A DNA stretch of 41,700 bases from Thermoplasmata archaeon (GTDB lineage Archaea; Thermoplasmatota; DTKX01; JAHFTX01), in NCBI GenBank assembly GCA_023265395.1, contig JAHFTX010000028.1, positions 1-41,700 of the forward strand, given 5' to 3'. The notes under the pieces were generated by a model. It worked only from the letters and a program-made list of their open reading frames with translations. It ran no database searches and was not told the DNA's origin. The translations under genes were made by a program, and so were the position numbers. This document shows positions 1-41,700 of the stretch, piece by piece; position 1 is the first letter of the stretch, and each line of letters opens with the position of its first letter.

Positions 1-165
1 CTACCAACGGGCGGCGGTCACGACGACCCTCGTCCTGCGCACTGCCACGGTGCAGCAAGAACGGGAGCGGCTGCCGACGATCGAGTCCCTGCTGGCAGAG
101 GCAGGGGTCGCCCCGCGGGCACAGACTTAAGGGTGCGACCGAGGATTTGTCGGGGGTTCAACGGC

Positions 166-1317
166 ATGGACGATGGGCGAGCGGTCCTGGTGCTCGACGA
201 TGGTACCACGGTCGAGGGCAGGGCGGCAGGCGCCTCCCGCACCGTCTATGGCGAACTGGTGTTCACCACCGGGATGACCGGCTACCAGGAGGCGCTGACC
301 GACCCCTCCTACCGCGGCCAGTTGCTGATGTTCACCTATCCCCTCATCGGCAACTACGGGGTCGACCTGCGCTCGATGGAGTCGGGCGGGGTGCAGGCGA
401 CCGCCGCCGTGGCACGGGAGTTCTGTGCCTACCCCTCCCACCGCAACAGCGAGATGACCGTCTCCGAGTTCCTGCGGGACAATGGCGCGCCGGGCATCAG
501 CGGCCTCGACACCCGGGCGCTGACCATCCTCACGCGCGAGCGCGGGACGATGCGGGCGGCCTTGGTCGTCGGCGAGGAGCTCCCCACCCTCGAGGCGGTG
601 CGCAAGACCGTCCGCACGATGGACTTCCCCGATGCCCGCAACCTCGTCGGCGAGGTCAGCATCGGGCGCATCATCACCCACAAGCCGCGGGGGGAACCGC
701 GTTTGCGGATCGGCCTGCTCGACTGTGGCGTCAAGGCCTCGATCATCTCGCAGCTGACCGCCTGTGGCGCCCTGGTGGTCCACTTCCCCTACGACACTCC
801 CGCCGAGACCATCCTCGAGCACCGCCTCGATGGCCTGCTGATCAGCAACGGCCCAGGCGACCCCGCGCACCCGCGGCTGCTCCAGACGACGGTCCCGACC
901 CTCAGGACGCTCGCGCCAGAGTTCCCTCTGATGGGGATCTGCCTGGGACACCAGTTGCTCCACCTGGCATTCGGCGGCCACACCTTCAAGCTCAAGTTCG
1001 GTCATCGGGGCGTCAACCAACCGGTGCAGGACCTGCGCACCGGACGTGTGTACATCACCTCGCAGAACCACGGCTTCGCCGCTGCTGCCGAGGGACTGGG
1101 GTCTGAGATCGAGGTCACCCAAGCCAACGTCAATGACGGCACGGTCGAGGGGTTGCGGCATACCGAGCTGCCCATCTGGTCGGTGCAGTACCACCCCGAG
1201 GCATCCCCCGGTCCCCGCGACACGCGGTTCCTCTTCGAGACCTTCGCCGCCCTGCTGCGCGGCGAGGACCCGCCGCTCGCCGGCGGCGGTCCGGGAGGCT
1301 CCCATGCCAAAGCGTGA
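166..1317 (+). CDS. carA: carbamoyl-phosphate synthase small subunit (class I glutamine amidotransferase)
   Basis: ORF 133..1317 (GTG 133). ATG at 166 gives the canonical N-terminus MDDGRAVLVLDDGTTVEG. GATase catalytic Cys is in GICLGHQLL and the His/Glu region sits near the C-terminus. The stop overlaps the carB ATG by 14 nt (ATGCCAAAGCGTGA). Confidence 0.9.
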   Translation: MDDGRAVLVLDDGTTVEGRAAGASRTVYGELVFTTGMTGYQEALTDPSYRGQLLMFTYPLIGNYGVDLRSMESGGVQATAAVAREFCAYPSHRNSEMTVSEFLRDNGAPGISGLDTRALTILTRERGTMRAALVVGEELPTLEAVRKTVRTMDFPDARNLVGEVSIGRIITHKPRGEPRLRIGLLDCGVKASIISQLTACGALVVHFPYDTPAETILEHRLDGLLISNGPGDPAHPRLLQTTVPTLRTLAPEFPLMGICLGHQLLHLAFGGHTFKLKFGHRGVNQPVQDLRTGRVYITSQNHGFAAAAEGLGSEIEVTQANVNDGTVEGLRHTELPIWSVQYHPEASPGPRDTRFLFETFAALLRGEDPPLAGGGPGGSHAKA

Positions 1318-4300
1318 GGACCTCCGGCGGTTGATGATCATCGGCAGCGGCCCCATCGTCATCGGCGCGGCGGGCGAGTTCGACTACAGCGGGTCGCAGG
1401 CGACCAAGAGCCTGCGGGAGGAGGGCTACGAGGTGGTGGTGGTCAACTCCAACCCCGCGACGATCCAGACCGACCTCTCGCTGGCGGACCGCGTCTACCT
1501 CGAGCCGCTGACCGCCGAGGTGGTCGAACAGATCCTCGAACGGGAGCGGCCACAAGGCATCCTCTCGGGCATGGGCGGCCAGACCGCGCTCAACCTCTGC
1601 TCCGAGCTCAGCGAGCAGGGCGTGCTCCAGCGGCTGGGCGTCGAGCTGCTGGGGACCCAGGCCTCCGCCATCGCCGCCTCCGAGGACCGCGACCTGTTCG
1701 CCAAGACGATGGCCTCCATCGGGCAGCCGGTGATGGCCTCGACGGCCGTCACCAACGTCGAGGATGGGCTTGCCGCCGCAGACCGGCTGGGCTACCCGGT
1801 GATCTTGCGCGCGGCGTACACCTTGGGTGGTCTGGGCAGCGGCATCTGCAACGACCGCACCCAGCTGCGCGAGCTGCTCCCCAAGGGGTTGGCCTACAGC
1901 CGCATCCACCAGGTGCTCGTCGAGGAATGTGTGCTGGGCTGGAAGGAGTTCGAGTACGAGATCGTCCGCGACAACGCCGACACCTGCATCACCATCTGCA
2001 ACATGGAGAACCTCGATGCCATGGGGATCCACACCGGCGAGAGCATCGTCGTCTCCCCTGCCCAGACGCTCAGCGACGCCGACCACCAGCAGCTGCGTTC
2101 GGCAGCCCTCGACATCATCCGCACCCTCGACATCCGCGGCGGGTGCAACATCCAGTACGCGACCAACCCCATCGACGGCCAGTACCGCGTCATCGAGGTC
2201 AACCCGCGTGTCTCGCGCAGCAGCGCGTTGGCCTCCAAGGCCACCGGATACCCCATCGCCCGCGTGGCGGCGAAGATCGCCGTCGGCCTCAACCTCCACG
2301 AGATCCCCAACGCCGTCACGGGCAAGACGATGGCCAGCTTCGAGCCGACGCTCGACTACGTGGTGCTCAAGACCCCCAGCTGGCCCTTCGAGAAGTTCCG
2401 CACCGCCGACCGCCACATCGGCACCCAGATGAAGTCCACCGGCGAGGTCATGGCCATCGGCCGCTCCATCGAGGAGGCGCTGCTCAAGGCGATCCGCTCG
2501 CTCGACGTCAACCGCCAGGGCTTCCAGCAGCCCCGCTGGGGCACCGACGAACTGGTCGCCGAGCTGGTACGCCCCACCGACCGGCGCCTCTTCGCCATCG
2601 CCGAAGCACTGCGCCAAGGCATGCGCCCCTCGACCATCGCCGACCTGACCAAATGGGATGAGTTCTTCGTGCGCAAGGTCGGCGCGGTGGTGGCCATGGA
2701 GCAGCGCGTCCGAACCGACCCCTCGCCCCTGATCCTGCGCGAAGCCTTCTCCATGGGCTTCACCCCCACGCACCTGGCCCGCATCCTCAACCGCCCCCCC
2801 GAGGAGCTGCGCGAACAGCTCAAGCTGCGGCGGACCTTCAAGATGGTCGACACGTGCGGCGCCGAGTTCTCGGCGACGACGCCCTATTACTATTCGACCT
2901 TCGAAGAACCGCTCTCGCGCGGGCAGATGGCCGAGGGGAGCGCGTCGCAGCAGGAGGAAGGCACGCGCAGCGGGAGGACCCGCAAGGTGGTGATCGTGGG
3001 CGGGGGCCCCTTCCGCATCGGCCAGGGGATCGAGTTCGACACCTGCGCCGTCAATGGGGTGCAGGCGCTGCGGGAAGCGGGGATCGAGGCGGTGGTGGTC
3101 AACAACAACCCCGAGACCGTCTCGACCGACTTCGACATCAGCGATCGGCTCTACTTCGAGCCGCTGACCCTCGACGACCTCGTCGAGGTCCTCCACCGTG
3201 AGGAGCCCGAGGGCGTCATCCTCCAGTTCGGCGGCCAGACGGCCATCAACCTCGCGCTGCCGCTGGAACGCTATCTGCGCGCCCACCCGCAGCTCCCCAC
3301 CAGGATCCTGGGGACCTCCGCCGAGGCGATGGATCGCGCCGAGGACCGCAACCAGTTCGATGGGCTGCTCGAGCGCCTCGAGGTGTTGCGGCCTGCTGGC
3401 GGCACGGGGTACAGCTTCTCCGAGGTGCGCAGCGTCGCGCACCGGATCGGTTACCCGGTGCTCGTGCGGCCCTCCTACGTGCTGGGCGGTCGCGGCATGG
3501 AGATCGTCTACGACGAGCGGCAGCTCGAGCAGTACATGGAGACTGCCGTGAAGGTCTCCCCTGACCATCCGGTCCTGGTGGACAAGTACCTGACCGAGGC
3601 GACCGAGCTCGATGTCGACGCGGTCTGCGACGGCACCGATGTATTCATCGGCGGCATCATGGAGCACATCGAGCAGGCGGGGGTCCACAGCGGCGACGCC
3701 TCCTGCGTCCTGCCGCCGCAGAACCTCAGCGGCGAGGTCCTCAACGAGGTCCGGCGAGTCACGCGACAGGTCAGCATCGGCCTGGGCGTCGTGGGACTGA
3801 TCAACATCCAGCTGGCCGTCAAGGAGGGGCGGGTCTTCATGATCGAGGCCAACCCGCGGGCGAGCCGCACGGTCCCCTTCGTCTCCAAGGCGATCCACCA
3901 CAACCTCGCCCGGGTGGCGACGCTGGTGATGGTGGGGCGCACCCTCAAGGAGCAGGGGCTCGTCGGCGAGGCCGCCCCGCAGCTGATCGCCGTCAAGGCG
4001 CCGGTGTTCCCGTTCCTCAAGCTCCCGGGGGTCGATGCGGTGCTCGGGCCGGAGATGAAGTCCACCGGCGAGGTCATGGGCATCGACCGCACGTTCGAGC
4101 GGGGCTACTTCAAGGCCAGCCTCGGCAGCGGCAACGCGCTGCCGTTGCAGGGGAACGTCTACCTGACGATGCGCGACCCCGACAAGCCCGGTGCCGTCGA
4201 GGTCGCGCGGATGCTCCGCAGCGCGGGGTTGGGGCTCTATGCCTCCAAGGGCACCGCCGGCTACCTTCGGGACCACGGCATCGAGGTGACCACGGCGTGG

Positions 4301-4591
4301 CTGATCAGCGAGGCGCGCTCCCCCGACGCATTGGACCTGATGCGCAGCGGCAAGGTGCAGCTGGTCATCAACACCCCGACCGCCGGCTCGGGTTCCCAAC
4401 GCGACGGGTACATGATGCGACGGCTGGCGGTGGAGCTGGGGATCCCCTTCCTGACGACCCTGTCGGCGGCCCGGGCGGCCGCGCGCGCGATCCTTGCCGC
4501 ACGGGAGCACCCGCTGGAGGTCCAGGCGCTCCACGACATCCCACCGGCGCCGATCATCCCCGTGGAGGGTCCCTCATCGGCCGCTCCCTGA
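1304..4591 (+). CDS. carB: carbamoyl-phosphate synthase large subunit
   Basis: The frame of ORF 1046..4591 is Arg/Pro-rich junk before the ATG at 1304. From there MPKREDLRRLMIIGSGPIVIGAAGEFDYSGSQA matches the CarB N-terminus. The duplicated ATP-grasp halves are visible (second half KVVIVGGGPFRIGQGIEFDTCAV) and the MGS-like C-terminal domain is present. Confidence 0.92.
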   Translation: MPKREDLRRLMIIGSGPIVIGAAGEFDYSGSQATKSLREEGYEVVVVNSNPATIQTDLSLADRVYLEPLTAEVVEQILERERPQGILSGMGGQTALNLCSELSEQGVLQRLGVELLGTQASAIAASEDRDLFAKTMASIGQPVMASTAVTNVEDGLAAADRLGYPVILRAAYTLGGLGSGICNDRTQLRELLPKGLAYSRIHQVLVEECVLGWKEFEYEIVRDNADTCITICNMENLDAMGIHTGESIVVSPAQTLSDADHQQLRSAALDIIRTLDIRGGCNIQYATNPIDGQYRVIEVNPRVSRSSALASKATGYPIARVAAKIAVGLNLHEIPNAVTGKTMASFEPTLDYVVLKTPSWPFEKFRTADRHIGTQMKSTGEVMAIGRSIEEALLKAIRSLDVNRQGFQQPRWGTDELVAELVRPTDRRLFAIAEALRQGMRPSTIADLTKWDEFFVRKVGAVVAMEQRVRTDPSPLILREAFSMGFTPTHLARILNRPPEELREQLKLRRTFKMVDTCGAEFSATTPYYYSTFEEPLSRGQMAEGSASQQEEGTRSGRTRKVVIVGGGPFRIGQGIEFDTCAVNGVQALREAGIEAVVVNNNPETVSTDFDISDRLYFEPLTLDDLVEVLHREEPEGVILQFGGQTAINLALPLERYLRAHPQLPTRILGTSAEAMDRAEDRNQFDGLLERLEVLRPAGGTGYSFSEVRSVAHRIGYPVLVRPSYVLGGRGMEIVYDERQLEQYMETAVKVSPDHPVLVDKYLTEATELDVDAVCDGTDVFIGGIMEHIEQAGVHSGDASCVLPPQNLSGEVLNEVRRVTRQVSIGLGVVGLINIQLAVKEGRVFMIEANPRASRTVPFVSKAIHHNLARVATLVMVGRTLKEQGLVGEAAPQLIAVKAPVFPFLKLPGVDAVLGPEMKSTGEVMGIDRTFERGYFKASLGSGNALPLQGNVYLTMRDPDKPGAVEVARMLRSAGLGLYASKGTAGYLRDHGIEVTTAWLISEARSPDALDLMRSGKVQLVINTPTAGSGSQRDGYMMRRLAVELGIPFLTTLSAARAAARAILAAREHPLEVQALHDIPPAPIIPVEGPSSAAP

Positions 4592-4647
4592 TCCCTGCAG
4601 CGACGCTCTGCCTGCAGGAGCAACAGCCCCCCTCTACGGGACTCTCC

Positions 4648-5367
4648 GTGGTGCCACGTCCACGACCGCAGTCGACGCGCCTCCCGCCGCCCTGGGCGAT
4701 CCAACTCGACTTCGACGGCACCATCACCACCTTCGACGTCGCCGTCGCGTGCTGCCGCACCTGGGGCAAGCCCGACTGGGAACGGTGGGACGACCGCTGG
4801 CGCGCCAAGGAGGTCACCCTGCGAGAGTTGCTGCGGAACCAGTACGAGGCCATCGAGGCCAGTGCCGCGCAGATGCGCGCACTGGTCCGCCAGCGGGTCC
4901 ACGCGCGTGCCGGGTTCGATTCACTGGTGGCGTGGTCGATCGCCACGCAGGTGCCGATGGTGGTGGTCAGCGAGGGCATCGACCTGCTGCTCGAGGAGAC
5001 CTTCGCCAAGTTGCGGATCGACATCGGCTACCGCACCAACCTCGCGCACTTCGTCGGCCCCACGCAGCTGTCGCTCTCCTTCCCCTCGACGGTGCAGGGC
5101 TGCGACGTCTGCACGGCCGACCAGTGCGGCACCTGCAAGAGCGAGGTGGTGCGCACCCTGCAGTCGTGGGGGTACCGTGTCGCGTTCGTGGGCGATGGCG
5201 AGATCGACCTCTACAGCGCCACGATCGCGGACGCGGTCTTCGCCACCGGCGCGCTGGTCGACCACTGCCAGCGTGCCGGGATCGGATGCACCGCCTTCTC
5301 GGACTTCTCCGAGATAATCCCCCCGCTGCAGCGGTTGCGCGGCGACGGCCACCCACCCGCACCTTGA
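4648..5367 (+). CDS. HAD-superfamily subfamily IB phosphatase, MtnX-like (2-hydroxy-3-keto-5-methylthiopentenyl-1-phosphate phosphatase family)
   Basis: Motif I is LDFDGTIT. A Cys cluster CDVCTADQCGTCK and FVGDGEIDLYSATIADAVFA resemble MtnX CDG..C..CGCCK and GDSVTDL..A..AD.VFA. ORF 4297..5367 overlaps the carB 3' end and its N-terminal part is junk. I picked GTG 4648 (or 4651) just after the carB stop; the start is uncertain. Confidence 0.55.
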   Translation: MVPRPRPQSTRLPPPWAIQLDFDGTITTFDVAVACCRTWGKPDWERWDDRWRAKEVTLRELLRNQYEAIEASAAQMRALVRQRVHARAGFDSLVAWSIATQVPMVVVSEGIDLLLEETFAKLRIDIGYRTNLAHFVGPTQLSLSFPSTVQGCDVCTADQCGTCKSEVVRTLQSWGYRVAFVGDGEIDLYSATIADAVFATGALVDHCQRAGIGCTAFSDFSEIIPPLQRLRGDGHPPAP

Positions 5368-5394
5368 TACTGCCGCAGGAGGTGGCACAAGCCC

Positions 5395-5886
5395 ATGGTG
5401 GCGACCGAGCTCTTGCTGGTGCTCCGCATCGCCCATGTGCTGTGCGCCGCGCTCTGGTTCGGCGCCGAGATGCTCTGGCATTCCCTGCTCTGGGAGGTCC
5501 CGCAGCGCGATTCGCCCGAAGCGGTGGGTGAGCGGCTCGGCCCGCTGCTCGGACCATCGACCAAGATGCTCGAGGGCGCAGAGGTCGCCACGATCGTCAG
5601 CGGGCTGCTGCTCCTGTCCGTGATCGGTGTCGGCCCTGGATGGTTCTCCACCCCGCGCGGCCTGCGCTTCTTGGGGGCGATGGCCCTGGCGGTCGGTGCC
5701 TTCCTGCTGGGGCTGGTGAGCGAGCGCGCGCTGGGCACGGCGCTGCTCACGGGCGTCGGACGGCCCATCGTGCCGCTGGCCGAGCGAGTCCAGCGGCTGC
5801 GGCTCGGGCGCCGCCTCGTCTCGCTGGAGCTCCTGCTTCTGACCTGCGTGCTGCTGCTGATGGTCCTGCAGACGGCTGGGTACTAG
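5395..5886 (+). CDS. small integral membrane protein (about 4 TM helices), function unknown
   Basis: ATG 5395 is preceded by AGGAGG 10 nt upstream. The hydrophobic helices are spaced like a TM bundle (MVATELLLVLRIAHVLCAALWFGAEML...; LLLLSVIGVGPGWF; FLGAMALAVGAFLLGLV; LLLLTCVLLLMVLQT). Composition is balanced, unlike the overlapping junk frames. Confidence 0.5.
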   Translation: MVATELLLVLRIAHVLCAALWFGAEMLWHSLLWEVPQRDSPEAVGERLGPLLGPSTKMLEGAEVATIVSGLLLLSVIGVGPGWFSTPRGLRFLGAMALAVGAFLLGLVSERALGTALLTGVGRPIVPLAERVQRLRLGRRLVSLELLLLTCVLLLMVLQTAGY

Positions 5887-7700
5887 CCGCGCTCGCTGCC
5901 GGTGACGGCCACCACCTCGATGGTGCCATCGGCATAGATCGGGAGGTAGGGCGCATGACGGAACTTCTCGCGTGCGGCGCCCTCGAGCCTCGGGGGCGTC
6001 TGCCATTGCTCGAGGGCGACGCCGTCGTCGAACGCGCTCGAGAGCACCACGGCATCGACCCGATGCGATCCCGATGGGCTCGGTTGCGGCTGGCGCGGAT
6101 CGGGCCGATAGGGGTCGTCCGAGAGGAGCAGCTCACCTCCCTCCTCCCAGCTGGCATGCAGCCCCCCCGCTCCAAAGAGCGACGAGCTGAGCCGATGGTC
6201 GCTGACGACGGCTGCATCATCTGGGAGGGTCGCAGCGGCCCAGACGACCCCGTTGAGCTCGGCCGCGGTCGTGCCCTCCTGAAAACCACCGACCGCGCTC
6301 GCGTTCGGTTGCGCGCCCAGCGGGAGAACGAGCAGCAGGGACACCAGCCCCGCGATCGGCAGGACTCGGGCGCGGGGGCCGATTCCCCTGCGCGCGCCGA
6401 GGTGCTCCCACAGGGCGCGGGCACCAAGGCCGATGAAGAGCGACGCGGGGAGCCACACGAAGGGCATCACCCGATAGGAGAGCAGCACGGTGCTGCGGCT
6501 GGCGATCGCCAGCACGAGGACGAGCCCCTGCGAGAGGACCCACACGAAGAGGAACAACCCGCCGCGGCGGAAGGGCGCCAGCGTGAAGCCGGCGGCGCAG
6601 AAGGAGAGCACCAGCAGCAGCGGCAGCAGCCCGACCAGCTCGCGCGAAGGGACGGAGACCGCGATCCCCGGTATCGGCCCCAGCAGCGCGACCGCGAACA
6701 CTCCTGCTGCACCGACAACATAGAGGAGCCAGTTGGTCAACCCCTTGGCGGCCGAGGGGTAGGTGTACCTCCGACGGAACACCAGCAGCCGCCGACGCAG
6801 CAGCACGAGCAACGGGAGGAGAGCGACCGCGCCGGCGGAAAGGCCGACGAGCACCGACGGTGGGAGGCCGGTGCCCCGGACGAGGATCTGCTGCCCAAAG
6901 GGACCCCCCAGCTCCCCCCAGTAGGCACCAAGGAACACCGCCAGCGGTGCGAGGATGGCAAGCCTCGGAAGCAGCACCATGCCGTCGGTGCGCACGGCGC
7001 GCAGCTCGTCGACGAGGAGGATGATCCCCAGCGGCAGCAGGGTCAGGGCCGCCGTCAGGTGATGGGTGAGCACCAGGGCGCTGCCGCAGAGCAGCCCCCC
7101 CATGGCCGAGAGCGGGCGACGGGGTGCCATGGCCACGAGCAGCACCACCGCCAACCCCAGCGGCTCGGCAAGCGCTGCGGGCATCGGATGGCTGCCGCCA
7201 AAGACCAGCGGCATCGCAGCGGCATCGACGAAGGCCGCCACCAGTGCCGCGACCCGGTCCTGCAGCAGCCAGTGCGCCAGCAGGAAGGCCATCAGCACGG
7301 TCAGCGTGTTGAGGGCCGGCACCACGACCTGCAGCAGCGGGAGCAGCCCCTGCTGCGTCGCGACGCCCGTGGCGCCACTCGGGAAGGGGCCTGCCGACCC
7401 TAGGCCACTGAGCAGCGCCAGCGAGTCGATGACCACCTCCATGCCCGGAAAGTAGGGGTAGGTCACCCCCCAACCAAGGTAGGGTGCCGGGACGGTCCCG
7501 CGCTCGAGCAGCGCCTCGGCCAGCCACAGGTACTCGCCGCTGTCGCTCCCCCAGAGCACGGCGTGCAGCAGCGGCTGCAGGCGCAGCAGCAGCCCCAGCA
7601 GCAGCGCGGAGCCCAACGCAGCGAGGACCCAGCGACGCGAGGATCCGTCGGCGACGCTCCCGGGGCGCAGGTCGGCCCCCTGCAACGGACGCGACACCAT
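5883..7700 (-). CDS. polytopic membrane protein, GT-C-type glycosyltransferase-like (ArnT/PMT/DUF2079-like)
   Basis: ORF 5883..7847 (-). The first 49 codons are Arg/Pro-rich, so the start was moved to ATG 7700 (MVSRPLQGADLRPG...). There are more than 10 predicted TM helices, with a soluble C-terminal domain of about 150 aa after the last TM. Converges with the 5395..5886 gene. Confidence 0.5.
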   Translation of the reverse strand: MVSRPLQGADLRPGSVADGSSRRWVLAALGSALLLGLLLRLQPLLHAVLWGSDSGEYLWLAEALLERGTVPAPYLGWGVTYPYFPGMEVVIDSLALLSGLGSAGPFPSGATGVATQQGLLPLLQVVVPALNTLTVLMAFLLAHWLLQDRVAALVAAFVDAAAMPLVFGGSHPMPAALAEPLGLAVVLLVAMAPRRPLSAMGGLLCGSALVLTHHLTAALTLLPLGIILLVDELRAVRTDGMVLLPRLAILAPLAVFLGAYWGELGGPFGQQILVRGTGLPPSVLVGLSAGAVALLPLLVLLRRRLLVFRRRYTYPSAAKGLTNWLLYVVGAAGVFAVALLGPIPGIAVSVPSRELVGLLPLLLVLSFCAAGFTLAPFRRGGLFLFVWVLSQGLVLVLAIASRSTVLLSYRVMPFVWLPASLFIGLGARALWEHLGARRGIGPRARVLPIAGLVSLLLVLPLGAQPNASAVGGFQEGTTAAELNGVVWAAATLPDDAAVVSDHRLSSSLFGAGGLHASWEEGGELLLSDDPYRPDPRQPQPSPSGSHRVDAVVLSSAFDDGVALEQWQTPPRLEGAAREKFRHAPYLPIYADGTIEVVAVTGSERG

Positions 7701-7761
7701 CGGGAGGGACTCCACCGCTGCCAGCTGGCTCCCGGTGCTTAGGCGTAGCGGTCGGCGCACC

Positions 7762-8982
7762 CTAGGGGTTGGCGAAGCAGTAGTGGAGAGTCCGTCCGGC
7801 CCGCAGTGCCTCGACGCGCGTGCGAACGTCCTGACCGCGCATCGCATCGTGGATCAGATGGGCGATCTCCCCCATCTCCGCCGGCTTCATCCCCAAGCGC
7901 GTGACCTCGTTGACCCCGGCGCGCCCGACCGCATCGATGATCAGCTGCTGCTTCTCGAGCCGTGCGCTGAGGGTGACGATGTCGGCGCCCATGCGCTCCT
8001 CCAGCGCCGGCTGGTCGAAGAGGACCTGGTGGCTCTCGGTGTAGCCCTCCGAGGCAAAGCGCATGGGGACGCCGCACTCGTCGAGGGCGTGTGCCAGCGC
8101 CCGTGCGTTGGTGACCACGGCCCGGGCGTAGGCGCACCCGTAGTTCTGCAGCTCGAGCAGCGCCTCGGTCAGGGCGGCGATGCGGTTCCAGTGGGCATTG
8201 TCGATGGTCCGCCAGGTGGTGTTGTCCTCGAAGCGCGGCCCCAGCTCGGCGCCCCGGTTGGAGAGGAGGATGCCCCCTTGCGGCCCGAAGAGGGTCTTGT
8301 GGGTCGATCCCAGGAGCACGGTGCAGCCCTCGGCCAGCGGGTGCTGGAACTCGTTGCCACCGATCAAGCCCATCACATGCGAGCCGTCGTAGACGACGCT
8401 CGTGCCGGCGCTGGCGGCGGCCTTGACGATCGGTGCCAGGTCGTAGGGGAAGGGGAAGTAGCTCTGCCCCAGCACCACCAGCGTCGGCGTGTGATCCTCG
8501 ATCAGCCCTGCCGTCGCCTGCGCATCGACCCCCCAGCGGCGCTCCGCAAAGGGCAGCTCGATGGTGCGTAGCCCCAGCATCTGCGGCAGGTAGTCGCCAC
8601 CATAGCCGTCGTAGCCCCCCATGCGCCAGGGGATGATCCCGATGGTGTCGCCGCGCTTGGCCAACGTCGTCAGCGCCAGCATGGCCGCGATGTGGCCCCC
8701 TAGAGGGCGCAACGAAGCGTACTCACTCTGGTAGACCGCCTTGGCGATGGCGCAGCCCTCGCGTTCGACCAGGTCGAGGTACCGGGTCCCTCGGTAGGCG
8801 TTGTCGATCCGCTGACCGCCGATGGTACCATCGCGGAAGGGGAGGGTGTAGCGGTTGCCGAAGTCGCTCGCGAGGAGCTCCCGGACCGCCGCTGAGGCCG
8901 AATTCTCGCTGGGGATGAGGTTGAGGCAGCTCGCCCGCCAGCGCTCATGGTGCTCGACGAAGGGTCGGATCGTCTCGTACAT
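7762..8982 (-). CDS. glyA: serine hydroxymethyltransferase family PLP-dependent enzyme (archaeal-type GlyA-like)
   Basis: N-terminal NLIPSENSASAAVRELLASDFGNRYT fits the SHMT fold. The PLP lysine motif STHKTLFGPQGGILLSN is present. Protein is 406 aa. TATA-like CCTATTAGGG (minus orientation) lies about 35-40 nt upstream of the start. Confidence 0.82.
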   Translation of the reverse strand: MYETIRPFVEHHERWRASCLNLIPSENSASAAVRELLASDFGNRYTLPFRDGTIGGQRIDNAYRGTRYLDLVEREGCAIAKAVYQSEYASLRPLGGHIAAMLALTTLAKRGDTIGIIPWRMGGYDGYGGDYLPQMLGLRTIELPFAERRWGVDAQATAGLIEDHTPTLVVLGQSYFPFPYDLAPIVKAAASAGTSVVYDGSHVMGLIGGNEFQHPLAEGCTVLLGSTHKTLFGPQGGILLSNRGAELGPRFEDNTTWRTIDNAHWNRIAALTEALLELQNYGCAYARAVVTNARALAHALDECGVPMRFASEGYTESHQVLFDQPALEERMGADIVTLSARLEKQQLIIDAVGRAGVNEVTRLGMKPAEMGEIAHLIHDAMRGQDVRTRVEALRAGRTLHYCFANP

Positions 8983-9134
8983 GGTCGCACCGTGGCGCCC
9001 CAGCCCCAGGTCGCCCTAATAGGTTGCGCCATCGGGGCTGGGTGCGTGGTCGACACCGAGGGCATCCTCTGCCGCGGGCTTCTCCGGGACCTCGTCCCCA
9101 AGATTGAAGGCTGACCTGCCACACCTGCACGTTC

Positions 9135-9596
9135 GTGAGTCTGCTCAACTCGCTGCGGATCGCCCTCCCCAAGGAGGCCTTCCTCCCGGGGGAGCACGCG
9201 ACGGCCTTGGTCGAGCTCGAGCTCATCCGCCAGGTCCACGTCGATGAGCTCCGCTGGGAGTGCATCACCTCGACCTATCAGCTGGCCCGCCGCAGGGACC
9301 CGATTCGCATCGGATACCGCGGTGGCTACTCCTACCCCGACGGCGCCTACAACATCTCGCGGGTCGTCGGCCGCACCAACGGCCTCTTCGTCCAGGACCG
9401 CGACCTGGAGGAGGCGGTCTGGCAGTTCGACCTGCCCTTCCGCGTGCTGCCCCACCGGCCTTCGAGGATGGCGGAGCGCAGCAAGTACGCGCATGTCCAG
9501 CTGGCAGTGGTCGCCACGCTGGCCAAGGCACGGGACCTGCGCGCATGGGCCAAGGTCCCCATCATGGATCCGTCCGACGGCAAGGTCTGGGTCTGA
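9135..9596 (+). CDS. hypothetical protein (no recognisable domain)
   Basis: ORF with balanced composition, unlike the overlapping junk frames. It starts at GTG 9135 with no in-frame ATG near the start. Divergent from glyA. Confidence 0.35.
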   Translation: MSLLNSLRIALPKEAFLPGEHATALVELELIRQVHVDELRWECITSTYQLARRRDPIRIGYRGGYSYPDGAYNISRVVGRTNGLFVQDRDLEEAVWQFDLPFRVLPHRPSRMAERSKYAHVQLAVVATLAKARDLRAWAKVPIMDPSDGKVWV

Positions 9597-9690
9597 CCGG
9601 GCCCTCCTCGGGACTGCCGGGCGATGGCTTCATCCCCTCGCACCCCCAGCACCACGTCGTGCGACCTGAAGCGGTCGCGGGAGGGACGCC

Positions 9691-10590
9691 ATGACAGAAC
9701 CGGCCTCAGAGCGCGTGATCTACGGGATGAGTGGAGTGGGCATGTTGGTGGTCAACCTGTCCTTGACCTTCAGTGCCGTGTGGTACATCTGGCTGGGCTT
9801 GGTGGGAGTCCTCCCCCTCGATGCCCTGGCGTTCATCATCATCCTGACCTTGACGATCGTCGGCTTGGTGATGCTCGTCGGCCACTACACGGTCCAACCC
9901 AACGAGGCCGTGGCGCTGACGCGCTTTGGCGTCTACCTGGGGACCGTCCGTGCTGGCGGGCTCAAGTGGACCTCCCCGCTCAACACCACCACCAAGATCT
10001 CACTTCGGTTGCGCGCCTACGAGAGTGCCAAGCTCAAGGTCAACGACAAGGCCGGCAACCCCATCGAGATCGGCGCGGTCATCGTGTGGCAGGTCACCGA
10101 CAGCTACCGTGCGCTCTTCGAGGTCAACGCCTACGAGGACTTCGTGCGCATCCAGAGCGAATCGGCGCTGCGGCATCTGGCGAGCAGCTACGCCTACGAC
10201 CATGGTGAGCAGCATGAGATCACCCTGCGCAACGGGATGGACGAGGTCTCCAGCGCGCTGGTCACCGAGGTCACCAACCGGCTGACCAAGGCGGGGGTGC
10301 TGGTCCAGGAGACCCGCATCGTCCATCTGGCCTACGCACCGGAGATCGCCTCGGTGATGCTGCGCCGCCAACAGGCAGAGGCGATCATCGCCGCCCGTAC
10401 ACGGATCGTCCACGGTGCGGTGTCGATGGTCGAGATGGCGCTGGCCGAGCTGGCAGAGCGCAAGGTGGTCACCTTCGATGCCGAGCGCAAGGCCTCCCTG
10501 GTGGCCAACCTGCTGGTGGTCCTCTGCTCCGAGACCGAGACCCACCCCGTCCTCAACGTCGGCGATTCCTCGGGCTCGACGGCCAAATGA
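9691..10590 (+). CDS. SPFH/band-7 (stomatin/prohibitin-like) membrane protein
   Basis: N-terminal hydrophobic helices ([25 protein letters not shown]; [17 protein letters not shown]) are followed by an SPFH-like core ([24 protein letters not shown]...[10 protein letters not shown]...[13 protein letters not shown]) and a coiled-coil-like C-terminal part ([16 protein letters not shown]). Confidence 0.78.
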
Positions 10591-10662
10591 GCGGCCGCGT
10601 GCGCGAGGTGCCGCAGCCTGCCTCGCCCCTGCACCCTCGCGGGGGCGGGCCTGCAGCCTGGT

Positions 10663-11046
10663 CTACCTCTTGGAGGTCTGCCACAGGCCGACCACGTTGC
10701 CCTCGGTGTCGCTGAAGTAGGCCGCCCAGCCCATGTCGCCGACGGCCACCTTGGTGCCCACGGCCTTGCCCCCGAGCTTGGTGATCTGCTTGATCGACGC
10801 ATCGATGTTGTCGACGCTGATGGTGATGACGACCTGGCGCACCGGCTCCTGGCGCTTGAGCATCCCGCCATTGATCGCCCCGGGGGTCGTGGGACGCTGG
10901 TCCTTGCCCACCGCGGTTGTCCCCACCATCAGGTAGTCCATCCCCGGCGGGGCGACCATGTCCCATCCGAAGGCCTTGCTGTAGAAGCTCTTGGCGCGGT
11001 CGACGTTGTCGGCGGGTATCTCGAAATGCACGACGGGGTTCTGCAT
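10663..11046 (-). CDS. VOC/glyoxalase-bleomycin resistance family protein
   Basis: 127 aa. [30 protein letters not shown]...GNVVGLWQ is a typical VOC beta-alpha-beta-beta-beta module. It lies immediately downstream of the large FG-GAP gene on the same strand. Confidence 0.8.
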
Positions 11047-11123
11047 GGTACTCGCGGCCAGCCAGCTGCGGGGGTACTATGAACCTTGGGGGGAGAGAGC
11101 CGTCAGTGGCCGGTCCACTGGTG

Positions 11124-14100
11124 CTAGGGGCCGAGGTTCTGCTGGTCGGCGAGGATCGGGCTGGCCAGGGAGTGTCCCTCGGGCGTCGTGCCGCCGACGT
11201 AGCGGAAGTCCTGCAGGAAGTAGCGCTTCCGACCGCCCTGTTCCTCGACGCGCAGCAGGTCGCTGTTGGAGAGCTTGGTCAGGTGGCGGCTGACGGTCGG
11301 CTGCGGCACGTCCAGTGCCCGCACCAGCTGTTGCTGGTTGATCCCTGGTGCGTCACGGACCGTGCGCAGCAAGAGCCGCTGGAACGTGGTCAGGCGCACC
11401 ACCCTGGTCGGCGGGATCATGGCCGCGGGGAAGTAATGCTTGTACCGTCCGCTGTTGCGTGCCAGCACGTAGCCCTGCTTCTCGAGCATCGCCAGGTGGT
11501 AGGTCAGCACGCCGTTGGAGAGTCCGAGCGCCCGTTGGATCTCCCGATAGTAGGTGCCGGGGTTCTGCTTGATGAACCCGTTGATCTCACCACGGGTGAA
11601 GTTGTCGAGGACCTCCTCCTTGCGGACGCGGGTGTACAGCGGCACCAGGACGGCGAAGATGAATCGGAAGCGCCCCCACTCGGTGCCCGCGACCATGCCC
11701 ACGACCAGCGCGCCCACGCCCAGCGGCGCCAGCAGCACCCACCAGCCCATGGAGGGGGTCCGCACCGGCGCGGTCGGGGGGGCTGCCCGCAAGGCGACGG
11801 AGTCACTGCTGGTGGCGATCTCCCGTCCCGCATGGTTGGTCAGGGTCGCACCAAAGGCATAGGTACGCCCGATCCGCGCGTTCTCGGGGACCTCGACGAG
11901 CAACGGTAGCGACAGCGCCTGGCCCGGCTGGAGGTTGAGGTCGGTCAGCGGCACGGTCGGGTCGGCAAGCACCACACCAAACCCCGGCGGGGAGGAGAGG
12001 GCCAGCTCGAGCCCGACGGCGTGGGGTCCGCTCACGTGGGTGACGGTGACGCTGCCATGGAGGGTCTGCCCCGGTCGGGCACCCGGCGGGAGCTCCAGAC
12101 GCACGCTGAGCACGGCCTCGGGGGCCCCCCCTGGGTTTGGGCCGCCGACCGGTGGTGGCTGGATGGTCAGCCGGGTGGTGCCATGCAGCAGCGCACCGCT
12201 CCAGGGCGGCAGATCCTGCGGCGGCGGAGCCTGCAGGGGGTCGACCACCCACAACTCCACCTCCTCGGTGTGGGGCAAGACGGAGAGCAGCCCTGGGGCA
12301 AGATGCAACGGCAGGTCCACCGCCAGGGTGTGGACCATGCCTGCTCCTAGGGCCGGGACGGTGGCGACGCTGCCGCTCAATCCCAGCTGCTCGGAGGAGA
12401 TCTGCAGGTCGCTCTGCGGCAGGGCAGGCCCAAGGTTGGTGATCGTCAGGTTGACCGCTAGGTGCGGTTGGGGAACGTCGGTGACGAGGGTGCTGGGAAG
12501 GTCCCAGCGCAGGTCGAGCGGCCGCAGGTCGAAGGGCAGCTGCAGCTTGAGCACCTCGCTGCGGTGGTGGCCATCATCGGCCTGAACCTGCAGCTGGACC
12601 TGCCCGCTGACCTCCCCGTGCAACGCCGGGTCGACGACGAAGGACCAGGCTGGCGGCAGGTCGAGCGCCGCGTCGTTCCAGCTGCCGGCGCGCTGCGACT
12701 GCAGCACGCCCAGGTGCAGCTCGCCGCCCTCGAGCTGCTGGGTCAGCCGCGGGTCGAGCACCACGCTCCCCTGCAGCATGAGCGGACCGCTCAGCGGCTG
12801 CAGCGGCAGGGCGCTGCTCAGCAGCAGCTGGGGCGCTGCGTAGGGGGCTTCGACGCGGACCGGAAGCTGCACCGGGTCGGACCAGCGGCCGGACGGGTCG
12901 ACGGCAGCGACCGTCAGCTGGTGGGTGCCGACGGTCAGGGCCGCCTGCGTGGCCGCGGTCAGGGAGGGGCCTTGTTCCACCAAGCCGTCACGGTCGGACC
13001 ACCAGCTGACCTGCAGGGCGTCGGTCGAGCTCTCGTCGACGTCGGCGACCGTGGCGGTCAGCAGCGCCTCCTGTGGCTCGTCCTGCACCAGCACCAGCGG
13101 TTCCGTCAGCGGGAGCGCCAGTTCCGGGAGGTCGACCGTGGGGGCACTGTTGGGGGTGAACCCGAGCGCCAGCTGCTGCAGCGACAGGGTCCCTGCCCCC
13201 TGTGCGCGGATGGTCAGCGGCACATCGAGCTGGAGGCTGCTCGGATCCCCCCATTGGGTCCAGGCGTCGGGCACCGCCGCTGCCGCCTGTGCCGCAACGA
13301 GGGAGGGCAGCAGGTCGACCCGCAGCAGGTCGGCCTCGTAGCTGATGTTGAGCTCCATCAGCTGCACCGAGGACCCAGCGGTGCCACTGACCTCCATGCG
13401 CAGCGCGCGCCAGGGGCGCCCGGCCTCGTCGGTGGTGGGGGTGGCGCCCGTCTGGCCGCTGGCGACGGCATCGTCGAGCGTCTGGAGGTCGAGCGGGGCG
13501 ACGATGGTGCCGTTGAGGTTGCTCTCCGACGACCAGAGCGGCGAGGGGCCGCTGGCGGTCCCAAGGGAGAAGCCCAAGGGACCGGCGCCGTAGCGGAAGG
13601 CCAGCGAGCGCATCGCCCCGTCGTCGCCTGAGGTGCCGGGCTCGGCAGCGAGCATGCGCGCGGCACCGGCCTTGACCGCATCGTCGTTGGGACCGGCGCC
13701 AGGGACGATCGGGTGATAGGCCAGGTCGTAGCCGAGCCAGCCCTGGGGGCGCGCACCGTTGCTGATCGAGACGCGACGACCTTGGAGGTTCTCGAAGGCC
13801 CCGAGGACCACGGCTCCGACGTCATCGTTGACGACGCCATCGATCACCACATCGCGGTAGGGCGCCCCGATGGCGACGTCGGCGACCTTGTCGTGGGTGA
13901 CGTCCTCGGAGATGGCCAGTGCGTTGCCGAATCCCTCGGCGACCTGTCCGCCGACGAGCGTGCTGTCGGCCCCTCGGCCGTCGACCTGCGCGGCGCCGCC
14001 CAGGAAGAGCCCGACGGACCCGGCGCCCCCGGTGGGGGCACCGACCAGCAGGTCGTCGATGCCGTCGCCGGTGACATCGCCGTCGAGCAAGACCGCACTG

Positions 14101-15347
14101 CCGAAGCCGTCGTCAGCAGCGGCCCCTTGGAGGGTGAGGTTGGGGAACGCGCCCACCTGCGCGCCGCCGTAGTAGACCCGCGCTGTGCCGGTGCCCACGA
14201 AGAGCGGGGGTGCGCCGACGGCAAGGTCGGGAGCGCCATCGCCGTTGAGGTCGCCACCGACGGAGAGGGAGAGGCCGAAGCCATCGAAGTCGACGCCCGT
14301 GCTCAGCCGCAGGTCGTAGACCCCGTCCATCCCCGGGCCTCCGAAGTAGAGGTAGGCCTTGCCCGAATCATCCCCGACGTCGTTGTGCATGTCGCCGACG
14401 ACGACATCGGGCCACCCATCGCCGTTGAGGTCCTCCCCACCAGCGACCGAGATCCCGTAGAGGGAGAACATCGCGAAATCGCCGGTGAGCACCAGGTCGG
14501 GAGTGGTGTCGAACACCTGACCGCCGAAGTAGACGAAGGCGGCCCCTGCGCAGGTGATGACCAGGTCATCGACGAGGTCGCCGTTGAGGTCCCCCGCACC
14601 GCTGACGTCCCAGCCGAAGTAGGTCCCGCCGGGGCCTTGGATCATGATCGGGATGGGCTTGGCGATCCCCGGATCGGAATCGGCGTCGATGCCCCACCAG
14701 TCGGTGTAGAGCCACGCGGTGTCTGCCTCAGGCTCGGTGACGACGAAATCGGAGCCCCCATCACCGGTGACGTCCCCGACCACGGCGATCGCATACCCAT
14801 AGCGGCCACCCTGGGCCACGGGCGGCAACAGCCCGCCGCCTGCGAGGTCGATCTGGTCCCCCTTGACGTCGAGGCGGAGCTGCGCTTGCAGCACCGTCGC
14901 GCCGACGGGCAACAGCAGCGGTGGGAAGGAATCGTCCGTGCCCTGCAGGAGCAGCCCTGACTGCGCGCTGCCATCGGCGAGCACGAACTGCCGCCCCGGT
15001 GCGCCCATGCCCGTGCCGCCAAAGAGCGCGAGCTCCGAGGAGCCGACGGTCAGGTGCGCCGAGGTCGGGAGCGCCGTCGGGTCGCTCCCGCCGGGGGTCT
15101 GAGTCGCGACGATCCGCACGCTGGCTGCCTGCAGGTGGGCATCGAAGGGCAGTCGCAACCCCGTAGCGGCCACTCCGCCGTCGTCGGGGTCGACCGCCAG
15201 CTCGACGCGGTCGCTGCCGTCAGCAAACGTCGTGGTCGTCGTCGCTTGGGTCAGCGAAGGGAGCAGGCTCACCAGCACCAACAGGGAAACCCAGAGCATC
15301 GCGCCCCGGCGGACGCGATCGGTGCGGCGGTCGCGGTGCGTCCCCAT
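11124..15347 (-). CDS. single-pass membrane protein with an extracellular FG-GAP repeat beta-propeller plus Ig/PKD-like region and a cytoplasmic C-terminal tandem winged-helix DNA-binding region (ArsR/MarR-like)
   Basis: Signal peptide MLWVSLLVLVSLLPSLTQA follows a basic n-region; Met17 at 15299 is an alternative start. There are multiple integrin-alpha FG-GAP repeats (GDVTGDGGSDFVVTEP, GDLNGDLVDDLVI, DLNGDGWPDVVVG, GDLNGDGAPDLAVGAP, GDVTGDGIDDLLVGAP, DVTHDKVADVAIGAP). A TM helix (MGWWVLLAPLGVGALVVGMVAG) is followed by RFRF. Two wHTH units come next: GTYYREIQRALGLSNGVLTYHLAMLEKQGYVLARNSGRYKHYF and INQQQLVRALDVPQPTVSRHLTKLSNSDLLRVEEQGGRKRYF. Confidence 0.8.
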   Translation of the reverse strand: MGTHRDRRTDRVRRGAMLWVSLLVLVSLLPSLTQATTTTTFADGSDRVELAVDPDDGGVAATGLRLPFDAHLQAASVRIVATQTPGGSDPTALPTSAHLTVGSSELALFGGTGMGAPGRQFVLADGSAQSGLLLQGTDDSFPPLLLPVGATVLQAQLRLDVKGDQIDLAGGGLLPPVAQGGRYGYAIAVVGDVTGDGGSDFVVTEPEADTAWLYTDWWGIDADSDPGIAKPIPIMIQGPGGTYFGWDVSGAGDLNGDLVDDLVITCAGAAFVYFGGQVFDTTPDLVLTGDFAMFSLYGISVAGGEDLNGDGWPDVVVGDMHNDVGDDSGKAYLYFGGPGMDGVYDLRLSTGVDFDGFGLSLSVGGDLNGDGAPDLAVGAPPLFVGTGTARVYYGGAQVGAFPNLTLQGAAADDGFGSAVLLDGDVTGDGIDDLLVGAPTGGAGSVGLFLGGAAQVDGRGADSTLVGGQVAEGFGNALAISEDVTHDKVADVAIGAPYRDVVIDGVVNDDVGAVVLGAFENLQGRRVSISNGARPQGWLGYDLAYHPIVPGAGPNDDAVKAGAARMLAAEPGTSGDDGAMRSLAFRYGAGPLGFSLGTASGPSPLWSSESNLNGTIVAPLDLQTLDDAVASGQTGATPTTDEAGRPWRALRMEVSGTAGSSVQLMELNISYEADLLRVDLLPSLVAAQAAAAVPDAWTQWGDPSSLQLDVPLTIRAQGAGTLSLQQLALGFTPNSAPTVDLPELALPLTEPLVLVQDEPQEALLTATVADVDESSTDALQVSWWSDRDGLVEQGPSLTAATQAALTVGTHQLTVAAVDPSGRWSDPVQLPVRVEAPYAAPQLLLSSALPLQPLSGPLMLQGSVVLDPRLTQQLEGGELHLGVLQSQRAGSWNDAALDLPPAWSFVVDPALHGEVSGQVQLQVQADDGHHRSEVLKLQLPFDLRPLDLRWDLPSTLVTDVPQPHLAVNLTITNLGPALPQSDLQISSEQLGLSGSVATVPALGAGMVHTLAVDLPLHLAPGLLSVLPHTEEVELWVVDPLQAPPPQDLPPWSGALLHGTTRLTIQPPPVGGPNPGGAPEAVLSVRLELPPGARPGQTLHGSVTVTHVSGPHAVGLELALSSPPGFGVVLADPTVPLTDLNLQPGQALSLPLLVEVPENARIGRTYAFGATLTNHAGREIATSSDSVALRAAPPTAPVRTPSMGWWVLLAPLGVGALVVGMVAGTEWGRFRFIFAVLVPLYTRVRKEEVLDNFTRGEINGFIKQNPGTYYREIQRALGLSNGVLTYHLAMLEKQGYVLARNSGRYKHYFPAAMIPPTRVVRLTTFQRLLLRTVRDAPGINQQQLVRALDVPQPTVSRHLTKLSNSDLLRVEEQGGRKRYFLQDFRYVGGTTPEGHSLASPILADQQNLGP

Positions 15348-15374
15348 GAACCCCTTCGTGAGCCGGGCGGGCGC

Positions 15375-15382
15375 CTATATAG
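15375..15382 (-). promoter_or_regulatory. archaeal TATA box (palindromic CTATATAG) for the FG-GAP/wHTH gene; near-leaderless
   Basis: GCCTATATAGTCC is centred about 30 nt upstream of the ATG at 15347, 6 nt past the stop of the upstream minus-strand gene. Confidence 0.5.
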
Positions 15383-15387
15383 TCCTT

Positions 15388-16371
15388 CTAGGGCGCCGTG
15401 GTATCCTTGCGGGCCTGTCCCATCAGGCCCCGCCCCGGCAGGACCAACCCCAGGCTGTCCAGGTGGTCGGCCTTGCTCGAGAGCAGCCTGCCGAGCGGGC
15501 CATCGAACATGGCGTCCAGATCCTGCGGCGCGCACCGCTCCTGTAGGGTCGCGACGAGGGCCGCGACGAAGGCGCCGATCGCTCGAAGGCCGCTGGGGTC
15601 GTTGGCCAGGTGGCTGCCCACGGTGCGGTCGGGATGGATCACCACCCCGATCAGCGCCGGGTAGGCACCCCACAGGACACGCTGGGTGGCACGGACCTGC
15701 TCCACGGTCAGCAGCGGAGCGCACGCGTGCAGCAACGCCTCGAGCAGATCGAGGGCGAGGTCGATGTCGCGCGAGGCAGCGACGCGGAGCGGAGGTCGGG
15801 ACGGACGATGGGCCCCGACCGCGACCGGTGCGTCGACTGCGGCGGTCCCGACCGCGGCACGCAGCTTGCCCGTGCGGACGATATCCTTGTTGCGCCCCCG
15901 CCCCTGGCGCCGCTGCTGCAACGCCTCGAGGCGCGCCCGTGCAGCGGCCACGCGGGCGGCGGTCCCTCGGACGGAGCTCGTCGGCGGATCCTTGGGGAGC
16001 GAAGACCGCGGCACGGCCGGAGACGTGCGCGCAGCGACCGCCTCCTCCAGGAGCGCCTGGGCCTCCTCGGCGTGTTCGATGTCTCGCAGCAGCAGTCCCA
16101 GCGGACCGTCGAGCAGTGCGTCGGCATCCTCCATCTCGACCAGCTGGTCGGTCAAGGCTGTGAGCATCACCACCGCGCGGCGGAAGCGGACCAGGCCCGC
16201 GGCCAGAGCCGCATCATCAGCGCCCTGCAGCAGCCGTTCGAGGGGGGTGACATCGAAGCCCGCACCGCGCCAGATCGTCATCGCGGCGATCGTCTCGAGC
16301 TGGAGTTGCGCGCTGGCGCTGCCGCTTGCTGTCGATGCGCCCCGCTGCCCGCTCCGGGTCCGTGCGACCAT
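15388..16371 (-). CDS. hypothetical protein with an internal duplication
   Basis: 327-aa ORF. Two related segments (DADALLDGPLGLLLRDIEHAEEAQALLEEA and DLDAMFDGPLGRLLSSKADHLDSLGL) suggest a repeated helical module. There is no TM and no known motif. The coding call rests on length and less skewed composition than neighbouring junk frames. Confidence 0.4.
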   Translation of the reverse strand: MVARTRSGQRGASTASGSASAQLQLETIAAMTIWRGAGFDVTPLERLLQGADDAALAAGLVRFRRAVVMLTALTDQLVEMEDADALLDGPLGLLLRDIEHAEEAQALLEEAVAARTSPAVPRSSLPKDPPTSSVRGTAARVAAARARLEALQQRRQGRGRNKDIVRTGKLRAAVGTAAVDAPVAVGAHRPSRPPLRVAASRDIDLALDLLEALLHACAPLLTVEQVRATQRVLWGAYPALIGVVIHPDRTVGSHLANDPSGLRAIGAFVAALVATLQERCAPQDLDAMFDGPLGRLLSSKADHLDSLGLVLPGRGLMGQARKDTTAP

Positions 16372-16639
16372 GCCCCTCCCCGACGGCGCCCCACACCGTA
16401 ACCATGCATGACAATGTCTTGCACGGTTGGGTCCTCCTCGCCTTCCGTGCCCATGGTCTTTCTAGATGGGTTTTGTACTCTGAGGCTCCAGGCCGTCGGG
16501 GGGAAGCAACCGCTGCCGGTTTTGCGGTCCTACTCGCCCCCTACCTCTGGGCCCCCTCGCGTGCGCGTACGCGCGGGTTGGAGCGGCTCAGCGTCCATCC
16601 CCACCGGTCAGGTCGGTGCCGACGAAGAGGGAGAATCCT

Positions 16640-16646
16640 CTTATAG
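16640..16646 (+). promoter_or_regulatory. TATA-like element upstream of topA
   Basis: CCTCTTATAGCC lies about 40 nt upstream of ATG 16684, in a roughly 310-bp noncoding divergent region. Confidence 0.4.
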
Positions 16647-16683
16647 CCAGGTCCAGAAGCGGCGGCCAAGCTCTCGGTGTGCC

Positions 16684-19128
16684 ATGCCTCGCAAGAAGTC
16701 GTCTGCCGCCGCACCTGGCGAGCAGCCACCGGCCCCGATCCCCCACCCTGCGCCGGGGATGGAGCATCGACTGATCATCGCCGAGAAGAACAACGCCGCC
16801 GTGCGCTTGGCACTGATCCTCTCCGACGGCACGATGCGCCGCGCCCGCATCGGGCCGGTCCCCATCTACCAGTTCGAGGGGCCGGAGTTCCTGGCCAAGG
16901 ACCAGCCCGACCAGCAGGAGGGTCGCGTGGGCACTGGTCGACGGATGGCCATCACCGTCATCGGGCTCCGCGGCCACATCATGGCGCTGGACTACCCCGA
17001 TCGGTTCAACGTCTGGAAGGACGTCGACCCGCGGTCGCTGATCGACGAACCGCCGATCAAGAAGGCCGAGGCGACGGCGATCGTCGCGGCGCTGCAGGAG
17101 TTGGCACCCTCCCTCGACGAGGTCGTGGTGGCGACCGACTTCGACCGCGAGGGGGAGCTGATCGGCCTCGAGGCCGTCGAGGTCATCCACGGCGCCCACG
17201 GGGGCATCCCGGTCCGGCGGACCCGCTTCTCGTCACTGACGCGGGGTGAGATCCTCGAGGCCTTCTGCAAGGAGCGCATCGTCGACCTCGACCACAACCT
17301 GGCGCTCTCGGCCGAGACGCGGCAACGCGTCGACCTGGTGTGGGGGGCGACCCTTACGCGCTACATCTCCCTGACCAGCGAACAGCTAGGCGCCGACTTC
17401 CTCTCGGTCGGCCGTGTCCAGAGCCCCACCCTGGCGCTGATCGTCGACCGCGAACGGGAGATCCGCGCCTTCGTCCCCGTCCCCTACTGGGAGGTCAACG
17501 GGACCTTTGGCACCCACGCCGACCCCCCGCGGACCAACGAGCAGGTCACCTTCCCCGGGCTGCACCGCTCGGGCCGCTTCCCCGAGGAGGCGCCCGCCAC
17601 CGCGGTGGTGCGCACCACCAGCGGCGCTCCCACGGGCACGGTCGTCTCGGTCTCTCGCGAGGAGCGCAAGGACTTCCCACCCTCACCCTTCAACACCACC
17701 GCGTTCCTGGCGGCGATCACCGCCATGGGGATGAGCGCCGCGCGCGCGATGGCGATCGCCGAGAACCTCTACACCAGCGGCTACATCAGCTACCCCCGCA
17801 CCGACAACACGGTCTACCCGCGCACCCTCTCCTTGCGCACGATCCTCGAGTCGCTGCGGGCCACGCCCTTCGCCTCCGAGGTCGAGCAGATCCTGGCCCA
17901 GGACCAGCTGCGGCCCTCCCGCGGCAAGCGGCAGACCACCGACCACCCGCCGATCCACCCCAGCGCCGCCGCCGATCCCAAGAAGCTGGGCAAGGAGCCC
18001 TGGAAGGTCTACGAGCTGGTGGTGCGCCGCTTCCTTGCGACGCTAGCCCCCGCCGGGCTGGTGCGGGCGACCAAGCTGACGGTCTCCGTCGAGGGGGAAC
18101 CCTTCGACGTCGAGGGCAAGGAGCTCCTCGCCGAGGGATGGCGGGCCTACTATCCCTACTTTCCCTTCCACGCCGCACCGGTGCCGACCCATCTGCAGGA
18201 GGGGGATGCCGTGACCGTGCTTGCGGTGCAGGTCGACCGCAAGGAGACCGAGCCCCCGCGCCGCTATGGTCAGGGCAGCCTCATCCAGGAGATGGAACGC
18301 CTCGAGCTGGGCACCAAGGCCACGCGCCACGAGATCCTCCAGAAGCTCTATCAGCGCAACTTCGTGAGCAACCGCATCCCGGAGCCGACGACGATGGGCT
18401 TCGCGCTGATCGAGACCCTCGAGCACCACGCCCCGCTGATCGCCGCGCCGCAGATGACGGCCACGCTGGAGGAGGACATGGAGGCCATCGCCGAGGGGCG
18501 CAAGACCCCCAACGAGGTCCTCGAGGAGAGTCGCACCATGCTCCACCAGGTCTTCGACCAGCTGCAGGAGCACACGGAGGGGATCGCTGCCGAACTCAAG
18601 GCTGCGCTCAAGGAGAAGGAGCAGCTGGGGGAGTGTCCCAAGTGCCACCAGGGCCAGCTGCTGGTGCGCCGCTCCCGTCGCGGGAAACGCTTCGCCAGCT
18701 GCAGCCGCTATCCGGAGTGCGACCAGAGCTACCCGCTGCCGCAGCGGGGCAAGCTCGCCCTCGAGGACGTCGGATGCGCACTGTGTGCCGCGCCCAAGGT
18801 CAAGGTCATCACCGCAGGTCGACCGCCCTGGCTGACCTGTGTCAACTTCCGCTGCGAGGTGCCCGAGTGCCCCGAGCGTCCACCACCCAAGGCGCCCAAG
18901 GAGCCCAAGGTCAAGAAGGCCAAGTCCAAGCGCAAGTCCGCAGCCCGCAAGAAGGGCGCGCGCAAGAAGGAACCGGTCACCGAGGAGCCTGCTGCAGGAC
19001 CGACGGGCCCGGGCGGACCGGTCCCTGCGGCACCCAAGCGTCCGCGGAGCCGCGCGCGCGCACCTGCTCCCTCACCGACGAGCCCCCCCTCGACCCCTCC
19101 GGGCGTCGGTGATCCTGCCCACTCCTAG
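16684..19128 (+). CDS. topA: DNA topoisomerase I (type IA) with C-terminal zinc ribbons and a Lys-rich tail
   Basis: TOPRIM start is MEHRLIIAEKNNAA..., with DxD in VVVATDFDREGELIG. The topo IA core carries the catalytic Tyr region (YTSGYISYPRTDN). C-terminal C4 ribbons are CPKCHQG...CSRYPEC and CALC...CVNFRC..C. The tail is KAPKEPKVKKAKSKRKSAARKKGARKK. ATG 16684 was chosen; ATG 16759 is an alternative. Confidence 0.85.
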   Translation: MPRKKSSAAAPGEQPPAPIPHPAPGMEHRLIIAEKNNAAVRLALILSDGTMRRARIGPVPIYQFEGPEFLAKDQPDQQEGRVGTGRRMAITVIGLRGHIMALDYPDRFNVWKDVDPRSLIDEPPIKKAEATAIVAALQELAPSLDEVVVATDFDREGELIGLEAVEVIHGAHGGIPVRRTRFSSLTRGEILEAFCKERIVDLDHNLALSAETRQRVDLVWGATLTRYISLTSEQLGADFLSVGRVQSPTLALIVDREREIRAFVPVPYWEVNGTFGTHADPPRTNEQVTFPGLHRSGRFPEEAPATAVVRTTSGAPTGTVVSVSREERKDFPPSPFNTTAFLAAITAMGMSAARAMAIAENLYTSGYISYPRTDNTVYPRTLSLRTILESLRATPFASEVEQILAQDQLRPSRGKRQTTDHPPIHPSAAADPKKLGKEPWKVYELVVRRFLATLAPAGLVRATKLTVSVEGEPFDVEGKELLAEGWRAYYPYFPFHAAPVPTHLQEGDAVTVLAVQVDRKETEPPRRYGQGSLIQEMERLELGTKATRHEILQKLYQRNFVSNRIPEPTTMGFALIETLEHHAPLIAAPQMTATLEEDMEAIAEGRKTPNEVLEESRTMLHQVFDQLQEHTEGIAAELKAALKEKEQLGECPKCHQGQLLVRRSRRGKRFASCSRYPECDQSYPLPQRGKLALEDVGCALCAAPKVKVITAGRPPWLTCVNFRCEVPECPERPPPKAPKEPKVKKAKSKRKSAARKKGARKKEPVTEEPAAGPTGPGGPVPAAPKRPRSRARAPAPSPTSPPSTPPGVGDPAHS

Positions 19129-19361
19129 GGCGCGTGAGCACAAGCGGCCCCTGCGGGGCAGCCAGCTGCGCTGTGGGAGAAACTCTTTGCATCCGTCGAC
19201 GTCGATGAGTGACGCAGGGAGCGTGGACCTTCACGTCACCAGCCACTTCGCATCCACCGGCATCCGGTGCCCGGCGCACTCGCCGCCGTCAGGCGCGACA
19301 CCGGTCGGTCGCGCAACGGCGGAGGCGACAGCGACCCACGGCACGACCCTCACGCCCGATC

Positions 19362-20075
19362 GTGGCGCTCCTAAGCGGCGCCGGCTGCATCGCGGTCCTG
19401 CTGGCCCTCGTCGCCGGCGGTTGGGTGAGCCTGCCCCTGCCGTTTGGGCCCGCCACTGCGCCCACCGACCACCACGAGCCCTCCCCCACGCCGGTGCCCA
19501 ACACCCCGCCGCGGCTGGTCTTCGCCCTCAACGTCACCACGACCCCGACGCTGGTGCCCGTCGAGCTCAATGCCTCGCTCTCCCGCGACGCCGAGGGCCC
19601 GATAGAGAGCTACCTCTGGACCATCCACAAGGGTGCCACCGACGGCCCGGTGGTCGCTACCTACCAGAGCAGGGTGGCGACCCATCCGTTCGCCAAGGCC
19701 GGCACCTACTTCGTGCATCTGCAGGTGACCGACGACGGCGGGACCACCGTCCGTTCGGGCCCCTTCGAGGCCAAGGTCCTCGAGGTCACCGATCGGCTCC
19801 CGATGGGCGAGCCCACCTGGGCACCGAGCGCCCCCACCGTCGGTCAGCGGGTCGACTTCTCCGTCCATCCCACCGATGTCGATGGTGAGGTCGAGCAGGT
19901 CCGATGGGACCTGTGGGAGGCCGACGTCCCTGCCAGCGCGCCCCCGCTGGCCTCGGGGCGCGGGACCGCGTGGAGCTTCACCTTCAGTGACAGCGGAGCC
20001 TATCGGCTCGTGCTGAGCCTGACCGATGACGATGGCCAGAACGCGGCGACCACGAGGACGGTGCTGGTGGGCTGA
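19362..20075 (+). CDS. membrane-anchored protein with two PKD-like domains
   Basis: ORF 19209..20075; the first about 50 codons are Arg-rich junk. The start was moved to GTG 19362 (VALLSGAGCIAVLLALVAGGWV = signal/anchor helix). PKD signatures are YLWTIHKGATDG...GTYFVHLQVTDDGGTT and WSFTFSDSGAYRLVLSLTDDDGQNA. The start is uncertain. Confidence 0.5.
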   Translation: MALLSGAGCIAVLLALVAGGWVSLPLPFGPATAPTDHHEPSPTPVPNTPPRLVFALNVTTTPTLVPVELNASLSRDAEGPIESYLWTIHKGATDGPVVATYQSRVATHPFAKAGTYFVHLQVTDDGGTTVRSGPFEAKVLEVTDRLPMGEPTWAPSAPTVGQRVDFSVHPTDVDGEVEQVRWDLWEADVPASAPPLASGRGTAWSFTFSDSGAYRLVLSLTDDDGQNAATTRTVLVG

Positions 20076-20083
20076 GCTGGGCG

Positions 20084-20941
20084 CTACGCCCTGCGCAGCG
20101 CCTCCTCGACGATGTCCATCAGCAGGGCGGCGGTCACCAGCAGGCGCCGGTCGAGCTGGAAGCTGGGGTCGGCACTGGCATCGAGGTACCAGGTGTCCCC
20201 GATGATCTGGAAGCGCTGGTCCAGGCGGGCGATGCGCACGTTGTTGGCCTCGATGAAGTAGTGTGCGGGCAGGAAGGTCAGGATCCGTCGCAGGATCGCC
20301 ATCCCGGCACTGTCCTCGATGATGCGGGCGAAGGGGCGGTCGTAGCCGTCATGGATGTGCCATTCGCTCCGCAGGAAGGAGCGGCCCCACTGCCGCTTGA
20401 GGTAGCCGACCAGCTGTCCGGTGGTGCTGTCGGTGATCCGGAAGGTCGCCCAGGCATCGACGATCTGGGTCTGTTGGACCGCGAGCAGCTCGCGGGTCTT
20501 GCTCTCATCGGTGAAGATGCGGATGTCCTCCTTGAACCGCAGCAGCTTCTGCGCACAGAACCCCAACTGGTTGTTCTGGCCGTCGAGGATGTAGTACTTG
20601 TTGGCGATCGCGAAGACCTTCTGCCGCAGGATGAAGGAGGAGTGGTGCCAGATCGGGGGGACCATCCCCGGCTGGGCCACCTGCTGCTGCTGCGGCGCCC
20701 CTGCGTAGGGTTGCTGCGGGGGGTAGCCCGGTTGCGGTGGCGCTTGGTACTGCGGTTGCGGAGCATACCCGGGCTGGTGCTGCGGGTAGGGCTGCTGCTG
20801 GTACTGCGGTGGCGCACCATACCCCTGCTGCTGCTGGTAGCTCTGCTGCTCGTACTGCTGCGGCGGGTATCCCTGCTGCGCATAGGAAGGAGGCGGGGTC
20901 ATCGGGCGCTCACCATCCTCGGGCATCGGCTCCGAGGGCAT
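20084..20941 (-). CDS. phospholipid scramblase / LURP-one-related (tubby-like fold) family protein with an N-terminal Pro/Gln/Tyr-rich low-complexity domain
   Basis: About 90 aa of PPQQY/QQQPY repeats are followed by ILRQKVFAIANKYYILDGQNNQLGF. A C-terminal YLDASADPSFQLD plus a hydrophobic helix (LLVTAALLMDIV) parallels the scramblase Ca-binding motif DADNFGIQFPLD and C-terminal helix. ORF 20084..20992; Met18 at 20941 was preferred because it leaves intergenic space with the divergent AMMECR1 gene. Confidence 0.55.
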   Translation of the reverse strand: MPSEPMPEDGERPMTPPPSYAQQGYPPQQYEQQSYQQQQGYGAPPQYQQQPYPQHQPGYAPQPQYQAPPQPGYPPQQPYAGAPQQQQVAQPGMVPPIWHHSSFILRQKVFAIANKYYILDGQNNQLGFCAQKLLRFKEDIRIFTDESKTRELLAVQQTQIVDAWATFRITDSTTGQLVGYLKRQWGRSFLRSEWHIHDGYDRPFARIIEDSAGMAILRRILTFLPAHYFIEANNVRIARLDQRFQIIGDTWYLDASADPSFQLDRRLLVTAALLMDIVEEALRRA

Positions 20942-21023
20942 GAACCATTCGCCACGACCAGCGGCTGCTGCAGGCCAGTCCTGCGCACGCAACCTCTATG
21001 CCCCCTGCGGAGTCCGTGCCCGC

Positions 21024-21689
21024 ATGGCCGCAGCCGATCCGGTGGGTGTCATCGCGGTGCGGCTCGCTCGCGGCGCGATCGATGCCGCCGTCCAACGGCG
21101 GCGCTTCTCCCCGCCCTCCCAGAGCATCCCCCCGCAGCTGCGGGCAGAGGGCGGGGTCTTCGTGACCCTGACGACGCACCCGCAAGCGCAGCTGCGCGGC
21201 TGCATCGGCTATCCCGAGCCGGTCATGCCGCGAATCGAGGCGCTCCTCGATGCCGCCGTCTCCGCAGCGCTGCACGACCCGCGCTTCCCTCCGGTGCGAC
21301 CCGAGGAGCTCGCCGCCCTGCGCGTCGAGGTCACCCTGTTGAGCGTCCCGGAGTTGTTGATCGGGACCTCGGCGGATCGCGCACCCAGCGACCTCGGGGT
21401 CGTGCCGCTGCTGGCCGAGACCCAGCGACCGACGCTCCCGAGTCTGATCAGGGTCGGTACCGATGGCCTGATCGTCGAGCACTCCGCTCGGCGCGGTCTG
21501 CTCCTGCCGCAAGTCGCGCCCGAACAGGGCTGGGACGTCCTGGAGCTGCTCGGCGGGACCTGTCGCAAGGCCGGGCTCCCACCCGACGCGTGGCAGCGCG
21601 CCGGCTGCGTCCTGTGGCGCTTCCAGGGGACCATCTTCGAGGAGGTCACGCCCGGGGGCGACGTGCACGCCCGCCCTGCTGGCTCCTAG
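21024..21689 (+). CDS. AMMECR1 domain protein
   Basis: GVFVTLTTHP..LRGCIGYPEP...AALHDPRFPPV...LLPQVAPEQGWD is the AMMECR1 signature (the CIG motif and the LLP..E.GW motif). ATG 21024 in the frame of ORF 20940. Confidence 0.75.
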   Translation: MAAADPVGVIAVRLARGAIDAAVQRRRFSPPSQSIPPQLRAEGGVFVTLTTHPQAQLRGCIGYPEPVMPRIEALLDAAVSAALHDPRFPPVRPEELAALRVEVTLLSVPELLIGTSADRAPSDLGVVPLLAETQRPTLPSLIRVGTDGLIVEHSARRGLLLPQVAPEQGWDVLELLGGTCRKAGLPPDAWQRAGCVLWRFQGTIFEEVTPGGDVHARPAGS

Positions 21690-21765
21690 GCCGCCGGACC
21701 GATGGCGCGCCCTCAGAACCCTTTAAGCAGCCATCTCCGTTCGTCGCCCTCGGGGGTCGCACCCG

Positions 21766-22893
21766 TTGAAGTGCCTCGAGTACGTCGCCAAGGAACTGTT
21801 CCGCCGCCATGGCATCCCCACACCCTCGGGGATCGTCGTGACCACGCCCGAGCAGATCGACAGCACGGCCGTGCCCGGGCCGGTCGCCCTCAAGGCGCAG
21901 GTGCTCATCGGCGGCCGGGGAAAGGCGGGCGGGATCCAGTTCGCATCGAGCGTGCCGGAGGCCCGTCAGAAGGCAGCGGCGATCCTCGCGATGAAGATCC
22001 GTGGATTCCCGGTCCACTCGCTTCTGATCGAACCCAAGCTCGACATCGCCCGCGAACTCTACCTGAGCATCCTCATCGACCGCGCAGCGCGGCTGCCGGT
22101 GATCCTCGCCTCTGCCGCCGGGGGCATCGAGATCGAATCCGTCCCCGAGGAGCAGCTCTTCCGTCGGACCATCGACCCGTTGATCGGCCTTCAGCCCTAC
22201 ATCACCCGTGAGCTCAACGCCAAGCTCGGCCTGACGGGCGAGACCGCCACCCAGGTCGCGACGATCGTCCAACAGGCCTACGAGGTGTTCGTCCAGGAGG
22301 ACGCCGAGCTGGTGGAGATCAACCCGTTGGTGATCACGACTCAGGGGAAGGTCCTCGCCGGCGACGGCAAGCTCGTCATCGACAACGACGCCCTCTTCCG
22401 CCACAAGGACCTGCCCGAGCAGAAGGCCGACGAGTTCACCGACCTCGAGGCCGAGGCGCGTGCCAAGGGGATCGCCTTCATCCAACTCGAGGGGGACATC
22501 GGGGTCATCGCCAACGGTGCGGGCCTGACGATGGCGACCCTCGATGCGCTCACCCTCGTCGGCGGCGCGCCGGGGATCTTCCTCGACCTTGGTGGCACCG
22601 ACGACCCCCGGCAGGTCACCGGCGCCTTCGAGCTGATGCTCAAGGCCCACCCCAAGGTCATCTTCCTCAACATCTTCGGCGGCATCACCAAGTGCGACAC
22701 CGTCGCTTCCGGCGTCGTCGCCGCGCTCAAGGGGATCGCCGCGCCCCCGCCCGTCATCGTGCGGATCAAGGGGCTCAACGAGGTGCAGGCCAAGGGGATC
22801 CTCGCCGATGCCGGCCTGACGAGCGTCGACTACCTCGAGGAGGGCGCGCAGCGGGCCGTCGATCTGCATCCAGGGACCGCCAGGGGGGCGTAG
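21766..22893 (+). CDS. sucC: succinyl-CoA ligase (ADP/GDP-forming) beta subunit
   Basis: TTG start 21766. MKCLEYVAKELFRRHGIPTP is an ATP-grasp N-terminus. The C-terminal CoA-ligase domain is GIAFIQLEGDIGVIANGAGLTMATLD. The stop abuts the sucD ATG. A TATA-like CTTTAAG lies about 40 nt upstream. Confidence 0.85.
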   Translation: MKCLEYVAKELFRRHGIPTPSGIVVTTPEQIDSTAVPGPVALKAQVLIGGRGKAGGIQFASSVPEARQKAAAILAMKIRGFPVHSLLIEPKLDIARELYLSILIDRAARLPVILASAAGGIEIESVPEEQLFRRTIDPLIGLQPYITRELNAKLGLTGETATQVATIVQQAYEVFVQEDAELVEINPLVITTQGKVLAGDGKLVIDNDALFRHKDLPEQKADEFTDLEAEARAKGIAFIQLEGDIGVIANGAGLTMATLDALTLVGGAPGIFLDLGGTDDPRQVTGAFELMLKAHPKVIFLNIFGGITKCDTVASGVVAALKGIAAPPPVIVRIKGLNEVQAKGILADAGLTSVDYLEEGAQRAVDLHPGTARGA

Positions 22894-23763
22894 ATGGCCA
22901 TCCTCCTCGACCTGAGCACCCGCCTGCTCATCCAAGGGATCACCGGCCACCAGGGGACCTTCCACGCCCAGGCGTGCCGGGAGTTCGGCACCTACGTCGC
23001 AGCGGGGGTCACCCCCGGCAAGGGAGGCACGACCCAGGGCGGCGTGCCGGTCTTCGACACCGTCGCCCAAGCGGTCGCGGCGCAACGGCCCAACGTCAGC
23101 CTGATCTTCGTCCCGGCGCGCTTCGCCATGGATGCGGTCTTCGAGGCGATCGACGCCGGGGGGATCCAGACGGTCATCGTGATCACCGAGCACATCCCCT
23201 TCCATGACGCGTTGCGGATGGTCACCTACGCGCGGCTGCGCGGCGTGCGCATCGTCGGGCCCAACTGCCCCGGGGTCATCAGCCCCTGCCAGGCGGTCAA
23301 GGCCGGGATCATGCCCTCGAGCATCTTCACGGCCGGTGACCACGCGGTCATCTCCCGCAGCGGCACGCTCACCTACGAGATCGTCCACCACATGAGCGTC
23401 AACGGCTTGGGCCAGTCGACCGTGCTGGGGCTCGGCGGGGACCCGGTGGTGGGCACCACCTTCATCGAAGCGCTGGCGCTGCTGCAGGCGGACCCCGAGA
23501 CGGAGAAGATCGTCCTGGTCGGCGAGATCGGCGGCAGCGCCGAGGAGGATGCCGCCGCCTACATCACGCAGCATGTCACCAAGCCCGTGGTGGCCTACAT
23601 CGCCGGCCACAGCGCGCCCGAGGGCAAGCGCATGGGCCATGCCGGTGCGATCATCACCCGCGGCAAGGGCACCGCCGCCTCCAAGGCCCACGCGCTCGAG
23701 AAGGCCGGCGTCGCCGTCGCCAAGCGCCCCTTCGAGGTCCCCCAGCTGCTGAAGAAGGCCTAG
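22894..23763 (+). CDS. sucD: succinyl-CoA ligase alpha subunit
   Basis: [24 protein letters not shown]... The phosphohistidine loop context is [13 protein letters not shown] and the CoA-binding N-terminal domain is present. 289 aa. Confidence 0.9.
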
Positions 23764-24743
23764 GGGAGCAGGCGCAAGAGCGCCCACAGCAGCAGGTTGC
23801 CACCGATCACGCTGAGCACCAGACCTGCCACGACGAACACCAGCAGCGGGATCTTGGGCGTCACCAGCACCTGCGTCTCACCAGCATCCTCGAGGGCGCG
23901 CAGCTGCTCCTCGAGCGCCTTGCCCTCGAGCGGCGCTGCCCGCAGGAACGAGCCGGTCCAGACGTGCTCCCCGCCGTGGAACCGGCTGAGCAGCCACACA
24001 TGGGAGCTGCGGACCTCATCGATGGGGGCGCAGTAGGCGTTGAACATGTGCAGCCCCACCGTCGAGTCGCGCAGGTTGCGGACCATCAATGCCAGTGGCA
24101 CCAACAGGACCAGCAACACCGCGTTGGTCAGCACGACCCAGCTGAACGGATAGGACTGCTGCGCGATCGACGGCACGCTCGCCAGCGGCAGGCTCGTCAG
24201 CAACGGCGCGAGGCTGGGTGATCGGGGGAAGAGGACGCAGAGGGCGATCAGCGCATTCTTGTCGGCTCCGCCGGCGATGACCCGCAGCCGGTAGAGGGCG
24301 TAGAAGCCACCTTGGACGAGCAGGGCCAGCAGCGCCGCCGCCACCACACCGACCCCTCCCGTGCCTCCGTCAGGACGCGGTGCAAGCGCGATGACCACCA
24401 GACCCGCGACCGCCAAGAGGCACCCGACGGTCAGCGCCAGGTTCCATCGGTGCGCGATGGCGTCATCGGCAGGGTCCGGCTGGTCGGTTGCATCGGGCTC
24501 ACCCTCGAAGAAGGTCCCGTTGTAGAGCGCCAGGACGAACACCAGGATCGGGCCCAGCGGCAGCAGCAGCAGCGGCAGCGGTGCTCCGGCCGCGACGAGC
24601 TCGACGACCCACAGGCCGCCTCCGACGCAGGCCATCGCCACCCACAGCAGGTTCGACGCCAAGCGCGTGCGCAGATCGGTCGCCGCGCCGATGGAGAGCA
24701 GGGCCACTGCGACCGCGACTCGCGCCACGTCAATCCACGTCAT
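23760..24743 (-). CDS. archaeal prepilin/preflagellin peptidase (A24 family, PibD/FlaK/EppA-like) with an extended C-terminal membrane domain
   Basis: First catalytic Asp is in an N-terminal cytoplasmic loop after TM1 (LSIGAATDLRTRL). Second Asp is in the signature IAGGADKNALIALCVLFP (the G-G-A-D-x-K motif of type IV prepilin peptidases). Polytopic membrane protein. Overlaps the sucD stop by 4 nt (convergent). Confidence 0.72.
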   Translation of the reverse strand: MTWIDVARVAVAVALLSIGAATDLRTRLASNLLWVAMACVGGGLWVVELVAAGAPLPLLLLPLGPILVFVLALYNGTFFEGEPDATDQPDPADDAIAHRWNLALTVGCLLAVAGLVVIALAPRPDGGTGGVGVVAAALLALLVQGGFYALYRLRVIAGGADKNALIALCVLFPRSPSLAPLLTSLPLASVPSIAQQSYPFSWVVLTNAVLLVLLVPLALMVRNLRDSTVGLHMFNAYCAPIDEVRSSHVWLLSRFHGGEHVWTGSFLRAAPLEGKALEEQLRALEDAGETQVLVTPKIPLLVFVVAGLVLSVIGGNLLLWALLRLLP

Positions 24744-24852
24744 GGTCGGCCTGCACCTCTGGGGGTCCTCGACGTGCGTGGGGCGGTTGCACGCGCCCCG
24801 TCATCGCGCTCGTCGGTGCCTGTACCCATCCTAGAAGAGCCTCCCCCCAAAC

Positions 24853-24860
24853 CTTAAAAG
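24853..24860 (+). promoter_or_regulatory. TATA-like element (CCTTAAAAGG) in the divergent peptidase/KaiC intergenic region; near-leaderless for the KaiC-like gene
   Basis: CAAACCTTAAAAGGAGG lies 24-31 nt upstream of ATG 24884 and is flanked by the inverted GCCTCC/GGAGGC. Its near-palindromic AT core could serve both directions. Confidence 0.4.
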
Positions 24861-24883
24861 GAGGCTTCCTGCTTGACGAAGCG

Positions 24884-25642
24884 ATGGGTGGCACGGGGCC
24901 CAAGGCGGAACGTCTACCCCGACTGGCGTCTGGAATCGAGGCGCTCGACCGGGCCCTCTCGGGCGGGATCCCCATCGGCAACAGCGTCCTGCTGGCTGGC
25001 AGCTGCGGCACGGGGAAGACCACCCTGGCGGCCGAGTTCCTGCTGGCGGGCGCACGGGCCAAGGAACCCTCGCTGCTGCTGGCTGTCACCGAGGACGCAG
25101 AACGGCTCCTCGAGAACCTGCGCACCTACGAGTTCTTCGACCAAGCCTTGGTCGGCCCGGGGAAGTTCGAGCTCCTCGACGTCGCCGAGCTCTACAAGGG
25201 ATCGCCCCTGGAGAAGACTACAGTCCTGGGGGCTGCCGACGTGCCGGTGCTGGTCAAGCTCCTGCTCGATCAGGTCGACAAGCGCAAGACCCGACGACTG
25301 GTGATCGATAGCCTGACGGGGTTGTGCTTGCGCTTCCCCAGCAAGGAGCTCGTCCGCGACTTCGTCTCGACGCTGTCCAAGGGGCTCTCCAAGCGCGGGG
25401 TCACCTGCCTGCTCATCAGCGAGCTCGAGGCAGGCTCGACCGGTCACAGCTCCCACGGCGTCGAGGACGCCGTCGTCGATGGCGTGCTGCAGCTGGGCAA
25501 CACCGTCAGCCGTGGCCACCTGCTGCGCACGTTGCAGATCGTCAAGATGCGCGGCACGCCCCACAGCCGCACCCGCTACGTGCTCGAGCTCAGCCACTAC
25601 GGGGCGATCCTCGTGCCGCTGCTGCGGTCGGGGAAGGCCTAA
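24884..25642 (+). CDS. KaiC-like / RecA-superfamily single-domain ATPase (ArlH/FlaH-like size)
   Basis: In frame with ORF 24488..25642, starting at ATG 24884 (MGGTGPKAERLPRLASGIEALDRAL). Walker A is LLAGSCGTGKTTLA. Walker B-like is TRRLVIDSLTGL. C-terminal VTCLLISELEAG...LQIVKMRGTPHS is typical of KaiC/RadA-like proteins. About 252 aa. Confidence 0.8.
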   Translation: MGGTGPKAERLPRLASGIEALDRALSGGIPIGNSVLLAGSCGTGKTTLAAEFLLAGARAKEPSLLLAVTEDAERLLENLRTYEFFDQALVGPGKFELLDVAELYKGSPLEKTTVLGAADVPVLVKLLLDQVDKRKTRRLVIDSLTGLCLRFPSKELVRDFVSTLSKGLSKRGVTCLLISELEAGSTGHSSHGVEDAVVDGVLQLGNTVSRGHLLRTLQIVKMRGTPHSRTRYVLELSHYGAILVPLLRSGKA

Positions 25643-25653
25643 GGAGGAGCTGC

Positions 25654-26247
25654 ATGGAACCCCTCGAGGAGAAGGTCCGCTCGCAGCTGGAGGAGACTCA
25701 GCCGGGCAGCGCCGTCTCGCTGGTGACCGACCTCTCGGGCTACTTCGATGCGCTCAAGGGGTTCGTCGGCTACGCCTCGGCAGCGGGGCTGCACACCATC
25801 TACATCACCGCGACGATCCCCAGCGCCGTCGTCCATGGGCAGCTGACCAGCCAGGGCCTCAACCTCGAGGACGCCCATTTCATCGACTGCATCAGCTTCA
25901 TGGTCGGCGGGCCGCGCCAGGAAGAGGGTCCCTACATGTTCGTCGAGAGCCCCACCATGCTCGAGACGATCCTCGTGAAGGTCGAGCTGTGGATGAAGCG
26001 GCTCGGACCCGACCACGACTACGTGGTGTTCCTCGACAGCGTCAACACGCTGGCGATGCACAACGACGACAAGATCGTCCAAGAGTTCCTGCACTACCTG
26101 ATCACCTCGCTGCGCGCGCGCAAGGTCCGCTGCGTCGTCCTCTCCGTCGAGGGGCAGACCCCCAAGGAGATCGAGACCATCCTCAAGCTCCTCTGCGATG
26201 AGAGCATCGCCGCGCTGCCAGAAGCCGAGGACGGCGCCTCCGAGTGA
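25654..26247 (+). CDS. P-loop-less KaiC/RecA-like paralog (degenerate ATPase-fold protein)
   Basis: AGGAGG lies 7 nt upstream of ATG 25654. Blocks align with the upstream KaiC-like protein (HDYVVFLDSVNTLAMH vs RRLVIDSLTGLCLR; KVRCVVLSVEGQ vs GVTCLLISELEAG). The Walker A position reads GYASAAGLHTIYIT with no GKT/S. Confidence 0.55.
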   Translation: MEPLEEKVRSQLEETQPGSAVSLVTDLSGYFDALKGFVGYASAAGLHTIYITATIPSAVVHGQLTSQGLNLEDAHFIDCISFMVGGPRQEEGPYMFVESPTMLETILVKVELWMKRLGPDHDYVVFLDSVNTLAMHNDDKIVQEFLHYLITSLRARKVRCVVLSVEGQTPKEIETILKLLCDESIAALPEAEDGASE

Positions 26248-26362
26248 GCCCACCCGCGCGCCACCAGCCCCGTGGGAATGTCTATCGTGGCACTCGTTAG
26301 CATGGCTCACGGGGTGTGATATAACTCCTTTGCGTGCATCTCTGTCCCCTCCGATGAAACCC

Positions 26363-26369
26363 TTATATA
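26363..26369 (+). promoter_or_regulatory. strong archaeal TATA box (TTATATA) with a purine-rich BRE-like GAAA upstream; pilin promoter
   Basis: GATGAAACCCTTATATACTG. TATA is about 55 nt upstream of ATG 26422. GAGGA sits 8 nt before the ATG as an SD. Confidence 0.55.
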
Positions 26370-26421
26370 CTGCGCGAACAGGGTCAGGGGTGCGGCGCCT
26401 CGGTGCCGCAGAGGACACAAC

Positions 26422-27063
26422 ATGAAGTACGTAAAGTGGGCAAATCTGAACAAGGAGGAGCAGGCGGTTTCGCCTGTGATCGCTACCATCCTGATGGTCG
26501 CGATCACGGTCGTCCTGGCCGGCGTCCTGGTGGTCTACATGCAGAGCTTCCAGAACGTCGGTGGCGGGACGAACGTCGTGGCGAGCATCTCCGCCAAGAC
26601 GTTCTCCAACCCCCAGGACCCGATGACCCGCAATGGCGGGGGCTGGACGGTCGAGGTCGTCTCCGTCAAGAGCGGTACCCTGAACATCGCGGACATGACG
26701 GTCAACGTCAAGGGATCGAGCGGTGCCAACCTGGGCAGCCTGGTGGGCGCAACGCCGACCCTCAAGGACACCTCGGGAACGGTCGACTACTACCTGTTCT
26801 CCGAGGCCCTGGCCACCTGCGACTACTGGAGCGGCGCGGCGGTAACGGCCGACTGCACCGGTGCCACGGGCAACGAGTTCAACACCATGGAGAACGCGAC
26901 CATCGTCCTATTGGACAACGATGCTAGCGGCACCCTGACGGCGTCGGACACCGTCCTGGTATTCAAGGATACCAACGGTGATGGAACCAACGACATCTCC
27001 AGCCAATCGGTCGTGGAGCTCAAGGCCGCCACCACCAAGGTCGCGCAGACCGATCTCAACTAG
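26422..27063 (+). CDS. archaeal type IV pilin-like protein precursor (class III signal peptide, DUF361/Pilin_N-type N-terminus)
   Basis: MKYVKWANLNKEEQA-VSPVIATILMVAITVVLAGVLVVY is a charged n-region followed by the conserved VSPVIAT.LMVAITVVLA hydrophobic segment. The mature part is Thr/Ser/Gly-rich and beta-rich (about 190 aa). A terminator hairpin lies immediately downstream. Confidence 0.8.
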   Translation: MKYVKWANLNKEEQAVSPVIATILMVAITVVLAGVLVVYMQSFQNVGGGTNVVASISAKTFSNPQDPMTRNGGGWTVEVVSVKSGTLNIADMTVNVKGSSGANLGSLVGATPTLKDTSGTVDYYLFSEALATCDYWSGAAVTADCTGATGNEFNTMENATIVLLDNDASGTLTASDTVLVFKDTNGDGTNDISSQSVVELKAATTKVAQTDLN

Positions 27064-27085
27064 ATCGGCTCAGCGACCACACCAA

Positions 27086-27123
27086 GGAGTGGCGGCACAG
27101 GCCGCCACTCCTCCCCTTTTTCC
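27086..27123 (+). terminator. stem-loop (11-bp perfect stem GGAGTGGCGGC / GCCGCCACTCC, loop ACAG) followed by CCCCTTTTTCC; candidate intrinsic-type terminator for the pilin gene
   Basis: Read directly from the sequence about 23 nt after the pilin stop. The T tract is at about 27117-27121. It could also serve the convergent carbamate kinase gene. Confidence 0.55.
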
Positions 27124-27199
27124 TCGCTTCTGTTTTCGAGCGCCTGCGCCTGGCGTCGGTTCCTCGCTCGTTCTGCGACGGTCACCGATGACAACGCTC

Positions 27200-28207
27200 C
27201 TACTCGTCGTGGCGCCTCGCCCCAGCAAGGATGTGTGTTCCGATCCGTGGATCGGTGAGGTCGGCCGCATGTTCGAGGCTGGTGATGACGGCGTGACAGC
27301 CGGTGGCCTCGACGAACTCGACGGCCGCCTGCACCTTGGGTCCCATCGAGCCGGGCGGGAAGTAATCGTGCTCGAGGAGGTTGCGCGCGTCTCCGGCAGT
27401 CAACCGGGTCAGCTCGAGGGCTTTGGTCGTGCGATAGTCCAGCAGGACCTTGGGCACGTCCGTGAGGATCGCCAACATCGAGGCGCGCAGCTGGGTCGCC
27501 AGCAACGCCGATGCCAAGTCCTTGTCGATGACCCCCTCGATCCCCCGCAACGTGCCATCGGTCCCTTCGACGACGGGGACCCCTCCGCCTCCGCAAGCGA
27601 CGACGAGCACCCCCTGTCGGACGAGCATCTCGATCGCCGGCAGCTGCAGGATCCGCAGGGGCCGGGGTGAGGCGACGACGCGGCGCCAGCTTCCAGGCTC
27701 GACCTCGATGGTGGGGATCCCTGCAGCCTGCAGCGCGGCTGCGCGGGCCTGTGGCAGCAAGGGACCGATGGGCTTGCTCGGACGCTGGAACTTCGGGTCC
27801 GCAGGGTCGACGACCACCTGCGTGACGATCGTGGCCACGTCGGGAACTGGTGTGATCCCGCGGGCGCGCAACGCTGCCCGCAGCTCCTGCTCGATCAGGT
27901 ACCCCAGCTGGCCCTGGCTCTGCGCCCCGCAGAGGTCGAGGGTCAGGGCTGGCACATGGGCGCGGGCAAGCTCCATGCGCTGGAGGATGTCCCCTACCTG
28001 CGGGCCGTTGCCATGGGTGAGCACGATGCGGTAGCCCCGCTCGATCAGGGTCACGACGCCGCGCAGTGCCAGGGCAAGGTGGGCCCGTGCCTCGTCGGTG
28101 GTGCCCCTGCTGGCGGGGGAACTGATAGCGTTGCCACCCAGCGCGACGACGATTAGCGCACCCGGCGATGGGATGGTCACGCTCCGCGACTCCGCCGAGA
28201 GCGCCAT
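27200..28207 (-). CDS. arcC: carbamate kinase
   Basis: ALIVVALGGNAI...ERGYRIVLTHGNGPQVG..., 335-aa ORF. The canonical CK N-terminus begins near IVVALGGNA, so the true start may be GTG about 28180 rather than ATG 28207. Confidence 0.78.
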   Translation of the reverse strand: MALSAESRSVTIPSPGALIVVALGGNAISSPASRGTTDEARAHLALALRGVVTLIERGYRIVLTHGNGPQVGDILQRMELARAHVPALTLDLCGAQSQGQLGYLIEQELRAALRARGITPVPDVATIVTQVVVDPADPKFQRPSKPIGPLLPQARAAALQAAGIPTIEVEPGSWRRVVASPRPLRILQLPAIEMLVRQGVLVVACGGGGVPVVEGTDGTLRGIEGVIDKDLASALLATQLRASMLAILTDVPKVLLDYRTTKALELTRLTAGDARNLLEHDYFPPGSMGPKVQAAVEFVEATGCHAVITSLEHAADLTDPRIGTHILAGARRHDE

Positions 28208-28299
28208 CGATGCGTACCAGCGCGAGGCGCTCCATGAGGCTGTTGGTCCGCTGGGCTTGGACCGGTGCCTTTTTCATCGCCGCGGCTGGGTCGCCCTCC

Positions 28300-29463
28300 A
28301 TGGGTGCCTCCAAGGGCGACCCGCTCGAGCGCCTGTCGTCGGAGCTGTATCGCTGCGGGGCCGACGAAGGTCCCGCCGCGCTCCAGCGCGCGATCGCCGA
28401 CCACATCGGCTCCCGTGGCCTGCAGCGCACGATGGTGACCACGCCCGCTGGTCCGGCATTGCTGCTGCAGATCCCCGGCCGGGTCGCGCGCCCGCACGTG
28501 CTGCTGTGGGGCCATACGCAGCTGCCGGCCGCCGCAGCTGCCCCGCAGGCCTCCCCAGAGCGGCTGAGCGGTCCGGGCATGGGCGACATGGTCGCCAGCC
28601 TGGCGATCGTCGCACAGGTGCTGCGCGATCGTGCGCGGGTGCCCCAGGGCGAGCGCGGCTGCACGGTGTCGCTTCTGCTGTGCACCGATGGTGGGACCGA
28701 GCAAGCGCTCGGCGCAATTGAGGCGCAGCTGGGCAGCGCCCTCTCCTTCCAGCTGGTGCTGGTGCCCGAACCGACGGAGGAGCTGGTCTTGCTCGGTGCG
28801 CGGGGGCGCTACGTCGTCGACCTGACCTTGCAGGGGAGCCCGGCCCCTGCAGCCCGGCCCCATCTTGGGGTCAATGCCATCGAGGATGCTGCACGGGTCG
28901 TCACGCAGCTGAACAAGACCCGACTGCGACAGCATGAGCTGCTCGGCCGCGGGGTGCTGACGGTCGGGAGCATCTTGGGGGGGCAAGGCAGCGGCCTGGG
29001 GGTCCCCGAGCGCTGCACCTTGCGGCTCGTGCGCCATGTCGTACCGGGGGAGGACCGTCGCATCGTCGTCGAGGACCTGCAGAAGGCCTTCGAGCCCTTG
29101 CAGCTGCGCACGAGCGTGCGGGTAGAGATCGACGAGGCCGCAGGGCCACAGTATCCGGCCTTCCTCACCGAGCGGTCACCCCTGGTGCGCCTCTTGCTCG
29201 GCACCCTGCGCGAGCAGGAGCAGGACCCCACCCAGGCTGAGGGTGCGGTCTCGACCTCCGGCGAAGGGCGCGTCGTCTACGGTGAGAGCGCCGGGGACTA
29301 CAACGTGCTCGGGGCGCGCTGGCCGACGGCGGTCTACGGCCCGATCGGTGGGGAGTTCGGGACGCCGGCGGAGTGGGTCGATGTGCGGTCGCTGCGCAGG
29401 GTCGGTTGGGCCATCTCCCGTGTCCTGACGGGCATCGATTCGCAGCTGGCTCGTGCCGCCTGA
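28300..29463 (+). CDS. M20-family (ArgE/DapE/carbamoyl-amino-acid amidohydrolase-like) protein with partly divergent metal-binding motifs
   Basis: M20-like motifs are HVLLWGHTQLP (cf. HxDVVP), GMGDMVASLAIV (cf. GxxDMKG), LCTDGGTEQALG (cf. EExG region) and VVDLTLQGSPAPAARPHLGVNAIE (dimerisation-domain-like). ORF 28168..29463 overlaps the carbamate kinase start; Met45 (28300) was chosen to leave a divergent promoter region. Confidence 0.45.
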   Translation: MGASKGDPLERLSSELYRCGADEGPAALQRAIADHIGSRGLQRTMVTTPAGPALLLQIPGRVARPHVLLWGHTQLPAAAAAPQASPERLSGPGMGDMVASLAIVAQVLRDRARVPQGERGCTVSLLLCTDGGTEQALGAIEAQLGSALSFQLVLVPEPTEELVLLGARGRYVVDLTLQGSPAPAARPHLGVNAIEDAARVVTQLNKTRLRQHELLGRGVLTVGSILGGQGSGLGVPERCTLRLVRHVVPGEDRRIVVEDLQKAFEPLQLRTSVRVEIDEAAGPQYPAFLTERSPLVRLLLGTLREQEQDPTQAEGAVSTSGEGRVVYGESAGDYNVLGARWPTAVYGPIGGEFGTPAEWVDVRSLRRVGWAISRVLTGIDSQLARAA

Positions 29464-29500
29464 GCGATTGCCCGCGGCAGCCACCAAGGATTATATACGC

Positions 29501-29518
29501 ACGTTCGGTTGCGAACGT
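29501..29518. promoter_or_regulatory. 18-bp perfect palindrome ACGTTCG-GTTG-CGAACGT between two TATA-like elements (TTATATA 29491-29497; TTTATAC 29551-29557) upstream of a large surface-protein gene
   Basis: Read directly from the sequence. A third GCGTTCG half-site follows at about 29528-29534. GGAGGACG lies 7 nt upstream of ATG 29582. Confidence 0.45.
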
Positions 29519-29581
29519 TGGGCGTGGGCGTTCGAGGACACCCCTGTGTGTTTATACCCTCCCCAGCCCGGAGGACGCCTC

Positions 29582-32035
29582 ATGTCGGCCGTACGTCTGA
29601 CGTTTCTGCCCATCGTTCTGCTCGCCGTGCTCGCCGCCGCGCTGTGCGTCGGTGTGGCAAGCGCCTCGACCGTTGATCAGGCCTCGACCAACGGACGCGC
29701 TACCCCGGCGTTCGAGATCTACATCCTCCCCCAGGCGCAGACCGAGACCGTCGACGACGTCAGCCACGCTGCCTTCTTCCAGTTCATCATCACCAACACC
29801 GGCGATCAGTCGGGGGACATCACCCTCGACATCAGCGGAGAGCCCGAGGGGTGGACCTTCCAGAGCTTCCCCGGCGGCACCTCGCTGAGCTTCGGTCCGG
29901 TCTCGACCACCGATGACCCGCGCAACGTCACCCTCAACGTCAAGGTCCCCACCTTCGAGAAGGCGGGCACCTACGACCTCGAGGTCCGCGCGGTACCGGC
30001 GGCACCGACCAACAACAAGATCACCATCCACGCGGTGGTCAACCAGTTCCCCGGGGTCGACCTGATCCCGCCGCCCAACATCGAGACCGACCCCGGCGTC
30101 GAGCTGACCCTGCCCTTCGTGATCAAGAACACCGGGAACGGTCCAGACAGCTACGTGCTCTACCGCGTCGACATCAGCTCCGACTGGCCCTACACCATCG
30201 GCAACACCAACACCACGCCCACCGTCAAGGCCCAGCTGCAGACCCAGAAGCAGATCACGATCACCGTGCCGGCGCCCGCCGAGGCGACGCCGCCGGGCAA
30301 GAGCGGGGTCTCCGTCTCCGTCTCGGTGTGGTCGAACTTCAACCACAGCATCGTCGACGGCGCCACCGTGCTGATCAAGGTCACCCAGCAGTACAAGATC
30401 ACCTTCTACCCCGACGAGGCCCTCGAGAAGACCACGGGCCCCGAGGAGCAGGTGGACTTCAGCTTCACCCTCGCCAACGACGGCAACGGCTACGACCTCG
30501 TCTCGCTCGACCTGGTCGCCACCCTCGACCTGTGGCAGCTGACCATCAGCGACGATGAGATCAACATCAGCTCCAGCCCACGGCCCGTGACCGTCTCGGC
30601 CATCCCTGGGGCGCAGACCACCAAGGGTGAGTACTTCCTCTCGGTCAGCGCCACCAGCAGCGGGCCGCCCGAATCCCCGCAGGTGGTCAGCTACACGATG
30701 AAGATCATCGTCGAGCAGCGGTACAAGTTCACGGTGGGCATCGACACCAACGCCTCCGGTCCGCACCCGTCGATCCCGCCCGGCGGCGTCGGAGAGCATA
30801 CCCTGACGCTCACCAACGCCGGCAACGGGCCGGACACCATCCGCCTCGAGGTGCTCAACCCGCCCCTTGGCTGGTTCACCACCTTCGACCAGGACGAGGT
30901 GACGGTGCTGCCGGGCAAGCCCAAGGACATCGTGCTCTCCATCCAGGTCTCCAACGAGAACGAGGAGGCGCTGGCCAAGCTCTACCTGCTGGCGGTGCAG
31001 GCGACCTCGACGGGGAACCTCAGCCTGGTGTGGGAGCAGAACATCTCGGTCGAGGTGGCCCCGCGGCGGGGGATCAGCTTCTCCGTCAGTGGCCCGGACA
31101 CGGTGCTGGCCAACCCCTACCAGCGCTCCGCCTACAACCACATCTTCAACCTCGAGAACACCGGCAACGCCCAAGATGACGTCCGGCTCGAGATCATCGG
31201 CGTCAGCTGGGGCCCCGAGATCGGCATCACCCCGACCCTGGCGACCGTCAACAAGGAGATCGGTGCCTTCGCCAAGACCAGCGTCCAGCTGTCGCTGACG
31301 GTCCCCACCAACACCCCGGTCGGGACCTATGACATCCAAGTCAAGGCGACCAGCCTCGGCGACCCTCGACAGAGCGTCACCCTGATGGTCCACATCCAGG
31401 TCATCGTCGAGGACATCCAGGTCCAGCCGATCCGGTTCAAGCTCGCCTCCGAGCCGGACACCGCCTTCCAGGAGTGGCGGACCTATCTCGTCAAGCAGAA
31501 CGGCGACGTGCGCCTGTCCTTCGCCCTGATCAACAACGGCACCGAGACGATCTACGCGATCAACGTCAAGGTCTTGGCGGACAACCGCGTCATCCACGAG
31601 GAGAACATCTCCTCCCTGCGCGTGCTCGAGACCTACGAGATCCGCGTCGAGTTCCCGGCGACCTTCCTCGGGCCGCACCAGATCACCGTCAAGGCCGACC
31701 TGCCGGGAGACGTCAACCGCGACGACAACACCCAGGTGGCCGTCATCGACGTCCGCGAGGAGCTGCGCGACGTCAACGACGCCAATGCGACCAATCCCTT
31801 CCGCGCCGGCTCGCCGCTGTTCTTCGTCCTGCTGCTGCTGGCGATCATCGTGGTGGTCGCCATCATCAAGGTCGCCAGCGGTCTGGGCAAGCGCTCCTCA
31901 CAGAAGGAGCTCTACTCGACGATCTACGGCCAACCGGGGGCAGGGGCGACGCAGCCGTCGGTGCTGCCGCCGCTGCTCGATGAGCACCAGCCTCCCCAGG
32001 AGCCACCCTATGGTGGGGCGCCCCCTGCCTATTGA
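29582..32035 (+). CDS. large secreted surface protein with repeated CARDB/Ig-like domains and a C-terminal TM anchor
   Basis: Signal peptide MSAVRLTFLPIVLLAVLAAALCVGVASA. Repeated motifs are ITNTGDQSGD, IKNTGNGPDSY, TLANDGNGYD, TLTNAGNGPD, LENTGNAQDD and LINNGTETIYA. There are many N-x-S/T sequons. The C-terminus is SPLFFVLLLLAIIVVVAIIKV plus a roughly 45-aa tail. Confidence 0.75.
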   Translation: MSAVRLTFLPIVLLAVLAAALCVGVASASTVDQASTNGRATPAFEIYILPQAQTETVDDVSHAAFFQFIITNTGDQSGDITLDISGEPEGWTFQSFPGGTSLSFGPVSTTDDPRNVTLNVKVPTFEKAGTYDLEVRAVPAAPTNNKITIHAVVNQFPGVDLIPPPNIETDPGVELTLPFVIKNTGNGPDSYVLYRVDISSDWPYTIGNTNTTPTVKAQLQTQKQITITVPAPAEATPPGKSGVSVSVSVWSNFNHSIVDGATVLIKVTQQYKITFYPDEALEKTTGPEEQVDFSFTLANDGNGYDLVSLDLVATLDLWQLTISDDEINISSSPRPVTVSAIPGAQTTKGEYFLSVSATSSGPPESPQVVSYTMKIIVEQRYKFTVGIDTNASGPHPSIPPGGVGEHTLTLTNAGNGPDTIRLEVLNPPLGWFTTFDQDEVTVLPGKPKDIVLSIQVSNENEEALAKLYLLAVQATSTGNLSLVWEQNISVEVAPRRGISFSVSGPDTVLANPYQRSAYNHIFNLENTGNAQDDVRLEIIGVSWGPEIGITPTLATVNKEIGAFAKTSVQLSLTVPTNTPVGTYDIQVKATSLGDPRQSVTLMVHIQVIVEDIQVQPIRFKLASEPDTAFQEWRTYLVKQNGDVRLSFALINNGTETIYAINVKVLADNRVIHEENISSLRVLETYEIRVEFPATFLGPHQITVKADLPGDVNRDDNTQVAVIDVREELRDVNDANATNPFRAGSPLFFVLLLLAIIVVVAIIKVASGLGKRSSQKELYSTIYGQPGAGATQPSVLPPLLDEHQPPQEPPYGGAPPAY

Positions 32036-32074
32036 GGGCGAGGGTACCATCCTGCGCACGATGGGGGAGCGGTC

Positions 32075-32082
32075 GCAGGCCA
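32075..32082 (+). promoter_or_regulatory. TATA-like CTTAAATA upstream of the second surface-protein gene (long leader if used)
   Basis: ACCCTTAAATACGC is about 115 nt upstream of ATG 32196. AGGAGGACG lies 8 nt before the ATG. Confidence 0.3.
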
Positions 32083-32195
32083 CCCTTAAATACGCTCCAT
32101 CCGCTTGATGGGCGGGTCCGTCCTGGCGCGTCGCAGTGGTGGCCAAGCAGCCACCCTGATGCGCGTCGGGTCGGGCCGGTCCAGGAGGACGACGC

Positions 32196-35100
32196 ATGCA
32201 GGCACCCCAGTGCACGAGCCCTAACAACGACCGTAGCGCCCTTGCCGCCGCGCGCACCCGCGCCCCGGTGCTGCTGGCGGTCGCGCTGCTGCTGCTCCTC
32301 CCCTTGGCGATCCTGCCGGCGGCCGCCGGCAACGGGGTCCATGGACGTGCCACCGACGATGCGACCATCGTCGCCATCGCCCGATCCGACACCCGGGCCT
32401 TCGACCTCGACGAACCCGGCGGGACGGTCATCGACAACAGCGTCCAGGTGGGTGTGACCGCCTTCAACATCCAAGGGACGATCAAGAACGTCGGGACGAC
32501 GCCGCTGCCCGGCGGGACGGGGCTTGGCCTCGACGTCGAAGGCGCCGACCCGGTGACCGTCTTCGCCGAGGACTTCGAGAGCGGTGCGGGAGCCTGGAGC
32601 GTCGACGACCTCACCGACGACCCCTCCTGGGAGTGGGTCGCTGCCTATGCCGGTGGCGCCCAGCCCTGGGTCCTCAACAACGGCCAGGTCACCCAAGGAG
32701 AGAGGCCGGCTGCTTCGGGCCGCTACGGCGGCAACTTCGAGCAGGCGCTCGTCTCGCCCAACATCGTCATCCCCGCCTGTCCGGCCAGCCACACGCTCAA
32801 GCTGGCGATCGCCCACGCCTACGACTCGGTCCTCAACGAGGACGGCGGGCTGGTGCAGGTCAACCTCGACAACCAGGGCTGGGTGACCGTCGAACCCTAC
32901 GACGTGTTCCTGGGCAACGCGTGGAGCCGCTACCCCTCGTTCGCCGGAGGCGACAACCCCCTCAACAGTGCCTCGGGGATCTTCGCGGGCGACAGCAACT
33001 CGTCCCAGGACGGCATCGACAACGTCGACTACTTCGAGCTCTCCGAGGACCAGCCGAACCTCAATGCCGACTTCTGCGACAACACCGGGTTGACCTTCCA
33101 GGTCCGCCTGGTGTTCACCAGCGGTGCGATCAACACGGGCCCCGGCTGGCTCGTCGATGACGTCGCCGTGGTCACCGCCGACGAGGTTGACAACTCCAGC
33201 CTCGCCGTCATCCAGGAATGGGACTTCCTGACCGACCTCGACGGCTGGACCGTCGAGGACCTCACCATCGGCACCAACCAATGGGGCCCGATGGATGAGG
33301 TCGACAAGGTCCACGGCGGTGTCGGCGCCTGGTGGTTTGGGAGCTTCAACGACCCCGACTACGAGTATGACGACGGCGCCGACTTCGCGCTGGTCCAGGC
33401 CACCGTGATGGACCTCAGCGGATTCAACGCGGCTCGCATCGGCTTCTGGCACCGCTACCAGACCGGCGCCGGTGACGGTGGCTGGCTCGAGGTCTCCACC
33501 GACGCAGGCGTCACCTGGAGCTACCTGCCGCCGCTGTTCAACGTCAGCGCCACCAACCCTGGCGCCTATCGCGCCGCCCTCAATGGCGGCAGCCCCGTGG
33601 GCGCATCGGCAGCCTTCTCGGGCACGACGGCAGCGTCCTTCGTCTACTCGGCGTTCGACCTGACCGCCTCCACCGGCGGCGGGAACACCGACGTGCTGGT
33701 GCGGTTCCACTTCTTCAGCAACTGGGACGGCACCAGCGGCGAAGGATGGATCGTCGACGACATCCTCGTGACCGGCTGGGACTTCCAGCCCCACGGCAGC
33801 GACAGCGCCGCCACCGTCGGCCCGGTCAACGCTGGGCTGACCCAGAGCGTCTCCTTCGGCACCTACGACTTCGACGCCCCCACCGACTACCGCCTCGAGG
33901 TCGAGAGCCGCCTCGCCGGCGACGGGGACGACACCAACAACGCGACCAGCATCATCGTGCGGGTCGTCGACGTGCCCCTGCTGTCGCTGACGGCGGATGA
34001 GGGCGCCTACGCCGAGGTGATCCACGGCCGCGAGTACCGCTTCAACCTCACCGTCGCCAACGTCGGCAACCTCCCCCTCGACGTCACCCTCGACGCCGTC
34101 GGCCCCGATAGCAGCTGGGACCTCAACTTCACCGATGCGGCACCCGGTGTCCTGGGCCCCTACGGGCAGTCGTCGCCGACCGCGCTGCGCGTCACCCCGG
34201 CGGTGGATTCACCCCTGGGCGAGCAGACCGTGACCGTCTCCGCGATCGGCGATGGGGGGCTGACCACCACCACGCTGGACCTGACCGTCAACGTCACCAA
34301 CCTGGCACCGACGGCGGCGATCACCCTGCCGCTGGAGGACACCAAGCAGACGATCTGGCGGCCGATCACCTTCGAAGGCGGTGGACCGACGGGTTCGAGC
34401 GACCCCGACGCCGATTCCCTGGCCTTCTCGTGGGCCTTTGGCGACGGCGCCTCGGCGTTCGTCGATGCCGCCACCAACGTCCAGCACACCTACACCAGCC
34501 CCGGCGAGGTGCACATCACGCTGCAGGTCGATGATGGGGGCCTCCTCTCCAACATCGCCGAGCTCAACATCACCATCATCGACCCCTCCCCGCGCGCCGT
34601 CCTGACGGTGCAGACCCTGAGCATCAACAACACCTACGAGTTGGGCATGCCCATCCTCTTCGACGGCACCGACAGTTCCGATGAGAACCCCGGGCTGCTC
34701 GACCTGACCTGGCGCTTCGAGGAGGGTGGACCGCCTGAGAGCGGCAACCTCTCGACCGTCGGCACCCGCGAGCACACCTACATCGAGGGCGGCTCGCACA
34801 CCGTCTCCCTGCTGGTGGAGGATGCCACGTCGTCCAACAGCACCAGTCTGACGGTCTTCGTCAACACGCCACCGACGGCCAAGATCCTGCGCCCCACGAC
34901 CGACCAGCACTTCCCGGCAGGCGACCCCATCGAGCTCAACGCCACCGGCAGCGCCGATGCCGACGGGCACACCCTCGACTACCTCTGGACGAGCACCCGA
35001 TCGGGCGAGCTGGGGTTCAAGAAGGTCTCCTTCTGGACCCCCGGCCCCGACGAGGTGGGACCACACACCATCCTGCTGCGGGTCGATGACCACAAGGCCG

Positions 35101-36515
35101 GACTGCCCGCCACTGTCGTGGTGCAGATCGTCATCGAGGCGCGTCCGCAGACCCCCCCCGAGCTGACCGCCGGCGGCTTGGTGCCCGGCGATGACTCAGG
35201 CGACGAGGCGCACCTCTTCACCTGGCGCGTCACCTATCGCGACCACGATGCCGACCCCTCGGGCAAGGTCGAGGTGCTCATCGACGGCGATGCCAAGGCC
35301 ATGCGACCGGTCGACCCGACCTCCACCACCTGGGACACGGGCGTGGTGTTCGAGTACGCCGGCCGACTGGGCTCGTCGACGTCGCACACCTACTCGTTCC
35401 GCGCCTGGGACCAGCGGATGGACGCCAACGACCTGGCCAATGCCTCCCTCTTCCCCAGCAGCGGTGCATCGCTGAGCGGTCCGACGGTCACGCGGCAGGC
35501 CACCATCAAGGTGGGGAACTTCGTCACCGTCACCCTGCGCTATTGGGGCGTGGGCCCGGCCCTCTCGGGCACCACCCCCGAGGCCGCCAGCCTCCCGACC
35601 GCACCGGCGGGGCTCCAGTCCATCCCCGGGTTCGTGGTCACCATGACGCAGATCGTCCCCTCTTCGCAGTGGCGCGGCAACGTCACGGTCGAATACAGCT
35701 TCGCCGCGGCCCGCACCTCCTTCGAGGAATCGAGCATCGCGCTCTACCGGCTCGAGGGGAGCAGCTGGGCGCCCGTCAGCGGGACCCAGACCGATTCGGT
35801 CGGCGGCAAGTTCCTCCAGACCTACACGGACCCGGCGGCGTTCACGGTCGGCACGTTCGCCCTCTTTGGCACCCCCAAGAAGGTCGTCCAGCCGCCGGGC
35901 CCCAACCCCTCACCCGGCCCCGGGGAGTTCTTCTCTGACCCGCTCTTCGTCGGCGTCGTCGTGGGGATCCTCGCAGCGGTCGGATTCCTGGTGCTGCTCC
36001 TGGTTCTGCGCCGCCGCCGGAGCGACGATGGCTCGCGATGGGCCGGCAGCGACGGTGTCGATGTCCATGAGCAAGCGACAGTCGATGAGCAGCTGACGCA
36101 TCAGCAGGCGCTCGCCAGCGCCCAGGCACATGCGGCCGACGTCACCGTGGAGGAGAGCCCGGCGGTGGCGGTCTGGACCCCTGGGAGCGAGGGTTCGCAG
36201 GCGACCAACCCCCCCGTGGTCGACCATGACTCGCAGCAGCAGCAGGTCGTCGAGCATGACTCGACCGAGGTCGCTGTCGCGAGCCAGCAGGTCGTCGAGC
36301 ACGACTCGCTGGCTGCCGAGGATGCGGCATCCGAGCGCACCCTCGCCGAGTCGGCGCTGGGCGAGCTGCAGAGCCCACAAGCGGCGACCCCGTCGCCCAG
36401 TGGCACCGCCCCCAGCCGCGACGTGCCGCCGCCCACGACCCAACCTCCAGCCACGAGCGATGAGGAGAGCATCGACAAGGAAGCGGACGACATCCTGGCC
36501 GACCTGCTCAAGTGA
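32196..36515 (+). CDS. giant surface protein: signal peptide, two ConA/MAM-like lectin-type domains, at least 3 PKD domains, a C-terminal TM anchor and an acidic repetitive cytoplasmic tail
   Basis: Signal and anchor is LLAVALLLLLPLAILPAAAG. PKD signatures are FSWAFGDGASAF...YTSPGEVHITLQVDDGGL, WRFEEGGPPESG...GSHTVSLLVED and YLWTSTRSGELG...GPHTILLRVDDHKAG. TM is DPLFVGVVVGILAAVGFLVLLLVLRRRR. The tail carries QQVVEHDS repeats. Confidence 0.8.
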   Translation: MQAPQCTSPNNDRSALAAARTRAPVLLAVALLLLLPLAILPAAAGNGVHGRATDDATIVAIARSDTRAFDLDEPGGTVIDNSVQVGVTAFNIQGTIKNVGTTPLPGGTGLGLDVEGADPVTVFAEDFESGAGAWSVDDLTDDPSWEWVAAYAGGAQPWVLNNGQVTQGERPAASGRYGGNFEQALVSPNIVIPACPASHTLKLAIAHAYDSVLNEDGGLVQVNLDNQGWVTVEPYDVFLGNAWSRYPSFAGGDNPLNSASGIFAGDSNSSQDGIDNVDYFELSEDQPNLNADFCDNTGLTFQVRLVFTSGAINTGPGWLVDDVAVVTADEVDNSSLAVIQEWDFLTDLDGWTVEDLTIGTNQWGPMDEVDKVHGGVGAWWFGSFNDPDYEYDDGADFALVQATVMDLSGFNAARIGFWHRYQTGAGDGGWLEVSTDAGVTWSYLPPLFNVSATNPGAYRAALNGGSPVGASAAFSGTTAASFVYSAFDLTASTGGGNTDVLVRFHFFSNWDGTSGEGWIVDDILVTGWDFQPHGSDSAATVGPVNAGLTQSVSFGTYDFDAPTDYRLEVESRLAGDGDDTNNATSIIVRVVDVPLLSLTADEGAYAEVIHGREYRFNLTVANVGNLPLDVTLDAVGPDSSWDLNFTDAAPGVLGPYGQSSPTALRVTPAVDSPLGEQTVTVSAIGDGGLTTTTLDLTVNVTNLAPTAAITLPLEDTKQTIWRPITFEGGGPTGSSDPDADSLAFSWAFGDGASAFVDAATNVQHTYTSPGEVHITLQVDDGGLLSNIAELNITIIDPSPRAVLTVQTLSINNTYELGMPILFDGTDSSDENPGLLDLTWRFEEGGPPESGNLSTVGTREHTYIEGGSHTVSLLVEDATSSNSTSLTVFVNTPPTAKILRPTTDQHFPAGDPIELNATGSADADGHTLDYLWTSTRSGELGFKKVSFWTPGPDEVGPHTILLRVDDHKAGLPATVVVQIVIEARPQTPPELTAGGLVPGDDSGDEAHLFTWRVTYRDHDADPSGKVEVLIDGDAKAMRPVDPTSTTWDTGVVFEYAGRLGSSTSHTYSFRAWDQRMDANDLANASLFPSSGASLSGPTVTRQATIKVGNFVTVTLRYWGVGPALSGTTPEAASLPTAPAGLQSIPGFVVTMTQIVPSSQWRGNVTVEYSFAAARTSFEESSIALYRLEGSSWAPVSGTQTDSVGGKFLQTYTDPAAFTVGTFALFGTPKKVVQPPGPNPSPGPGEFFSDPLFVGVVVGILAAVGFLVLLLVLRRRRSDDGSRWAGSDGVDVHEQATVDEQLTHQQALASAQAHAADVTVEESPAVAVWTPGSEGSQATNPPVVDHDSQQQQVVEHDSTEVAVASQQVVEHDSLAAEDAASERTLAESALGELQSPQAATPSPSGTAPSRDVPPPTTQPPATSDEESIDKEADDILADLLK
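36217..36308 (+). repeat. three imperfect tandem copies of about 21 nt (CAGGTCGTCGAGCAYGACTCG) encoding (Q)VV(E/D)HDS in the cytoplasmic tail of the 32196..36515 protein
   Basis: Read directly from nucleotides. Units are at about 36217-36234, 36243-36263 and 36288-36308 (+/-1). Confidence 0.6.
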
Positions 36516-36526
36516 GGGCGGCGGCG

Positions 36527-37597
36527 ATGGCCTACGACCTTGCGGTCTGCGGCAACGTCGTGGTCGACGTCATCGCCCCGGTCTCGGCGGCGATCACGCC
36601 GGGGCATCAGCACTTCACCCGTAGCCCGGTGATCCCCTCCATCGGCGGCAACGGCGCCAACACCGCCGTCGCCGCCGCGTGGCTGGGCCTGCGGACGGAG
36701 CTCTACGGCGGCATCGGCGACGACCTGTGGGGCCGATGGCTGACGACGCAGCTCAAGGAGGCCGCGCCCTCGCTCCGTCTGCGCCTGGTGCCCTCGAAGT
36801 ACCCCACCTCCGCCTCGGTGGTCATCGGTGAGGCCTCGGGGGATCGCACGCCGCTGCACTCGGTCGGCGCCGGGATCGCCCTCGAGGGACGCCACCTGCC
36901 CGATGTGCGGCTGCGCGAGGGCCGCTGGCTCCACCTGTGCTCGACCTTCCTGCTGCCGCGCCTCGACGCAGCCGCCAGCGCGCAGCTGCTGGCACGGGCG
37001 CAGCGGGCCAACATGGTCACGTCGGTCGACCTGGCCTGGGACCCGTCGGGCCGCTTCGAGCTCGGGGAGCTGCCACGCTACACCGACCTGCTGCTGGCCA
37101 ACCTCGAGGAGGGCATCGCGGTCACCGGGGCGCACGAGGAGAAGGAGGTGCTCCAGCGGCTCCTCGACAGCGGTCCGGAGGTGGTGGTGCTCAAGCTCGG
37201 CGCTGCCGGCTGCCTGCTTGGCAGCCAGAAGGGCGAGAGCTTCCACGTCCCCCCCTTCCCCGCCGAGGTGGTCGACTCCACCGGTGCCGGGGACGTCTTC
37301 TCCGCCGCGATGGTGGCCTTCCTGCTGCAGCACCTCTATGCGCGCACAGCCGACCGCAAGCGCATCCGGCCGACGTCGAGCGCCAAGGGACTGCGCGCCC
37401 CCTCGCCGCTGGAGTCGGTGGCCCCCGACCATCTCAAGCGCGCCGCGCTGTTGGCCAACGCTGCCGGGGCGATCTGCGTGGGGGGCCTGGGAGGACTGGG
37501 CACCCGTCTGTCCCAGCGGTCGGTGCTCGACTTCCTCCGCAAGCACCGACAGGTGATGCAGCTCTACAGCGGCTCCAGCAGCGGAAAGGGCGCTTGA
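36527..37597 (+). CDS. PfkB-family carbohydrate/nucleoside kinase (ribokinase-like)
   Basis: LAVCGNVVVDVI, GGNGANTAVAAAWLG, and the C-terminal DSTGAGDVFSAAMVAFLL carrying the catalytic Asp of the anion hole. Confidence 0.8.
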   Translation: MAYDLAVCGNVVVDVIAPVSAAITPGHQHFTRSPVIPSIGGNGANTAVAAAWLGLRTELYGGIGDDLWGRWLTTQLKEAAPSLRLRLVPSKYPTSASVVIGEASGDRTPLHSVGAGIALEGRHLPDVRLREGRWLHLCSTFLLPRLDAAASAQLLARAQRANMVTSVDLAWDPSGRFELGELPRYTDLLLANLEEGIAVTGAHEEKEVLQRLLDSGPEVVVLKLGAAGCLLGSQKGESFHVPPFPAEVVDSTGAGDVFSAAMVAFLLQHLYARTADRKRIRPTSSAKGLRAPSPLESVAPDHLKRAALLANAAGAICVGGLGGLGTRLSQRSVLDFLRKHRQVMQLYSGSSSGKGA

Positions 37598-37657
37598 GCA
37601 TCAGCGCTGAGAACGACGCAGGACCGCTTATCCTGCTCCTGGAGCAGACCCGCGCGG

Positions 37658-38212
37658 ATGCTCCGCCCGCTGCAGACGGTCAAGAAGGTCTGCGTGCTGG
37701 GACCCGCGGGGGTGGGGAAGAGCTCGCTCGTCGCGCGGCTGCTCGACCCGGCAGCACCCTTGGCGAGCGCACCGACTCCCAGCGCCGTCGTCTCCCGCAT
37801 CTCGCTGGAGGTCCTCCCGCCCGTGCCAGGGTTCCAAGGGATCGTCGTCACCCTGCTGCTCTTCGACCTGCCGGCAGAGCAGCTGCAGCCCCGCCTGCGA
37901 CAGTCCTACTACATCGGCGCCGAGGGTGCGATCGTCGTCGCTGACGCTTCGGATCCCGCGAGCCTGGGACAGTCCGTACGGTGGATCCATGACTTCCATG
38001 AGGTGGCCGGGGACAAGCCGGTGCTGCTGCTGGCCAACAAGGTCGACGCCCTGCGCGACTTTTCGCTCGTGGACCATACGACCCACCCGCCGCACCTGCG
38101 CCAGCCCTACGGCGGTCTGCGGCCACACCTCGTCTCGGCCCTGACCACCGCCACCCTCCGGCCCGCGATCGAGGAGTTCGTGCGGCGGATCGTCACCACC
38201 AATCCCTTCTGA
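37658..38212 (+). CDS. Ras-superfamily small GTPase with atypical G3 motif (MglA-like?)
   Basis: G1 is VCVLGPAGVGKSSL, G4 is LLANKVD and G5 is VSAL. The G3 position reads LLFDLPAEQ instead of DxxGQ. Confidence 0.6.
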   Translation: MLRPLQTVKKVCVLGPAGVGKSSLVARLLDPAAPLASAPTPSAVVSRISLEVLPPVPGFQGIVVTLLLFDLPAEQLQPRLRQSYYIGAEGAIVVADASDPASLGQSVRWIHDFHEVAGDKPVLLLANKVDALRDFSLVDHTTHPPHLRQPYGGLRPHLVSALTTATLRPAIEEFVRRIVTTNPF

Positions 38213-38230
38213 GCGTCGCCCGCGAATCGG

Positions 38231-38238
38231 TTAAATAG
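38231..38238 (+). promoter_or_regulatory. TATA box (TTAAATAG) upstream of tRNA-Thr
   Basis: GGTTAAATAGCC lies about 30-35 nt upstream of the tRNA 5' end. Confidence 0.5.
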
Positions 38239-38266
38239 CCACTGCCGCTTGGCCGGCGAGCCATCT

Positions 38267-38340
38267 GCCGCTGTAGCTCAGCCCAGTAGAGCGCGTCCTT
38301 GGTAAGGACGAGGTCGAGGGAGCGAAGCCCTCCAGCGGCT
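38267..38340 (+). tRNA. tRNA-Thr (anticodon GGU) with non-canonical D- and T-loops
   Basis: Hand-folded cloverleaf with perfect stems. Acceptor GCCGCTG/CAGCGGC, D-stem GCTC/GAGC, anticodon stem CGTCC/GGACG with loop TTGGTAA (GGT), 5-nt variable loop, T-stem GAGGG/CCCTC. The T-loop reads AGCGAAG rather than TTCRANY and the D-loop lacks GG. Confidence 0.55.
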
Positions 38341-38345
38341 CTCTG

Positions 38346-41300
38346 CTACGCGTACCCGTCCTCGTCGCTGGGACTGGTCTGCGCCGCGACCTTCCCCGTC
38401 GGGTCATAGGTCCCTTCGCGTTCGACCAGTTGTCGCGAGGTGATGGGGGCGTTGCGCGCTCTGGTAGCGCCCCGCGCCGTCGCTGGCGAGGGCGCCGTCG
38501 TCTGCGGCGCACGCTTGCGACGCAGGGCGACCAGGGCAAGGAGGGCGACCACCGCCAGCAGGATCGCCGCAGCGGCAAGGAGCACGCTGCTCGGACCCGT
38601 GGGCGGCGTCGACTCATCGGTCGGTGGGATGAGGGCGCGCACCTGCAGGTGCAACCGCTGGATTCCCTGGGCGCCCTGTTGGTCGGTCACGGTCAATTGG
38701 ACCTCCACCAGGCCGCTGCCACTGAACCGATGACTGACGGTCGAACCGTTGGGAGCTGCGCCATCGTCGCCAAAGCGCCACGCGAAGTGGACCACCTCGC
38801 CGTCGGGATCGCGGCTCGATGTGCCGTTGAGCTGCAGCACGGTCCCTGAATCGATGTGGTCGGGCAGCCCGGTGATCAGCGCCGTCGGAGCTTGGTTGGC
38901 GACCCGCAGCTCGACGACCGAACGGTCGCTGGCCCCGTCATCGTCCGTGACGACCAGCGTCACCTTGTGGTAGCCGGGGCGCGAGAAGGCATGCCAGGGG
39001 TTGACCTCGTCACTGACGACGCCGTCGCCGAAGTCCCAGGCGAAGGTCAGGGCGGTCTGTGGGTCGTCGGGGTCCGCCGAGGCCGCACCCAGGAATGGCA
39101 CCTTGGTGCGGCTGACGAGCAGCCCCGCTGCGGCACCGTCGAGGCTCGCCACCGCCGTCGGCGGCAGGTTCTCCACCACCAGGCGCGCGTGCAGCTCCGT
39201 GCGCAGGGGTTCGGTGCCGTCGACGAAGTGCAACGTCGCCGTCACTTCGTACGCCCCATCGTGCTCGAAGAGGCGCGTGACCGAGACTCCCTGGTCGGTG
39301 CCGCCATCGCTGAAGCGCCACGTCACCGTCTCGATGCTGCCGTTCGAGAGGTGCACCGCCAACGTCACCGGGGTGCGGACGGTCGGGTGCGCAGGCCCGA
39401 TCAGGATTGTCCCAGACGGGAGCGCCTCGAGCACGTCGACCACCGAGGTCAGCTCGACGGTGCGGCCCGCCCGGTCGCTGACCGTCGCCCGCACGTTGGC
39501 GTAACCGATCGCACCAGGGGTGACGGTCATCGTCGGCCCGCTCCCGATAACGGGAGGAGGGGTGGGCCCGTCGGCTGGTACGAAATCGACCTGCCAGGCG
39601 ATGTCCAACGACGAGAGCGGGTCATCAGGGTCGGAGAGGTTGGCCAAGGCCAGCTCCAGCGGTTCCCCCACGTGGGCCTTTGGGGGCACGAGCAGGTGCG
39701 CCGAGGGGGGGGCGTCGCTCGGCCACACCTTGAGCAACCGATCGTTGTCGGGATTGGGGTCGCTCAGCAGTTGCACTGGCTCGATCTGCGCGATCACCGT
39801 CAGCAATCCTGCGGCCACCGACAACGGCAGGCGCACCGTCTGTGATCCGATCGTCGGCGGCGAGACCTCGATGACGAACTCCCCCAGGGCAACCGATGGC
39901 GGGGTCCCATTGGCGCCGCTGGGCGGCTGGAGGGTGAGGTTGAAGCGGACGCTGATCGCTTGAGGGAGCACCGACACCTGCGGGATGGTCAGATTGGCGG
40001 CGATGGCCTCGGGCGTCTCCCCCCACAGCGGCGGCTCCTCGACTCGAAGGTCGGAGAGCCCAAAGTCTGCAGCCTGGACCGGGAGCGTCCGCAGGACCAA
40101 CATCTCCAGGGAGAGCTCCGGCCTCGGAGAATCTCCCGACCACCCCAACCAGAGCCCATCGAAGGCGACCTCGACCTGCAAGAAGGCGCCCTCGGCCGCC
40201 AGCAGCGCAAAGCGCACGGGCTCGGCCTCCCCAACCGTTTCATCGCCGCCATCGGGCGTGATGGCAGAGAGGCGCGCCCAGGGCCCCCAGGTGGAACCAT
40301 CGGGGCTCGAGCGCATCTGGACGCTGACGCGGTAGTCAGCAACTGAGAGCCCACCGTGATGGAGGAGGGTCAGATCCCATCCTCGGCCGAGGTCTGGCGA
40401 CGAGAGGGCGGGACTCCGGTAGCTTGCATTGGTGACGGTCGCGACCTCCACCAGCGAGATGTTGTCGATCCACAGCTCTTCGACCTCCCCGACCGGGAGG
40501 TCGAGCGGGCGCACCCCGATCGTCAGGGATTCGAGCTGCTGGTTCTGGGGTTGGTGGATGGGCAGTTGCACGTGTACCCAGCCCGAAGGGTCGGGCGCCT
40601 CTCGGACGACTGGTGCGATCGGTCCGGCTGCGGTGTACCCATTCCAACCCTGCGTCGTGCTCATCAGGCCGACATCGAGTTCTTCGAGCGGTCCATCGCT
40701 CCGGACATCAAGGCCGATCCAGGCGAATCGGTGGCGATAGAAGTCGATGGGAGACTGGGCGTTGAGGGTGATCGACACATAAGTCTGGGGGAATGGGGTC
40801 TCGGAGACGTGGTCCCAGGCGGCGTGGACGACCCGCGGGCCGTTGGTCCCATCGGCCACCGGCTGGCTCATGGTGCAGTTGAGGTCCGCCGTGCAGGTGG
40901 AGGACCACGAGGCGTCTTCCTCCAAGTCCAGCAAGGGCCAGAGGACCGGGGCTTGGCCCGGACGCAACCCGCCCCATGGGGCACCGGGTCGGGTCATGTT
41001 GGTCCCCTCGCCCTGCCACTGGGGCCCCAGCAGGTCCAGCACCGTCGGCTCCAGCCCTGCCGGCTCGTCTTGGAGCAGGCTGAACATCGCCTCCCGTAAC
41101 GATTCAAGGAATAGGGCGTCGCTCCAGAGCGTCCCGGCGTCAAAGTCGCCTATCGCCCCCTGGCCTTCCCGAGCCCCTTGCTGGGCGAAGCGGTGGGCGA
41201 CGGTCGGACCGTAGGTCTGCTCGATCAGCCGCAGGTAGGCCAGGTCTTGCCGCCCACGCTGGTGCACCCAAAGGTCGGTGCTCCCGGCCAGCTGCCGATC

Positions 41301-41645
41301 TGGATCATCGTGGACCCCGCCGACCCGCAGTGCGAGCGGGAAGAGCAAACTCTCGTCAGCCCACGAGAACCGATTCGGTTCCATCCAGACCCCGTTGGCG
41401 CGACGCAGGTTGGAGCCTTGGGGGATGAAGAGACCCTCCGCTCCGGTCTCATACGCCGCCCAGTAGCTCGTCCGCAAGGATGTAGGGAGGGAATCGATCG
41501 ACCCTGGGGTCGGTGTGTACCATTGGCGATGCGCCTCGTTGAGCGAGGTCTCCTCATCGCGAGAGAGCCCATCGATGGTGGTGGCGATGTCGGTGTCGAT
41601 CCCAAGCAAGCGTTCGGTCGCCACTCCGTGGGTGAGCAGGCGCAA
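38346..41645 (-). CDS. large surface protein with at least 3 PKD domains, a C-terminal TM anchor and a basic cytoplasmic tail; the N-terminal about 500 aa are unassigned
   Basis: PKD signatures are FAWRFGDDGAAPNGS...LVEVQLTVTDQQG, FAWDFGDGVVSDEVN...YHKVTLVVTDDDGASD and WRFSDGGTDQG...YEVTATLHF. TM is VLLAAAAILLAVVALLALVALRRKR. There is no signal peptide at Met 41645, and an in-frame stop lies immediately upstream. The gene starts 55 nt from the window edge. Confidence 0.65.
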   Translation of the reverse strand: MRLLTHGVATERLLGIDTDIATTIDGLSRDEETSLNEAHRQWYTPTPGSIDSLPTSLRTSYWAAYETGAEGLFIPQGSNLRRANGVWMEPNRFSWADESLLFPLALRVGGVHDDPDRQLAGSTDLWVHQRGRQDLAYLRLIEQTYGPTVAHRFAQQGAREGQGAIGDFDAGTLWSDALFLESLREAMFSLLQDEPAGLEPTVLDLLGPQWQGEGTNMTRPGAPWGGLRPGQAPVLWPLLDLEEDASWSSTCTADLNCTMSQPVADGTNGPRVVHAAWDHVSETPFPQTYVSITLNAQSPIDFYRHRFAWIGLDVRSDGPLEELDVGLMSTTQGWNGYTAAGPIAPVVREAPDPSGWVHVQLPIHQPQNQQLESLTIGVRPLDLPVGEVEELWIDNISLVEVATVTNASYRSPALSSPDLGRGWDLTLLHHGGLSVADYRVSVQMRSSPDGSTWGPWARLSAITPDGGDETVGEAEPVRFALLAAEGAFLQVEVAFDGLWLGWSGDSPRPELSLEMLVLRTLPVQAADFGLSDLRVEEPPLWGETPEAIAANLTIPQVSVLPQAISVRFNLTLQPPSGANGTPPSVALGEFVIEVSPPTIGSQTVRLPLSVAAGLLTVIAQIEPVQLLSDPNPDNDRLLKVWPSDAPPSAHLLVPPKAHVGEPLELALANLSDPDDPLSSLDIAWQVDFVPADGPTPPPVIGSGPTMTVTPGAIGYANVRATVSDRAGRTVELTSVVDVLEALPSGTILIGPAHPTVRTPVTLAVHLSNGSIETVTWRFSDGGTDQGVSVTRLFEHDGAYEVTATLHFVDGTEPLRTELHARLVVENLPPTAVASLDGAAAGLLVSRTKVPFLGAASADPDDPQTALTFAWDFGDGVVSDEVNPWHAFSRPGYHKVTLVVTDDDGASDRSVVELRVANQAPTALITGLPDHIDSGTVLQLNGTSSRDPDGEVVHFAWRFGDDGAAPNGSTVSHRFSGSGLVEVQLTVTDQQGAQGIQRLHLQVRALIPPTDESTPPTGPSSVLLAAAAILLAVVALLALVALRRKRAPQTTAPSPATARGATRARNAPITSRQLVEREGTYDPTGKVAAQTSPSDEDGYA

Positions 41646-41700
41646 CTCGGGTGCTCCCTGCCGGAGGGCCGCGGCGATCTGCGCATCCCGGTCGGTCGGG

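What the first reader, a model, noticed from the sequence alone, without database searches (positions are those of the whole stretch)
11124..15382. Surface FG-GAP beta-propeller fused through a single TM helix to tandem cytoplasmic winged-helix DNA-binding domains
The sequence shows an N-terminal signal peptide, about 1150 aa of extracellular FG-GAP (integrin-alpha-type) repeats plus Ig/PKD-like region, one TM helix, and two ArsR/MarR-like wHTH units at the cytoplasmic C-terminus. Each unit has a recognition helix (LSNGVLTYHL; VPQPTVSRHL) and a wing ending R(K)YF. This is a ToxR/CadC-like one-component transmembrane transcription factor in inverted topology (sensor N-out, DNA-binding C-in) with an adhesin-type ectodomain. 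Such a protein could couple surface contact or ligand binding directly to transcription. I cannot place it in a characterised family from memory. It has its own palindromic TATA promoter and sits among large surface-protein genes, including one with a palindromic operator-like site (29501-29518).
Basis: partly seen in the sequence, partly recalled or inferred. Interest (0 to 1): 0.78.

Follow-up and report, generated by a model that had tools for sequence, protein, structure and literature searches.

The report
Archaeal surface receptor with DNA-binding tail
One archaeal gene encodes a large surface protein whose short cytoplasmic tail carries two DNA-binding domains. It belongs to a very large family in one archaeal phylum that no paper I found describes, and that may link what the cell touches directly to gene control.

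Summary
ORF 11124-15347 (- strand, 1407 aa) is one uninterrupted gene. It encodes a signal peptide, six clear FG-GAP repeats plus a possible seventh, a beta-rich stalk, one TM helix, and two ArsR/MarR-type winged-helix (wHTH) domains at a strongly basic C-terminus.

It is not a one-off fusion. The module [quoted passage not shown] is always C-terminal. It matches 2,746 protein clusters at E<=1e-10, on proteins of 177-1568 aa with swapped ectodomains (PKD, CARDB, He_PIG, Big_9, FG-GAP). TM-anchored forms were found only in MAGs labelled Thermoplasmatota or with generic archaeal names, often several per genome. Sources name them only "wHTH/MarR/predicted transcriptional regulator", and I found no paper describing the family.

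Among paralogs in one genome, wHTH1 stays conserved (52% identity; recognition helix 63%). wHTH2 diverges (30%; recognition helix 29%).

Best reading: an outside-in, membrane-tethered one-component transcription regulator. It resembles ToxR/CadC only by analogy, because the DNA-binding family and the topology both differ.

AlphaFold2 gives no confident intramolecular pseudo-dimer. The 29501-29518 palindrome is not statistically unusual and nothing links it to this protein. No conserved partner gene was found. DNA binding and signalling are inferred, not shown.

The parts
15375..15382 (-). TATA-like element CTATATAG, preceded by purine-rich AGAAGGA, about 31 nt from its centre to the ATG. Putative own promoter for a near-leaderless mRNA.
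   Evidence: Read directly from the sequence. Orthologs in L120 and L121 also have TATA-rich elements 20-150 nt upstream. Function was not tested.
11124..15347 (-). Complete ORF, 1407 aa plus the stop codon.
15243..15347 (-). Signal peptide, aa 1-35: Arg-rich n-region, h-region LWVSLLVLVSLLPSL, then TQA before TTTT.
   Evidence: Hydropathy peak at aa 15-33. 55 of 73 full-length family members have an N-terminal hydrophobic segment.
14823..15242 (-). N-terminal ectodomain region, aa 36-175, with no family match.
   Evidence: No Pfam hit at E<=1.
13713..14822 (-). FG-GAP repeat region, aa about 176-545: six clear repeats plus a possible degenerate seventh, so a probable beta-propeller.
   Evidence: Pfam FG-GAP and FG-GAP_3. 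Repeat motifs at aa 183, 244, 297, 357, 415 and 473. The region is homologous over 800-990 aa to P0003, P0004, P0005 and P0129.
11754..13712 (-). Stalk, aa 546-1198, probably beta-sandwich (Ig-like) modules. Only weak PKD/Big_13 and NPCBM_assoc/CARDB-like similarity.
   Evidence: E 0.03-0.04. Orthologs carry Big_7, Ig_VWA7 and FixG_C hits here.
11685..11753 (-). Single transmembrane helix, aa 1199-1221.
   Evidence: Hydropathy 2.08. AlphaFold2 helix at aa 1203-1221. Across the family the columns are hydrophobic but otherwise variable, with small residues (G/A/S) at the cytoplasmic end.
11616..11684 (-). Conserved juxtamembrane element, aa 1222-1244: T-E-x-G-K/R-Y/F, an 8-11 residue hydrophobic stretch, then invariant P-L-Y-T-R and a basic cluster.
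   Evidence: Near-invariant columns T1222, E1223, G1225, P1236, L1237, Y1238 in 129 representatives. AlphaFold2 models it as one helix running into helix 1 of wHTH1.
11427..11615 (-). wHTH1, aa 1245-1307: recognition helix NGVLTYHLAMLEKQ, wing ending KHYFP. This is the constant domain of the family.
   Evidence: Pfam PF24266 and HTH_24. PDB 5duk_A matches at E 4.4e-12. pLDDT 95-98. 52% identity between within-genome paralogs.
11394..11426 (-). Inter-domain linker, aa 1308-1318.
   Evidence: pLDDT falls to 67-78, and below 50 at three residues.
11214..11393 (-). wHTH2, aa 1319-1378: recognition helix PQPTVSRHLTKLS, wing ending KRYF. This is the variable domain of the family.
   Evidence: Pfam MarR_2, HTH_5 and HTH_20. 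ArsR 6j05 and MarR 3bpv/3bpx match by sequence and by fold, rmsd 1.2-2.1 A. 30% identity between within-genome paralogs.
11127..11213 (-). C-terminal extension, aa 1379-1407, predicted disordered and not conserved.
   Evidence: pLDDT below 50. Columns are mostly gaps across the family.

Best explanation
The gene encodes a type I membrane protein of a Thermoplasmatota archaeon.

Anatomy:
- A cleaved signal peptide directs about 1,160 aa to the cell surface. This part holds an FG-GAP beta-propeller on a beta-rich stalk.
- One TM helix crosses the membrane.
- A strongly basic, roughly 185-aa cytoplasmic tail carries two minimal ArsR/MarR-type winged-helix domains, joined by a flexible linker.
- The tail is held close to the membrane by a conserved juxtamembrane helix (TExGKY, hydrophobic stretch, PLYTR).

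Proposed mechanism: it works as a membrane-tethered one-component regulator. Binding of a ligand or surface by the ectodomain changes the oligomeric state or orientation of the tails, and so changes how the wHTH domains engage DNA at the membrane.

Family context: the protein is one member of a large paralogous family. The ectodomain is exchanged between members. wHTH1 is the constant part, serving a common function such as pairing or general DNA contact. wHTH2 is the part that diverges between paralogs, consistent with paralog-specific DNA targets.

Shown: gene integrity, domain identities, single TM helix, basic tail, family size and taxonomic labels, the conservation pattern, and the absence of kinase, receiver or other transmitter domains.

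Inferred: C-in topology, DNA binding, coupling of the ectodomain to transcription, and the target genes.
For: - Architecture.
- wHTH folds: both fold with pLDDT 93-98. They match the DNA-binding regulators ArsR, MarR and MexR by sequence and fold.
- Charge: the 145-aa core has a mean net charge of +9.4 in 129 family representatives, and +11 here. Wing and recognition-helix K/R/H positions are conserved.
- Family size and layout: the tail query matches 7,240 clusters at E<=1e-3, 2,746 at E<=1e-10 and 140 at E<=1e-30. All 150 best matches lie at the extreme C-terminus, about 35 aa after a TM segment.
- Ectodomains: they vary among 64 members scanned (PKD 16, NPCBM_assoc 11, He_PIG 10, CARDB 10, Big_9 9, FG-GAP_3 7), while all 64 keep PF24266.
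- This exact architecture is conserved: FG-GAP plus tail persists at 26-31% identity over 800-990 aa.
- Domain divergence: within-genome paralogs are 52% identical in wHTH1 and 30% in wHTH2. Their recognition helices are 63% and 29% identical.
- Ectodomain and tail travel together: the nearest tail relative shares ectodomain homology in 65 of 105 cases, against 6.3% of random pairs.
- The tail is not needed for anchoring: three other large surface proteins in this window anchor by a C-terminal TM helix with tails lacking any wHTH.
- The module can act alone: stand-alone soluble tandem-wHTH relatives exist in MAGs labelled Thermoplasmatota and Nitrososphaeria.
- Precedent for the class: transmembrane transcription regulators are a recognised class in bacteria and archaea (PMC10269533). 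ArnR and ArnR1 are characterised archaeal examples (PMC6396743, PMC5007285).
Against: - No DNA target, operator or regulon could be identified.
- No neighbour gene is conserved in 79 loci, and ortholog contexts differ.
- wHTH1 joins the juxtamembrane helix with no flexible linker, which may hinder DNA access at the membrane.
- Each wHTH unit lacks the dimerisation helices of ArsR and MarR. AlphaFold2 does not fix the two units into a DNA-binding pseudo-dimer (pTM 0.51).
- Tandem winged helices also serve as protein scaffolds or RNA binders, as in ScpB, ESCRT-II and SelB, which were among the best whole-model Foldseek matches.
- The very high conservation of wHTH1 across different ectodomains also fits a common, non-specific partner.
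- Topology rests on hydropathy, charge and domain logic, not on a dedicated predictor. The K+R bias in the immediate TM flanks is weak (1.57 against 1.11).
Confidence: 0.5

Rival explanations
1. Release by regulated proteolysis, as in Notch, SREBP or RsgI. The membrane-bound form is inactive. Ligand binding or pulling on the adhesin ectodomain triggers cleavage at or near the conserved cytoplasmic TM boundary ((G/A)(G/S)-T-E-x-G-K-Y). The tandem wHTH is then freed as a soluble transcription factor.
For: - T-E-x-G-K-Y at the TM exit is the best-conserved part of the TM and its immediate flanks, which otherwise vary, and it is preceded by small, helix-weakening residues.
- wHTH1 has no flexible tether, so release would remove the steric problem.
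- Soluble tandem-wHTH paralogs in MAGs labelled Thermoplasmatota begin M-G-Y-K-R, resembling the sequence just after the putative cut.
- From established knowledge: adhesin-like ectodomains on proteolytically released transcription factors are known in eukaryotes. Clostridial RsgI anti-sigma factors combine variable ectodomains with a conserved cytoplasmic part and intramembrane cleavage.
Against: - No protease gene (rhomboid, S2P or other) is conserved near family members.
- No cleavage product or processing motif has been demonstrated.
- The conserved motif could equally be a membrane-interface or dimerisation element.
- The resemblance to the soluble paralogs' N-terminus covers only four residues.
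Confidence: 0.17
2. Structural tether, not a regulator. The conserved tandem winged-helix tail is a cytoplasmic anchoring module. It couples surface adhesins to the nucleoid non-specifically, or to a common cytoplasmic protein scaffold, perhaps stabilising surface proteins in an archaeon that may lack a rigid wall.
For: - wHTH1 is extremely conserved whatever the ectodomain: 8 invariant and many near-invariant columns in 129 representatives clustered at 50% identity.
- The best whole-model structural matches include the protein-scaffold tandem winged helices ScpB and ESCRT-II.
- No operator or regulon was found.
- The strong positive charge would equally fit non-specific DNA or anionic-lipid binding.
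Against: - Other surface proteins in the same window anchor perfectly well by a TM helix plus a short tail without wHTH.
- The wHTH2 recognition helix diverges between paralogs in one genome (29% identity) while its fold-defining residues stay conserved. This is not expected for one common partner.
- Both units score above the Pfam cut-offs of DNA-binding regulator families.
Confidence: 0.2
3. The wHTH domains lie outside the cell. The short hydrophobic stretch after the TM helix forms a second span, giving a hairpin with the C-terminus out.
For: A second hydrophobic stretch (FRFIFAVLVPLY) follows the TM helix after a short polar turn.
Against: - The stretch is only 8-12 residues long, is flanked by K/R, and contains an invariant Pro.
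- AlphaFold2 models it as continuous with helix 1 of wHTH1.
- The domain that follows carries about +9 net charge and belongs to cytoplasmic DNA-binding families.
Confidence: 0.03
4. Artefact: two genes joined by a frameshift, a mis-assembly or a wrong gene call.
For: None found.
Against: - It is a single ORF with uniform codon bias.
- The identical protein occurs on an independent assembly.
- The same ectodomain-TM-tail layout occurs in more than 100 homologs from many assemblies.
- Orthologs keep FG-GAP plus tail at about 30% identity.
Confidence: 0.01

Closest known systems
Transmembrane transcription regulators (TTRs) as surveyed by Demey et al. 2023 (PMC10269533). The characterised archaeal examples are ArnR and ArnR1 of Sulfolobus acidocaldarius (PMC6396743, PMC5007285).
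   Same: One polypeptide combines a DNA-binding domain with a membrane anchor. No kinase or receiver domain lies between the sensor and the DNA-binding part. Both are archaeal.
   Different: [quoted passage not shown] Here the order is reversed: signal peptide, about 1,160-aa ectodomain, TM helix, then two tandem wHTH domains at the C-terminus. The main text of the census does not mention Thermoplasmatota, PKD or FG-GAP.
ToxR, CadC and TcpP (bacterial single-pass transcription activators)
   Same: Single-pass membrane protein with the sensor outside and a winged-helix DNA-binding domain inside, and no phosphorelay.
   Different: Those proteins carry an N-terminal OmpR/PhoB-type domain and a C-terminal periplasmic sensor. 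Here there are two ArsR/MarR-type units, they are C-terminal, and there is a cleavable signal peptide. No Trans_reg_C match was found. The resemblance is functional, not membership.
ArsR/SmtB and MarR family repressors, and Pfam PF24266 (HTH_HVO_0163_N)
   Same: Each tail unit matches these families by sequence above the Pfam cut-offs, and by fold at rmsd 1.2-2.1 A.
   Different: Those are soluble homodimers with extra dimerisation helices and ligand or metal sites. Here two minimal units (three helices plus a hairpin) sit in tandem on one chain, fused to a TM helix and lacking those helices.
Clostridial RsgI anti-sigma factors and Bacteroides hybrid two-component systems (from established knowledge, not tested here)
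   Same: Many paralogs per genome pair a conserved cytoplasmic output part with diverse carbohydrate-binding or beta-propeller ectodomains across one TM helix. They act as outside-in sensors of polymers.
   Different: RsgI outputs through a partner sigma factor and proteolysis. Hybrid two-component systems insert kinase and receiver domains before an AraC-type HTH. Here the DNA-binding domains are fused directly, and no kinase, receiver or anti-sigma domain is present.
Integrin alpha-type FG-GAP beta-propeller surface proteins
   Same: FG-GAP repeats with Ca-loop-like DxNGDG motifs, a beta-sandwich stalk, a single TM helix and a short cytoplasmic tail.
   Different: Integrin tails bind cytoskeletal adaptors. 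Here the tail is a pair of DNA-binding-type domains. The seven-bladed geometry was not modelled.

Membership tests
Transmembrane transcription regulators (operational class of PMC10269533) | A predicted DNA-binding domain in the protein | tested here: met
   HTH_24 51.1 bits (cut-off 21.9), MarR_2 43.2 (27), HTH_5 40.1 (22), HTH_20 38.8 (27), PF24266 60.7 (31).
Transmembrane transcription regulators (operational class of PMC10269533) | At least one predicted transmembrane region | tested here: met
   Hydropathy peak at aa 1204-1222. AlphaFold2 helix at aa 1203-1221.
Transmembrane transcription regulators (operational class of PMC10269533) | Actually regulates transcription from the membrane | not testable with these tools
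   Needs DNA-binding and expression experiments.
ToxR/CadC family | OmpR/PhoB-type (Trans_reg_C) winged-helix DNA-binding domain | tested here: not met
   No Trans_reg_C hit even at E<=1. All hits are ArsR, MarR or HTH_24-type.
ToxR/CadC family | DNA-binding domain N-terminal and cytoplasmic, sensor C-terminal and periplasmic | tested here: not met
   The order here is signal peptide, ectodomain, TM helix, wHTH.
ArsR/SmtB and MarR family regulators | Winged helix-turn-helix fold with a recognition helix and a beta-hairpin wing | tested here: met
   Pfam hits. AlphaFold2 pLDDT 93-98 with H-H-H-E-E topology. Foldseek rmsd 1.2-2.1 A to MarR, MexR and ArsR.
ArsR/SmtB and MarR family regulators | Flanking helices that build the homodimer (alpha1/alpha5 in ArsR; alpha1, alpha5 and alpha6 in MarR) | tested here: not met
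   Each unit has only three helices plus the hairpin. No extra helices appear between or after the units.
ArsR/SmtB and MarR family regulators | NCBIfam ArsR/SmtB subfamily score | tested here: not met
   NF033788 scores 48.8 bits against a cut-off of 55.
Pfam PF24266 HTH_HVO_0163_N | Score above the gathering threshold | tested here: met
   60.7 bits against 31. All 64 family members scanned also match.
Thermoplasmatota 'ectodomain, TM, tandem wHTH' family (defined here) | C-terminal module: TM, T-E-x-G-K-Y, short hydrophobic stretch, P-L-Y-T/S-R, wHTH1 (R-G...P-G...N-G-x-L-x-Y-H-L-x-x-L-E), linker, wHTH2, then the end of the protein | tested here: met
   The window protein carries every invariant column (P1236, L1237, R1252, G1253, P1263, G1264, H1284, L1288) of 129 representatives. 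The best non-self matches reach E 1.7e-51.
Thermoplasmatota 'ectodomain, TM, tandem wHTH' family (defined here) | Host is a Thermoplasmatota archaeon | tested here: met
   The window carries an archaeal pilin and prepilin peptidase. The best SucC relatives are 58-60% identical, and all the named ones come from MAGs labelled Thermoplasmata or Thermoplasmatota, or with generic archaeal names (Methanobacteriota archaeon, Euryarchaeota archaeon).
Integrin-alpha-type FG-GAP beta-propeller | FG-GAP repeats above threshold, in a number compatible with seven blades | tested here: met
   74.8 bits against 22.1. Six clear repeats spaced 53-61 aa apart, plus a possible degenerate seventh.
Integrin-alpha-type FG-GAP beta-propeller | A closed seven-bladed propeller structure | not tested
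Membrane-tethered transcription factors released by regulated proteolysis (Notch, SREBP, RsgI type) | Signal-dependent cleavage that releases the cytoplasmic domain | not testable with these tools
   The only hints are the conserved TM-exit motif and the M-G-Y-K-R start of the soluble paralogs.

The most novel reading that the evidence does not exclude
These proteins form a phylum-wide set of archaeal contact or adhesion receptors that signal without kinases. Each paralog pairs a different adhesin-type ectodomain with its own wHTH2 specificity. Engagement of the ectodomain, possibly by mechanical pull, triggers cleavage at the conserved T-E-x-G-K-Y membrane exit and releases a tandem winged-helix transcription factor. 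That would be a prokaryotic counterpart of Notch-type signalling, and the main outside-in pathway of Thermoplasmatota, including the marine Poseidoniales.
Probability: 0.12. Interest if true: 0.85.

Novelty: new variant of a known kind. Interest (0 to 1): 0.6.

Why it matters
The MAGs carrying this family include lineages labelled Poseidoniales (Marine Group II/III). From general knowledge, these are abundant, uncultured planktonic archaea, and how they sense particles, polymers or surfaces is essentially unknown.

- **Scale.** The family has thousands of sequence clusters and often several paralogs per genome. It joins swappable adhesin or carbohydrate-binding-type ectodomains directly to DNA-binding domains. 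That would be a simple and possibly dominant route from the cell surface to the genome.
- **A readout of what is sensed.** The ectodomain repertoire of a genome would list what the organism monitors.
- **A testable division of labour.** The constant wHTH1 and variable wHTH2 give a concrete hypothesis for how one scaffold serves many inputs and outputs.
- **An open general question.** It also bears on how a transcription factor fixed at the membrane reaches DNA in cells without a nucleus.

If the tail instead proves to be a structural tether, it would be a new kind of cytoplasmic anchoring module for archaeal surface proteins.

Tried and rejected
- **Word-index homolog search with the tail.** It found only one fragment, which wrongly suggested rarity. 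The exhaustive HMMER search showed the family is very large.
- **The search for related loci with tail alignments A2 and A3.** I replaced them with a hand-built degenerate DNA pattern, first checked on the window. The first version had a miscounted spacer and found nothing. The corrected version was then run on genome contigs.
- **Limits of the pattern scan.** The pattern also biases which subfamilies are seen.
- **Conserved partner genes.** All-against-all clustering of ORFs in 79 loci gave nothing beyond local synteny.
- **The 29501-29518 palindrome as an operator for this protein.** It has no related site at the gene's own promoter or elsewhere. It is not unusual in number: 8 observed against about 6 expected for that geometry.
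- **Shared upstream motif among orthologs.** L120 and L121 show only TATA-like elements.
- **Intramolecular pseudo-dimer of the two wHTH units.** AlphaFold2 of the soluble part gave pTM 0.51 and a low-confidence linker, so no arrangement can be claimed.
- **The afdb50 fold library.** It was not available.
- **Literature searches.** They found the general census and ArnR, but no description of this family. The library holds open-access papers only, so absence is not proof.
- **Pfam on the upstream gene and other unannotated ORFs.** Nothing informative came back.


Full report
**1. The observation**

The finding's coordinates hold one ORF, 11124..15347 on the minus strand, 1407 aa, with an ATG start. 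Its codon-position GC (0.74/0.49/0.89) matches the other real genes of this 69% GC window. There is no frameshift. The identical protein is also called on a separately assembled 6,059-bp contig.

Pfam gives these hits, all above their gathering scores:

| Family | Score or E-value | Position (aa) |
|---|---|---|
| FG-GAP | E 4.4e-21 | repeats across about 180-540 |
| HTH_HVO_0163_N (PF24266) | 60.7 bits | 1251-1309 |
| HTH_24 | 51.1 bits | 1259-1294 |
| MarR_2 / HTH_5 / HTH_20 | 43.2 / 40.1 / 38.8 bits | within 1323-1375 |

- Scanning the ectodomain in pieces places FG-GAP repeats between about aa 180 and 540. It gives only weak PKD/Big_13 (E 0.03) and NPCBM_assoc (E 0.04) similarity further on.
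- Six clear repeats with D-x-N/T-G-D-G loops start at aa 183, 244, 297, 357, 415 and 473.
- Hydropathy finds two hydrophobic segments only. One is an N-terminal signal-peptide-like segment (aa 15-33, followed by TQA/TTTT). The other is aa 1199-1222.
- A TATA-like CTATATAG lies at 15375-15382, directly after the stop codon of the upstream gene. Its centre is about 31 nt from the ATG, as expected for a near-leaderless archaeal transcript.

**2. The host**

The window carries an archaeal type IV pilin and an archaeal prepilin peptidase. SucC from the window has its best non-self relatives at 58-60% identity. All the named ones come from MAGs labelled Thermoplasmata or Thermoplasmatota, or with generic archaeal names. 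The window equals a whole 41,700-bp public contig. The host is therefore a high-GC, rather divergent Thermoplasmatota archaeon.

**3. The main result: a large family, not a unique fusion**

A word-index search with the tail found a single fragment. An exhaustive HMMER search of 1.84 billion cluster representatives with aa 1195-1407 found 7,240 clusters at E<=1e-3, 2,746 at E<=1e-10 and 140 at E<=1e-30.

- In all 150 best hits the match lies at the extreme C-terminus, on proteins of 177 to 1,568 aa.
- In nearly all of them a hydrophobic segment lies about 35 residues before a P-L-Y-x-R motif, and 145-180 residues follow it.
- Alignment of the tails defines the module in this order:
  - a TM helix that is hydrophobic but otherwise variable;
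  - T-E-x-G-K-Y;
  - an 8-11 residue hydrophobic stretch;
  - invariant P-L-Y-T/S-R and a basic cluster;
  - a very conserved wHTH1 (invariant R-G, P-G, H-L, L);
  - a short linker;
  - a less conserved wHTH2.
- Of 64 full-length members scanned, all carry PF24266, while the ectodomains differ: PKD 16, NPCBM_assoc 11, He_PIG 10, CARDB 10, Big_9 9, FG-GAP_3 7, FG-GAP 5.
- The FG-GAP plus tail combination is itself conserved. P0005, P0003, P0004 and P0129 align with the window's ectodomain over 800-990 aa at 26-31% identity.
- Ectodomain and tail largely travel together. The nearest tail relative shares ectodomain homology in 65 of 105 cases, against 6.3% of random pairs.

**4. Distribution**

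- The 79 loci with a family protein of at least 230 aa, nearly all with a TM segment before the tail, all come from MAGs with these labels: Thermoplasmata, Thermoplasmatales, Thermoplasmatota, Methanomassiliicoccales, Poseidoniales (MGII/MGIII), or generic 'Methanobacteriota / Euryarchaeota archaeon' or 'uncultured archaeon'.
- Several genomes contribute several paralogs. One Methanomassiliicoccales MAG has four. These counts are lower bounds.
- Short soluble relatives fall into two groups. One is 139-171 aa, in MAGs labelled Thermoplasmatota. The other is 166-188 aa with an extra C-terminal helical part, in MAGs labelled Nitrososphaeria or Thermoproteota.
- Public names are automatic only: 'winged helix-turn-helix transcriptional regulator', 'MarR family', 'predicted transcriptional regulator'.
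- NCBIfam has no model that the protein passes.

**5. Structure of the tail**

AlphaFold2 was run on aa 1190-1407 with a 73-sequence alignment. It gave mean pLDDT 85.5, with these elements:

| Element | Residues (aa) |
|---|---|
| TM helix | 1203-1221 |
| Break | T1222 |
| Single long helix (hydrophobic stretch, P-L-Y-T-R, then helix 1 of wHTH1) | 1223-1261 |
| wHTH1 recognition helix | 1278-1291 |
| wHTH1 wing | 1294-1307 |
| Linker | 1308-1320 |
| wHTH2 recognition helix | 1349-1361 |
| wHTH2 wing | 1365-1378 |
| Disordered end | from about 1382 |

- Each unit is a minimal three-helix winged helix, without the extra dimerisation helices of ArsR or MarR.
- The soluble part alone (aa 1236-1385, 99 sequences) again gives confident domains, but pTM is 0.51 and the linker falls below pLDDT 50. 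The relative arrangement of the two units is not predicted, so the proposed intramolecular pseudo-dimer is unsupported.
- By sequence, the nearest solved chain to wHTH1 is 5duk_A, a 77-aa 'putative DNA binding protein' (E 4.4e-12). wHTH2 is nearest to ArsR and MarR proteins.
- By fold, single units superpose on MarR, MexR and ArsR at 1.2-2.1 A. The whole model picks up other tandem winged-helix proteins (RPC34, TFIIIC, ScpB, SelB, ESCRT-II) only at high rmsd.
- The 145-aa core is strongly basic: mean net charge +9.4 in 129 representatives, +11 here.

**6. Topology**

- A signal peptide plus a single TM helix puts the tail inside the cell.
- The second hydrophobic stretch is too short to span the membrane (8-12 residues). 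It is flanked by K/R, contains the invariant Pro, and is modelled as continuous with wHTH1.
- 55 of 73 full-length members have an N-terminal hydrophobic segment.
- The ectodomain families are typical extracytoplasmic modules.
- The K+R bias in the immediate flanks of the TM helix is weak (1.57 against 1.11). The stronger argument is the basic tail as a whole.
- No dedicated topology predictor was available.

**7. Clues to function**

- *The tail is not needed for anchoring.* Three other large surface proteins in this window have a C-terminal TM helix followed by tails with no wHTH.
- *The two wHTH units evolve differently.* Within one genome, paralogs keep wHTH1 at 52% identity, with the recognition helix at 63%. 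wHTH2 is at 30%, with the recognition helix at 29%. Over all pairs the values are 54% and 32%. This fits a constant function for wHTH1 and paralog-specific recognition by wHTH2, although weaker constraint alone could also explain it.
- *There is no conserved partner.* No neighbour gene is conserved across 79 loci.
- *Ortholog contexts differ.* P0005 lies between two FG-GAP/PKD surface-protein genes, next to an S8 protease with CARDB. P0003 and P0004 lie among metabolic genes.
- *No transmitter domain is present.* No kinase, receiver, HAMP or anti-sigma domain was found.

**8. The palindrome at 29501-29518**

It is a perfect 7+4+7 inverted repeat (ACGTTCG GTTG CGAACGT). It lies directly downstream of a TATA-like ATTATATAC and 64 nt upstream of the probable ATG (29582) of a CARDB/NPCBM_assoc surface protein.

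- The only other match in the window, allowing up to 3 mismatches, is a 3-mismatch site inside a coding region (10471-10488). Shuffles give as many matches.
- The window holds 8 perfect inverted repeats of that geometry against about 6 expected. It holds 72 against 51 +/- 8 for spacers 0-8.
- Its position is suggestive of an operator for some regulator, but nothing ties it to this protein.

**9. Interpretation**

The best-supported reading (about 0.5) is a kinase-free, membrane-tethered one-component regulator. An adhesin-type ectodomain reports to tandem winged-helix domains that contact DNA at the membrane.

- A variant (about 0.17) is release of the tail by proteolysis at the conserved T-E-x-G-K-Y membrane exit. 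The hints are the absence of a tether before wHTH1 and the soluble paralogs that begin M-G-Y-K-R.
- The main non-regulatory rival (about 0.2) is a structural tether to the nucleoid or to a common cytoplasmic partner. The extreme conservation of wHTH1 and the scaffold-type tandem winged helices among the fold matches support it.
- An outside location for the wHTH domains (about 0.03) and an assembly or gene-call artefact (about 0.01) are unlikely.

**10. Comparison with known systems**

- The protein meets the operational definition of a transmembrane transcription regulator, that is, a DNA-binding domain plus a TM region (PMC10269533).
- That census does not discuss Thermoplasmatota, PKD or FG-GAP in its main text.
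- It is not a ToxR/CadC family member, because both the DNA-binding domain type and the orientation fail.
- From established knowledge, the closest functional analogues are clostridial RsgI factors and Bacteroides hybrid two-component systems. Both have many paralogs with variable polymer-binding ectodomains and a conserved cytoplasmic output. Both use intermediates that are absent here.

**11. Verdict**

The finding is real and correctly described, but its uniqueness was overstated. It is one member of a very large family in Thermoplasmatota that carries only automatic names and that I found described in no paper. I rate it a new variant of a known kind, with interest 0.6. DNA binding, signalling and targets remain to be shown.

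Noticed in passing
window 29489-29534: A perfect inverted repeat ACGTTCG-GTTG-CGAACGT (29501-29518) lies directly 3' of a TATA-like ATTATATAC and 64 nt before the probable ATG (29582) of a CARDB/NPCBM_assoc surface protein. A third CGTTCG copy lies at about 29529. The position looks like an operator, but the number of such repeats in the window is near chance expectation.
   Followed up: partly
window 29582-32035, 32196-36515, 38346-41645 (-), 19209-20075: Four further surface-protein genes (CARDB/NPCBM_assoc, PKD). Three have a C-terminal TM helix and tails lacking any wHTH. The 1439-aa protein has a roughly 170-aa acidic, Gln-rich tail with a repeated QQVVEHDS motif.
   Followed up: partly
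window 37658-38212: A 184-aa Ras/Roc-type small GTPase (Pfam Roc E 3e-13, Ras E 7e-11) in an archaeal contig, next to a pfkB kinase gene and a tRNA-Thr gene.
   Followed up: no
window 23760-24743 (-) and 26422-27063: An archaeal prepilin peptidase (Arc_PepC_II) and a type IV pilin (Pilin_N) lie about 2 kb apart. Two unannotated ORFs sit between them (24914-25597 and 25639-26418, both - strand). This may be a small pilus locus.
   Followed up: no
window 20084-20992 (-): A 302-aa ORF with good codon bias. It has a Gln/Pro/Tyr-rich, low-complexity N-terminal third (PQQYEQQSYQQQQGY...) and a globular C-terminal part with no Pfam match at E<=1.
   Followed up: partly
window 15388-16371 (-): The gene directly upstream of the finding (327 aa, same strand, stop codon 40 nt before the ATG) has no Pfam match. 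The TATA-like element lies in the gap between the genes, so co-transcription is not required, but it is not excluded.
   Followed up: partly
L006, L011, L039 (MAGs labelled Thermoplasmatota or Thermoplasmatales): Soluble 139-171-aa tandem-wHTH paralogs without a TM helix. Two begin M-G-Y-K-R and the third has the same motif after a short N-terminal extension. This resembles the G-K-Y-K sequence just after the TM helix of the anchored family, as if they matched a released tail.
   Followed up: partly
L010, L021, L052, L054, L074 and about 25 other loci: MAGs labelled Nitrososphaeria or Thermoproteota encode a related soluble family of 166-188 aa. It has two wHTH units plus a conserved C-terminal helical extension (...YKESFxDKVVDNYxxMxxEL). 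One locus (L021) carries two copies on opposite strands.
   Followed up: no
L121 396-12044: The FG-GAP/tail ortholog P0005 lies between two divergently oriented FG-GAP/PKD surface-protein genes (1094 and 1022 aa, no wHTH). A Peptidase_S8 + CARDB gene lies nearby. This may be a local sensor-plus-adhesin cluster. It is not seen at the loci of P0003 or P0004.
   Followed up: partly
L103 4336-7884 and seven other loci: In 8 loci the family member lies near a homologous surface protein of about 1,180 aa with Asp/Gly-rich repeats (TDGDGTDDSIDDCP...). This was the only recurrent neighbour found.
   Followed up: no
L036 (Ignavibacteriaceae MAG) and L073 (Phycisphaerales MAG): Two contigs binned as bacterial carry archaeal-type members of these wHTH families. 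The likely cause is mis-binning rather than transfer.
   Followed up: no
whole window: Perfect inverted repeats with 7-nt arms and spacers of 0-8 nt number 72, against 51 +/- 8 in first-order Markov simulations. This is a mild overall excess of unknown cause.
   Followed up: no

Follow-up and report, generated by a model that had tools for sequence, protein, structure and literature searches.

KaiC-family gene pairs and trios linked to type IV pilin genes across Thermoplasmatota: a possible accessory module of the pilin pathway

KaiC-family proteins have been connected to archaeal surface filaments in several ways. Makarova et al. (2016, PMC4858521) reported a strong association between T4P loci and three KaiC-family arCOGs (01171, 01174 and 01175). 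Their members are single-domain KaiC/RAD55-like proteins that sit beside T4P components and are predicted regulators. Some are described as 'inactivated', a label that Table S4 of the same study gives to arCOG01175, which is listed beside FlaI/TadC. ArlH (FlaH) likewise has a single KaiC-like domain (~230-250 aa), works with T4P-type machinery and is encoded beside arlI/arlJ in archaellum loci (Table S4, PMC4858521). In Hfx. volcanii, the KaiC-like protein CirA lowers arl gene transcription and is genetically tied to pilins, as mutations in cirA appear among suppressors of the motility defect caused by deleting pilA[1-6] (PMC10983859).

It is normal in archaea for a pilin gene to stand alone and to depend on PilB/C encoded far away (PMC12448462, PMC4858521). 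In Hfx. volcanii and Cuniculiplasma (CdiPA/B), PibD processes the stand-alone PilA pilins and a distantly encoded PilB/PilC assembles them, and the highly expressed pilin genes of C. divulgatum lie ~500 kb from the assembly operon (PMC12448462).

The window analyzed here, a 41.7 kb stretch of DNA, contains a four-gene cluster (23760-27123) flanked by sucCD and carbamate kinase. The genes run in the order A24 peptidase (-), KaiC1 (+), P-loop-less paralog (+) and pilin (+) and agree with the gene calls in the public annotation of this DNA (327, 252, 197 and 213 aa). The four identities, the coordinates and the flanking genes given in a preliminary description of this DNA are correct. The features of the cluster are as follows.

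23760..24743, minus strand: A24B (FlaK/PibD-type) prepilin/preflagellin peptidase, 327 aa (Pfam, NCBIfam, profile against PDB)
24744..24883, no strand: divergent intergenic region between peptidase and KaiC1, with palindromic CCTTAAAAGG at ~24861-24870, read from the sequence
24884..25642, plus strand: KaiC1, single-domain KaiC-family ATPase, 252 aa (Pfam KaiC, E 3.8e-47)
25654..26247, plus strand: P-loop-less KaiC/RecA-fold paralog (predicted pseudo-ATPase), 197 aa (family alignments, AF2, Foldseek)
26363-26369, plus strand: TATA box TTATATA, read from the sequence, 59 nt upstream of the pilin ATG
26391..26410, plus strand: stem-loop in the pilin mRNA 5'UTR, 8 bp, UGCGGCGC/GUGCCGCA, MFE -16.3 kcal/mol
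26422..27063, plus strand: PilA-type archaeal type IV pilin precursor, 213 aa (Pilin_N, TIGR02537)
27085..27122, plus strand: terminator-like hairpin (stem-loop 27085-27112), a 12 bp GC-rich stem followed by the T-run CCCCTTTTTC

KaiC1 is predicted to be a catalytically competent KaiC-family ATPase. It carries Walker A (GSCGTGKT) and Walker B (RRLVIDS) motifs, TED at the position of the KaiC catalytic EE and KMRGT at the position of KaiC KLRGT. Walker A is intact in all 79 KaiC1 orthologs. KaiC structures in the PDB are matched at 1e-41 or better (E down to 4.8e-47) and PH0284 at E 6.8e-30, whereas the match to PDB FlaH reaches only E 3.7e-4. KaiC1 also scores 32 bits (ArlH, cutoff 215) and 50 bits (cutoff 194) against the NCBIfam ArlH/FlaH models, and with both cutoffs missed we rejected its assignment as ArlH. 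The preliminary description of a KaiC-like ATPase of ArlH/FlaH size thus holds for size and family, but the likeness to ArlH goes no further; the profile comparison of ArlH with KaiC that it had proposed came out on the KaiC side.

KaiC1 and ArlH are nevertheless equal in size and fold class. A preprint reports that the nucleotide and phosphorylation state of the single-domain KaiC-like ArlH governs ArlI binding (bioRxiv 10.1101/2021.03.19.436134), and 'inactivated' KaiC-like genes of arCOG01175 adjoin FlaI/TadC in Archaeoglobus (PMC4858521). These observations leave some room for an ArlH-like docking partner, in which a ring of KaiC1 and the paralog binds a remote PilB-type ATPase and gates assembly of the neighbouring pilin, acting on the motor rather than on expression. 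We consider this unlikely: besides the low ArlH/FlaH scores, the module lies beside a secretion ATPase in 0 of 84 loci, whereas ArlH adjoins arlI in archaellum loci (Makarova 2016 Table S4, PMC4858521).

The second gene of the pair is separated from the KaiC1 stop codon by a Shine-Dalgarno-linked spacer, starting 11 nt after it, with GGAGGAG ahead of its start. The window paralog's own Pfam matches are sub-threshold (KaiC, 17 bits; DUF7504, 20.5 bits), and its match to KaiC1 by hhalign is weak (7%). Pfam KaiC is matched by 20 of 23 paralog family members. Two family alignments (A1 and A4) contain no P-loop and share conserved FIDCIS, ESPTMLE and LDS motifs; a G-x4-GK[ST] motif occurs in none of 84 family members. 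The AlphaFold2 model (pLDDT 91.8) has PH0284 (a KaiC-like protein, TM 0.72), KaiC and RecA as its top Foldseek matches, each with probability 1.00, confidently predicting a KaiC/RecA fold and agreeing with the earlier view of a degenerate KaiC-like paralog. Many relatives encode a third paralog, KaiC3, which is clearly related to KaiC1 (hhalign 98%) and in which Walker A is changed to GxPGxG[TS]E (K to T/S) in 45 of 45 sequences. As judged from these motifs, the module combines one active subunit type (Walker A intact in 79/79) with one or two dead ones (absent in 84/84 paralogs, altered in 45/45 KaiC3).

We found the paralog family in 930 protein clusters and 174 species genomes, nearly all Thermoplasmatota. 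Gene order was counted in 46 well-covered loci. In 45 of these, active KaiC1 immediately precedes the paralog; a KaiC3 with degenerate Walker A follows the paralog in 28, and pilin genes lie downstream within 5.5 kb in 31-32. KaiC1, paralog and KaiC3 genes overlap or are closely spaced in public gene calls. The conserved core consists of KaiC1 and the paralog, in some loci also KaiC3, with pilins after them. The related loci (1.16 Mb) contain 84 pilin-like ORFs, every one of which falls in the 5.5 kb that follow the paralog (the ORF in L027 overlaps the paralog's 3' end), so the linkage exceeds chance, and it is kept over deep divergence (paralog identity 35-64%).

Several observations would instead fit shared synteny with no pilus function, the KaiC set serving some unrelated purpose (general signalling, for instance, or DNA repair in the manner of the RadC/KaiC-like RadA paralogs of archaea) while mobile stand-alone pilins merely lie downstream. 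First, about one third of the loci have no adjacent pilin, and the Aciduliprofundum/DHVE2 loci have the KaiC trio with no pilin beside it. Second, Aciduliprofundum MAR08-339 has listed stand-alone PilA-family pilin loci with no KaiC neighbour (PMC4858521). Third, the pilin does not keep one orientation across the window's clade (it is convergent in L009-L012), and the pilins have their own promoter. Finally, KaiC1 resembles SSO2452 (E 1.8e-15). We nonetheless regard synteny without pilus function as quite improbable. Drift would hardly place 84 of 84 pilin-like ORFs just downstream in lineages whose paralogs are only 35-40% identical, and two T4P components recur as neighbours: pilins in most lineages and a prepilin peptidase in the window's clade.

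The peptidase is a second, independent T4P component linked to the module in that clade. It matches Arc_PepC_II (Pfam, 39 bits, cutoff 29.9, E 1.3e-9), giving it an archaeal type II C-terminal domain, and partially matches NCBIfam FlaK (E 8.7e-10; 38.6 bits against an equivalog cutoff of 330). A profile of the peptidase and seven relatives (A2) matches PDB FlaK 3S0X at E 1.2e-10, and a Peptidase_A24 domain is present in 7 of 8 relatives. The catalytic residues D23 and D161 (AGGADK) align with the FlaK Asp motifs ...vqDfrsR... and GGGDgK. The window peptidase resembles FlaK (3S0X) and PibD of family A24B in being a polytopic membrane protein with the archaeal C-terminal domain and a pair of catalytic Asp motifs, but is longer than the 3S0X chain (327 aa vs 237 aa). 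The divergent A24 neighbour is limited to the window's small clade (L001, L006, L010-L013, L091); among relatives the KaiC1-paralog-pilin core is widespread, whereas the exact four-gene layout with peptidase is not found beyond that clade. The palindromic element in the divergent intergenic region could be a TATA-like element with a promoter role.

Assembly genes are missing from the cluster, as the preliminary description had noted. No PilB/ArlI or PilC/ArlJ homolog was detectable within the 41.7 kb window, a Pfam scan of GC3-selected window ORFs returned no T2SSE- or T2SSF-type matches, and no secretion-ATPase signature was found within 10 kb in any of the 84 related loci. This absence could suggest an alternative motor, a mixed KaiC-like ring that extracts and polymerises pilins in place of PilB/PilC in lineages lacking them. 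No VirB11-family ATPase was found in Ca. Methanomassiliicoccus intestinalis (Table S3, PMC4858521), and the same study states this for Methanomassiliicoccus species. The module occurs together with pilins in loci labelled Methanomassiliicoccales, and a preprint on M. luminyensis describes appendages that resemble pili and high expression of a pilin gene. However, the module neighbourhood encodes no polytopic platform protein or conserved membrane partner, Aciduliprofundum has the trio as well as ordinary FlaI/TadC loci (PMC4858521), and a clade-4 ATPase is present in Ca. Methanomethylophilus alvus (PMC4858521). We find a new motor very hard to credit.

The pilin has a canonical class III signal. 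It exceeds the cutoffs of Pilin_N (Pfam, 37.9 bits, cutoff 25.2) and TIGR02537 (41.6, cutoff 20). Its N-terminus reads MKYVKWANLNKEEQA followed by VSPVIATILMVAITVVLAG, with predicted cleavage after Ala15 (between EEQA and VSPVIATILMVAITVVLAG); a helix (18-44) leads into a beta-sandwich head for which no close solved relative was found. This architecture lends no support to the non-filament role once considered for it. The window pilin shares the Pilin_N H-domain VSPVI[AG].ILMVAITV.LA with the stand-alone pilins of Hfx. volcanii and Cuniculiplasma, for which, unlike here, KaiC-like neighbours are not reported (PMC12448462).

The pilin gene has its own signals, as first described: the TATA box upstream (among related pilin genes with a similar box, most carry it 54-66 nt ahead of the ATG) and the downstream hairpin with its T-run (MFE -27.9 kcal/mol, fold z-score -4.5). 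We also observed that a covarying 5'UTR hairpin abuts the Shine-Dalgarno site of module-linked pilin mRNAs (in the window, GAGGA, 26411-26415, directly 3' of the stem-loop). Its covariation score is 0.33, compared with at most 0.09 in slid controls. Of the 62 sites that covariance model R1 detects, 60 immediately precede a pilin ORF; the window stem-loop is a weak member (17.8 bits). The hairpin has no Rfam match in L018, and no Rfam family exceeds its gathering score in the window. Because it also occurs on pilin genes unlinked to KaiC, it does not tie pilins specifically to KaiC.

On balance, we favor, with about even confidence, a module, spread across Thermoplasmatota, that is accessory to the type IV pilin pathway and is not a self-sufficient pilus system. 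The conserved order and the lack of nearby PilB/PilC fit the regulatory or assembly accessory module raised in the preliminary description, and the module most likely regulates pilin supply, or pilin assembly by machinery encoded elsewhere. KaiC1 would be co-produced with the P-loop-less paralog and, in most lineages, with the third paralog with its dead Walker A, and these proteins probably form a mixed RecA-type ring. The nucleotide or autophosphorylation state of the ring may act as a switch that sets how much PilA-type pilin is made, processed or passed to a remote assembly ATPase and platform, presumably encoded elsewhere in the window's genome. A TATA promoter of its own would drive the adjacent pilin gene, giving a short mRNA with a hairpin cap and a hairpin terminator, and the divergently encoded A24 peptidase would cut its 15-residue leader after Ala15. 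Counting against a control role, none of the module's products has a recognisable output domain, whether DNA-binding, RNA-binding or of another kind. The third of loci without an adjacent pilin, the window's nearest relative (L091, L090), which retains peptidase, KaiC1 and paralog but lacks a pilin, and the close homologs of the window pilin, which are stand-alone genes distant from any KaiC, also weigh against the accessory-module reading.

The claim that this is not a described arrangement was too strong, as the link between KaiC-family proteins, inactivated members included, and T4P loci was published in 2016 (PMC4858521). Because that link was already reported, we regard the module as a lineage-wide version of a known association. 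Likened by description, the published arCOG examples adjoin the FlaI/TadC core (Archaeoglobus), whereas the module's partners are only pilins and/or a prepilin peptidase, and it consists of a fixed active-plus-dead pair or trio conserved across Thermoplasmatota. By the same kind of comparison, cirA is a lone gene inside the arl cluster with no dead paralog partner described (PMC10983859). What is new is the lineage-wide occurrence of a KaiC pair or trio with pilins. In many uncultured Thermoplasmata-type archaea, the KaiC-type genes beside pilin genes most likely make up a module that controls how pili are produced, not a pilus machine of a new kind.

We examined a four-gene cluster at positions 23760-27123 of the window (41.7 kb, ~68% G+C). 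The preliminary description had listed a peptidase, a KaiC-like ATPase, a P-loop-less paralog and a pilin, and had placed the pilin gene between a promoter and a terminator hairpin. All of these features are present, and the four gene products are identical in public gene calls of the same sequence. Gene order was taken from a GC3-based ORF filter. The region contains the following features:

21766-22893, + strand: sucC (identity from the preliminary description, no Pfam scan)
22894-23763, + strand: sucD (identity from the preliminary description, no Pfam scan)
23760-24743, - strand: predicted peptidase, 327-aa membrane protein
24884-25642, + strand: KaiC1, 252 aa
25654-26247, + strand: P-loop-less paralog, 197 aa
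26363-26369: TATA box (TTATATA), 59 nt upstream of the pilin ATG
26391-26410: 8-bp stem-loop in the pilin 5'UTR, directly before the Shine-Dalgarno (SD) sequence GAGGA (region 26391-26415)
26422-27063, + strand: predicted pilin, 213 aa
27085-27122: 12-bp GC-rich hairpin plus T-run, after the pilin stop codon
27200-28207, - strand: carbamate kinase, a flanking assignment with which Pfam agrees (amino acid kinase family)

Relatives of the paralog were identified in 174 species genomes when one genome was scanned per species. These genomes are nearly all labelled Thermoplasmata, Thermoplasmatota, Methanomassiliicoccales, Aciduliprofundum/DHVE2 or 'Methanobacteriota', and one bears the label Aenigmatarchaeota. 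Complete chromosomes with the module include CP070808.1, CP070739.1, CP070751.1 and CP070767.1. Among the matches listed, a profile search for the paralog in cultured organisms returned only MAG or metagenome names. We called ORFs in 84 related loci with 10 kb flanks and in the window (1.16 Mb), and searched them with the paralog profile and with iterative searches seeded by the window peptidase, KaiC1 and pilin. Gene order was counted only where the sequence extended at least 2.5 kb upstream and 3 kb downstream of the paralog, which held for 46 loci. KaiC1 lies immediately upstream of the paralog in 45/46 loci, and a third KaiC paralog, KaiC3 (~245 aa), lies immediately downstream in 28/46. 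Same-strand pilin genes occur within 2.5 kb of the paralog in 28/46 loci and pilin genes within 5.5 kb in 31-32/46. All 84 pilin-like ORFs of the loci are in a downstream position relative to the paralog.

The KaiC1-paralog-pilin order recurs in relatives, and the complete four-gene arrangement is limited to a small clade: the peptidase is adjacent in only 5/46 loci and is a divergent neighbour only in the window's clade (L001, L006, L010-L013 and L091). Within this clade the pilins vary in placement: the window has its pilin immediately downstream, L009-L012 have convergent clusters, and L001, L006, L090 and L091 have none. Close homologs of the window pilin are also found elsewhere as stand-alone genes. 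A function unrelated to pili, with the synteny simply inherited, would accommodate such variation; set beside the uniform downstream position of the pilin-like ORFs, we consider it improbable.

KaiC1 matches the Pfam KaiC family (PF06745) with an E-value of 3.8e-47 (161 bits, cutoff 26.6). Its closest solved structures are cyanobacterial-type KaiC proteins (E down to 4.8e-47), followed by the single-domain proteins PH0284 and PH0186. Alignment with solved KaiC places Walker A (GSCGTGKT) and Walker B (VIDS) motifs in KaiC1, with TED at the catalytic EE position and KMRGT at the KLRGT position; GSCGTGKT, VIDS and TED align with GTGKT, IDS and FEE of KaiC CI. The earlier characterization as a KaiC-like ATPase of ArlH/FlaH size holds for family and size but not for ArlH identity. 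When the product of 24884-25642 was run against both kinds of model, it passed for KaiC and failed for the NCBIfam models of ArlH (NF052589, 32 bits vs 215) and FlaH (PRK06067, 50 vs 194), and its match to FlaH in the PDB (4yds) is weak (E 3.7e-4). By sequence, KaiC1 is thus assigned as a KaiC-family ATPase of ArlH size that is not ArlH. Nor is it a circadian clock KaiC proper: it has a single domain (252 aa) and scores 99-134 bits against NCBIfam circ_KaiC models with cutoffs of 408-546. No KaiA or KaiB family is present among the Pfam matches of the scanned window ORFs.

The paralog is predicted to be an inactivated KaiC-like protein that keeps the KaiC/RecA fold and has lost Walker A, in line with the degenerate KaiC-like paralog of the preliminary description. 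Known inactivated KaiC-like groups include arCOG01175 and arCOG03793/DUF835. Its AlphaFold2 model (pLDDT 91.8) has PH0284 (TM 0.72), KaiC and RecA as best Foldseek matches (probability 1.00). No P-loop is present in any of 84 family members (0/84). Positions without variation include an LDS that resembles Walker B and several others. The family comprises 77 clusters when searched with a single query and 930 when searched with a profile. On its own, the window paralog falls under the threshold for Pfam KaiC and DUF7504; across 23 family members, KaiC is matched by 20, DUF7504 by 17, DUF7090 by 16 and DUF835 by 2. Profile-profile comparison (hhalign) of the paralog with KaiC1 is weak (7% probability) and fails as a sequence-only proof of descent from KaiC1, so the claim of homology to KaiC rests on the fold and the family-wide Pfam matches.

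KaiC3 is absent from the window. Examples directly after the paralog include L002 10585-11319, L019 10524-11288 and L056 10515-11261, together with 42 other loci. KaiC3 is clearly paralogous to KaiC1 (hhalign 98%; Pfam KaiC E 1e-30). In 45/45 KaiC3 sequences, Walker A lacks its lysine and reads GxPGxG[TS]E, whereas Walker A is intact in 79/79 KaiC1 sequences. Two of the three subunits are thus predicted to be catalytically dead where KaiC3 is present. The KaiC1, paralog and KaiC3 genes overlap by 1-4 nt in public gene calls; in the window's clade, which has the two-gene version (KaiC1 and paralog), the window genes are separated by an 11-nt spacer containing GGAGGAG. These Walker A states and the gene overlaps or short spacer indicate that the module co-translates a single live subunit with either one dead partner or two. 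KaiC3 also shows weak Pfam similarity to Elp4/Elp5 (PAXNEB, Iki1), a likeness that hints at an Elp456-like mixed ring.

The protein encoded at 26422-27063 is a predicted archaeal type IV pilin of the Pilin_N/PilA family. Both Pilin_N and TIGR02537 score above their cutoffs, in agreement with the class III signal noted earlier. The N-terminus has the features of a class III signal peptide, with MKYVKWANLNKEEQA before and VSPVIATILMVAITVVLAGVLVVY after the predicted cleavage site; a different extract of the mature side gives MKYVKWANLNKEEQA followed by VSPVIATILMVAITVVLAG. The residue before VSPVI (position -1) is A or G in 73/78 related pilins, across which the H-domain is nearly invariant. Position -2 is Q in the window pilin, where E or K is usual. 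The AlphaFold2 model (pLDDT 87) has a helix at residues 18-44 and an all-beta head, for which Foldseek returned no significant PDB match, only weak CBM3-like ones. A non-filament role had been raised for this protein; nothing points to one, and a signal peptide with a helix and beta head is typical of pilins.

The pilin head also carries an acidic motif at residues ~160-185 (consensus D.D.D.K..AGD...VY.D), in which D165 is invariant and D176 nearly so among 99 homologs. This motif might be a metal-binding site. On a related metagenome contig (L088 9020-15034), the gene after a homolog of the window pilin encodes 2004 aa with Pilin_N at the N-terminus and VWA and CARDB matches. This large protein may act as an adhesin anchored through its pilin domain.

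The window pilin gene shares its expression signals with relatives. In related Thermoplasmatota pilin genes, the ATG is preceded by a TATA box at a distance of 54-66 nt and, after this box, by a short hairpin abutting the SD sequence (for example L018 11356-11398, L039 10593-10634 and ~60 other loci). The SD context is conserved (GGAGGACAnAAC-ATG), and the hairpin pairs with the SD sequence in some loci. A covariance model built from 43 sequences identified 62 sites in the 1.16 Mb, of which 60 immediately precede a pilin ORF; a further site lies before a probably frameshifted pilin. In an alignment that was fitted to the structure, and is thus biased in favour of pairing and covariation, 81% of cells pair (31-48% with partners slid), double changes occur at 6/8 pairs (one pair is UA in 32 and CG in 18 sequences), and the covariation score is 0.33 (≤0.09 in slid controls). 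The window hairpin is a weak member of the model (17.8 bits). Rfam gave no match to E 1 for the L018 hairpin and no family at gathering score for that of the window. A specific tie between the hairpin and the KaiC genes was rejected, as the same motif precedes stand-alone pilins unlinked to KaiC (L085-L088). The hairpin thus belongs to these pilin mRNAs generally and is, as a covarying element abutting the ribosome-binding site, a candidate for post-transcriptional control or stability.

The divergent gene at 23760-24743 encodes a predicted FlaK/PibD-type A24B prepilin/preflagellin peptidase. The protein matches Pfam Arc_PepC_II (archaeal A24 C-terminal type II) at 39 bits (cutoff 29.9). Peptidase_A24 is detected in 7/8 relatives; the window protein itself is undetected by this Pfam model to E 0.1. 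By phmmer, the sequence alone has no match in the PDB, while a profile of the peptidase and seven relatives matches FlaK (3S0X) with an E-value of 1.2e-10. Across 8 relatives D23 (ATDLRTR) and D161 (GGAD) do not vary, and they align with the two catalytic Asp motifs of FlaK (...vqDfrsR... and GGGDgK), consistent with the PibD/FlaK-like peptidase with a GGADK motif in the preliminary description. The protein is not assigned as a FlaK ortholog: its partial match to the NCBIfam FlaK equivalog, around the GGAD motif, scores 38.6 against a cutoff of 330.

No complete type IV pilus or archaellum system is present at the locus, either in the window or in the 84 loci with their 10 kb flanks. Among the GC3-selected window ORFs, Pfam gave no match to T2SSE (PilB/ArlI, the secretion ATPase) or T2SSF (PilC/ArlJ/TadC, the platform protein), with unannotated ORFs tried to E 5, so the reported lack of both genes extends from the cluster to the whole 41.7 kb. 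A motif scan of all 85 sequences found no VirB11/PilB-type signature, and public Pfam calls of L001-L004 include no secretion ATPase or platform. KaiC1 is therefore not accompanied by arlI/arlJ in the window, nor by a secretion-ATPase signature in the 84 loci, and a pilus core just outside the cluster was not encountered. All-against-all clustering of locus neighbours found no conserved membrane partner.

Other Pfam matches in the window include carAB, SHMT, topoisomerase, AMMECR1, M20 peptidase, PfkB, several large surface proteins with PKD/FG-GAP repeats and a Ras-like GTPase. The product of 5883-7700 (- strand), ~605 aa, is a polytopic membrane protein whose C-terminus forms a soluble domain; it has no Pfam match to E 5, T2SSF included, lies 16 kb from the cluster and is left unassigned. 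The gene for a 184-aa Ras/Roc-family small GTPase (37658-38212, + strand; Pfam Roc E 3e-13, Ras E 7e-11) neighbours tRNA-Thr and the gene for a 1099-aa PKD-repeat protein. A 1407-aa ORF (11124-15347, - strand) combines N-terminal FG-GAP repeats with several C-terminal winged-helix/MarR/HVO_0163-type HTH domains; this reflects either a surface sensor fused in an unusual way to a regulator or an ORF called too long. A 302-aa protein (20084-20992, - strand) with a long Q/P/Y-rich low-complexity N-terminus and a conserved-looking C-terminal domain has no Pfam match.

Two parts of the type IV pilin pathway recur beside the module, namely the pilin substrate and the peptidase that processes it, and never the assembly core. 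This pattern suggests that the module is functionally tied to how pilin is produced, processed or delivered. A regulatory or assembly accessory module, as first suggested, is the most likely reading. Like ArlH, CirA and KaiC itself, KaiC1 and its dead paralog or paralogs may act together as a switch that would modulate the supply or assembly of the PilA-type pilin, with a PilB/PilC pair encoded elsewhere carrying out assembly. We regard this switch as the most economical explanation and give it about an even chance; the ring, its switching and the step on which it would act are all inferred. ArlH, which is similar in size to KaiC1, provides one analogy (bioRxiv 10.1101/2021.03.19.436134), and CirA provides a second KaiC-like precedent (PMC10983859). 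The main weakness of the switch is that the module has no recognisable output domain.

Pilin genes remote from assembly genes are normal in archaea (PMC12448462, PMC4858521). The module could also act on a remote PilB by docking directly, in the manner of ArlH; KaiC1 shares the size of ArlH but fails its family models, and we think this unlikely. A further alternative is that the module itself drives pilin assembly. Ca. Methanomassiliicoccus intestinalis has no secretion ATPase and Ca. Methanomethylophilus alvus has one (Makarova et al., 2016, Table S3, PMC4858521). For M. luminyensis, a preprint describes appendages resembling pili and strong expression of a pilin gene. These reports keep this alternative alive at low probability. 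Its specific form, in which a hetero-ring of KaiC1 and dead paralog encoded beside the pilins would be the machine or an indispensable chaperone for pilin extraction and polymerisation in lineages without a PilB/ArlI-type ATPase and TadC platform, a lack that is reported for some Methanomassiliicoccales, is very improbable. If true, a type IV-like filament would be built by a member of the RecA superfamily, outside the VirB11 family.

The arrangement had been called undescribed, yet KaiC arCOGs 01171, 01174 and 01175 are strongly associated with type IV pilus loci and were proposed as regulators (Makarova et al., 2016, PMC4858521). The kind of association is therefore already known. What is new is the fixed live-plus-dead pair or trio, the restriction of its partners to pilins or the peptidase alone, and its breadth in Thermoplasmatota. 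This phylum was barely sampled in 2016. Overall, the locus represents a new, widely conserved form of the established link between KaiC-like proteins and type IV pili.

Few predicted signalling proteins of archaea are as abundant as the KaiC-like ATPases, and to our knowledge an input or output has been established for almost none of them. The module described here is compact and very widespread, pairing a live KaiC-like subunit with one or two dead paralogs, and is a natural system for the study of mixed active/inactive RecA-type rings. Its pilin and peptidase neighbours offer a concrete, testable output for a KaiC-type switch, namely pilin supply or piliation. Among the lineages that carry the module are Methanomassiliicoccales-like archaea of gut and sediment, a group in which surface filaments are still poorly understood.
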